From Flectonema sp. DT1601 (taxonomy: Eukaryota), in the NCBI GenBank assembly GCA_964019425.1, contig OZ025787.1, forward strand, positions 372,001-436,000: a DNA stretch of 64,000 nt, read 5' to 3'. The translations under genes were made by a program, and so were the position numbers. Position 1 is the first letter of the stretch. Each line of letters opens with the position of its first letter. Below the pieces are notes generated by a model that saw nothing but the letters and a program-made list of their open reading frames with translations, was not told the origin of the DNA and ran no database searches. Below, piece after piece: positions 1 through 64,000 of the stretch.

Positions 1-3000
1 CGCGAGGCACACCGATGCCTTTGCAAATTCACAAAAAAAAAGAAGGGTGGAAAACAAACCACCGCCTTCCATTCTCCCCGATGCCTCGTCGGAAGTGTCG
101 TTCAACCACAATACCTCGAAGGATACAATGCCGAGCATGTTGCGTCGCTCAGCATCGTCCACGGCCTTCGAGAGTATGTGTGTTTCACTCTCGACACTCC
201 AACCGAAAATCGACGAATTACCATGTTCGATCTCGTTCGTGGCGTTGGCATGATCCTGTTTTGATTTGAATTTGTTGGTAACTTGTTTTTTTTCAAAAAA
301 ATAATGAAGCTGCTTCCAAAATAAGATAATAAATGAAATAAGAAACATACTTCATATTTTACCACGAAAGTGGCATTTTCTTCTCCTTTGACGCATACCA
401 ACAAAATGCTGAGCATCGCTGCAGCAACGAAAAAGATGTTCATGTTTTTTTTAACTTTATAATAAAGCTGCAGGGAGAAACGAACATAAGGGATGGTCCT
501 CAAATGAACAAACAAAAGAAACAATTAAACTCCAAAAGGAACAAAACTGAAAACACGTTTTATTCCTCAAACATGCTTCATTCATCTAAATACCAACAAG
601 TTCAAAAAGTCCCACCGCACGAAGATAAAAAATACCAACCGATCGGTATCTCCGTCATCCTTTTTCACCACCACCACCGCCGACCATTCAACTTGGTATT
701 CAGGTTCCCGAATTCACCTGTGAGAGGGAAATGAAATAGAGTAAACCAACAGCAATACCATTCGTTAAAACAATAAAAGTATTAATGATGTTAATAATAA
801 TAATAATAATAATATTTGAAGATCCGATATCCAGATCTAACAAGATGTAAATAATAATAATAATAATAATAATAAACCTAAACTTGAACAACTGTTACAT
901 CTCACTATCAAATGCAACATACAATAAAAAATAGGGATTCGTGTGACGTAATCCCCCGAATACCTTTACCGATAACAAAAAAATGATATCGGATATACGT
1001 GCGCAGATGAAAACGACTGTTTGCGAGTGTTGTAATAACTAGAACAACAACATCGTTTACACAATACGTAGCGACAACAAAGGGGCAGAAACTGCAACTT
1101 CAAAATAACTAAAACAACCAATACAAGGGGGTTACAATTAAGGGAAAGGGAATACAGTATAAGTATGTGGACTTGTGTAGATGAGACGTGTCAATCAGGC
1201 AACCCAATTGACAAATAATACCAAAAGATACTGGGAAGTACAGAATACAAACTGTAACTTTCCACGACAAGCATTTGCAGGCAAAGAAGCAAAAATTGGT
1301 TTTGATGAAAAGCGTAATTGAGAAATGTGAAGCTACAACGGCACAATGAGAAGTGACCCAACACACAATCTCTGATACGAGGATTCGGAAAGTTACCAAA
1401 CGAAGACGACAAAAAAGAAAGAACTTAAAAACATCGTCTTCAACTTTGACTACATTGTGAAATCCGTTAGTTTGTTAAATAAAAACTGTGTTTCTAACTC
1501 AAAACTGATAAGGAGCTCTGAAGCTCCCTTAGCTTTAATAAAGAGTATAAAAAAACAAACAATACTAGGGGATTACAATTAAGGGAAAGGGAATACAGTG
1601 TAAGTATGTGGACTTGTGTAGATGAGACGTGTCAATCAGGCAACCCAATTGACAAATAATACCAAAAGATACTGGGAAGTACAGATTACAAACTGTAACT
1701 TACCACGACAAGCATTTGCAGGCAAAGAAGCAAAAATTGGTTTTGATGAAAAGCGTAATTGAGAAATGTGAAGACGACAAAAAAGAAAGAACTTAAAAGC
1801 ATCGTCTTCAACTTTGACTAGTTTAGTTTAGTTTAGTTTAGTTCTACATTGTGAAAACCGTTAGTATGTTATATAAAAACTGTGTTTCTAACTCAAAACT
1901 GGAAAGGAGCTCTGAAGCTCCCTTAGCTTTAATAAAGAGTACAAAAAAACAAACAATACTAGGGGGTTACAATTAAGGGAAAGGGAATACAGTGTAAGTA
2001 TGTGGACTTGTGTAGATGAGACGTGTCAATCAGGCAACCCAATTGACAAATAATACCGATGCCGAAAACACATTGGCACATGACGTGTGTGAATAGGATG
2101 AGATGATCAGTGTGCCAATCAGTTAATCAACCCGATTGATAAATAATTAATAATATTGAGATACGAGATTAAATATAGCTGCTGCTACTGAAGGACAGGA
2201 AGCGAGTGATGTACCAGCTGGTTATGCAAATAAAAGAAGAGACGAAAATGAAGCTGCACGCTTGAAGAGATACAAGCAAGCGTTTGTGTTAAATAAAAAT
2301 CACATCCAATGAGAAGTGACCCAACAGACAATCTCTGATACGAGGATTCGGAAAGTTACCAAACGAAGACGACAAAAAAGAATCGGCAAACTTCACTTTT
2401 TACTTACTCACTCACACTTTTATTTTGTTTGTGCGCAAACAGTAGAAAATCCTAATAAAGGAATAGGTAGTTACGCTGCCACAATTCTCTTTCTACCGAA
2501 CAATGGGTTTGCAGGTACAAAAAAGAAAGAACTTAAAAACATCGTCTTCAACTTTGACTACATTGTGAAATCCGTTAGTTTGTTATATAAAAACTGTGTT
2601 TCTAACTCAAAACTGAAAAGGAGCTCTGAAACTCCCTTAGCTTTAATAAAGAGTATAAAAAAACAAACAATACAAGGGGGTTACAATTAAGGGAAAGGGA
2701 ATACAGTGTTAGTATGTGGACTTGTGTAGATGAGACGTGTCAATCAGGCAACCCAATTGACAAATAATACCAAAAGATACTGGGAAGTACAGAATACAAA
2801 CTGTAACTTTCCACGACAAGCATTTGCAGGCAAAGAAGCAAAAATTGGTTTTGATGAAAAGTGTAATTGAGAAATGTGAAGACGACAAAAAAGAAAGAAC
2901 TTAAAAACATCGTCTTCAACTTTGACTACATTGTGAAAACCGTTAGTTTGTTATATAAAAACTGTGTTTCTAACTCAAAACTGATAAGGAGCTCTGAAGC

Positions 3001-6000
3001 TCCCTTAGCTTTAATAAAGAGTACAAAAAAACAAACAATACTAGGGGATTACAATTAAGGGAAAGGGAATACAGTGTAAGTATGTGGACTTGTGTAGATG
3101 AGACGTGTCAATCAGGCAACCCAATTGACAAATAATACCAAAAGATACTGGGAAGTACAGATTACAAACTGTAACTTACCACGACAAGCATTTGCAGGCA
3201 AAGAAGCAAAAATTGGTTTTGATGAAAAGCATAATTGAGAAATGTGAAGACGACAGAAAAGAAAGAACTTAAAAGCATCGTCTTCAACTTTGACTAGTTT
3301 AGTTTAGTTTAGTTCTACATTGTGAAAACCGTTAGTTTGTTAAATAAAAACTGTGTTTCTAACTCAAAACTGATAAGGAGCTCTGAAGCTCCCTTAGCTT
3401 TAATAAAGAGTACAAAAAAACAAACAATACTAGGGGGTTACAATTAAGGGAAAGGGAATACAGTGTAAGTATGTGGACGTGTGTAGATGAGACGTGTCAA
3501 TCAGGCAACCCAATTGACAAATAATACCAAAAGATACTGGGAAGTACAGAATACAAACTGTAACTTTCCACGACAAGCATTTGCAGGCAAAGAAGCAAAA
3601 ATTGGTTTTGATGAAAAGTGTAATTGAGAAATGTGAAGACGACAAAAAAGAAAGAACTTAAAAACATCGTCTTCAACTTTGACTACATTGTGAAAACCGT
3701 TAGTTTGTTATATAAAAACTGTGTTTCTAACTCAAAACTGATAAGGAGCTCTGAAGCTCCCTTAGCTTTAATAAAGAGTACAAAAAAACAAACAATACTA
3801 GGGGATTACAATTAAGGGAAAGGGAATACAGTGTAAGTATGTGGACTTGTGTAGATGAGACGTGTCAATCAGGCAACCCAATTGACAAATAATACCAAAA
3901 GATACTGGGAAGTACAGATTACAAACTGTAACTTACCACGACAAGCATTTGCAGGCAAAGAAGCAAAAATTGGTTTTGATGAAAAGCATAATTGAGAAAT
4001 GTGAAGACGACAGAAAAGAAAGAACTTAAAAGCATCGTCTTCAACTTTGACTAGTTTAGTTTAGTTTAGTTCTACATTGTGAAAACCGTTAGTTTGTTAA
4101 ATAAAAACTGTGTTTCTAACTCAAAACTGATAAGGAGCTCTGAAGCTCCCTTAGCTTTAATAAAGAGTACAAAAAAACAAACAATACTAGGGGGTTACAA
4201 TTAAGGGAAAGGGAATACAGTGTAAGTATGTGGACGTGTGTAGATGAGACGTGTCAATCAGGCAACCCAATTGACAAATAATACCAAAAGATACTGGGAA
4301 GTACAGAATACAAACTGTAACTTTCCACGACAAGCATTTGCAGGCAAAGAAGCAAAAATTGGTTTTGATGAAAAGTGTAATTGAGAAATGTGAAGACGAC
4401 AAAAAAGAAAGAACTTAAAAACATCGTCTTCAACTTTGACTACATTGTGAAAACCGTTAGTTTGTTAAATAAAAACTGTGTTTCTAACTCAAAACTGGAA
4501 AGGAGCTCTGAAGCTCCCTTAGCTTTAATAAAGAGTACAAAAAAACAAACAATACTAGGGGGTTACAATTAAGGGAAAGGGAATACAGTGTAAGTATGTG
4601 GACGTGTGTAGATGAGACGTGTCAATCAGGCAACCCAATTGACAAATAATACCAAAAGATACTGGGAAGTACAGATTACAAACTGTAACTTTCCACGACA
4701 AGCATTTGCAGGCAAAGAAGCAAAAATTGGTTTTGATGAAAAGTGCAATTGAGAAATGTGAAGACGACAAAAAAGAAAGAACTTAAAAACATCGTCTTCA
4801 ACTTTGACTACATTGTGAAAACCGTTAGTTTGTTAAATAAAAACTGTGTTTCTAACTCAAAACTGGAAAGGAGCTCTGAAGCTCCCTTAGCTTTAATAAA
4901 GAGTACAAAAAAACAAACAATACTAGGGGGTTACAATTAAGGGAAAGGGAATACAGTGTAAGTATGTGGACTTGTGTAGATGAGACGTGTCAATCAGGCA
5001 ACCCAATTGACAAATAATACCGATGCCGAAAACACATTGGCACATGACGTGTGTGAATAGGATGAGATGATCAGTGTGCCAATCAGTTAATCAACCCGAT
5101 TGATAAATAATTAATAATATTGAGATACGAGATTAAATATAGCTGCTGCTACTGAAGGACAGGAAGCGAGTGATGTACCAGCTGGTTACGCAAATAAAAG
5201 AAGAGAGGAAAATGAAGCTGCACGCTTGAAGAGATACAAGCAAGCGTTTGTGTTAAATAAAAATCACATCTACGGTCATCCTTTTATCAAAAGAGCTGAT
5301 AAAGTTCGAAACAGATTATCGAAACATTATAGAAAAATACAATCCAGCCGTACGTCTCTTCATACTTGCCAAAAAAGGAAAAAACAATTTTCTCAAACAA
5401 CGACCTGCCGAGAGACTGACCGACGCTGGAACACAGTTGACACATGAAACCCGAAGGCGACAATGAACACCCTTCACAAGCAGATACCAATGCGGAGAGC
5501 ACTGCATCCACTGACTCAGAAACCACAGTTTCAATTACGGTTCTGGTTGTCTCTTCCAAATCAGCATGACCGCTCCCCGCAGAAGCTGGATTTCCACCGA
5601 CTAACAGCCGGTGTAGCACTCTCACAAGAAAGCCAAAAAGGCCAAATTCCCCCGCGAGGCACACCGATGCCTTTGCAAATTCACAAAAAAAAAGAAGGGT
5701 GGAAAACAAACCACCGCCTTCCATTCTCCCCGATGCCTCGTCGGAAGTGTCGTTCAACCACAATACCTCGAAGGATACAATGCCGAGCATGTTGCGTCGC
5801 TCAGCATCGTCCACGGCCTTCGAGAGTATGTGTGTTTCACTCTCGACACTCCAACCGAAAATCGACAAATTACCATGTTCGATCTCGTTCGTGGCGTTGG
5901 CATGATCCTGTTTTGATTTGAATTTGTTGGTAACTTGTTTTTTTTCAAAAAAATAATGAAGCTGCTTCCAAAATAAGATGATAAACAAAATAAGAAACAT

Positions 6001-9000
6001 ACTTCATATTTTACCACGAAAGTGGCATTTTCTTCTCCTTTGACGCATACCAACAAAATGCTGAGCATCGCTGCAGCAACGAAAAAGATGTTCATGTTTT
6101 TTTTAACTTTATAATAAAGCTGCAGGGAGAAACGAACATAAGGGATGGTCCTCAAATGAACAAACAAAAGAAACAATTAAACACCAAAAGGAACAAAACT
6201 GAAAACACGTTTTATTCCTCAAACATGCTTCATTCATCTAAATACCAACAAGTTCAAAAAGTCCAACCGCACGAAGATAAAAAATACCAACCGATCGGTA
6301 TCTCCGTCATCCTTTTTCACCACCACCACCGCCGACCATTCAACTTGGTATTCAGGTTCCCGAATTCACCTATGAGAGGGAAATGAAATAGAGTAAACCA
6401 ACAGCAATACCATTCGTTAAAACAATAAAAGTATTAATGATGTTAATAATAATAATAATAATAATATTTGAAGATCCGATATCCAGATCTAACAAGATGT
6501 AAATAATAATAATAATAATAATAATAAACCTAAACTTGAACAACTGTTACATCTCACTATCAAATGCAACATACAATAAAAAATAGGGATTCGTGTGACG
6601 TAATCCCCCGAATACCTTTACCGATAACAAAAAAATGATATCGGATATACGTGCGCAGATGAAAACGACTGTTTGCGAGTGTTGTAATAACTAGAACAAC
6701 AACATCGTTTACACAATACGTAGCGACAACAAAGGGGCAGAAACTGCAACTTCAAAATAACTAAAACAACCAATACAAGGGGGTTACAATTAAGGGAAAG
6801 GGAATACAGTATAAGTATGTGGACTTGTGTAGATGAGACGTGTCAATCAGGCAACCCAATTGACAAATAATACCAAAAGATACTGGGAAGTACAGAATAC
6901 AAACTGAAACTTTCCACGACAAGCATTTGCTGGCAAAGAAGCAAAAATTGGTTTTGATGAAAAGCGTAATTGAGAAATGTGAAGCTACAACGGCACAATG
7001 AGAAGTGACCCAACACACAATCTCTGATACGAGGATTCGGAAAGTTACCAAACGAAGACGACAAAAAAGAAAGAACTTAAAAACATCGTCTTCAACTTTG
7101 ACTACATTGTGAAATCCGTTAGTTTGTTAAATAAAAACTGTGTTTCTAACTCAAAACTGATAAGGAGCTCTGAAGCTCCCTTACCTTTAATAAAGAGTAC
7201 AAAAAAACAAACAATACTAGGGGGTTACAATTAAGGGAAAGGGGAATACAGTGTAAGTATGTGGACTTGTGTAGATGAGACGTGTCAATCAGGCAACCCA
7301 ATTGACAAATAATACCAAAAGATACTGGGAAGTACAGATTACAAACTGTAACTTACCACGACAAGCATTTGCAGGCAAAGAAGCAAAAATTGGTTTTGAT
7401 GAAAAGCGTAATTGAGAAATGTGAAGACGACAAAAAAGAAAGAACTTAAAAGCATCGTCTTCAACTTTGACTAGTTTAGTTTAGTTTAGTTCTACATTGT
7501 GAAAACCGTTAGTTTGTTAAATAAAAACTGTGTTTCTAACTCAAAACTGGAAAGGAGCTCTGAAGCTCCCTTAGCTTTAATAAAGAGTACAAAAAAACAA
7601 ACAATACTAGGGGGTTACAATTAAGGGAAAGGGAATACAGTGTAAGTATGTGGACTTGTGTAGATGAGACGTGTCAATCAGGCAACCCAATTGACAAATA
7701 ATACCGATGCCGAAAACACATTGGCACATGACGTGTGTGAATAGGATGAGATGATCAGTGTGCCAATCAGTTAATCAACCCGATTGATAAATAATTAATA
7801 ATATTGAGATACGAGATTAAATATAGCTGCTGCTACTGAAGGACAGGAAGCGAGTGATGTACCAGCTGGTTACGCAAATAAAAGAAGAGAGGAAAATGAA
7901 GCTGCACGCTTGAAGAGATACAAGCAAGCGTTTGTGTTAAATAAAAATCACATCCAATGAGAAGTGACCCAACAGACAATCTCTGATACGAGGATTCGGA
8001 AAGTTACCAAACGAAGACGACAAAAAAGAATCGGCAAACTTCACTTTTTACTTACTCACTCACACTTTTATTTTGTTTGTGCGCAAACAGTAGAAAATCC
8101 TAATAAAGGAATAGGTAGTTACGCTGCCACAATTCTCTTTCTACCGAACAATGGGTTTGCAGGTACAAAAAAGAAAGAACTTAAAAATATCGTCTTCAAA
8201 TTTGACTACATTGTGAAATCCGTTAGTATGTTATATAAAAACTGTGTTTCTAACTTAAAACTGAAAAGGAGCTCTGAAACTCCCTTAGCTTTAATAAAGA
8301 GTACAAAAAAACAAACAATACTAGGGGGTTACAATTAAGGGAAAGGGAATACAGTATAAGTATGTGGACTTGTGTAGATGAGACGTGTCAATCAGGCAAC
8401 CCAATTGACAAATAATACCAAAAGATACTGGGAAGTACAGAATACAAACTGTAACTTTCCACGACAAGCATTTGCAGGCAAAGAAGCAAAAATTGGTTTT
8501 GATGAAAAGCGTAATTGAGAAATGTGAAGACGACAAAAAAGAAAGAACTTAAAAGCATCGTCTTCAACTTTGACTACATTGTGAAAACCGTTAGTTTGTT
8601 AAATAAAAACTGTGTTTCTAACTCAAAACTGGAAAGGAGCTCTGAAGCTCCCTTAGCTTTAATAAAGAGTACAAAAAAACAAACAATACTAGGGGGTTAC
8701 AATTAAGGGAAAGGGAATACAGTGTAAGTATGTGGACTTGTGTAGATGAGACGTGTCAATCAGGCAACCCAATTGACAAATAATACCAAAAGATACTGGG
8801 AAGTACAGAACACAAACTGTAACTTTCCACGACAAGCATTTGCAGGCAAAAGAAGCAAAAATTGGTTTTGATGAAAAGTGTAATTGAGAAATGTGAAGTT
8901 ACAACGGCACAATGAGAAGTGACCCAACACACAATCTCTGATACGAGGATTCGGAAAGTAACCAAACGAAGACGACAAAAAAGAAAGAACTCAAAAGCAT

Positions 9001-12000
9001 CGTCTTCAACTTTGACTACATTGTGAAAACCGTTAGTTTGTTAAATAAAAACTGTGTTTCTAACTCAAGACTGAAAAGGAGCTCTGAAGCTCCCTTAGCT
9101 TTAATAAAGAGTACAAAAAAACAAACAATACTAGGGGGTTACAATTAAGGGAAAGGGAATACAATGTAAGTATGTGGACTTGTGTAGATGAGACGTGTCA
9201 ATCAGGCAACCCAATTGACAAATAATACCGATGCCGAAAACACATTGGCACATGACGTGTGTGAATAGGATGAGATGATCAGTGTGCCAATCAGTTAATC
9301 AACCCGATTGATAAATAATTAATAATATTGAGATACGAGATTAAATATAGCTGCTGCTACTGAAGGACAGGAAGCGAGTGATGTACCAGCTGGTTACGCA
9401 AATAAAAGAAGAGAGGAAAATGAAGCTGCACGCTTGAAGAGATACAAGCAAGCGTTTGTGTTAAATAAAAATCACATCTACGGTCATCCTTTTATCAAAA
9501 GAGCTGATAAAGTTCGAAACAGATTATCGAAACATTATAGAAAAATACAATCCAGCCGTACGTCTCTTCATACTTGCCAAAAAAGGAAAAAACAATTTTC
9601 TCAAACAACGACCTGCCGAGAGACTGACCGACGCTGGAACACAGTTGACACATGAAACCCGAAGGCGACAATGAACACCCTTCACAAGCAGATACCAATG
9701 CGGAGAGCACTGCATCCACTGACTCAGAAACCACAGTTTCAATTACGGTTCTGGTTGTCTCTTCCAAATCAGCATGACCGCTCCCCGCAGAAGCTGGATT
9801 TCCACCGACTAACAGCCGGTGTAGCACTCTCACAAGAAAGCCAAAAAGGCCAAATTCCCCCGCGAGGCACACCGATGCCTTTGCAAATTCACAAAAAAAA
9901 AGAAGGGTGGAAAACAAACCACCGCCTTCCATTCTCCCCGATGCCTCGTCGGAAGTGTCGTTCAACCACAATACCTCGAAGGATACAATGCCGAGCATGT
10001 TGCGTCGCTCAGCATCGTCCACGGCCTTCGAGAGTATGTGTGTTTCACTCTCGACACTCCAACCGAAAATCGACAAATTACCATGTTCGATCTCGTTCGT
10101 GGCGTTGGCATAATCCTGTTTTGAGTTGAATTTGTTGGTAACTTGTTTTTTTTCAAAAAAATAATGAAGCTGCTTCCAAAATAAGATGATAAACAAAATA
10201 AGAAACATACTTCATATTTTACCACGAAAGTGGCATTTTCTTCTCCTTTGACGCATACCAACAAAATGCTGAGCATCGCTGCAGCAACGAAAAAGATGTT
10301 CATGTTTTTTTTAACTTTATAATAAAGCTGCAGGGAGAAACGAACATAAGGGATGGTCCTCAAATGAACAAACAAAAGAAACAATTAAACTCCAAAAGGA
10401 ACAAAACTGAAAACACGTTTTATTCCTCAAACATGCTTCATTCATCTAAATACCAACAAGTTCAAAAAGTCCCACCGCACGAAGATAAAAAACACCAACC
10501 GATCGGTATCTCCGTCATCCTTTTTTACCACCACCACCGCCGACCATTCAACTTGGTATTCAGGTTCCCGAATTCACCTATGAGAGGGAAATGAAATAGA
10601 GTAAACCAACAGCAATACCATTCGTTAAAACAATAAAAAGTAAACTAAGAAGCTTCAGAAGGTTCAGAAGGTTCAGATGGTTAAGAGTAAAAGTGTGTAT
10701 CATTAATATCAGCATGACCGCTCCCCGCAGAAGCTGGATTTCTACCGACTAACAGCCGGTGTAGCACTCTGACAAGAAAGCTAAAAAGGCCAAATGCTCC
10801 CGCGAGGCACATCGATGCCTTTGCAAATTCACAAAAAAAAAAAAAAAAAAGAAAGAAAGAAAGGGGAATAACTAACCTCCGCTTCACGTTTTCTCGGTTC
10901 CCTCGTTGGAAGTGCTTTTCAACGACACAACCGGGCTGGAAGCGAGGGTTTTGGAGTCCGCAATCTGAAAGTTAACTTGGTTGAGATCGATGTTGAAATC
11001 GATGTTGAACCGAAACTTGAGTTTCAAACTTCCATCTGTCCGTTAAATCCTTGAACAGATACCATACAACTCGGATTCGGTCTTGGCGTTAGAATTGTCC
11101 TGTTTTGAGTTGAATTTGTTGGTAACTTGTTAATTGTTTTTTTCAAAAGAAATAATGAAGCTGCTTCCAAAATAAGATGATAAATAAAATAAGAAACATA
11201 CCATGGCAAATCTACACAAAACCATGTCATGCTCAACCGCGTTTCCATTGAAACGCCAATCATATCCACTGAAAGTGGCATTATTTTCACCTTTAATGCA
11301 GAGAATGCAGAGCATTACTACAGCAACGAAAAAACTGTTCATGTTTTTTTAAACTTTATAATAAAGCTGCAGGGAGAAACGAACATAAGGGATGGTCCTC
11401 AAATGAACAAACAAAAGAAACAATTAAACTCCAAAAGGAACAAAACTGAAAACACGTTTTATTCCTCAAACATGCTTCATTCATCTAAATACCAACAAGT
11501 TCAAAAAGTCCCACCGCACGAAGATAAAAAACACCAACCGATCGGTATCTCCGTCATCCTTTTTCACCACCACCACCGCCGACCATTCAACTTGGTATTC
11601 AGGTTCCCGAATTCACCTGTGAGAGGGAAATGAAATAGAGTAAACCAACAGCAATACCATTCGTTAAAACAATAAAAAGTAAACTAAGAAGGTTCAGAAG
11701 GTTCAGAAGGTTCAGATGGTTAAGAGTAAAAGTGTGTATCATTAATATCAGCATGACCGCTCCCCGCAGAAGCTGGATTTCTACCGACTAACAGCCGGTG
11801 TAGCACTCTCGCAAGAAAGCTAAAAAGGCCAAATGCTCCCGCGAGGCACACCGATTCTTTTGTGATTTTGCGGGGGGAAAAAAAAAGGGGGTGGGAACAA
11901 CGAACCTCCGCTTCACGTTTTCTCTGATCCCTCGTTGGAAGTGCCGTTCAACGACAATACCTCGAAGGACACAATGCCGAGCATTTCGCGTCGCTCAGCA

Positions 12001-13750
12001 TCGTCCACGGCCTTCGAGAGAAACCTGCGCCTGAGCATTACTACAGCAACGAAAAAGCTGGTCATGTTTTTTAAACTTTATAATAAAGCTGCAGGGAGAA
12101 ACGAACATAAGGGATGGTCCTCAAATGAACAAACAAATGAAACAATTAAACACCAAAAGGAATAAAACTGAAAACACGTTTTATTCCTCAAACATGCTTC
12201 ATTCATCTAAATACCAACAAGTTCAAAAAGTCCCACCGCACGAAGATAAAAAATACCAACCGATCGGTATCTCCGTCATCCTTTTTCACCACCACCACCG
12301 CCGACCATTCAACTTGGTATTCAGGTTCCCGAATTCACCTGTGAGAGGGAAATGAAATAGAGTAAACCAACAGCAATACCATTCGTTAAAACAATAAAAA
12401 GTAAACTAAGAAGGTTCAGAAGGTTCAGAAGGTTCAGAAGGTTAAGAGTAAAAGTGTGTATCATTAATATCAGCATGACCGCTCCCCGCAGAAGCTGGAT
12501 TTCTACCGACTAACGGCCGGTGTAGCACTCTGACAAGAAAGCTAAAAAGGCCAAATGCTCGCGCGAAGCACACCGATGCCTTTGCAAATTCACAAAAAAA
12601 AAAAAAAAAAAGAAAGGGGAACAACGAACCTCTGCTTCACGTTTCTCTGATCCCTCGTTGGAAGTGCTGTTCAACGACACAACCGGGCTGGAAGCGAGGG
12701 TTTTGGAGTCCGCAATCTGAAAGTTAACTTGGTTGAGATTGATGTTGAAATCGATGTTGAACCGAAACTTGAGTTTCAAACTCCCATCTGTCCGTCAAAT
12801 CCTTGAACAGATACCATACAACTCGGATTCGGTCTTGGCGTTAGAATTGTCCTGTCCACGCTGGAACACACTTGACACATGAAACCCGAAGGCGACAATG
12901 AACACCCTTCACAAGCAGATACCAATGCGGAGAGCACTGCATCCACTGACTCAGAAACCACAGTTTCAATTACGGTTCTGGTTGTCTCCTCCAAATCAGC
13001 ATGACCGCTCCCCGCAGAAGCTGGATTTCCACCGACTAACAGCCGGTGTAGCACTCTCACAAGAAAGCCAAAAAGGCCAAATTCCCCCGCGAGGCACACC
13101 GATGCCTTTGCAAATTCACAAAAAAAAAGAAGGGTGGAAAACAAACCACCGCCTTCCATTCTCTCCGATCCCTCGTCGGAAGTGTCGTTCAACCACAATA
13201 CCTCGAAGGATACAATGCCGAGCATGTTGCGTCGCTCAGCATCGTCCACGGCCTTCGAGAGTATGTGTGTTTCACTCCGACACTCCAACCGAAAATCGAC
13301 GAATTACCAATGGTGTGTTGTTCGATCTCGTTCGTGGCGTTGGCATGATCCTGTTTTTAGTTGAATTTGTTGGTAACTTGTTTTTTTCAAAGAAAATAAT
13401 GAAGCTGCTTACAAAATAAGATAATAAATGAAATAAGAAACATACTTCATATTTTACCACGAAAGTGGCATTTTCTTCTCCTTTGACGCATACCAACAAA
13501 ATGCTGAGCATTACTGCAGCAACGAAAAAACTGTTCATGTTTTTTTTAACTTTATAATAAAGCTGCAGGGAGAAACGAACATAAGGGATGGTCCTCAAAT
13601 GAACAAACAAAAGAAACAATTAAACACCAAAAGGAACAAAACTGAAAACACGTTTTATTCTTCAAACATGCTTCATTCATCTAAATACCAACAAGTTCAA
13701 AAAGTCCCACCGCACGAAGATAAAAAATACCAACCGATCGGTATCTCCGT
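1..13750. repeat. Hierarchical complex tandem array (large units offset 5652 and 4208 bp, then shorter shuffled modules)
   Basis: Near-identical ORF-track blocks recur at 102/5754/9962, 5287/9495 and 504/6156/10364/12125; the array ends abruptly near 13750. Confidence 0.95.
1115..5020. repeat. Nested ~368/389-bp tandem monomers (757-bp dimer); second block ~6767-9230
   Basis: Motif gggaaagggaatacagtgtaagtatgtggac recurs; ORF starts 2867, 3624, 4381 are 757 bp apart; the longer monomers carry a (GTTTA)n insertion. Confidence 0.95.
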
Positions 13751-14140
13751 GTGGCTGGTAATAAAATAGAAAAGCTGTGAAGATTATTTCAAACAATTCA
13801 TTCCACCACCCTACTCTGTTAACCCTGTTAGTTCGGATTAAACACAACGTCTGGTCCTAGTGACCTATGAACAAGATCGAATTAGTGTCCTGACTTATTT
13901 GCATAGTTCTCTTCTCTTATTTTACGCACATGTTGACATTTTAACCTTTAAGTTGAGGATATATTATTTTAAGCGCTGTTTTAGTAGCCATTTCCAGTCT
14001 TCCTTATCAACAAAAAGATGAAAATGAGGAAGAGTTTTATTTTGCTTTTTTTTTTGTTTTGTTTTTTTTAATAAAAGTAATTGATTAAAGCTAAACTTGT
14101 TTCAATACCCATCCGAGACAAGACAGAGAGCAGATGAAAC

Positions 14141-15091
14141 CTACGGTTTACGGTTCTCCATTCCGAGTCTTCTTCTGACGGCATCAACCTTTTGGTTGGC
14201 ACGGTACTTTCTCTGGGCCAAGTTGTATGGTCTGTTGGCCTTGAGTTTGTAGCTACGTGGCTTCTTCTCGGACGCCTTCTGCTTTCTGGCGGCGGTGACC
14301 TGAGTTGGGTTTCTGGCCTTAGGGTTCTTTCTGATCTCCTCGTGAACCTTAACGTACATCTCTTCCAAGTCGTCAACGTCTTCAATACCGACAGCGATGT
14401 ATCTGGAGAAGTGGCACTTGTACTTGTCAGGGTCCTCTTCCTTCATCTCCTCCATCCACTCACCAACGTGAGCTCCCATGATACGACTGCGATGAGTCTC
14501 AGCATCAAGGGATCCGTTCGATGGGTTGTATCCAGGGAACCTCTTGTCACTGTGAGGAACGTTGAGTCCACCGTCAACAGCTCCCTTCAAACATGCGAAA
14601 ACTCTGTTTCCGATGGTTGGGCGGGCAAGACCAATGTCAAGGAAGGCCTTGAATGGACGGCTTCCATCCTTCTCTCTCTTGTACTTCTTCTCATCGAACT
14701 GGAAGTGTTCGCCATCACATTCCTTGACACCTTCGTACTTCTTCTCCAATCCCTTGAGGGTGAGGATACGACGGGCAAGAAGGAGACCAGTTGCGTAGCA
14801 AGCGGCGTAGTTGGCGTATCCGATCTTCACACCGTAGTCCTTAAGTTCCCATGAGTAGGCAGACGCGTGGGTACGGTCTCCCTTCAACTCAGCAGAGACA
14901 ATCTGACAAGTGGCGTGTCTGTTACTGATACGGGCAACCAAACGGTACTTGGCGGCCTGGTACTTGTTCTTGGCTTGGGTGACCAACAAACGGCGCTGAA
15001 GGTAGTCAGTCTTTCCCTCACGTCTACGACGATACTTGACCTGGTACCTCTTAAAGTACGCGTTGTTCTTCTGAACCTTGACGAATGGCAT
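14141..15091 (-). CDS. RPL5: 60S ribosomal protein L5 (uL18), copy 1
   Basis: 316 aa; [45 protein letters not shown] and [13 protein letters not shown] are characteristic eukaryotic L5 motifs. Confidence 0.98.
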
Positions 15092-15359
15092 ATTGATTAA
15101 TCAACTGAAAGGGTTTGAGAGAAACGTTAAACAAATCCGACCACGAGACTGACATACTTAACGAACGACGTCTTCTGATGTTTTTCTTTTTTTTTTTAGT
15201 GAAGACCCGCTCGAAAACAAGAGCAGAGGAATTCCAAATAAATAAAACACAACAACACAAACAGATGGCAGCACTAGTTCGTAGTACTGGTAGGCGCCGG
15301 TTGTCGTGAGAGATACTTTAGAATTCAATCTGTTGAATGTTTCGAAGACATCAGAAGCT

Positions 15360-16310
15360 CTACGGTTTACGGTTCTCCATTCCGAGTCTTCTTCTGACGG
15401 CATCAACCTTTTGGTTGGCACGGTACTTTCTCTGGGCCAAGTTGTATGGTCTGTTGGCCTTGAGTTTGTAGCTACGTGGCTTCTTCTCGGACGCCTTCTG
15501 CTTTCTGGCGGCGGTGACCTGAGTTGGGTTTCTGGCCTTAGGGTTCTTTCTGATCTCCTCGTGAACCTTAACGTACATCTCTTCCAAGTCGTCAACGTCT
15601 TCAATACCGACAGCGATGTATCTGGAGAAGTGGCACTTGTACTTGTCAGGGTCCTCTTCCTTCATCTCCTCCATCCACTCACCAACGTGAGCTCCCATGA
15701 TACGACTGCGATGAGTCTCAGCATCAAGGGATCCGTTCGATGGGTTGTATCCAGGGAATCTCTTGTCACTGTGAGGAACGTTGAGTCCACCGTCAACAGC
15801 TCCCTTCAAACATGCGAAAACTCTGTTTCCGATGGTTGGGCGGGCAAGACCAATGTCAAGGAAGGCCTTGAATGGACGGCTTCCATCCTTCTCTCTCTTG
15901 TACTTCTTCTCATCGAACTGGAAGTGTTCGCCATCACATTCCTTGACACCTTCGTACTTCTTCTCCAATCCCTTGAGGGTGAGGATACGACGGGCAAGAA
16001 GGAGACCAGTTGCGTAGCAAGCGGCGTAGTTGGCGTATCCGATCTTCACACCGTAGTCCTTAAGTTCCCATGAGTAGGCAGACGCGTGGGTACGGTCTCC
16101 CTTCAACTCAGCAGAGACAATCTGACAAGTGGCGTGTCTGTTACTGATACGGGCAACCAAACGGTACTTGGCGGCCTGGTACTTGTTCTTGGCTTGGGTG
16201 ACCAACAAACGGCGCTGAAGGTAGTCAGTCTTTCCCTCACGTCTACGACGATACTTGACCTGGTACCTCTTAAAGTACGCGTTGTTCTTCTGAACCTTGA
16301 CGAATGGCAT
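15360..16310 (-). CDS. RPL5: 60S ribosomal protein L5 (uL18), copy 2
   Basis: Protein identical to copy 1. Confidence 0.98.
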
Positions 16311-16941
16311 TGTTGTGGTCTAAGCCTAATTGAATAAGAAAAGTCGCATACAAATATACTTCGTATAAAACAAAAGAAGAAATAACCCTGCAGAACACAA
16401 GTAGATTTAGCTTAAACAGGTAACTCAAACACAAACTGGACAAACAAACGCTGGTGACACTCGCGAGGAAGTTGTCTTCATTTTTTTTTTTTTCTTTTTT
16501 TTTTCCGGTTTTTTTTTTTAACTGATCACAATACTTTTTCTTTCCAAAAAAAAACTTACCTGGACTCAGAAGCAAAACAGCTAAATGAAGACTCTGAAAT
16601 ATCTCAGAAATATGAGTAAACAAGCTGGGTTCAAACTAGGTAGGTTTTGTGAACCAGAACTCAAGTCGCCTTGGTTTGAATTGTACCTCCTTGTAAAGGT
16701 CAGCAGGTAATAAAAAAAGACCGACCAGAATTAAGAAGAGAAATGTGCGGTTCCGGGAAAAGGGTTGCCGGTGGTTCTCTCCCGTTGATTGGAAGGAAAA
16801 GTAAATAAAATGAATTTAAAATAAAAATAGAAGGGAGACGTCTTGCTAAGAAGACGAACAAGAGAAGTAGCGTCTCTTTAAAAATGATGAACCCGATGAG
16901 TAATTCGATTATTTGATACATGTTGTTTATGATTTAACTCC

Positions 16942-18666
<1,725 letters not shown>

Positions 18667-19964
18667 TTAATTATTTGTTGTGAGGAATATCGACCTACAG
18701 TAAAGAGAAATATCTGTCAGTCAAGAAGCTCAAAACACGTTGCGTATTGCACCCTTACTAGTAAACATTGTACTGATTGATGTCATGTCTGGATTGCAGT
18801 AATGAAGTACACAAACAAAAATAAATAATTCCCAACAACTGAAGCGACGAATATTTTGCCGACAACGAGTTTGTCAGACTGGGGAGGACGGAAATGAGAT
18901 GCGAGAGGTTTTTTTTTTTCTTTTCACAGGGGGGAACCGTTCATCTGGTTGAGGTACTTTTTCTTTTTACTCTCCCTTCTTAATTTTTTTCTCCTCCCAT
19001 GGCAAGACCTCAATGGAGAACCTGCTCGGAGGAGAAAAATGAACGAAAGGCCGAAAAAAAACCAAACAAAAGGAAACAATAAAAGAGAGATAAGATAATA
19101 TCGGGAGAAACATAATTAAATACAACAGAGAGGTACGTGACAAAGATTGGCCTTTTGTCCAGTCAACTAAAGCTAAGCTATCTCTTCCAATGGAGTCAAG
19201 CAAAGCCCCGTCCGTCCGAACCGTAGCGCTGTCTTGTCAAGAAGCACCAAACTATGTAATTTCTTTTTTCTTTTTTTTTTTCTTTTCTTTTCTTTTTTTT
19301 TTTTTTTGCCCTTGTGGAGCTACCTTTTTTTGTTGCTGTGGTTGTTCTTCCTCTGTATGCTGTTCACTCCCGCTTTTTTTTTTTTTTTTTTTCCGTCTCT
19401 TTCTCGTTTTCAACAATACACTGTGGGAAGCCCACTTGTTATGCCCCGCCTTTCATTTGTGCGCACTTCGCTCTTCTTCGAGCGATTCCGCTAAAATACA
19501 AATAACAAATAACGGATTAAAGATTATCAACAAGAGATTTAGTAGAAACGAGAAAGTCAGGGGAGGAACAAAAGAAGAGGTTAATTAAGCACAAACAGAA
19601 GGGAGTATAATTAACTTAATTAATAACGATACTGTTATATCACACCGTGTAGGATGGGGTGAGGTGAACTATTAAAAATCATAAAATAAATATGGTGGGG
19701 GAGTAGGTATTATTATTTTTTCCTTTTTTTTTTTTTTTTTTTTTTTTCCTTTTCTTTTTTCTTTTTCTTTTTCTTCCTCTTATTTTTTATTTTTTTTTTT
19801 TTTTTTTTTTTCCCCTTTGAAGCTTGCTGTTCTGTTGAACGCATCACTCAACAACAACAAAAAAAAAAAAAAAAAGAAGAAAAAAAAATACTGACACCAG
19901 TGACGGAAGAAAAAAAATGAAAACATACAGCAAAAAAATGGTACAAAAAGTAACCAACAAGTCA

Positions 19965-21458
19965 CTACGATGAAGAAGGTGATTTTACACTTTCACCGGC
20001 AGTAGAAACGCGATCTTCTTGGACCTTGCCCCATTGAAATGATTTCGAAAACGCAGATGCACCGTGTTCGGTGTTGTCCAATCCGTATAGCTCAGTCCAT
20101 TCAGGAACACGTAAGCTGCCTGTTAATTTAAGGATAAAAAAGACGAGTAATGAAAGAGTGAATGACCACACAGCGATCAAAAGCCCGCCCAACAGCTGGG
20201 TTCCAAATTGTTTTCCATTTCCTCCGTAGAATGCACCTGTCATATCATCCATTACTGTAGAATCACCATAAGCTGCTTTAATGTTTTGTTCTGTTGCGAA
20301 GAGTCCAGTAGCTGCCAATCCCCAGAAACCACAAAATCCATGTACAGCTGAAGCCTCTAAAACATCATCAATACCAAGACGTGCTACTAATCCAGAGGAT
20401 CCGAAGTAAATTACACCTCCGATACCTCCACAGATAAGAGCTGCGTATGGTTCGATAGTGGAGCAACCAGCGGTGACTGAAACTAGACCGGCGAGGATTC
20501 CATTGAAAATAGGATCGAGTAACAGTCGGTGTTCTGCGTCAAATGCGACAGTCATGAATAGAGATCCCAATCCACCTCCAGCTGCACCTAGTACGGTTGT
20601 TACCCCAACTTTGCCTGCTACTCTGGCTGCTCCTCCAGAAAGTTTGAGGGTTGAACCACAGTTGAATCCAAACCATCCAAACCAAAGGATTAGTGTACCG
20701 AGAGTCATTAGAGTCTTGTCGTGAGGAGCGAATTTAGTTTCAAGAGCGTGACGTTCTTCAGAAGTAGAAACTTCTTTGAGCAATTTCTGGTTTTCAAGCC
20801 ATCCAATGCGAGGTCCTACAACAAAAGCACCGGCAAGAGCACTGAATCCACCTACCATGTGAACTACACCGGAACCGGCAAAGTCGAGAACACCGACATT
20901 AAGACGAGCGTACTTTGTGTTAAATGGCGACAAGAATCCTTCCGTTGACCACATCCAATGAACTACGACTGGGTAGACAAATCCACACAACAGCAAAGAA
21001 TAGATGAAGTAAGCAAAGATGTAGCATCTTTCGGCAATTGCACCTGATACAATGGTCACAGCGGTTGCGCAAAATGCCCATTGGAATATAAAAGAGTGAT
21101 ATTCGTCCATTACGTTACCGTCAGATGTCAAAAAGAAATCCCCGTTTCCAATAAATCCATTTGGAGAGTCGTTGACGCCGTCTTCGTCAATTCCGTAGGC
21201 GAATCCCCATCCGCAAGCCCACCAAACAATTGCAGCCAGGACCGGATCAAATGCGTTTTTGAACAAAATATTTGAAACGTTCATACGACGTACTGTCCCT
21301 GCCTCCAACATTGCAAAGCCTGCTTGCATAAAAAATACCAAAACAGTTGCCAACAACACCCAGAAGATGTCGTACGAAGATTCCATACCAGTGAGTGAAG
21401 TAGTTGCCTGCTCAACGAAAGGCTGCAGACACTCAACGGTTGTACACTGATCGGCCAT
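19965..21458 (-). CDS. AMT1: Ammonium transporter, AMT1-type
   Basis: 497 aa with many hydrophobic helices; FMQAGFAMLEAG, SGAIAER, DFAGSGVVHMVGG, WFGWFGFNCGS and VHGFCGFWG (twin-His pore motifs). Confidence 0.96.
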   Translation of the reverse strand: MADQCTTVECLQPFVEQATTSLTGMESSYDIFWVLLATVLVFFMQAGFAMLEAGTVRRMNVSNILFKNAFDPVLAAIVWWACGWGFAYGIDEDGVNDSPNGFIGNGDFFLTSDGNVMDEYHSFIFQWAFCATAVTIVSGAIAERCYIFAYFIYSLLLCGFVYPVVVHWMWSTEGFLSPFNTKYARLNVGVLDFAGSGVVHMVGGFSALAGAFVVGPRIGWLENQKLLKEVSTSEERHALETKFAPHDKTLMTLGTLILWFGWFGFNCGSTLKLSGGAARVAGKVGVTTVLGAAGGGLGSLFMTVAFDAEHRLLLDPIFNGILAGLVSVTAGCSTIEPYAALICGGIGGVIYFGSSGLVARLGIDDVLEASAVHGFCGFWGLAATGLFATEQNIKAAYGDSTVMDDMTGAFYGGNGKQFGTQLLGGLLIAVWSFTLSLLVFFILKLTGSLRVPEWTELYGLDNTEHGASAFSKSFQWGKVQEDRVSTAGESVKSPSSS

Positions 21459-21692
21459 TGTTATAAGTGTCTAGTGGTTAAAAGAGAGTTCGTTTATTTT
21501 ATTACTAAGACTACAGAGGTATTTTCACTTTCACAAGCAATTTGTTTGTTCTGTTTAAAAAATAAGTTTAATAATTTACTACTCGCAAAGATTTATTAAT
21601 TTCGTTCACACTGGTTAAGACTGCAGGAAAAAACTGTTAATTTTTTTTAGATTTAAAAAAAGGAAAAAAAAGAATGCTTTAAAGAAATGCTG

Positions 21693-22898
21693 CTACAGCT
21701 CAGAGAGCTCAGGGCTCTCATAGGAGTCGCCCATTACTTGTTTTAGATAGGACTCTGCTTTATCAACGAGTTTATCAATAGCAGCGTGTAGGGCGGTTTG
21801 AATATTAACGTTCATCTCTGTGACTGTCGGGTTAGCAATGGTTGTACAGGACTCATCCTTCGGAAGCTTCTCCAGGTGCTGTTCAAATAGCTGTCTCATT
21901 AAATCAAACCCTCCTAGTATTATTTCATCATCAGTAGTCTCAGAGAAGTTGATATCGGTGAGTTTTGCGATTTCGGATTCAGTTTTTGCAATTTGATAAG
22001 CTGCCGCAATTCGAATACAAATTTCAAGTTGAGAATCATATCCTCCTTCACGAGTTACAAGTGACACAGCGCTATCACCACAGCCGTGAGTACCCAGAGC
22101 GGCTTTCGCCTGATCTGGTAGATTACTCCATGTCAACTCTAAGGGAACAGCTGCAAAGTTTGGATCGACTAATCCAAAAATAGCTGCAGATCTAAATAAA
22201 GAATATTGCGGAGTCCTAAACAGAAGAGTTCCTTTTTTAACATCTTTTGAAATCTTAAACGTGACTCGGTACTGCTCTCCCTCCTGAGGCAGAAACACAC
22301 CACCTGGCTCAATAGTATCCGTATAGGAAGGACTTAACAATTCAATGACAGGAAAGATCGCTGTGCTGTTAGCAAATCCGTACACAAGACCAGCAGATTG
22401 TGTAACAAATAAAATTGCTTGCTTTGCAGTAGCTGGAGAGCATAGGTTTGTATTAGTAGCTAACTTAACAAAATGATCAACACGGTGTTTTAAAGCAGCT
22501 ATATGATGTGGTATGTCAGAGTAGAAACACTGATGCATATTTTCAGGAATGTCTAAACCAGAGGATAATTCGACTGAATTTAATATTGCAGGAGGTCTTA
22601 ACACAATATCAACAGCGAGGGCTATTTCGGAATTATCTTTTACATTGCTGTCAAGATCTATCATTTCGTTGATGAAATCCTGCGCTTCCATCGAAATGTC
22701 ATTAGCCAGACGAACCCCTTTTAGTGACATCGACAAAATTTCAGTTCCTCCCTTGAGATCTTCAGTCACAAGAAGAGCTCTCTCATCCACATCTATCTTA
22801 ACCCCATTCAGTTCAACGCCAACCTTCGCTACCTCTTCATCATAACCCGCTAGTACTGTAGTAGTCGTTGCAGCTACAACTGCAAGTGCACGCAACAT
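21693..22898 (-). CDS. Signal-peptide-bearing protein with degenerate SET / Rubisco-LSMT-like domain
   Basis: 401-aa ORF with hydrophobic N-terminus. RALLVTEDLKGGTEILSM resembles SET motif I; IFPVIELLSPS resembles LxPxxDLLNHS; LFRSAAIFGLVDP resembles LLxxYGFV. ORF is confident; the family call is by eye. Confidence 0.6.
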   Translation of the reverse strand: MLRALAVVAATTTTVLAGYDEEVAKVGVELNGVKIDVDERALLVTEDLKGGTEILSMSLKGVRLANDISMEAQDFINEMIDLDSNVKDNSEIALAVDIVLRPPAILNSVELSSGLDIPENMHQCFYSDIPHHIAALKHRVDHFVKLATNTNLCSPATAKQAILFVTQSAGLVYGFANSTAIFPVIELLSPSYTDTIEPGGVFLPQEGEQYRVTFKISKDVKKGTLLFRTPQYSLFRSAAIFGLVDPNFAAVPLELTWSNLPDQAKAALGTHGCGDSAVSLVTREGGYDSQLEICIRIAAAYQIAKTESEIAKLTDINFSETTDDEIILGGFDLMRQLFEQHLEKLPKDESCTTIANPTVTEMNVNIQTALHAAIDKLVDKAESYLKQVMGDSYESPELSEL

Positions 22899-23566
22899 AT
22901 TTATTCTGATAAAGGGTAACTTTTACTGTAAGTAACTATGAAGATTTCAAGGTTGGGTAATTTATGCTCTTTTCAGAATACCCAACTGTAAGGTCATGTA
23001 CATAGGCCAAACAGTGAACTCGGTGATGGAAAGAACGCAATGGCAATAGGCGAAGAAGTAGTCACGCGATGGAAGAGGAAACGGGAACAAGTTGATGCTA
23101 CTTTAGCACAAAAAAGTCCCTCCCGACTATTTCACTAGAAAAAACACCGAACAACTACTACGATGATGCTTAGGATATTTACAGAGCAGCTGCATCCAGA
23201 GAACTGCGTTCATAAATAGCTTTGGTAAACTCCTCAACTCAAGATGGTATTGACTTAGCTCGCAGTATAACACTTCGTCCTGTTCGGTTGCTTACTCATT
23301 TGGTCTTTCTGCTGAGTATTAAACCTTTCACAAGTGTAGGTTGTCCTTTAGTGAGTTCGGTGATTGGCTGGAAGACAGCTTCGATATGGGGCGAAACTGC
23401 AGCGTTAAAAATATCACAGTTTACTCTACTGGAAGGAGGAGAAGTTATGATAGGCTGGCTCCAGACACCAAGGGAAAGAGCATCTTGGGACACATGCCAT
23501 CAGATGGCAATAGGTATTTATGGCACCCGCCCAATATTTCCGGGATAGTTACCCAAGAAATATTAA

Positions 23567-23720
23567 GAAAAAGAATTGGCTTTATCCTAAACTATACAGA
23601 AAATAGTAATGTAACACTGTAATGTTTTGTTTGTGCACGAAACTGTGAACCGACTTAAACTGAGGTTTCGTGTGCTGCTAACATTATTTTTCGTTCTTAC
23701 AATACTTGTTAAATTCAAAA
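23567..23720 (+). repeat. ~155-bp direct repeat, second copy 24955-25122
   Basis: gaaaaagaattggcttta...gtgcacgaaac(t/c)gtgaaccgacttaaactga...cgttcttacaatacttgttaaat occurs twice. Confidence 0.9.
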
Positions 23721-23877
23721 AGAAATTATAAAATATTACTTATTACACCCACTTAATATTCACATCACTGATATCTACTAAACCATTAACCAATACACAG
23801 GACAAAACGTCAGAGTCAAACAATCACGACTGTGTTTGCAAAGTATGGTGCGCAATACATGCACAATTGTCTAGTAA

Positions 23878-24372
23878 TCAACAACTTTTGTGCACTCCAT
23901 TCATCAAGTTGAACTCCGTACTGTTGCCGTACAAAATGAGCGCAAAGAGATCGAAGTTCGCGCCTCCAACGATTCTGCTAATGTTAACAGTGAGTGTGTT
24001 TGTCTGGTTGATGCTTCCACTTTGTTTCAATTCACCTGTTAGATCAACACAAAATACAGGCTCCTCACTGAATGAATCAATACCTGAGGTTTCATAAGCG
24101 TTTCTCATAGGTTCTACATACGCATCATTGATCGATAGGAACGCGAAGTACGGTTTCGTCCATTCATTGCGAGTAAAGTCCATCACATAATCCTTCAAAT
24201 CAACACTCAAACGTGTGATCCCAACATTACCATACCGGAATGGCTCTACCGCATCATTAGCTCTCGTCGGTTGTACAAACAGAAACATTCGTGCGGTCGA
24301 TGCATTTGTGGCAATCGGTGATGTTCGTAGATGCCCCGTTGTGTTCTGATCTTCTAATCTCACAATCCTCAT
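23878..24372 (-). pseudogene. C-terminal fragment of a Polinton/adintovirus-like double-jelly-roll major capsid protein
   Basis: Motif order RMFLFVQ..R.N...F.Y.N..I..L.V.L / MDF..NEW..PY..F / PVFCVDLT / L.V.I / LFALILY....EFN follows the Polinton MCP C-terminal pattern as recalled (RYxxxxFQ..FDHCNL..DF..NxY..PLFVIDCS..AYCLILHD..EYNP). Confidence 0.6.
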
Positions 24373-24724
24373 GTGTTACTTACATTGCCTGTTTGCTTTG
24401 TTTGTATTGGAGGAGACCTGCTAAAGGACCTGGCCACGGCCCTGTCAATCATTTTTACCTTCTGTTGTTAGTCATAACTAGTTAGTCACCATTATCACTC
24501 CAAATGGGTGGTGAATTTTTGCCACGGCCCTGTCAATCATTTGTTCCTTCTGTTGTTAGTCATAACAAACAGAAGCGAGAGAGAAGATGTGTTTGGCTAA
24601 CATTCATAAAATCTTACTGTGGGACTTCTCTTGTTGTTGTTAATTTCCCATCCGCCTGAGGGAATCCATAAACCGCGGTCTTTACACTGTTGCCAGTGTG
24701 TTTATGGCCTTCGTCGCTGTTGAA

Positions 24725-24821
24725 AGTCCCCTCACCGCTCTATGGCATCAACATGCCATAGAGCGGCAAGTGATTAATGGACCATAGCTGAGCCTTGGGA
24801 ACTCAGATTGGGGTTTAGACT
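24725..24821 (-). ncRNA. Twister-like self-cleaving ribozyme (type P1 with P5 insert), copy 1
   Basis: Minus strand: AGUC-UAA-ACC-CC-AAU-CUGAG-UUCCCAAGG-CUCAG-[linker plus 12-bp perfect hairpin]-GGU-GAGGG-GACU. Gives P1 AGUC/GACU, P2 ACC/GGU, P4 CUGAG/CUCAG, pseudoknots CCC/GGG and CC/GG. Confidence 0.7.
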
Positions 24822-25868
24822 AAAAAGGTTATCGCCATGGCTTTTGGAGCTGGCGTTTGCATCTTGTAGCGCTTTAGGGGCGTTGGTGTTGCTGTAACCC
24901 TCCGTAACCCTCCGAAGCTTCTCTTTCTGCAACTTCTGAGGGTGCAACATTGTTGAAAAAGAATTGGCTTTAACTTCAACTATACAGAAAATAATGATAT
25001 AACACTGTAATTTTTTGTTTGTGCACGAAACCGTGAACCGACTTAAACTGATAAAGCTAAAGGAGGTTTACGTGTGCTGCCAACATTCTTTTTCGTTCTT
25101 ACAATACTTGTTAAATGCAAAAAAAAAAACAATTTTCATTTATTCTTTTTTTGCGAAAAGAGCACTGATTCTGGAGCTGACGTGTCTAAATGAAGATCGT
25201 TTCGAAACCTCTCATGTTTTAAAAGAAAAGAAATACACTAAGAGACTCGATCATCGCTAATGGCTTCGATTGTAACATCTTTACTATTGAAGTTGGCGTA
25301 CGAGGAAACATCTGCATGGACCAGCTGAACATCTGGACTCGTCACATCGGTTCACCTTTAGCACCGACTAAAGCTTTATTTTGTGAATGCACCAGAATCG
25401 CCAGACTGTGCTCATATTTTCTGTTCCACGACGAGGAACCTCCCCACGTGGCATTCAAGACCACTAATGCGCAGCATTAAAGAAGAACCTGCCACTTCAA
25501 ATTTTATAAAAGATGGTAAAGAAATCTTCCCTGTAGAAGTCAAAACCCACAAAGTAATAAAACTAAAAACGATCGAAAAGCTCACCATTGAAAGATCGTG
25601 GCTTGAGAAATGTTTTATCTGGCAAACTTGTTATGCATCGGCTCTTTCTATTCTACTTATTGCCAAAGGTTCTTCCTCCCCGGCCCCTTCTTTTTTGTTA
25701 GATGAGGATGAGCTCACCGGACTCTCCTTGTCCTTCTCTTCTCTTTCTTCCATCTCTTTCCAGACTCCCCCACCTGAACTCATGTCAACGGGATCGCAAA
25801 CACTTCCTGCTGATTTTGCTATGGTGATAAGAAGTCAATCTGACATTGGTTCTCAAACACCCCCCTTG

Positions 25869-26970
25869 TACAAAGAAAAAGAAGGAAGATTAAGGCTGAA
25901 ACTTTCCTTGAAATGCCAAATCTTAGAAAATGAACTAAAACAAATGACAGAACGAATGTTTTATGTACTATTTTTATTTTACTTTAATGCGATGTCAGCC
26001 TCCCTTGAGAAAGACAAGCAGCTACTGAATGGATTATCTGTTGAGAACAAAGCTTCCAAACAACGGGCCGCCGAGAATGTATCTCACAACCCACTCCCTT
26101 TAAATCTATCCACACCCCCATCTGTCTTTAACGTAGAAACGGAACAGGAAAAACGTGAACTCTTGGAAAAAGAGAATCAACAACTGATTGCTGAATGTGA
26201 TTTAGTGAAAAGTTCTCTTCTCCCATTAGTTCAGCAACTATCCAGCAGTGCTTGGATGTCCTGATCTTCTTCTAAAAAAAAAGAAAGAAAAACAAAACTG
26301 TAGCTGGGATCACTCAGGATCAACAGACTACCAATGCTACCTGTTGTACTTGCTCACTATGGGGAACAGATTCATACAAAATGGGGGTTCGAGGGGAAAC
26401 TTGTTGACTAAAGTGAGTCATGTGGGGACGCGCGGCACGCAAACTCTCGACCTCCTGTTGAGTATAGAAAAGTCTTATTTTACTTTCTCTTTCCTCATTA
26501 CATTTGGTCTCCAATTCGTTCGACAGAAGAACAAACCTTTGATGGTAATTGAAGAGCGCCATTTCCGATAGGTCTGCTCTCTAAGTCAGATTTGCGAGCT
26601 CACGTTTCTTGTAATCTTCCACTAAGTCATTTTGTCGAACTAATGCAAGAAGAGAAGTCTTCGATTCATCGCGTTCTGCTGTTAACCGTTGAATTACTCC
26701 CTCCAGAAGTTCATATTCTTTTCTATCTTTTTCGATGATTAAAACAGGGGGCGCAGGAGGAAGTGAGGATGGATCCTGGTTGGTAGCTTTGATCTCAACA
26801 GGTAATCCATTTAGTAACTGTTTGTCTTTCTCAAGAGAGGCTGACATCGCATTAAAGTAAAATAAAAATAGTACATAAAACATTCGTTCTTTCATTTGAT
26901 CTAATTCGTTTTCTAAGATTTGGCATTTCAAGGAAAGTTTCAGCCTTAATCTTCCTTCTTTTTCTTTGTA
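25869..26970. pseudogene. Inverted pair of diverged coiled-coil coding fragments (25869-26220 on +, 26630-26970 on -)
   Basis: Both encode KCQILENEL.QM.ERMFYVLFLFYFNAMSASLEKDKQLLNGL in opposite orientations. Confidence 0.6.
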
Positions 26971-27301
26971 TAATACTCGCGTGGGTGGTTGCTCTCTTCG
27001 GAGAGCATAACTTCAGACCCGTCAATTCGCGGCGCTTATATTTACGCACATCAATTAGTTGAACGAGTTCAAGTCACTTCCCTGCATAGCAGATCCGTGT
27101 CCTCTGTATTAACGCTATACTAAGTGTGACTGTGACTGATGCACGTAATGGTTGGGTTCTTTAAGTACTCAGGACTGGTTGCTTGCTAATGTGAATGCTT
27201 ACGTTCGAATTCCCCGACTTTCGAGTAAATTTAGGTGAATGATTTCTCTTGTCTTCTGTCTGACGCTTGTGATGCACCTCTTGTATTTTAAGTCACAGGG
27301 T

Positions 27302-27655
27302 TGATTTCGAAAAGGTGGGAAGTAACGGACTGGGAGCTTTTGGCTCCTGCCCTATTCCCGATGTAAACTTTCTTTTTGTTTTATTTTTTTAACAGGCCCA
27401 AAGGGCGACAATGACAGATGCTGACCAAGGAATAATAATCAAATGCATTTTCGTTTCAAAGAAACGAACAGAATTAAGAGAGGCAGAAAAAAAAAATAAT
27501 ATGAAGAGGAAATAATCAAACATGAAAATAAATAAATAAATAAATAACGTTATATGAAAAAGAAAAAAAAAAAAAAAGAAAAAAAGAAAAAAAAAGACCA
27601 GAAAAGGAAAGAGAAGATGAAAAGGTATTTAATTAATATTTTTGTGGGGATATGG
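27302..27655 (-). mobile_element. Family B element, fixed-end fragment
   Basis: gtgggaagtaacggactgggagcttttggctcctgccctattcccgatgtaaac, the same terminus as at 37823, 43393, 56265, 60391 and 62792. Confidence 0.8.
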
Positions 27656-27658
27656 GGT

Positions 27659-28478
27659 ATCCCTGCCAGAGGGGCGAGTATTCTACCATGGTTGAAATAC
27701 TCTGGCAACTGATCTTCAATTTTATGTTGTTTGTTAGCTGCTGGTGTATCTTGATCATGTGTTGATACTTGCATTTATTTATTTGTAATCTTTCACTACA
27801 ATCACTCTTGCCTATATCTTTTCTTTTTATTCTCTATCTGTTCTGGTCTGTTACCTCATTTGTCTTGTTTAACTTCAGTTATATCCATTTTACTTTTTAT
27901 TGTTTCCCATCTACTTTTTATTTTCTATTAGTTCTGGTCAGAAACTCCTGGGCAGCAAGAAGGAAAGCAGTTGAGTACTTCTGGGTGTTTGGCATCACCC
28001 CCCATAGTGAGCAAGTACAACAGGTAGCATTGGTAGTCTGTTGATCCTGAGTGATCCCAGCTACAGTTTTGTTTTTCTTTCTTTTTTTTAGAAGAAGATC
28101 AGGACATCCTAGCACTGCTGGATAGTTGCTGAATGCAGGGCCTGCCTGTGGCATTATAATAACAGGCTAAGTCATTTGTAGTTCATAGTTTACCTTTGAT
28201 TTTATAACTTCACATAGGTACTATGAACGATGAGAGATCCAGTGGGATCACTCAGGGTCTAGTAGAGACCACCAATGTTGTGCGTTGATAGGCAAGGTGA
28301 TCAACCTTGACATTCTTTCTTTTCTCTCCTGTTGTGACAAACACAAAATACACGCACAGCTTACAGTGTGTTCTTTGTGTATGTTTTCTTCAGGTGTGAG
28401 TAGTTTTTTTGTTCTTGCTCTTCAGGGAGGGCCTTAGCCAAAAGCTAACAGTCCAAATCTCACCTGGAAATTCAACTC
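27659..28478 (+). mobile_element. Family A element, truncated copy ending ...cacctggaaattcaactc
   Basis: Matches the 1356-bp unit at 48291-52358 and has the same fixed terminus. Confidence 0.85.
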
Positions 28479-28670
28479 TAATTAACCAGTTGGATTCCTC
28501 TTGTTCGTAACAGTTCCAAGTTGACACTTCATTGTAGACACGACATGCGGCCTGACACAGAAGGCTTCCGAGCCCACGAGAGGTCCCGAGAGACCCTTCG
28601 CAGACCCTTCAACCTAAACCCATGAAAGAGCCACACCGTTATCTACATGTGTCCTCGGAGCCAATCCTTT

Positions 28671-28716
<46 letters not shown>

Positions 28717-29669
28717 TTCTGTCGGCCAGAGGCTTTTAGCCTAGGAGACCTATTGCGGTTAACGGTACGGCCTGATGCAAGAGAAGAGATCTCCCCTGTC
28801 TTTTCCATGCACATCCACCAGACACCCTACTGCACAAAAGAGTGCAGCTTTCCAGGGTAATTGTCCCTGTCCCCGCTTGATGCATTTCAAGGGACAATCA
28901 TTCCTTCAAAAAGAGACGACTACGTCATCCGGGGCCGGTGGACATGGTCGACAGGATCGTCACTGTGTTGCCACTTCAGTTCTCTGCATTCAGGTTGCGG
29001 AATGTTCACGCATTCCCTTTCGGCAAACCCGCACAGAAACACAAGTGCTCCCATGACGGCTTTGAGGCGAGCAATTACACCTTGCCTTAGGACCGACTGA
29101 CCCGTGTCCAACTGCTGTTGACACGGAAACCTTCTCCACTTCGGCCTTCAATGTTCTCCATTGAATATTCGCTACTACAACCAAGATCTGCACTCATCCA
29201 CGCTCCAGAAAGGCTCACGCCAATTCCTTCGCAGCATGGATCACGCACTCCTACTCAAGGCCGGCTTTTGAATACCGGACCTCGGCCGACTATGGGTGGA
29301 TCGCTTGAGCATCATCCATTTTCGGGACCGGTTCATTCGGCAGGTGAGTTGTTACACACTCATTATCGGATGCCGACTTCCATGGCCACCGTCCTGCTGT
29401 CTAGATGAACCGATACCCTTTGTGGGATCTGATGAGCGACCACTCGGACACCTTAAGTCAGCTCTCGGTTCATCCCGCGTCGCCAGTCCTGCTTACCAGA
29501 AGTGGCCCACTTGGAACCAGGATTCTTCGTCGGGGTTCAATTGAGCAACCCCGCGTTCACGCCCATTTAAAGTTTGAGAATAGGTCGAGGAAACGATATC
29601 CCCAACGCCTCCAATCATTCGCTTTACCTGGCGTAACTCCTTTTATGGTTCCAGCTATCCTGAGGGAAA
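28479..29669 (-). rRNA. Orphan fragment (~1.19 kb) of cytosolic LSU (28S-type) rRNA; pseudogene
   Basis: Reverse complements of universal LSU motifs: cccgaagttacggatc, ttgccgacttcccttacctacatt, tactacaaccaagatctgcac, catttaaagtttgagaatagg, gctatcctgagggaaa. Truncated by repeats at both ends. Confidence 0.93.
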
Positions 29670-30513
29670 ATAGAAAGTAATCGACATAGTCGATCGATAA
29701 AAAAACAATGATAACATTGTTTATTCTTTTTTTTTTTTTTTTTTTTAAATTCTTTTTATTTATTTTTTAAGAAAAAAAAACGGAAAATAGAAATTAGTCG
29801 ACATGGTCGAACGATAAAAAAACAATGATAACATTGTTTATTCTTTTTTTTATTTTTTTTTTTTTATATTCTTTTTTATTAATTTTGAAAAAAAAAAAAA
29901 AACAATCAGTTTAGCGTCTTGACCAGGACGGAAAATAGAAAGTAATCGACATAGTCGATCGATAAAAATACAATGATAACATTGTTTAATCTTTTATAAT
30001 TTTTTATTTTTTTTTTGTTTTAAAAAAAAAAAAAAAAAACAAGCGGAATTGATCATAATGGGTGGTAGGGGTTGTTATAACTTCGTTTGAAAATTCTTCT
30101 TTTTTGATTTCTTTTTTTTTTTTTTCTTTTTACAGGAGTTAAGATCACTTTCAGGAGACAACACATACACATTAACAAGAGCAGCAAGCAGAGTTGACAC
30201 TATCAATTCAAATTTGAAATACCGGGAATTAATTTACAAGGAGGTATCTCAAGTGACTTGGTATCTCTAGCGTGTCGGTATCTCTGGAGTGCTGGTATCT
30301 CGTATGTGCGTTGGTATCTCATGAGTGATGGTATCTCTTGTGCATTAGAGAAACGAAAAAGAATGTCATGACCATGACGGAAGAATTGAGGAATTGAGTT
30401 AACATGTTCAATTTAACTTATTTAAACTTTTTTTTTTTTTAACAGACCGTAACTATTTGAAAATAAAATGTAGATGGGAAACAGTGAAAAGTAAAATGGA
30501 TGATAAAATTAAA

Positions 30514-30766
30514 GGAAAATTCTCCGTTGCTACCCCAAAACTTTATTTTTCTCCGTTGTAGTCCACCTAAAAGAATTTTTCTCCGTTGTGTTTTTTTTTC
30601 TTTTTTTTTTTCGCTGTTGTGTGCCACCTAAACTTTTTTTTCGCTGTTGTGTGCCACCTATATTTATTTTTCGCTGTTGTGTGCCACCTATATTTATTTT
30701 TCGCTGTTGTGTGCCACCTATATTTATTTTTCTCTGTTGTGTGTCACTTGACCTTTTTTCCCTTTT

Positions 30767-30830
<64 letters not shown>

Positions 30831-33800
30831 CCTTTTTTTTTTTTTTTTTTTTTTGTGCACCTGTCTACCTGGTTAGTTAGTTAGATACCATACACTCATC
30901 TGATGGATTGATTGAAAGCTAATAACACAAACGGTTAAGGATGTGATGACTTGGGAAATGATAAAAGTAATCTTCCTTCTGGAACTTCTGCTCAGTACAC
31001 GCAAATGCATCTTGACACGCGGGAACCCTTCGGGCAGTACTGCGCTCTTGATAATTTAAGGTAGCCTTAAAAAAGCTCTCATGCTTGCATGAGTTAGATA
31101 CCCTGATAACCCGGTCAGAAACAGGAGTGTCGCTTGCGACCAGGCTGTCTGTAACTCGCAGGTGTCTTGGCCTTGAAATTCGGTTGGAATGACGTGTAAG
31201 AGGACAACAGTTCTCTGTAAGGTGACCCAGCCCTGCACACATACCGTTCTTTGCATGCACTTGTAGTAAAACTCCCAGAGGCTGAGAACACTATCAAGAC
31301 CTGACGAACAACCCAACCTTTCCGTGAGTACTTGTCTTTGCTAATCTCGTCAAGCCAGATGAACATCGTACAAACGTTATCTCAACATCCGTGTGCGCTT
31401 AAGGTGAGAGGGTGTTCATGGAAACTTTGTGGCTGAAAATAAATTTTGGTAGTGGTTTTAGGGATTCTCATTTTTTTCTTGCTGTTCTGGACCTAGGTCC
31501 CCTTGATAGTTTGTTTGTTTTTTTACTCTACGTTTCCAGATAATAACTACTCAACACCTACCTACCTACCTACCTGCTACCAAATGCCTGGAAACATGGA
31601 CTCCCCGCAGACTGCACCTGTGATCGCATCTGAGGATACTGTTACACCTGTCCCGACCATAAACGTGCCGGTGTTCAATGTTCCGACACCAACCCTGGGA
31701 CGTGTCTTCCCTAGCGAGAGTGCACTCCTGGCAAGCGTCACCCTCGCCTGCTGCTCCACTGGAAGGAGGTTTAGCAGACAAAAGCGTGAGAACCGGATAT
31801 CGTTCCATTGCACATCCGACTCATGTGAGTGGAGGGTGTGCGCTACAGGGAGTTGTGAAGAGAGAACTGTGACGGTGTCACAGCTGCGGCATACGGACGC
31901 TTGCAACCCTGGGGAGGGGAGGGTGTACGGGCTCAAGACCACAATAGCCTACCTTTCCCTGGCAAAATACAAGGAGTTGGGTACAAAATATAAAAAGTCC
32001 CACCTTGTACAAGACTTAAAGTCTTGCGGCATAACAGTAGGGAAGGATACTGTATACCGGGCCCTCGGAGAGGCCGATAAAGAGATCAATGGTGACCCCC
32101 ATGAGGGATTTGCCTGGTTACAGGCCTGGTTCACCTCACTGGCGGAACAAAACCCCGGTACCCAGTGGGACATAAAAGAAGAGGGTGGAAGGTTTAAGTC
32201 CTTTTTCCTTGCTTTGGGGGCATCGCTGGAGGGTGTAGGTGCATGTCCGGGGGGATTTGGGGTTGTTGATGGGTGCTTCTTACGAGCACATTACTTGGGG
32301 ACATTGCTTACATTTGTTGCAATGGACCCACTGGGAAGTCAATTCCCTGTGGGTTTCGCCTTGATAGGCAATGAAGACGCCGAAGGGTGGAAGTACTTCC
32401 TTGGGAAGCTGGAGTCGGCGGTGAAGGTTCCGGAGTTTTTGGGCGAAGGGTTTGGCCTTATGGCCGATCAGGACAAGGGCCTACTGTCGGTGCTTCGTGG
32501 GGATTACAACGATGTGATTGCCCTCAAATGCACACAACACATGGGTCGAAACATCAAGGCCAAGTTCAGCAAGGAGATGTTTGGTAGGTTCAAACATCTG
32601 TGTACGGCACCTTCATACAGGTTCCTACCCATGTTTGATGCTCTTGGTGAGTCTGCGGAGGAGAACGAGCTTGAAGTACTCCACGAATACCTGGATGAAA
32701 AGGAGCCTGAGACTTGGGCTCGCGGTGCAATCCGCTCTAGGACGTACAATCAAAGTACGAACAACCTGGCTGAAGGGTTTAACAATGTTATCTCTTCAGC
32801 CAGGGACAAGAATGTGTTGGGGATGCTTAACAGCATTGTCAGCATTGTGCAGAAGTGGCACTACGAGCGACGGCGTAGTGCGCACGATGCAGAGGGTGAT
32901 GACGAGATGGTTTTGGGGTGGGTGCGAGAGATCGTGGAGACGGCTGCCGTTGAAGCAGCAGTGTTCACTGTTGAACCAGTGATGCACGAAGGCGAAGTGT
33001 TTGAAGGTATGGTATCTTTCTCGGGGCTTGTAGAATCATCTGCAGGGATAATAACAACAAACAGCGAACGTTGTACATGGACAGAGGCAGGAGTTGGTCA
33101 AGCTGGTGGGTAAAGAAATGGCTTGCACCTGTTTGCTCCCAGAGCAGACTGCCTTGCCATGCGTTCATACCTGCGCGGCTATCAGGTACTTCTTCTTTTT
33201 GTCTTTTTGTTGTCGTGGTCAACGCTACTTGTGGCGAATTAATTGGACTAAATAAACAGGTTTCTTGGTTTCAACGAGATGCAGTACGTTCCAACCTGCT
33301 TTCGTTTGGGAGCCTTACGAAAGGCGTATGACGACCCAGTACGGCCAGTTGGGCTGTATCAGTTTCAGTCGGCGAAGACTGAACTGTTACCGCCAACAAC
33401 GAAGAAGCCGAAGGGTGCCCCCACGAAGAGGATTCCTTCCAAAGGGGAGGGAAAGAACTTGTGTAGTCGTTGTGGTAAGGTGGGCCACAATAAGACTACG
33501 TGTAAAAACCCCTTACACGAGAAGTCGGCCCCGAAGAAGTCAGCCCCTAAGAAATCGGCCCCCAAGAAGTCGGCCCCCAAGAAGTCGGCCCCCAAGAAAT
33601 CAGCGAAGAAGTCGGCCCCCAAGAAGACTGTCGATACATCGATTAGGAGAAACCGGATATCCGGAAAGAGAAAGAAGTGTGATTCAAGTTCATCATCTGA
33701 TGAGCTTTAATATTTTTCGATGCAAGGTCATCATCTGATTCATTTATAGTGTTTTCTATTCTTGCTTTATAAAACTTTTCGTCTAACAAGGAAACACTGT

Positions 33801-34059
33801 CAAGAATGTGAGAAGATGTGAAGATTCTACCTCTGATTTTTTTTCTTATTTCTTTTTTCTTTTTTTTTTTTTTTTTCGAGAAAAAAAAATTTTTTTTTAG
33901 AGAAAAAAAAAAAGTGCTGGTACCCAACAGAGAAAAAAAAAAAAGAGTTGTTCACAACAGCGAAAAAACTTTTTGGGTGCAGGCAACGGAGAAAAAAAAG
34001 TTAAGGTGACAGGCAACGGAGAAAAAACTTTTTTTTATGTAGGCAACGGAGAATTCTCC
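30514..34059 (+). mobile_element. Mutator-like (MULE) DNA transposon, probably autonomous
   Basis: Termini ggaaaattctccgttgc...gcaacggagaattctcc, subterminal repeats, 9-bp TSD aaaattaaa (30505-30513 and 34060-34068). Uninterrupted homologous site near 47337-47354. Confidence 0.95.
31584..33710 (+). CDS. MULE transposase, predicted exons 31584-33006, 33065-33185, 33260-33710 (664 aa)
   Basis: DDE residues in VVDGCFL, LMADQDKGL and TNNLAEGFNN; CxxH (KCTQH). Removing GT-AG introns 33007-33064 and 33186-33259 restores a SWIM finger (CTCLLPEQTALPCVH), YVPTCF..AY and a CCHC knuckle (CSRCGKVGHNKTTC) in one frame. Confidence 0.88.
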
Positions 34060-34872
34060 AAAATTAAATGAGAAATATGACATAACAGACCAGATAGAGA
34101 GTATTAAAGGGAAATTGAAAAGGAAAAGAGAAACTAGGTTAACACTTATTTAAAATTAAGACCGGTTAGTCAGTTTAAGGTCTTGACTAGGACCAACAAA
34201 AAAGAAAGAAAAAAAATTAACGATCAAGCTGAGCTGATCCTGTTTTTATTACAAATAGGGGAGCGGGAGGGATGGAAGGAATAGAGGAAAAAAAAAGAAA
34301 AGGTTGATCAATTGGATCTGATCGTCGAGAAGAAGAAATTATTTTAAAGGTTGATCGGTATAGCCGATCGTTGAGAAAAATAAACAGATATAAATACAAT
34401 CAGTTTAAATTAAAAAAAGAAAGAAAGATTAACGATCAAGCTGAGCTGATCTTGTTTTTATTTAAAATTAGGGGAGCGGGAGGGATGGAAGGAATAAAGG
34501 AAAAAAAAAAAAAAAGGTCGATCAATTGGATCTGATCGTCGAGAAGAAGAAAACAATTATTTATAAAAAAAAGAAAAAAATGGTCGGTATAGCCGATCGT
34601 TGAGAAAAGAACAGATATAAATACAATCGGTTTTGGTGATCGACGAGTGGAGCGATCACTTGACAAGAAGGAAAAAGAAAGGACCGATTAATTGGGGCTT
34701 TGATTGTATTCCCAAGGCATGTTTTTTTTTTTTTTTTTTATTATTCATTTACATTATTATTATTTTTTTTTTTTTTTAAATTAATAATCACATTTTGTTC
34801 AAAAATATTTCATATTAGAGTAAAAGAAAAAGAAAAAAAGAAATAAGAGAAAAAAAAAAAAAAAACCATTGC

Positions 34873-34966
34873 TGGCCCCCTCACCACTCATAGAGGATGA
34901 GGAGGCCAGTAAGGCGTCACTCAAATCTATGCCAAGCCTTGGGAACTTGGATTGGGGTTTAGACCA
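34873..34966 (-). ncRNA. Twister-like self-cleaving ribozyme, copy 2
   Basis: Minus strand: UGGUC-UAA-ACC-CC-AAU-CCAAG-UUCCCAAGG-CUUGG-[linker, CUCAU/AUGAG stem]-GGU-GAGGG-GGCCA. Core identical to copy 1, with compensatory changes in P1 and P4. Confidence 0.7.
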
Positions 34967-34989
34967 TTTATAATTAACAATTAACAATT

Positions 34990-37420
34990 GAGTTGAATTA
35001 CCAGGTGAGATTTGGACAGTTAGCTTTTGGCTAAGGCCCTCCCTGAAGAGCAAGAACAGAAAAACTACTCACACCTGAAGAAAACATACACAAAGAACAC
35101 ACTGTAAGCTGTGTGTGTATTTTGTGTTTGTCACAACAGGAGAGAAAAGAAAGAATGTCAAGGTTGGTCACCTTGCCTATCAACGCACAACATTGGTGGT
35201 CTCTACTAGACCCTGAGTGATCCCACTGGATCTCTCATCGTTCATAGTACCCTGTGTGAAGTTATAAAATCAAAGGTAAACTATGAACTACAAATGACTT
35301 AGCCTGTTATTATAATGCCACAGGCAGGCCCTGCATTCAGCAACTATCCAGCAGTGCTTGGATGTCCTGATCTTCTTCTAAAAAAAAGAAAGAAAAACAA
35401 AACTGTAGCTGGGATCACTCAGGATCAACAGACTACCAATGCTACCTGTTGTACTTGCTCACTATGGGGGGTGATGCCAAACACCCAGAAGTACTAAACT
35501 GCTTTCCTTCTTGCTGCCCAGGAGTTTCTGACCAGAACTAATAGAAAATAAAAAGTAGATGGGAAACAATAAAAAGTAAAATGGATATAACTGAAGTTAA
35601 ACAAGACAAATGAAGTAACAGACCAGAACAGAAAGAGAATTGTAATAGAAGATTACAAATAAAAAAATGCAAGATCAACACATGATCAAGATACACCAGC
35701 AGCTAACAAACAACATAAAATTGAAGATCAGTTGCCAGAGTATTTCAACCATGGTAGAATACTCGCCCCTCTGGCAGGGATTATCCCAGACTTGTCCTTT
35801 AATCTAGTTGGACACCATGGCTTACAACCCTTCCAGAGGGAAGCACCATTATGACTTCTATTTTTTTTTCTTCAAGAAAATCATAAGGTGGTAACAAAGA
35901 AAAATGCTAAGAGGAACCCCTTATTAACACCTAAGACATCTAAACTGCAGCCCAGCTTATGCCCAATGCACTAACAGGTCATTCCCTCACACTCAGATCA
36001 AAAAATCAAAGTTCAGAGTGCATCTTAGCATGAATGAGAGAAATTCCTCATCGCTTTTTTTGAACAAAAGGGATAGAAGAGGGGATAGAAAACGAACATA
36101 ACAATAAAATTCTAAGTGAGAAACACTTAGCAGAAACACTTAGCAGCTTTTAAGGACCTGATTAACGTTATGATCTGACGGACATAAACATATCGATAAA
36201 ATAATACAAACAAGGAGTTGAATTTCCAGGTGAGATTTGGACTGTTAGCTTTTGGCTAAGGCCCTCCCTGAAGAGCAAGAACAAAAAAACTACTCACACC
36301 TGAAGAAAACATACACAAAGAACACACTGTAAGCTGTGTGTGTATTTTGTGTTTGTCACAACAGGAGAGAAAAGAAAGAATGTCAAGGTTGGTCACCTTG
36401 CCTATCAACGCACAACATTGGTGGTCTCTACTAGACCCTGAGTGATCCCACTGGATCTCTCATCGTTCATAGTACCTATGTGAAGTTATAAAATCAAAGG
36501 TAAACTATGAACTACAAATGACTTAGCCTGTTATTATAATGCCACAGGCAGGCCCTGCATTCAGCAACTATCCAGCAGTGCTTGGATGTCCTGATCTTCT
36601 TCTAAAAAAAAGAAAGAAAAACAAAACTGTAGCTGGGATCACTCAGGATCAACAGACTACCAATGCTACCTGTTGTACTTGCTCACTATGGGGGGTGATG
36701 CCAAACACCCAGAAGTACTCAACTACTTTCCTTCTTGCTGCCCAGGAGTTTCTGACCAGAACTAATAGAAAATAAAAAGTAGATGGGAAACAATAAAAAG
36801 TAAAATGGATATAACTGAAGTTATACAAGACAAATGAAGTAACAGACCAGAACAGAAAGAGGATTGTAATAGAAGATTACAAATAAAAAAATGCAAGTAT
36901 CAACACATAATCAAGATACACCAGCAGCTAACAAACAACATAAAATTGAAGATCAGTTGCCAGAGTATTTCAACCATGGTAGAATACTCGCCCCTCTGGC
37001 AGGGATTATCCCAGACTTGTCCTTTATTCTAGTTGGACACCATGGCTTACAACCCTTCCAGAGGGAAGCACCATTATGACTTCTATTTTTTTTCTTCAAG
37101 AAAATCATAAGGTGGGAACAAAGAAAAATGCTAAGAGGAACCCCCTATTAACACCTAAGACATCTAAACTGCAGCCCAGCCTATGCCCAATGCACTAACA
37201 GGTCATTCCCTCACACTCAGATCAAAAAATCAAAGTTCAGAGTGCATCTTAGCGTGAATGAGAGAATTTCCTCCCGCTTATTTTGAACAAAAGGGATAGG
37301 AGAAGGGATAGAAAACGAACATAAAAATAAAATTCTAAGTGAGAAACACTTAGCAGAAACACTTAGCAGCTTTTAAGGAGCTGAAAAGCAAAAAAAAAAT
37401 CTAAGTGAGAAACACTTAGT
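34990..37420 (-). mobile_element. Two family A copies in tandem (34990-~36160 and 36215-~37420)
   Basis: On the + strand both begin gagttgaatt(a/t)ccaggtgagatttggac, the reverse complement of the 1356-bp unit end. Confidence 0.85.
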
Positions 37421-38344
37421 GAGGAACGAACAATAAATAATAAATAAGCTAAAAAACTAAATAAACAAAGTGATGTGAAAGTAAGGAAAAAGAGAATTAC
37501 AAGGGGGTGGAGTCACCGTGAACGTCATCAGCAGAACATCTCCTTCGATTGTAACGATATCTTGATGGAGGGGTTCGTTTTTTCAGAGTTGAACGCTCAG
37601 ACTTTCTCGGATTTGAATGATTCAATTTATATGTTCACTTCTAATTATATTTTTCTACTTACAGCACACCAATAAAATATAACTGCACTAAATAAATTTT
37701 CCTAGTTTATTGTATTTTCACACCTTTTCTTTCACAAGGGGGAAAAAAAAATGGCTGGGCAAAATGTTTGTTAGCAGGGAAATATTCTCGCGGGGAAATA
37801 TTCTCGCGGATTTAGGAAAAATGAATTTCGATAAAGTGGGAAGTAACGGACTGGGAGCTTTTGGCTCCTGCCCTATTCCCGATGTAAACTTTCTTTTTAT
37901 TTTTATTTTTTTTTAACAGGCCCAAAGGGCGACAATGATGGTTGCTGACCAAGGAATAATATTCAAATGAATTTTCGTTTCAAAGAAACGAACAGAATTA
38001 AGAGAGAGGCAGAGGAAAAAAAAAAAAAAAGAAAGAAAAGAAAAGAAAAAAAAAAATGAAGAGGAAATAATCAAACATGAAAAAAAAAAAAAAAAAAACA
38101 ATCAGTTTAGCGTCTTGACCAGGACGGAAAACTGGAAGTAATCGACATAGTCGATCGATAAAAAAAACAATGATAACATTGTTTCATCTTTTATATTTTT
38201 TAATTTTTTTTTATATTTGAAGAAAAGAAAGAAGAAAAAAAAAAAAAAAAAAAAAACAAGCGGAATTGATCATAATGGGTGGCAGGGGTTGATATAACTT
38301 CATTTGAAAATTCTTCTTTTTTAATTTCTTTTTTTTTAAAAAAT

Positions 38345-41300
38345 TAATAAAAAGAATATAAAAAAAAAAAAAAGAATAAACAATGTTATCATTGTTTTTT
38401 TTTATCGTTCGACTTTGTCGACTAATTTCTATTTTCCGTTTCTTTTCTTTAAATAATAAATAAAAAGAATTTAAAATAAAAAAAAAGAATAAACAATGTT
38501 ATCATTGTTTTTTTATCGATCGACTATGTCGATTACTTTCTATTTTCCGTCCTGGTCAAGACGCTAAACTGATTGTTTTTTTTTTCAAAATTAATAAAAA
38601 AGAATATAAAAAAAAAAAAAAAAAAAAAGAATAAACAATGTTATCATTGTTTTTTTTTTTATTGTTCGACTTTGTTGACTAATTTCTATTTTCCGTTTTT
38701 TTTTCTTTAAAAAATAAATAAAAAGAATTTAAAATAAAAAAAAAGAATAAACAATGTTATCATTGTTTTTTTATCGATCGACTATGTCGATCACTTTCTA
38801 TTTTCCGTCCTGGTCAAGACGCTAAACTGATTGTTTTTTTTTCAAAATTAATAAAAAAGAATATAAAAAAAAAAAAAAAAAAAGAATAAACAATGTTATC
38901 AATGTTTTTTTTTTATCGTTCGACTTTGTCGACTAATTTCTATTTTCCGTTTCTTTTCTTTAAAGAATAAATAAAAAGAATTTAAAATAAAAAAAAAGAA
39001 TAAACAATGTTATCATTGTTTTTTTATCGATCGACTATGTCGATCACTTTCTATTTTCCGTCCTGGTCAAGACGCTAAACTGATTGTTTTTTTTTTTTTC
39101 AAAATTAATAAAAAAGAATATAAAAAAAAAAAAAAAAAAAGGAAAAACAATGTTATCATTGTTTTTTTTTATCGTTCGACTTTGTCGACTAATTTCTATT
39201 TTCCGTTTCTTTTCTTTAAAGAATAAATAAAAAGAATTTAAAATAAAAAAAAAGAATAAACAATGTTATCATTGTTTTTTTTATCGATCGACTATGTCGA
39301 TCACTTTCTATTTTCCGTCCTGGTCAAGACGCTAAACTGATTGTTTTTTTTTTTTTCAAAATTAATAAAAAAGAATATAAAAAAATACAAAAAAAAGAAT
39401 AAACAATGTTATCATTGTTTTTTTTATCGTTCGACTTTGTCGACTAATTTCTATTTTCCGTTTTTTTTTTCTTTAAAAAATAAATAAAAAGAATTTAAAA
39501 TAAAAAAAAAGAATAAACAATGTTATCATTGTTTTTTTTATCGATCGACTATGTCGATCACTTTCTATTTTCCGTCCTGGTCAAGACGCTAAACTGATTG
39601 TTTTTTTTTTTCAAAATTAATAAAAAAGAATATTAAAAAAAATACAAAAAAAAAAGAATAAACAATGTTATCATTGTTTTTTTTTTATCGTTCAACTTTG
39701 TCGACTAATTTCTATTTTCCGTTTTTTTTTCTTTAAAAAATAAATAAAAAGAATTTAAAATAAAAAAAAAAGAATAAACAATGTTATCATTGTTTTTTTT
39801 TATCGATCGACTATGTCGATTACTTTCTATTTTCCGTCCTGGTCAAGACGCTAAACTGATTGTTTTTTTTTTTCAAAATAAAAAAAAAATATTAAAAAAA
39901 AAAAATAAAAAAAAAGAATAAACAATGTTATCATTGTTTTTTTTTATCGTTCGACTTTGTTGACTAATTTCTATTTTCCGTTTTTTTTTCTTTAAAAAAT
40001 AAATAAAAAGAATTTAAAAAAAAAAAAAAAAAAAAAGAATAAACAATGTTATCATTGTTTTTTTTATCGATCGACTATGTCGATTACTTTCTATTTTCCG
40101 TCCTGGTCAAGACGCTAAACTGATTGTTTTTTTTTCAAAATTAATAAAAAAGAATATAAAAAAAAAAAAAAAAAAAGGAAAAACAATGTTATCATTGTTT
40201 TTTTTTATCGTTCGACTTTGTCGACTAATTTCTATTTTCCGTTTCTTTTCTTTAAAGAATAAATAAAAAGAATTTAAAATAAAAAAAAAGAATAAACAAT
40301 GTTATCATTGTTTTTTTTATCGATCGACTATGTCGATCACTTTCTATTTTCCGTCCTGGTCAAGACGCTAAACTGATTGTTTTTTTTTTTTTCAAAATTA
40401 ATAAAAAAGAATATAAAAAAATACAAAAAAAAGAATAAACAATGTTATCATTGTTTTTTTTATCGTTCGACTTTGTCGACTAATTTCTATTTTCCGTTTT
40501 TTTTTTCTTTAAAAAATAAATAAAAAGAATTTAAAATAAAAAAAAAGATTAAACAATGTTATCATTGTTTTTTTTATCGATCGACTATGTCGATCACTTT
40601 CTATTTTCCGTCCTGGTCAAGACGCTAAACTGATTGTTTTTTTTTTAAAAATTAATAAAAAAGAATATTAAAAAAAATACAAAAAAAAAAAGAATAAACA
40701 ATGTTATCATTGTTTTTTTTTTATCGTTCAACTTTGTCGACTAATTTCTATTTTCCGTTTTTTTTTCTTTAAAAAATAAATAAAAAGAATTTAAAATAAA
40801 AAAAAAAGAATAAACAATGTTATCATTGTTTTTTTTTATCGATCGACTATGTCGATTACTTTCTATTTTCCGTCCTGGTCAAGACGCTAAACTGATTGTT
40901 TTTTTTTTTCAAAATAAAAAAAAAATATTAAAAAAAAAAAATAAAAAAAAAGAATAAACAATGTTATCATTGTTTTTTTTTATCGTTCGACTTTGTTGAC
41001 TAATTTCTATTTTCCGTTTTTTTTTCTTTAAAAAATAAATAAAAAGAATTTAAAATAAAAAAAAAAGAATAAACAATGTTATCATTGTTTTTTTTTATCG
41101 ATCGACTATGTCGATTACTTTCTATTTTCCGTCCTGGTCAAGACGCTAAACTGATTGTTTTTTTTTTTCAAAATAAAAAAAAAATATTAAAAAAAAAAAA
41201 AAAAAAAAAGAATAAACAATGTTATCATTGTTTTTTTTATCGATCGACTATGTCGATTACTTTCTATTTTCCGTCCTGGTCAAGACGCTAAACTGATTTT

Positions 41301-41985
41301 TTTTTTTTTCAAAATTAATAAAAAAGAATATAAAAAAATACAAAAAAAAAGAATAAACAATGTTATCATTGTTTTTTTTTATCGTTCGACTTTGTCGACT
41401 AATTTCTATTTTCCGTTTTTTTCTTTAAAAAATAAATAAAAAGAATTTAAAATAAAAAAAAAAAAGAATAAACAATGTTATCATTGTTTTTTTTATCGAT
41501 CGACTATGTCGATTACTTTCTATTTTCCGTCCTGGTCAAGACGCTAAACTGATTGTTTTTTTTTTTCAAAATAAAAAAAAAATATTAAAAAAAAAAAAAA
41601 AAAAAAAGAATAAACAATGTTATCATTGTTTTTTTTATCGATCGACTATGTCGATTACTTTCTATTTTCCGTCCTGGTCAAGACGCTAAACTGATTGTTT
41701 TTTTTTTCAAAATTAATAAAAAAGAATATAAAAAAATACAAAAAAAAGAATAAACAATGTTATCATTGTTTTTTTTATCGATCGACTATGTCGATTACTT
41801 TCTATTTTCCGTCCTGGTCAAGACGCTAAACTGATTGTTTTTTTTTTCAAAATAAAAAAAAAATATTAAAAAAAAAAAATAAAAAAAAAAGAATAAACAA
41901 TGTTATCATTGTTTTTTTTTATCGTTCGACTTTGTTGACTAATTTCTATTTTCCGTTTTTTTTTCTTTAAAAAATAAATAAAAAG

Positions 41986-42020
<35 letters not shown>

Positions 42021-42792
42021 TAAACAATGTTATCATTGTTTTTTTTATCGATCGACTATGTCGATTACTTTCTATTTTCCGTCCTGGTCAAGACGCTAAA
42101 CTGATTTTTTTTTTTTTCAAAATTAATAAAAAAGAATATAAAAAAATACAAAAAAAAAGAATAAACAATGTTATCATTGTTTTTTTTTATCGTTCGACTT
42201 TGTCGACTAATTTCTATTTTCCGTTTTTTTCTTTAAAAAATAAATAAAAAGAATTTAAAATAAAAAAAAAAAAGAATAAACAATGTTATCATTGTTTTTT
42301 TTATCGATCGACTATGTCGATTACTTTCTATTTTCCGTCCTGGTCAAGACGCTAAACTGATTGTTTTTTTTTTCAAAATTAATAAAAAAGAATATAAAAA
42401 AAATAAAAAAAAAAAGAATAAACAATGTTATCATTGTTTTTTTTTTATCGTTCGACTTTGTTGACTAATTTCTATTTTCCATTTTTTTTCTTTTTAAAAA
42501 TAAAAAAAAAAAAGAATTAAAATAAAAAAAAAAAAAAAGAATAAACAATGTTATCATTGTTTTTTTTATCGATCGACTATGTCGATTACTTTCTATTTTC
42601 CGTCCTGGTCAGGACGCTAAACTGATTGTTTTTTCTTTAAAAATAAATAAAAAGAATAAAAAAAAAAAAAAAAAGGAATAAACAATGTTATCATTGTTTT
42701 TTTTTTTATCGATCGACTATGTCGATTACTTACTATTTTCCGTCCTGGTCAAGACGCTAAACTGATTGTTTTTTCTTTAAAATAATTAAAAA

Positions 42793-42825
<33 letters not shown>

Positions 42826-42925
42826 TGAATAAACAATGTTATCATTGTTTTTTTTTTCTATCGATCAACTATGTCGATTAATTTCTATTTTCCGTCCTGA
42901 TCGAGACGCTAAACTGATTGTTTCC
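38345..42925 (+). repeat. Hairpin-rich satellite, ~110-135-bp alternating monomers (also 52700-55810; reverse orientation at 29670-29990, 43560-43855, 44950-45220, 58100-60980)
   Basis: Recurrent aacaatgttatcattgtt, atcgactatgtcgat and cgtcctggtcaagacg separated by variable A/T tracts. Confidence 0.97.
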
Positions 42926-43097
42926 TTTTTTTAAATAATAAATAAGAAAAAAAAAAAAAAAAAAAAAAAAGAGCATCTCCCTGCTATCCCTCATATCCCC
43001 ACAATAATATTATACCTTTTCATTTTCTCTTTCCTTTTCTGGTCTTTTTTTTTTTCTTTTTTTTCCTTTTTCATACAACGTTTTTTATTTATATATA

Positions 43098-43129
<32 letters not shown>

Positions 43130-43164
43130 CATGTTTGATTATTTCCTCTTCATTTTTTTTTTTC

Positions 43165-43197
<33 letters not shown>

Positions 43198-44010
43198 TTC
43201 CTCTGCCTCTCTCTTAATTCTGTTCGTTTCTTTGAAACGAAAATTCATTTGAATATTATTCCTTGGTCAGCAACCATCATTGTCGCCCTTTGGGCCTGTT
43301 AAAAAAAAATAAAAATAAAAAGAAAGTTTACATCGGGAATAGGGCAGGAGCCAAAAGCTCCCAGTCCGTTACTTCCCACTTTATCGAAATTCAAAAAACG
43401 TTGTATGAAAAAGGAAAAAAAAGAAAAAAAAAAGACCAGAAAAGGAAAGAGAAAATGAAAAGGTATAATATTATTGTGGGGATATGAGGGATAGCAGGGA
43501 GATGCTCTTTTTTTTTTTTTTTTTTTTTTTTCTTATTTATTATTTAAAAAAAGGAAACAATCAGTTTAGCGTCTCGATCAGGACGGAAAATAGAAATTAA
43601 TCGACAAAGTTGATCGATAGAAAAAAAAACAATGATAACATTGTTTATTCATTTTTTTTTTTTTTTTTTTTTTTTTAAATCTTTTTAATTATTTTAAAGA
43701 AAAAACAATCAGTTTAGCGTCTTGACCAGGACGGAAAATAGTAAGTAATCGACATAGTCGATCGATAAAAAAAAAACAATGATAACATTGTTTATTCCTT
43801 TTTTTTTTTTTTTATTCTTTTTATTTATTTTTAAAGAAAAAACAATCAGTTTAGCGCGAAAAACTCGCGGGTTTTTCCCCACAAGAATATTTCCCTTTAC
43901 AGTATGCACGAGGTAAGAGAAGTGGAATAAAATACACACAAAGTAATTTCGGTAGTTTATGTTTTCTTTATCATCGGCGCTGCTTTAGGACATGGTAGCA
44001 AATTACCTAA

Positions 44011-44603
44011 ATGGAATTTCAACGGTTACTTGAATCCGAACATGGGGAGATGGAAAATGAAGTGAAGCGACTAAAAGCAGAGGTAGATGATGCAGAACAG
44101 AAGTGCAGAGATGCAACTGAGGTGTGGAATGCAAAGGAGGAGAGGATTCACAATATCCTTGATAGTAAGCCGAAGGAGAGCATGCCTGAAGTACTTCCCA
44201 AGATACCAGCTGCGCCAATTCCACAGGAAGCTAAGGAGGGGGGGATTGGACGTTGGGGCAACACAGGCTGACCGACCACTCTTTGGTGAGGGTGGTTGGT
44301 TTGTTGATAATGGGGATAGGGGCAAGTGCAACATTTGCGGTGAGATTAGGATGAAGAATGGAGGCTCAGGGAAGAAAAACGCTGGAACAAGTAACCTGCG
44401 GGCACACTTGCGTTGTCATCACAACCTCCCAGGAAGCGGGAAGCCTAAGGAGTTGGGGGTAACACATGGCACTTCCACCACTGATCTGTGTGTTTTAAAA
44501 GACTTGGTATGTAAACCATTGAATTTCTTTAGAAACATCAAGTGTTTGTACAATGTCTCACACCAGCAGAGCATGATGGACAAAATAGCTGTGTTCTTCT
44601 GCC
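44011..44603 (+). pseudogene. 5' fragment of a BED zinc-finger (hAT-like) transposase
   Basis: W...GKCNICGE...GTSNLRAHLRCHH is a BED finger; the frame changes at the G-run ~44239-44245; truncated by a family B insertion. Confidence 0.7.
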
Positions 44604-44889
44604 GACAATGACTGTTGCTGACCAAGGAATAATATTCAAATGAATTTTCGTTTCAAAGAAACGAACAGAATTAAGAGAGAGGCAGAGAAAAAAAAAAAAA
44701 AAGAAAGAAAAGAAAAAAAAATATGAAGAGGAAATAATCAAACATGAAAAAAATAAAAAAAAAAAAAAAATATAAATAAAAAACGTTGTATGAAAAAGGA
44801 AAAAAAAGAAAAAAAAAAAAGACCAGAAAAGGAAAGAGAAAATGAAAAGGTATAATATTATTGTGGGGATATGAGGATAGCAGGGAGAT

Positions 44890-44926
<37 letters not shown>

Positions 44927-45178
44927 TTATTATTTAAAAAAAGGAAACAATCAGTTTAGCGTCTCGATCGGGACGGAAAATAGAAATTAATCGACATAGT
45001 CGATCGATAGAAAAAAAAACAATGATAACATTGTTTATTCTTTTTTTTTTTTTTTTTTTTTTAAATCCTTTTAATTATTTTAAAGAAAAAACAATCAGTT
45101 TAGCGTCTTGACCAGGACGGAAAATAGAAAGTGATCGACATAGTCGATCGATAAAAAAACAATGATAACATTGTTTAT

Positions 45179-45214
<36 letters not shown>

Positions 45215-45477
45215 CCTTTTTCATACTTGTACCCCTTTAAAGGGGGCAAAATAAAGGGGAAATTAAAGGGCTTTTAATGCCCTTTAATTTCCGTAATTCC
45301 AAAATAAAGGGGAAATAAAGGGCTTTTAATCCAAATAAAGGGCTTTTTTTCCTTTTTTTCCAAAATAAAGGGGAAATAAAGGGGAAATAAGCGGAATAAA
45401 GGGGGGTGGGAAAGCCCCTTTATTTCCGCTTTATTTATTAAATCCCAAGGCACCCACCACGCTGCGTCATCCTAAGT

Positions 45478-47040
45478 CGGAAAGGAAATTACTCGAAAGT
45501 CGGGGCAGTTCGAACGTCAGCATTCACATCAGCAAGCAACCAGTCCTGAGTACTTAAAGAACCCAACCATTACGTGGATCAGTCACAGTCACACTTAGTA
45601 TAGCGTTAGTACAGAGGACACGGATCTGCTATGCAGGGAAGTGACTTGAACTCGTTCAACTAATTAATGTGTGTAGATATAAGCGCCGCGAATTGACGGG
45701 TCTGAAGTTATGCTTTCCGAAGAGAGCAACCACCCACGCGAGTGTTATTTTGACGCTATAACCTGTGACTTTCAACACGTAACAACCAGGGATAATTCTC
45801 AGTAAGGCCGCCGTCACCGTGAAGCTGCTACGAATATAACCCAACAAACTAGCAATTCCTCCAACCTTTTTCGTCAGTCGGGATTGTTACACGCCGGAAA
45901 AGGAAACTACTCGAAAGTCGGGGCAGTTCGAACGTCAGCATTCACATCAGCAAGCAACCAGTCCTGAGTACTTAAAGAACCCAACCATTACGTGGATCAG
46001 TCACAGTCACACTTAGTATAGCGTTAGTACAGAGGACACGGATCTGCTATGCAGGGAAGTGACTTGAACTCGTTCAACTAATTAATGTGTGTAGATATAA
46101 GCGCCGCGAATTGACGGGTCTGAAGTTATGCTTTCCGAAGAGAGCAACCACCCACGCGAGTGTTATTTTGACGCTATAACCTGTGACTTTCAACACGTAA
46201 CAACCAGGGATAATTCTCAGTAAGGCCGCCGTCACCGTGAAGCTGCTACGAATATAACCCAACAAACTAGCAATTCCTCCAACCTTTTTCGTCAGTCGGG
46301 ATTGTTACACGCCGGAAAAGGAAACTACTCGAAAGTCGGGGCAGTTCGAACGTCAGCATTCACATTAGCAAACAACCAGTCTTGAGAACCCAATCATTAC
46401 GTAACATGTAACAACCAGGGATAATTCTCAATAAGGCCGCCGTCACCGTGAAGCTGCTACGAATAACAGTTCGAACGTCAGCATTCACATTAGCAAGCAA
46501 CCAGTCTTGAGAACCCAACCATTACGTGCATCAGCCACAGTTAACCTGCAACTTTCAACATGTAACAACCAGGGATAATTCTCAATAAGGCCGCCGTCAC
46601 CGTGAAGCTGCTACGAATAACAGCTTACAGTGTGTTCTTTGTGTATGTTTTCTTCAGGTGTGAGTAGTTTTTTTGTTCTTGCTCTTCAGGGAGGGCCTTA
46701 GCCAAAAGCTAACAGTCCAAATCTCACCTGGAAATTCAACTCCCCTCGAACGTCAGCATTCACATTAGCAAGCAACCAGTCTTGAGAACCCAACCATTAC
46801 GTGCATCAGCCACAGTTAACCTGCAACTTTCAACATGTAACAACCAGGGATAATTCTCAATAAGGCCGCCGTCACCGTGAAGCTGCTACGAATAACAGTT
46901 CGAACGTCAGCATTCACATTAGCAAGCAACCAGTCTTGAGAACCCAATCATTACGTAACATGTAACAACCAGGGATAATTCTCAATAAGGCCGCCGTCAC
47001 CGTGAAGCTGCTACGAACATAACCCAACAAACTAGCAATT
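45478..47040 (+). repeat. 418-bp tandem repeat (2 full units) followed by shuffled sub-repeats; inverted homolog at ~26975-27232
   Basis: ORF-track duplicates at 45656 and 46074; tactcgaaagtcgggg recurs. Confidence 0.9.
46621..46742 (+). mobile_element. Family A, 122-bp truncated copy retaining only the fixed end
   Basis: cagcttacag...gaaattcaactc inserted into gctacgaataacagttcgaacg with cag microhomology. Confidence 0.85.
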
Positions 47041-47365
47041 CCACTCACTTCGAACGCACTCAGCCAGAGAGCTTGCCAACAGAACAGAACGCAAGGTTAC
47101 TCAATTGATCGACCTTTTCTTTTTTTTTTCCTTTATTCCTCCCATCCCTCCCGCTCCCCTTATTTTAATAAAAACAAGATCAGCTCAGCTTGATCGTTAT
47201 TTTTTTTTTTTTCTTTTTGTTGGTCCTAGTCAAGACCTTAAACTGACTAATCGGTCTTAACTTTAACTAAGTAAATGAACCCTTCCCGTTTTCCTTTTCC
47301 CTTTATTACTCTCTATCTGGTCTGTTATGTCATAAATCTCATTTAATTTTATCATTCATTTTAAT

Positions 47366-50300
47366 CTCTTAGCATTTTTCTTTGTTCCCACCTTATGATT
47401 TTCTTGAAGAAAAAAAATAGAAGTCATAATGGTGCTTCCCTCTGGAAGGGTTGTAAGCCATGGTGTCCAACTAGATTAAAGGACAAGTCTGGGATAATCC
47501 CTGCCAGAGGGGCGAGTATTCTACCATGGTTGAAATACTCTGGCAACTGATCTTCAATTTTATGTTGTTTGTTAGCTGCTGGTGTATCCTGATCATGTGT
47601 TGATACTTGCATTTCTTTATTTGTAATCTTCTATTACAATTCTCTTTCTGTTCTGGTCTGTTACTTCATTTGTCTTGTTTAACTTCAGTTATATCCATTT
47701 TACTTTTTATTGTTTCCCATCTACTTTTTATTTTCTATTAGTTCTGGTCAGAAACTCATGGGCAGCAAGAAGGAAAGCAGTTTAGTACTTCTGGGTGTTT
47801 GGCATCACCCCCCATAGTGAGCAAGTACAACAGGTAGCATTGGTAGTCTGTTGATCCTGAGTGATCCCAGCTACAGTTTTGTTTTTCTTTCTTTTTTTTT
47901 AGAAGAAGATCAGGACATCCAAGCACTGCTGGATAGTTGCTGAATGCAGGGCCTGCCTGTGGCATTATAATAACAGGCTAAGTCATTTGTAGTTCATAGT
48001 TTACCTTTGATTTTATAACTTCACACAGGGTACTATGAACGATGAGAGATCCAGTGGGATCACTCAGGGTCTAGTAGAGACCACCAATGTTGTGCGTTGA
48101 TAGGCAAGGTGACCAACCTTGACATTCTTTCTTTTCTCTCCTGTTGTGACAAACACAAAATACACACACAGCTTACAGTGTGTTCTTTGTGTATGTTTTC
48201 TTCAGGTGTGAGTAGTTTTTTTGTTCTTGCTCTTCAGGGAGGGCCTTAGCCAAAAGCTAACAGTCCAAATCTCACCTGGAAATTCAACTCAGTCCTTGTC
48301 AGTTTTGGCATCAAACTTGTAATGGTTTAATCATTACAGGTTATTTACTGAAATATTTGTTCTAAAAGTTGCTAAGTATTTCTCACTTAGAAATTTTTTA
48401 TTTTTTTATTTTCAGCTTAATTAGCTACAAATTGTTTCTACTAAGTGTTTCTCACTTAGATTTTTTTTTTGCTTTTCAGCTCCTAAAAACTGCTAAGTGT
48501 TTCTGCTAAGTGTTTCTCACTTAGAATTTTATTGTTATGTTCGTTTTCTATCCCTTCTCCTATCCCTTTTGTTCAAAATAAGCGGGAGGAAATTCTCTCA
48601 TTCACGCTAAGATGCACTCTGAACTTTGATTTTTTGATCTGAGTGTGAGGGAATGACCTGTTAGTGCATTGGGCATAGGCTGGGCTGCAGTTTAGATGTC
48701 TTAGGTGTTAATAGGGGGTTCCTCTTAGCATTTTTCTTTGTTCCCACCTTATGATTTTCTTGAAGAAAAAAAATAGAAGTCATAATGGTGCTTCCCTCTG
48801 GAAGGGTTGTAAGCCATGGTGTCCAACTAGATTAAAGGACAAGTCTGGGATAATCCCTGCCAGAGGGGCGAGTATTCTACCATGGTTGAAATACTCTGGC
48901 AACTGATCTTCAATTTTATGTTGTTTGTTAGCTGCTGGTGTATCCTGATCATGTGTTGATACTTGCATTTCTTTATTTGTAATCTTCTATTACAATTCTC
49001 TTTCTGTTCTGGTCTGTTACTTCATTTGTCTTGTTTAACTTCAGTTATATCCATTTTACTTTTTATTGTTTCCCATCTACTTTTTATTTTCTATTAGTTC
49101 TGGTCAGAAACTCATGGGCAGCAAGAAGGAAAGCAGTTTAGTACTTCTGGGTGTTTGGCATCACCCCCCATAGTGAGCAAGTACAACAGGTAGCATTGGT
49201 AGTCTGTTGATCCTGAGTGATCCCAGCTACAGTTTTGTTTTTCTTTCTTTTTTTTTAGAAGAAGATCAGGACATCCAAGCACTGCTGGATAGTTGCTGAA
49301 TGCAGGGCCTGCCTGTGGCATTATAATAACAGGCTAAGTCATTTGTAGTTCATAGTTTACCTTTGATTTTATAACTTCACACAGGGTACTATGAACGATG
49401 AGAGATCCAGTGGGATCACTCAGGGTCTAGTAGAGACCACCAATGTTGTGCGTTGATAGGCAAGGTGACCAACCTTGACATTCTTTCTTTTCTCTCCTGT
49501 TGTGACAAACACAAAATACACACACAGCTTACAGTGTGTTCTTTGTGTATGTTTTCTTCAGGTGTGAGTAGTTTTTTTGTTCTTGCTCTTCAGGGAGGGC
49601 CTTAGCCAAAAGCTAACAGTCCAAATCTCACCTGGAAATTCAACTCAGTCCTTGTCAGTTTTGGCATCAAACTTGTAATGGTTTAATCATTACAGGTTAT
49701 TTACTGAAATATTTGTTCTAAAAGTTGCTAAGTATTTCTCACTTAGAAATTTTTTATTTTTTTATTTTCAGCTTAATTAGCTACAAATTGTTTCTACTAA
49801 GTGTTTCTCACTTAGATTTTTTTTTTGCTTTTCAGCTCCTAAAAACTGCTAAGTGTTTCTGCTAAGTGTTTCTCACTTAGAATTTTATTGTTATGTTCGT
49901 TTTCTATCCCTTCTCCTATCCCTTTTGTTCAAAATAAGCGGGAGGAAATTCTCTCATTCACGCTAAGATGCACTCTGAACTTTGATTTTTTGATCTGAGT
50001 GTGAGGGAATGACCTGTTAGTGCATTGGGCATAGGCTGGGCTGCAGTTTAGATGTCTTAGGTGTTAATAGGGGGTTCCTCTTAGCATTTTTCTTTGTTCC
50101 CACCTTATGATTTTCTTGAAGAAAAAAAATAGAAGTCATAATGGTGCTTCCCTCTGGAAGGGTTGTAAGCCATGGTGTCCAACTAGATTAAAGGACAAGT
50201 CTGGGATAATCCCTGCCAGAGGGGCGAGTATTCTACCATGGTTGAAATACTCTGGCAACTGATCTTCAATTTTATGTTGTTTGTTAGCTGCTGGTGTATC

Positions 50301-52358
50301 CTGATCATGTGTTGATACTTGCATTTCTTTATTTGTAATCTTCTATTACAATTCTCTTTCTGTTCTGGTCTGTTACTTCATTTGTCTTGTTTAACTTCAG
50401 TTATATCCATTTTACTTTTTATTGTTTCCCATCTACTTTTTATTTTCTATTAGTTCTGGTCAGAAACTCATGGGCAGCAAGAAGGAAAGCAGTTTAGTAC
50501 TTCTGGGTGTTTGGCATCACCCCCCATAGTGAGCAAGTACAACAGGTAGCATTGGTAGTCTGTTGATCCTGAGTGATCCCAGCTACAGTTTTGTTTTTCT
50601 TTCTTTTTTTTTAGAAGAAGATCAGGACATCCAAGCACTGCTGGATAGTTGCTGAATGCAGGGCCTGCCTGTGGCATTATAATAACAGGCTAAGTCATTT
50701 GTAGTTCATAGTTTACCTTTGATTTTATAACTTCACACAGGGTACTATGAACGATGAGAGATCCAGTGGGATCACTCAGGGTCTAGTAGAGACCACCAAT
50801 GTTGTGCGTTGATAGGCAAGGTGACCAACCTTGACATTCTTTCTTTTCTCTCCTGTTGTGACAAACACAAAATACACACACAGCTTACAGTGTGTTCTTT
50901 GTGTATGTTTTCTTCAGGTGTGAGTAGTTTTTTTGTTCTTGCTCTTCAGGGAGGGCCTTAGCCAAAAGCTAACAGTCCAAATCTCACCTGGAAATTCAAC
51001 TCAGTCCTTGTCAGTTTTGGCATCAAACTTGTAATGGTTTAATCATTACAGGTTATTTACTGAAATATTTGTTCTAAAAGTTGCTAAGTATTTCTCACTT
51101 AGAAATTTTTTATTTTTTTATTTTCAGCTTAATTAGCTACAAATTGTTTCTACTAAGTGTTTCTCACTTAGATTTTTTTTTTGCTTTTCAGCTCCTAAAA
51201 ACTGCTAAGTGTTTCTGCTAAGTGTTTCTCACTTAGAATTTTATTGTTATGTTCGTTTTCTATCCCTTCTCCTATCCCTTTTGTTCAAAATAAGCGGGAG
51301 GAAATTCTCTCATTCACGCTAAGATGCACTCTGAACTTTGATTTTTTGATCTGAGTGTGAGGGAATGACCTGTTAGTGCATTGGGCATAGGCTGGGCTGC
51401 AGTTTAGATGTCTTAGGTGTTAATAGGGGGTTCCTCTTAGCATTTTTCTTTGTTCCCACCTTATGATTTTCTTGAAGAAAAAAAATAGAAGTCATAATGG
51501 TGCTTCCCTCTGGAAGGGTTGTAAGCCATGGTGTCCAACTAGATTAAAGGACAAGTCTGGGATAATCCCTGCCAGAGGGGCGAGTATTCTACCATGGTTG
51601 AAATACTCTGGCAACTGATCTTCAATTTTATGTTGTTTGTTAGCTGCTGGTGTATCCTGATCATGTGTTGATACTTGCATTTCTTTATTTGTAATCTTCT
51701 ATTACAATTCTCTTTCTGTTCTGGTCTGTTACTTCATTTGTCTTGTTTAACTTCAGTTATATCCATTTTACTTTTTATTGTTTCCCATCTACTTTTTATT
51801 TTCTATTAGTTCTGGTCAGAAACTCATGGGCAGCAAGAAGGAAAGCAGTTTAGTACTTCTGGGTGTTTGGCATCACCCCCCATAGTGAGCAAGTACAACA
51901 GGTAGCATTGGTAGTCTGTTGATCCTGAGTGATCCCAGCTACAGTTTTGTTTTTCTTTCTTTTTTTTTAGAAGAAGATCAGGACATCCAAGCACTGCTGG
52001 ATAGTTGCTGAATGCAGGGCCTGCCTGTGGCATTATAATAACAGGCTAAGTCATTTGTAGTTCATAGTTTACCTTTGATTTTATAACTTCACACAGGGTA
52101 CTATGAACGATGAGAGATCCAGTGGGATCACTCAGGGTCTAGTAGAGACCACCAATGTTGTGCGTTGATAGGCAAGGTGACCAACCTTGACATTCTTTCT
52201 TTTCTCTCCTGTTGTGACAAACACAAAATACACACACAGCTTACAGTGTGTTCTTTGTGTATGTTTTCTTCAGGTGTGAGTAGTTTTTTTGTTCTTGCTC
52301 TTCAGGGAGGGCCTTAGCCAAAAGCTAACAGTCCAAATCTCACCTGGAAATTCAACTC
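47366..52358 (+). repeat. Family A head-to-tail array: one partial plus three full 1356-bp units
   Basis: ORF-track offsets 47424/48780/50136/51492; units end ...caactc at 48290, 49646, 51002 and 52358. Confidence 0.97.
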
Positions 52359-55300
52359 TTCACTGTTTCCCATCTACATTTTATTTTCAAATAGTTCCGG
52401 TCTGTCTTTAATGTTAAATAAAACTGATCATGTTAACTCAATTTTTTTTTTATGTGCAAGAGATACCAACACGCAAGAGATACCAACGCACATACGAGAT
52501 ACCAGCACTTCCGAGATACCGACACACAAGAGATACCAAGACACTTAAGATACCAGCAAGGACAATGAGAGGTAGAATGAACTCTCCTCCCTGTGTCCGA
52601 TCCTGATTATTTTTTGTTGAATTGGTAATGTTACCTCAGTTTGCGACTCTCGTATCTGTGTTGTGTTAACTCATGTAAGTGATCTTAACTCCTGTTAAAA
52701 AATAAATAAAAAGAATTTAAAAAAAAAAAAAAAAAAAGAATAAACAATGTTATCATTGTTTTTTTTATCGTTCGACTTTGTCGACTAATTTCTATTTTCA
52801 GTTTTTTTTCTTTAAAAAATAAATAAAAAGAATTTAAAATAAAAAAAAAGAATAAACAATGTTATCATTGTTTTTTTATCGATCGACTATGTCGATTACT
52901 TTCTATTTTCCGTCCTGGTCAAGACGCTAAACTGATTGTTTTTTTTTTCAAAATTAATAAAAAAGAATAAAAAAAAAAAAAATAAAAAAAAGAATAAACA
53001 ATGTTATCATTGTTTTTTTTCATCGTTCGACTTAGTCGACTAATTTCTATTTTCCGTTTTTTTTTTCTTTAAAAAATAAATAAAAAGAATTTAAAATAAA
53101 AAAAAAGAATAAACAATGTTATCATTGTTTTTTTATCGATCGACTATGTCGATCACTTTCTATTTTCCGTCCTGGTCAAGACGCTAAACTGATTGTTTTT
53201 TTTTATAAATAAAAAGAAATAAAAAAAAAAAAAAAAAAGAATAAACAATGTTATCATTGTTTTTTTATCGTTCGACTTTGTCGACTAATTTCTATTTTCC
53301 GTTTTTTTTCCTTTAAAAAATAAATAAAAAGAATTTAAAAAAAAAAGAATAAACAATGTTATCATTGTCTTTTTTTATCGTTCGACTTTGTCGACTAATT
53401 TCTATTTTCCGTCCTGGTCAAGACGCTAAACTGATTGTTTTTTTTTTTCAAAATTAATAAAAAAGAATATAAAAAAAAAAATAAAAAAAAGAATAAACAA
53501 TGTTATCATTGTTTTTTTTTTTATCGGACTAATTTCTATTTTCCGTTTCTTTTCTTTAAAAAATAAATAAAAAGAATTTAAAATAAAAAAAAAGAATAAA
53601 CAATGTTATCATTGTTTTTTTTATCGTTCGACTTTGTCGACTAATTTCTATTTTCAGTTTTTTTCTTTAAAAAATAAATAAAAAGAATTTAAAATAAAAA
53701 AAAAGAATAAACAATGTTATCATTGTTTTTTTTCTTCGTTCGACTTTGTCGACTAATTTCTATTTTCCGTTTTTTTTCTTTAAAAAATAAATAAAAAGAA
53801 TTTAAAATAAAAAAAAAGAATAAACAATGTTATCATTGTTTTTTTATCGATCGACTATGTCGATCACTTTCTATTTTCCGTCCTGGTCAAGACGCTAAAC
53901 TGATTGTTTTTTTTTTATAAATAAAAAGAAATAAAAAAAAAAAAAAAAGAATAAACAATGTTATCATTGTTTTTTTATCGTTCGACTTTGTCGACTAATT
54001 TCTATTTTCCGTTTTTTTTCCTTTAAAAAATAAATAAAAAGAATTTAAAAAAAAAAGAATAAACAATGTTATCATTGTTTTCTTATCGATCGACTATGTC
54101 GATTACTTTCTATTTTCCGTCCTGGTCAAGACGCTAAACTGATTGTTTTTTTTTTCAAAATTAATAAAAAAGAATATAAAAAAAAAAATAAAAAAAAGAA
54201 TAAACAATGTTATCATTGTTTTTTTTTTTATCGGACTAATTTCTATTTTCCGTTTCTTTTCTTTAAAAAATAAATAAAAAGAATTTAAAATAAAAAAAAA
54301 GAATAAACAATGTTGTCATTGTTTTTTTTATCGTTCGACTTTGTCGACTAATTTCTATTTTCAGCTTTTTTCTTTAAAAAATAAATAAAAAGATTTTAAA
54401 ATAAAAAAAAAGAATAAACAATGTTATCATTGTTTTTTTTTATCGATCGACTATGTCGATTACTTTCTATTTTCCGTCCTGGTCAAGACGCTAAACTGAT
54501 TGTTTTTTTTTCAAAATTAATAAAAAAGAATTTAAAAAAAATAAAAAAAAAAGAATAAACAATGTTATCATTGTTTTTTTTTTTATCGTTCGACTTTGTT
54601 GACTAATTTCTATTTTCCGTTTTTTTTTCTTTTTAAAAAATAAATAAAAAGAATTTAAAAAAAAAAAAAAAAAAGAATAAACAATGTTATCATTGTTTTT
54701 TTACCGTTCGACTTTGTTGACTAATTTCTATTTTCTGTTTTTTTTTCTTTTTAAAAAATAAATAAAAAGAATTTAAAAAAAAAAAAAAAAAAGAATAAAC
54801 AATGTTATCATTGTTTTTTTTATCGATCGACTATGTCGATTACTTTCTATTTTCCGTCCTGGTCAAGACGCTAAACTGATTGTTTTTTTTTTTTTTTCAA
54901 AATTAATAAAAAAGAATATAAAAAAAATACAAAAAAAGAATAAACAATGTTATCATTGTTTTTTTTTATCGTTCGACTTTGTCGACTAATTTCTATTTTC
55001 CGTTTTTTTTTTCTTTAAAAAATAAATAAAAAGAATTTAAAATAAAAAAAAAGAATAAACAATATTATCATTGTTTTCTTATCGATCGACTATGTCGATC
55101 GCTTTCTATTTTCCGTCCTGGTCAAGACGCTAAACTGATTGTTTTTTTTTTCAAAATTAATTAAAAAAAAAATATAAAAAAAATAAAAAAAAAGAATAAA
55201 CAATGTTATCATTGTTTTTTTACCGTTCGACTTTGTCGACTAATTTCTACTTTCCGTTTTTTTTTCTTTAAAAAATAAATAAAAAGAATTTTAAAAAAAA

Positions 55301-55684
55301 AAAAAAAAGATTAAACAATGTTATCATTGTTTTTTTATCGATCGACTATGTCGATTACTTTCTATTTTCCGTCCTGGTCAAGACGCTAAACTGATTGTTT
55401 TTTTTTTCAAAATTAATAAAAAAGAATATAAAAAAAAAACAAAAAAAAAAAGAATAAACAATGCTATCATTGTTTTTTTTTTATCGTTCGACTTTGTCGA
55501 CTAATTTTTATTTTCCGTTTTTTTTTCTTTAAAAAATAAATAATAAGAATTTAAAAAAAAAAAAAAAAAGAATAAACAATGTTATCATTGTTTTTTTATC
55601 GATCGACTATGTCGATCACTTTCTATTTTCCGTCCTGGTCAAGACGCTAAACTGATTGTTTTTTCTTTAAAATAATTAAAAGGA

Positions 55685-55718
<34 letters not shown>

Positions 55719-56042
55719 ATAAACAATGTTATCATTGTTTTTTTTTCTATCGATCGACTATGTCGATTAATTTCTATTTTCCGTCCCGATCGAGACGCTA
55801 AACTGATTGTTTCCTTTTTTTTAAATAATAAATAAAAAAAAAAAAAAAAAAAAGAGCATCTCCCTGCTATCCTCATATCCCCACAATAATATTATACCTT
55901 TTCATTTTCTCTTTCCTTTTCTGGTCTTTTTTTTTTTTTTCTTCTTTTTTTTCCTTTTTCATACAACGTTTTTTATTTATATTTTATTTTTTTTTTTATT
56001 TTTTTCATGTTTGATTATTTCCTCTTCATATTTTTTTTTTTT

Positions 56043-56075
<33 letters not shown>

Positions 56076-57698
56076 TCTCTGCCTCTCTCTTAATTCTGTT
56101 CGTTTCTTTGAAACGAAAATTCATTTGAATATTATTCCTTGGTCAGCAACAGTCATTGTCGCCCTCTGGGCCTGTTAAAAAAAAAAAAATAAAAAGAAAG
56201 TTTACATCGGGAATAGGGCAGGAGCCAAAAGCTCCCAGTCCGTTACTTCCCACTCTATCGAATTCTCGGGTCCAATCTTCGCCGTGAGCCTGGTGTCTTG
56301 TGCTGGGCTGGGTTTCCAGAGGGCCTCACCATGCACACAAACTCCTGGATGGGACGATCGAGGGAATCAACCAAGCCGAGAACTGAACCGGAAGGATAGG
56401 CTTACAAGACTAACCTGAAGTAAACTTCAGAGCTTCGCTTTCCAGCATGCCGAAACAGAGCCATGGAAGGGGATTACACAACAACCTCATTAAACCCACT
56501 GGCCACCCCGTGCATAGTCGCCGCCAATGGTTATTACTATCCAAAGCGCTAACACGAGGCACCACACATTCGTAAGAAGGGAGTCCTACCGGAACGGACC
56601 ACGCATCTGATTCTACTGGTTAAAGCAACTCCGAAAGAATGTATTCTCCATGATTTCAGACATGTAACTTTTGGATATCATGCTCCTGTCTAATTGTTCC
56701 CACATAAGCTTTTGTCTTGAGAGATTGAAAATAAAGTTTGTAGTAATAGCCTAAAGAGAGGAGAAAGTTTTTATTTTAAAATTGCGAGAAAAAATGATGT
56801 CAAGTCAAATTGACCAGGTATTTCTCTGACAATCTTGACTGTCAGCGGCAGCGTAGTAAATGACTGCAGATAAATAAATACCACGTGAACATAGTTGAGC
56901 ACCACTTGCTTGATGTAACCGCAACAGTTTTTTATAAAACCCATGAGTATTTAATTAATAATTATATTGTCTTGAAAACTTGAAGGGGGTTAACTGTTGG
57001 ATTTTATACGTAAAATACAAGACGAACGCCTGCTTTGGACACGCTGGTTTGTTCACAGTAACTTCGGTGGTCTACCCACCAATTGATACTCACTGACAGA
57101 TTTAAATATCATCCATTGCAATCTTCAGAATGCAAAAGCACTTGAAGTTACGATTCCTCTCAGCTGCATACACATCTCTTTTTTCCGTGTTGTCATTCAG
57201 TGCAGTACGGAATCGAGTTATTCAACTGTGAATTAATCACCAAGACGAACACCAGGAAGGGGGGCGTTTGAGTTTGATTTGTAAAATACAACTATATCAT
57301 CATAACGATATTTAACATCATAAGGAAACCGCTAGCTACCATGCTGGTAACTGACCAACTCAGTCAACTCACTAATCTTTGGCCACCGTTCCGACTTTCT
57401 TTCCTTTCACACCGACAGTCCTCTAACGGACTAATCACGTATCGAAAAAAACAGCGAAGGTCGAGCAACTTAATACCTCGTGCCGAAATTCTTGTGAGGA
57501 ACTCAAGAATTTTTGCTGAAAAAAAAATTTCCAAAAAAAAAATTCCTCACAATAATAATTCCTTACCAGATCACCAAAGGAAACCCCCAGTAAAAATTTT
57601 TCCTTGATCAGGAATTATTTTTGTGGGAGAAGAATCTTGTGAAATAACGATTTTTGAGGAGAAATTCCTTGCAAGGATAATTCCCGCAATAAGAATAT

Positions 57699-57773
<75 letters not shown>

Positions 57774-57780
57774 TTTTTAA

Positions 57781-57864
57781 GTGACGCTGGTTGTCCACTG
57801 GTATGATTGTGGATTTGCATTCGCTAGGCTGCAGGTTCGAGTCCTGGTGGAGGATTTTTTTTTT
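57781..57864 (+). other. tRNA-like Pol III cassette (degenerate, not a functional tRNA)
   Basis: A-box-like tgtccactgg, TTTGCAT loop, T-arm cagg-ttcgagt-cctg, then a T-run; acceptor stem does not pair. Confidence 0.6.
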
Positions 57865-58735
57865 AATTAAAAACCATTAAAAGCCCTTTATTTTTATTTT
57901 TCCAAATTAAAGGGGAATTAAATCCCCTTTAATTTTAAAATAAAGGGCCCTTTAATTCATTAAATCCCCTTTAATTCCCCTTTATTTCATTAAATTGGAA
58001 AATAAAGGGGAATTAATTAAAAGCCCTTTAATATTAAAAGCCCTTTATTTCCGCTTTAATTTTTAATTCCCCTTTAAAGGGGTACAAGTATGCTTTTTAT
58101 TATTTTAAAGAAAAAACAATCAGTTTAGCGTCTTGACCAGGACGGAAAATAGAAAGCGATCGACATAGTCGATCGATAAAAAAACAATGATAACATTGTT
58201 TATTCTTTTTTTTTTTTTTTTTTAAATTCTTATTATTTATTTTTTAAAGAAAAAAAAAAACGGAAAATAAAAATTAGTCGACAAAGTCGAACGATAAAAA
58301 AAAAAACAATGATAACATTGTTTATTCTTTTTTTTTTGTTTTTTTTTTTATATTCTTTTTTATTAATTTTGAAAAAAAACAATCAGTTTAGCGTCTTGAC
58401 CAGGACGGAAAATAGAAAGTAATCGACATAGTCGATCGATAAAAAAAAAAACAATGATAACATTGTTTATTCTTTTTTTTTTAAATTCTTTTTATTTATT
58501 TTTTAAAGAAAAAAAAACGGAAAATAGAAATTAGTCGACAAAGTCGAACGATAAAAAAACAATGATAACATTGTTTATTCTTTTTCTTTTATTTTTTTTT
58601 ATATTTTTTTTTTAATTAATTTTGAAAAAAAAACAATCAGTTTAGCGTCTTGACCAGGACGGAAAATAGAAAGTGATCGACATAGTCGATCGATAAGAAA
58701 ACAATGATAACATTGTTTATTCTTTTTTTTTATTT

Positions 58736-59775
58736 GGGAAAACCTCTAATCCAGACACAAAAGTTTCCGAAACCGCCAACTCTATACAAAAAAAGTGCCT
58801 TGTGGCCTGTGGTTAAAAAATCCGCCACCCGGAATCGAACTTGCCGAATTTAAGGCAGACTTTTTTTTTTCCCTGAAAATGCGTTGAGTAATTTTAAATC
58901 TCCTCACAATTTTTTCTAAACAAACATGCCTGCTTCTGATGGGAGACACTTTTGGGACGCGTGACAAGTTCACAAAGAGTTTTTCTCAGATTATTTTGGG
59001 CGTTCTTGCACCACGTCCGCCTGCCAATGTTTAGCTTGTACTGTCAACATCATTGCCTCAAACCACCAGCACATCGTTTAAGGTGGTCTCTATGGAGGTG
59101 GGTGTTACAGTGGCACCAACTGCCCTTACATTGGCAACAGCTGTACAAGCACCCACTGAAGGGATGTAAGCACCTTGTTGACAAAGGCCCAAACGAAGAT
59201 GCATCAATCATTGTATGCAAAAATGACTTCCAGGGATGAAGCCGACGGAAGACACAGAGGGGAGACACTCTGGAACGTTGGTCAGACGCTTAATTGGCCC
59301 AAAGACGTACCCTGACCGAACGAATGTGGTGTGTGATTCAAAGGAGGGCTTGTTGTTTATGATCGGAAAATCAATCTTCGTGTGCCAAAGAGCCATCGGG
59401 GCGCAGGATTGTAACTCCACCGCCTTTGCCAGGATAACCTTCGCCACAGCAACAGTCCGTACCTGACGGCACAAAACCTCGTATTCAAGTTATCAACAAG
59501 TTCCTCAAGTTATCAAGTACAGTTAGTCAGTACAGTTAGTCACTCAACATTGTGTTGACATTTTGAGGCAAACAAAAAAAAGGTTTGCAGCCGGGTTCGA
59601 ACCCGCGAGTTGCACCTCAGAAGACCGCGGTAACACCCACTGGGCCACCGTGTCAGCAACAAAAAATAAACTTTATAATTCTTTCATTGGGGGATTGTTT
59701 CTCCCGTGACAAATTTTTTTTTTGTATAGAGTTGGCGGTTTCGGAAACTTTTGTGTTCGGATTAGGGGTTTTCCC
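58736..59775. mobile_element. Non-autonomous TIR element (MULE-type termini)
   Basis: ~58-bp TIRs gggaaaacctctaatcc...ggattaggggttttccc; 9-bp TSD tttttattt; internal Cys/His-rich coding relic on the minus strand. Confidence 0.9.
59574..59657 (-). other. tRNA-like Pol III cassette inside the TIR element
   Basis: Minus strand: tggcccagtgg (A box)...cgggttcgaacccg (B box / T arm)...T-run. Confidence 0.6.
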
Positions 59776-60388
59776 TTTTTATTTTAAATTCTTTTTATTA
59801 ATTTTTAAAGAAAAAAAACGGAAAATAGAAATTAGTCGACAAAGTCGAACGATAAAAAAAAACAATGATAACATTGTTTATTCTTTTTTTTGTATTTTTT
59901 TTATATTCTTTTTTATTAATTTTTAAAAAAAAAACAATCAGTTTAGCGTCTTGACCAGGACGGAAAATAGAAAGTGATCGACATAGTCGATCGATAAAAA
60001 AAAAACAATGATAATATTGTTTATTCTTTTTTTTTTTTTTTTTATTTTAAATTCTTTTTATTTATTTTTTAAAGAAAAAAATAGAAAATAGAAAATAGTC
60101 AACAAAGTCGAACGATTAAAAAAAACAATGATAACATTGTTTATTCTATTTTTTTATTTTTTTTTTTTTCTATTCTTTTTTATTAATTTTGAAAAAAAAA
60201 AACAATCAGTTTAGCGTCTTGACCAGGACGGAAAATAGAAAGTGATCGACATAGTCGATCGATAAAAAAAAACAATGATAACATTGTTTATTCTTTTTTT
60301 TTATTTTAAATTCTTTTTATTAATTTTTAAAGAAAAAAAACGGAAAATAGAAATTAGTCGACAAAGTCGAACGATAAAAAAAAACAAT

Positions 60389-60534
60389 GAGAATTCGATA
60401 GAGTGGGAAGTAACGGACTGGGAGCTTTTGGCTCCTGCCCTATTCCCGATGTAAACTTTCTTTTTATTTTTTTTTTTTTTTTTTTAACAGGCCCAGAGGG
60501 CGACAATGACTGTTGCTGACCAAGGAATAATATT
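60389..60534 (-). mobile_element. Family B, ~145-bp truncated copy inserted in a satellite monomer
   Basis: Splits aaacaat|gataacattg; only the fixed end is retained. Confidence 0.85.
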
Positions 60535-60987
60535 GATAACATTGTTTATTCTTTTTTTTGTATTTTTTTTATATTCTTTTTTATTAATTTTTAAAAAAAA
60601 AACAATCAGTTTAGCGTCTTGACCAGGACGGAAAATAGAAAGTGATCGACATAGTCGATCGATAAAAAAAAACAATGATAATATTGTTTATTCTTTTTTT
60701 TTTTTTTTTTTTTTTAAATTCTTTTTATTTATTTTTTAAAGAAAAAAATGGAAAATAGAAAATAGTCAACAAAGTCGAACGATAAAAAAAAACAATGATA
60801 ACATTGTTTATTCTATTTTTTTATTTTTTTTTTTTTTTCTATTCTTTTTTATAAATTTTGAAAAAAAAACAATCAGTTTAGCGTCTTGACCAGGACGGAA
60901 AATAGAAAGTAATCGACATAGTCGATCGATAAAAAAAAACAATGATAACATTGTTTATTCTTTTTTATTTTTTTTAAATTCTTTTTA

Positions 60988-62663
60988 GAGATTTTCGCTA
61001 TTGGGGGGTCCAATAATTCCATTTTCGCTATTCAGTAAAAGAATTTTTTTTTTTTTCGCTGTTCACTGAATATGATAATTTTTTTTCGCTATTCACTGAA
61101 AGTGATAATTTTTTTTCTCCATTCAGTAACAAAAAAAAAAAAATTTTCGCTGTTCATGAAAAAAAAAAAAAAAAAAAATTCAAAAAAAAAAAAAAAAAAT
61201 TGGCACTTTTTTTGCCCACCAAAATATCCTTGAACATTTTCATACAAATCTGTGAATAAATGGAAAAAAATAAGGAGGCGTTAAAGCTCTCCGCCAGGTT
61301 GGAACGACTTTTTCATCGCTGTGTCGAGGCCTTTCTGCTGGTCTGACATCAGTGCATACCCGTCGAAAAAATCTTCACCAAGCGATTTTCCCCACTACGT
61401 GGCTTGTCTTAAACCCCCTTCCCGAAGAACAAGAAGCGAGGGTTACCCTCGCGCGAAGTGCATCAAAGGATTGAAAGGTTCCCTCAATACTAGGTCTTGT
61501 GTCAGCCAAAGCTGAGGCAGGCTGAGTTTCAGTGGCAGCAGGTTGAGTTTCAACTATGTTTCCGGGCATCTTAGAGATTGAGAATAAGAGTTCGTAGTAA
61601 AAGAGTAAAAGCCTAGAGAGACAGAAAAACGTTTATGATTAGGAACTTGTACGTTTTACCGAACGAAGCATCGTAGCCGACCAGTTTCCTTCGAGAATCC
61701 GCAGATGGTGCAGGGCTAAACCGAGATGAGGAAGATAACACCCGCACACGGATGTTGAGATAACGTTTGTATGATGTTCATCTGGCTTGACGAGATTAGC
61801 AAAGACAAGTACTCACGGAAAGGTTGGGTTGTTCGTCAGGTCCTGATAGTGTGCTCAGCCTCTGAAAAATTTACTGAGTGCATGCAAAGAACGGTATGTG
61901 TGCAGGGCTGGGTCACCTTACAGAGAACTGTTGTCCTCTTACACGTCATTCCAACCGAATTTCAAAGTCAAGACACCTGCGAGTTACAGACAGCCTGGTC
62001 GCAAGCGACACTCCTGTTTCTGACCGGGTTATCAGGGTATCTAACTCATGCAAGCATGAGAGCTTTTTTAAGGCTACTTGAATTATCAAGAGCGCAGTAC
62101 TGCCCGAAGGGTTCCCGCGTGTCAAGATGCATTTGCATGTACTGAGCAGAAGTTCCAGAAAGATTACTTTTATCATTTCCCAAGTCATCACATCTTTGAC
62201 CGTTTGTGTTATTGGCTTTCAATCAATCCATTATCATAAATTCACAGATGAGTGTGCTGAATAGAAAGTAAAACGGCACAAAGCTTTTGTCCAAGTGACA
62301 AAAAAAATTGTTCAAGGTACCAGCATGTTCCCAGGAAAGAAGAAAAAGAAAAAAAAAAAAAAAAAAAAAAGGAAAAAAAAAAAGGGGGAAAAAAAAATTT
62401 TTTTTGGCAGTGGAAAAAGTTGTAACTTGTAGTGAACAGCGAAAAAAAATTTGCAACTTGTAGTGAATAGCGAAAAAAAAATTTCAACTTCTAGCGAATA
62501 GCGAAAAAAAATTTGTAACTTGTAGTGAACAGCGAAAAAAAAAATTTTCTTTTACTGAACGGCGAAAAAAAATTATCACTTCTAGTGAACAGCGAAAAAA
62601 AAGTTACTGCTTTTAGTGAATAGCGAAAATGACATTATCAGGCACCCCAATAGCGAAAATCTC
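60988..62663 (-). mobile_element. Non-autonomous MULE with 5' transposase remnant and shared cargo
   Basis: TIRs gagattttcgctattgggg...ccccaatagcgaaaatctc; 9-bp TSD ttcttttta; MPGN...VTLASCSSGRGF resembles the N-terminus of the 31584 transposase. Confidence 0.92.
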
Positions 62664-63073
62664 TTCTTTTTATTTATTTTTTAAAAAGAAAAAAAACGGA
62701 AAATAGAAATTAGTCAACAAAGTCGAACGATAAAAAAAAAAAACAATGATAACATTGTTTATTCTTTTTTTTTTTTTTTTTATATTCTTTTTGAATTTCG
62801 ATAAAGTGGGAAGTAACGGACTGGGAGCTTTTGGCTCCTGCCCTATTCCCGATGTAAACTTTCTTTTTATTTTTATTTTTTTTAACAGGCCCAAAGGGCG
62901 ACAATGATGGTTGCTGACCAAGGAATAATATTCAAATGAATTTTCGTTTCAAAGAAACGAACAGAATTAAGAGAGAGGCAGAGAAAAAAAAAAAATAAAA
63001 AGAAAGAAAAGAAAAGAAAAAAAAAAATGAAGAGGAAATAATCAAACATGAAAAAAAAAAAAAATATATATAT

Positions 63074-63850
63074 CAGTCATTCTTTTTTTTTGCGAACAAA
63101 AAACACCATTTTCTCACCGCCTGAGCAAGGTTACACGATATGTTACTTTTGCTCGATTTTTTATTTTTTGGAATCGGGGAGGGTGCGATCTGTAAAATTA
63201 GGCATAGGGATATACTTTTAAACATGGTAAGTGTTGCTAAAAAGAGATAAACGTCTCTTTGCAAAATTTCCTTGGTACTACTCAATGATAAATATTAATC
63301 CCAGACCTGGAATGGAAAGATCGAGAAAATCTGAGTAAAAAACACCCCTAATTTTTTTTTTTTTACTATTTTTTTTCCCTTCTCCCGCACTCAAGAGATA
63401 TGCACCTTTTTACTAACAAATCAACCCTAGTGGCAATTATGTAAGGAAAATGTTGCATCTGTGGTGGTGATAATGATCATTAAGTATCAAAGTAGGTCCA
63501 AAAAGACAGGTAGTAACAATCTGCCTCACCGGCACATGCTTAGTACTCTTTAATATATTTTTGCTCGATTATTTTTTCTCTGGATCCCGCTGGACCAGCA
63601 GTGTAAAATTAGACCCTTCGATTAATTTTTAGTTTTGGTACTTGTCCACGGCTGAGCTGATTTAGTAAACCACAAAATCTCTTTTCTCAATTCGGGTGAC
63701 AAGTATGTGATGCCAAACTCCCGATTTCGGACGGAAATGAACCCAACGATGCAGCGCATTAAAATGCCGCTTCGATCGAAAAATTTACAATTTTTTTTTG
63801 AAAATCTTTTTCAATGTCCAAAATTTGTTCGCAAAAAAAAGGAATGACTG
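63074..63850. mobile_element. 777-bp MITE-like element in an (AT)n tract; a second copy starts at 63861 and runs off the window
   Basis: TIRs cagtcattc(t)ngcgaacaaa...tttgttcgc(a)nggaatgactg, flanked by (AT)n on both sides. Confidence 0.9.
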
Positions 63851-64000
63851 ATATATATATCAGTCATTCCTTTTTTTTGCGAACAAAAAACACCTTTTTC
63901 TCACCGCCTGAGCAAGGTTACACGATATGTTACTTTTGCTCGATTTTTTATTTTTTGGAATCGGGGAGGGTGCGATCTGTAAAATTAGGCATAGGGATAT

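Follow-up and report, generated by a model that had tools for sequence, protein, structure and literature searches.

To our knowledge, the natural roles of twister ribozymes are mostly unknown, with one worked-out case, Perere-3. This autonomous RTE non-LTR retrotransposon of Schistosoma mansoni has a type-P1 twister on its 5' side, the cut leaves a 5'-AA, and the target-site duplication beside the cut supplies the 5' strand of P1 (accessible text of PMC8501958). The locus described here lies in a 64,000-nt stretch of DNA (the window). It also places a type-P1 twister (twister 1) on the 5' side of a putative retroelement, with a predicted cut that would leave a 5'-AA. Unlike Perere-3, the copy with twister 1 has no ORF and no duplication, and its P1 has its own upstream strand.

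Four other systems are comparable with the repeat family adjoining twister 1 (family B) and with a second family in the window (family C). MRC1 of Chlamydomonas, a non-autonomous Penelope-like element (PLE), resembles them in 5' truncation, head-to-tail multimers, an inverted truncated 5' copy, common 3' ends and the lack of a clear duplication (accessible text of PMC8557442). In contrast to MRC1, no autonomous partner with a reverse transcriptase (RT) is seen in the window, and a twister far from the 3' end takes the place of a pseudo-LTR hammerhead. The L1Tc and NARTc elements of trypanosomatids, with the HDV-like ribozyme L1TcRz, share a euglenozoan host, polycistronic transcription, a 5' ribozyme on a non-autonomous element and inhibition of that ribozyme by downstream sequence (PMC3185411, in part). 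They differ from B in ribozyme class and in that the elements begin at the cut. Animal non-LTR retrozymes are also non-coding and tandem-forming, and borrowing of PLE machinery has been proposed for them (PMC7229834; bioRxiv 10.64898/2026.07.22.740005; both in part). They carry a hammerhead in every 150-450 bp tandem unit, whereas here tandem C is without a ribozyme and the twister copy is single. Finally, HINE/DINE-1 Helentrons share a 3' stem-loop, central tandem repeats and the absence of a duplication (PMC4067079, in part), but B and C differ from them in lacking subterminal inverted repeats and in having modified junctions and ragged 5' ends.

A twister at the 5' end of a retroelement and 5' ribozymes on euglenozoan non-autonomous elements are thus already known. 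A search of titles and abstract openings among papers outside subscription, which paired 'twister' with kinetoplastid rather than diplonemid terms, gave none that places a twister in an element of Penelope-like, non-autonomous or euglenozoan kind, and nothing that links twister, Polinton and ribozyme. The word 'twister' is absent from the accessible text of PMC8557442, and 'ribozyme' has no occurrence in the seven supplementary files of the Diplonema papillatum genome paper (PMC10161547). The locus is likely a ribozyme-bearing non-autonomous retroelement of a new variety. If so, ribozyme-processed retroelements extend to diplonemids, which are abundant and barely studied protists, and the locus gives a small test case for asking why such elements carry ribozymes where transcription reads through.

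Host and genomic setting

The host is a diplonemid, since in a cpn60 tree of 31 rows its protein groups with D. papillatum and one ENA protein (support 100/99), with Namystynia next. Readings as a kinetoplastid host and as an SL-RNA repeat were dropped. The genes of the window are intronless and co-oriented and comprise two L5 copies, a mitochondrial cpn60 and an ammonium-transporter-like ORF, followed by a nested repeat cluster. The two L5 genes lie in tandem at 14141-16319 (-) and are 99.9% identical over 951 bp. According to the accessible text of PMC10161547, transcription in D. papillatum is likely polycistronic, and its genome contains numerous retroelement ORFs as well as MULE and Helitron ORFs, together with dispersed 28S fragments and tandem NUMTs.

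Other repeats were also observed in the window. Nested tandem repeats with periods of 5652 bp and 368 bp and short ORFs occupy 1-13750. Foldback-type inverted ends surround a 12.9-kb block inserted in satellite at 45222-58092, and another element with 59-bp inverted ends lies at 58736-59775.

Fold and predicted regulation of twister 1

Twister 1 and its adjoining structures are as follows.

34873..34966 (-): twister 1, type-P1 twister fold with predicted U^A cut at U34961/A34960 (descriptor and pair covariation)
34896..34909 (-): decoy strand within P5, complementary to the 3' strand of the ribozyme (folding energies)
34707..34872 (-): AT-rich, single-copy fold-back (RNA folding)

Twister 1 consists of P1 (5 bp), P2 (3 bp), P4 (5 bp), an extended P5 and the pseudoknots T1 and T2, that is, the P1/P2/P4 helices with both pseudoknots that define type P1. 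The U^A step at L1 and the conserved G on the opposite L1 strand, whose roles are described in PMC8501958 (in part), are both present. The twister descriptor matched twice in the window, compared with 19 matches over 98 order-2 Markov-shuffled windows (~0.19 per window). Twister 1 was aligned with the second match (twister 2) and with a metagenome twister (L008), three related sequences chosen via their core pattern. All 17 pairs are kept in the three sequences, two-sided changes occur at seven of them, and UAA and GAGGG are invariant. The same level of covariation was attained by one of 500 shuffles. This covariation strongly supports the twister fold at the sequence level and is no proof of activity. 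The minus-strand twister of the initial annotation, with its cut at 34961/34960, is thus borne out as a fold by helices, descriptor and the 17 kept pairs, and its cleavage is a prediction.

The Rfam twister models gave no match at the gathering score in the window, and the 12 matches at E<=10 likewise include none. This miss of twister 1 probably comes from its long P5 insertion; if so, Rfam overlooks twisters bearing long P5 arms. A covariance model built on the three twisters recovered only the two training copies and one antisense echo.

Twister 1 and twister 2 each have a strand in P5 that is complementary to their own 3' strand, and the sequences of these strands differ between the copies. 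The minimum-energy decoy hairpin of twister 1 reaches -38.8 kcal/mol, versus -26.8 kcal/mol for the nested active fold, with pseudoknots unscored. Under the same scoring, in which pseudoknots do not count, the margin of the decoy hairpin over the nested active fold is 12 kcal/mol in one twister and 22 kcal/mol in the other. The decoy hairpin is predicted to block the active fold and switch both twisters off. Because the predicted decoy folds outcompete the nested active fold, both twisters may not cut. The presence of modelled decoys in both suggests regulated natural twisters.

Folding also ties the ribozyme to its downstream neighbour, since twister 1 and the following 170 nt are predicted to form one folding unit. 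The terminal 10-mer of the fold-back (34718-34709) pairs with loop L4 of twister 1 at a pair probability of ~1, and L4 was paired as fully in four of 200 shuffles of the part downstream of twister 1. The fold-back scores no worse on the antisense strand (z -7.9) than on the sense strand (z -5.9). The L1Tc ribozyme is inhibited by the sequence downstream of it (PMC3185411, in part).

Families B and C and their common 3' stem-loop

Family B comprises six copies with a common stem-loop end, at 27303, 37822, 43393, 56265, 60391 and 62792, and two pieces without the fixed 3' end (43394-43856 and 44603-45221). The features of the twister-bearing span and of the other copies are listed below.

34060..34633 (-): B left arm, duplicated pyrimidine/purine blocks (87% to the copy at 47102-47350)
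30514..34059 (+): MULE DNA transposon of 3.5 kb, inserted in B (PF10551, E 4e-9)
30037..30513 (-): B right arm, GGTATCTC-type repeats
29666..30036 (-): hairpin satellite within B, ~3 units
28484..29665 (-): LSU rRNA fragment of 1.18 kb inside the B span (TTTCC overlap at the satellite join)
27659..28483 (+): family C copy, 5'-truncated, inverted relative to B
27303..27658 (-): B 3' region with stem-loop (core 27352-27327)
37470..37821 (-): upstream 'leader', its start resembling a zf-BED (hAT-like) fragment
37822..38337 (-): B copy, 5'-truncated, placed like a pseudo-LTR ahead of the twister copy
38338..43393 (+): 5'-truncated B copy in inverted orientation, abutting 37822..38337 back to back
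47102..56265 (+): B copy, 5'-truncated, without twister, carrying a C array
60391..60534 (-): B 3'-end copy of 144 bp, inserted in satellite with a 0-2 bp duplication
62792..63077 (-): B 3'-end copy adjoining satellite

Much of the initial description of family B agrees with these features. The duplicated purine blocks, GGTATCTC repeats and hairpin satellite were all found, as were the six fixed-end copies. A 145-bp copy placed at 60389 corresponds to the 144 bp at 60391-60534, and a twister-less copy said to run from 47100 starts at 47102. The reported absence of an RT also holds, as the window shows neither an RT motif nor similarity to RTs. The element had also been described as ORF-less and contiguous, but the span holds a MULE transposase, an LSU rRNA piece and an inverted C copy. 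The transposase ORF of the MULE (31497-33113) is near-intact, and the transposon has a 9-bp target duplication (TTTAATTTT) and 30-bp subterminal repeats. A MULE derivative at 60996-62663 has 495 bp in common with it at 96% identity.

Without the insertions, the distance from the twister to 27303 is ~2.1 kb, and the three scanned B arms hold no Met-started frame longer than one of 39 codons. The twister copy probably reaches the stem-loop end at 27303 and hence shows both ends, so the earlier statement that no single copy does is probably wrong, as the copy continues around its insertions. The 27303 end is 89-94% identical to neighbouring ends, as against 99.6-100% between the 37822 and 43393 ends, so the long copy may be composite and its 27303 end possibly an older copy. 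The 3' 280 nt of the inverted 38338..43393 copy are 99.6% identical to the 37822..38337 copy. The hairpin satellite has ~35 units in 38338-42972. The LSU rRNA fragment is wedged between satellite and the 3' end of C.

The first ~200 nt of the leader align with 43860-44036 with 118 matches and 44 mismatches, a level reached in none of 200 shuffles. A hAT-like zf-BED ORF fragment lies at 43857-44602 (+), and its start resembles the leader upstream of the twister.

Family C is present upstream of the twister and as an array.

34990..36161 (-): family C copy, 23 bp upstream of the twister (empty site in run X3)
36215..37469 (-): the second of the family C copies that precede the twister
47366..52358 (+): array of family C with 3.7 identical 1356-bp units head to tail (3' end fixed, 5' end truncated)

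The C copies are 5'-truncated, from 123 to 1257 bp, and 98-100% alike, and the 3.7-mer sits inside a B copy. The copy at 27659..28483 may have inserted into the rRNA sequence. The first ~70 nt of the B right arm are 87-90% identical to C positions 755-815, with 61 of 68 aligned bases equal. A 418-bp repeat family (45481-47040 and 26970-27231) is the target of the 123-bp C end and adjoins the B end at 27303.

A single 3' stem-loop pattern fits 14 ends (six of B, eight of C) and occurred in none of 100 shuffles. Two of the nine consensus pairs differ in both bases between B and C, and one G-U pair recurs in seven of seven aligned ends. A scan of viral sequences with this pattern gave no loci. 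The sequences that follow six C ends differ, and B ends vary by only 1-2 nt, where a 30-40 bp tail was looked for. With a covarying 3' stem-loop in common and a ribozyme on one family only, B and C form a natural comparison of what an RT needs.

Compared with 30 shuffles, the C unit has a much more stable fold (z -4.85). With RNA parameters, the sense strand is the better folding strand, with z values of -4.0, -1.3, -3.0, +0.5 and -3.2 versus -3.0, +0.5, -1.1, -0.5 and -1.0 for antisense. No ribozyme was detected in the C unit by Rfam, hammerhead, permutation-free twister-core and loose HDV scans. The twister core had no match in the B arms, and the descriptor for hammerhead types I-III had none in the window.

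The tandem form of C bears on whether these are true retrozymes, in which cleavage of tandem twister units would give monomers that become circles and are reverse transcribed into multimers. C forms a 3.7-mer with a fixed 3' end and a single contig of 1366-1387 nt across the head-to-tail junction in three of four public sequencing runs examined, and the ribozyme-locking decoy folds recall circular ribozyme RNAs. However, tandem family C is without a ribozyme, and the ribozyme-bearing copy has one twister, not two. No tandem unit carries its own ribozyme, and no unit is bracketed by two. The units are also larger than the 150-450 bp of animal retrozymes (PMC7229834, in part). The stretch is present in 16 of 20 listed public runs (12 studies), none of them on record as RNA, so the wrap-around C contigs fit tandem DNA as well as a circle. 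The twister lies outside the coverage of the four runs examined. We consider the retrozyme reading very improbable, and the term 'retrozyme-like' of the initial annotation finds no support, as two-ribozyme bracketing is absent and the scans found no ribozyme in a complete C tandem unit.

It is still less probable, and barely credible, that B and C are nuclear copies of the constant regions of diplonemid mitochondrial minicircles or of another high-copy circle. Diplonemid mtDNA is very abundant, consists of small circles with common repeats and leaves tandem NUMTs, and the C wrap-around contig appears in low-coverage runs. A unit of 1.36 kb is smaller than the reported 2-12 kb, though, and the C copies, 98-100% alike, are without a cassette-like variable part. 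No recognisable gene module was seen in 47 code-4 frames, inspected by eye rather than by profiles, and 14 insertions with a fixed 3' end would not be expected of NUMTs. C is unlikely to be of mitochondrial origin.

Insertion pattern, linkage of twister and family B, and twisters elsewhere

B and C have variable 5' ends and fixed 3' ends (14 hairpin ends), no target-site duplication, and both head-to-tail (the C 3.7-mer) and inverted copies (the B pair at 38337/38338). Empty-site junctions show a 0-2 bp duplication, few lost or added bases and 5' microhomology. Such small duplications, lost or extra bases and microhomology would be expected from target-primed reverse transcription (TPRT), not from clean strand transfer. 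L1Tc and NARTc have poly(A) tails and duplications, and B and C have neither. The 0-2 bp duplications, the missing tail and the intact upstream P1 strand do not fit derivation from a LINE of the Perere-3 or NARTc type.

In 27303-43393, the long copy has a truncated copy upstream of it, and back to back with that one lies another truncated copy in inverted orientation; this layout is described for PLE insertions in the accessible text of PMC8557442. The 5' truncation with a fixed 3' end, the partial tandems and the inverted truncated 5' copy are all as in PLEs. According to the same text (PMC8557442), non-autonomous Chlamys elements make head-to-tail multimers with 3' ends in common, and Naiad/Chlamys elements are mostly without a hammerhead. 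A hammerhead in the pseudo-LTR, a trait of canonical-clade PLEs, was not found in the window with the descriptor. Reading 37822-38337 as a pseudo-LTR is weakened by the hAT-like leader upstream. A PLE RT was shown to nick AT-rich DNA and then initiate at an internal stem-loop, its hammerhead being dispensable for insertion in vitro (PMC11167929, in part). RT initiation at an internal stem-loop would yield fixed 3' ends from tandem transcripts.

These patterns make it slightly better than even, in our judgement, that B and C were moved by TPRT via a Penelope-type RT. They support the earlier view of a non-autonomous element whose 3' end is structured and fixed and whose 5' ends are truncated, and among the options the tandem and inverted copies without duplication favour a Penelope-like one.

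The same ends can be compared with non-autonomous Helentron-type rolling-circle elements (HINE/DINE-1-like) that spread an internal satellite, with the twister as a captured passenger. The stem-loop of B and C lies 12-15 nt from the 3' end; tandem repeats inside the elements, AT-rich targets, no target duplication, tandem copies and captured rRNA are further matches, and D. papillatum has Helitron-like ORFs (PMC10161547, in part). Yet the 12-15 bp subterminal inverted repeat of Helentrons is lacking; the best candidates in three end-to-end comparisons are 7-9 bp and of low complexity, the true 5' end of B being uncertain. Junctions are modified and mostly not TT-flanked, unlike HINEs, which insert without target modification (PMC4067079, in part). 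Ragged 5' ends, the inverted back-to-back copy and sense-biased RNA structure also argue against rolling-circle transposition, and this reading is weakened and improbable.

Under Penelope-type TPRT, a Penelope-type RT encoded elsewhere would copy family B, with the 3' stem-loop as its putative recognition and initiation signal. The partner of B and C would then be a Penelope-like element. If the twister belongs to B and cleaves, then near the far 5' end of B it could cut the element RNA out of a longer read-through transcript, and the cut twister would refold into an off state. As diplonemid genes are likely co-transcribed, the 5' twister would play the role of the HDV-like ribozyme in L1Tc/NARTc. 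Satellite units are carried and multiplied within B, and the satellite also serves as a target for B ends and DNA transposons. We put forward tentatively, and at somewhat less than even probability, that B is a non-coding repeat copied by an external Penelope-type RT, with a 5' twister that frees the RNA and then refolds off.

Whether the twister is part of B is about even. The strand, the position and the fold that joins the twister to its downstream neighbour are in favour. On the other side, the link is seen at one locus, and the 240 nt at 34872-34634 occur only once in the window. The flanks of twister 2, which lies ahead of a capsid-like fragment, are unrelated, and the L008 twister lies between non-RT ORFs. 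In PLEs known to have ribozymes, these sit inside the pseudo-LTR, close to the 3' end and not at a distance of 2 kb. Twister 1 retains an intact P1 5' strand ahead of its cut site, so the DNA copy did not arise from RNA that had been cut, and the twister can cap the element only at the RNA level. The initial claim that the twister caps family B therefore holds for one locus and is qualified by the single-copy 240 nt, the unrelated flanks of twister 2 and a copy that does not begin at the cut. A start of full-length copies at the U^A site had been put forward as a check, and with the P1 5' strand intact upstream this copy does not begin there.

Twister 2 and the metagenome twisters are relevant to this linkage.

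24725..24821 (-): twister 2, core as in twister 1, predicted cut at 24817/24816 (descriptor and covariation)
23884..24439 (-): remnant of a decayed double-jelly-roll-like capsid gene (its C-terminal half), 285 bp downstream of twister 2
L006 1000-2685 (-): permuted twister, with a decayed RT gene on one side and a 247-aa ORF on the other
L008 942-4143 (+): type-P1 twister where a narrow gap separates a PHD-finger ORF from the following ORF, ~40 nt before the ATG of the latter

Twister 2 lies ~10 kb from twister 1, shows compensatory changes relative to it in P1 and P4, and has flanks unrelated to family B. Together with its following 380 nt it also forms a compact fold (z -6.0). The capsid-like fragment shares 59% identity with a protein of Flectonema, for which Pfam gave a DJR-like match below threshold. 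It has no relative in viral contigs and no PDB or Pfam match. A single-sequence model of the capsid-like protein has a pLDDT of 38, and a fold search on that model is meaningless. Twister 2 and the capsid fragment are enclosed by two ~170-bp direct repeats (82-85%) at 24821-23567 (-), a unit which we take to be 'Polinton-like'.

The twister core pattern was found at five metagenome loci, two of which have twisters (L008 of type P1, L006 permuted). Three viral loci matching the pattern were without twister helices and were rejected as chance matches. None of the metagenome or viral loci resembles the window. In L006, a twister with the window-type core lies ~290 nt after a decayed YVDD reverse-transcriptase gene. 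This RT belongs to a divergent family with 29 relatives, has no Pfam match, and a word search gave no longer relatives. One relative, P0133 (1144 aa), shares 41% identity with it over 429 aa, and has no Pfam or PDB match. We read its N-terminal segment as GIY-YIG-like and presume that P0133 resembles a PLE with an N-terminal endonuclease; on this presumption, the twister beside the L006 RT gene counts in favour of the Penelope-type reading. The C-terminus of P0133 is linked to HTH_animal clusters in the atlas, which is a lead only. Both ORFs around the L008 twister are non-RT, and the placement of this twister suggests processing of polycistronic RNA.

These placements are the ground for a competing reading, in which the twister stands at the head of a separate small structured RNA (~260-380 nt) and lies beside B only through nested mobile elements, with B and C as ribozyme-free Penelope-like or LINE-like non-autonomous elements. 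Consistent with this, twister 2 and its 380 nt fold compactly among unrelated flanks, the fold-back of twister 1 stops at ~34707, ahead of the first B-repeated block at 34633, and C is mobile without a ribozyme. The L006 and L008 relatives lie between ORFs of unrelated elements, and the sequence upstream of twister 1 is hAT-like. However, twister 1 shares the strand and composition of B and sits at the distal end of the longest B copy, and no junction mark (duplication or inverted end) separates the fold-back from the B blocks. We regard a separate unit as doubtful.

The Penelope-type reading can be extended to a broader picture, which we consider unlikely as a whole. Diplonemids would harbour non-coding Penelope-like parasites with one RT stem-loop, in which a switchable twister, locked by its decoy strands once transcribed, replaces the hammerhead in cutting element RNA from polycistronic transcripts and is a module swapped among unrelated elements, including capsid-bearing ones, and the satellite would be seeded and spread by these parasites.

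A perfect 64-bp palindrome was also observed at 63824-63887, and one of its arms occurs again at 63070-63100, beside a B 5' junction.
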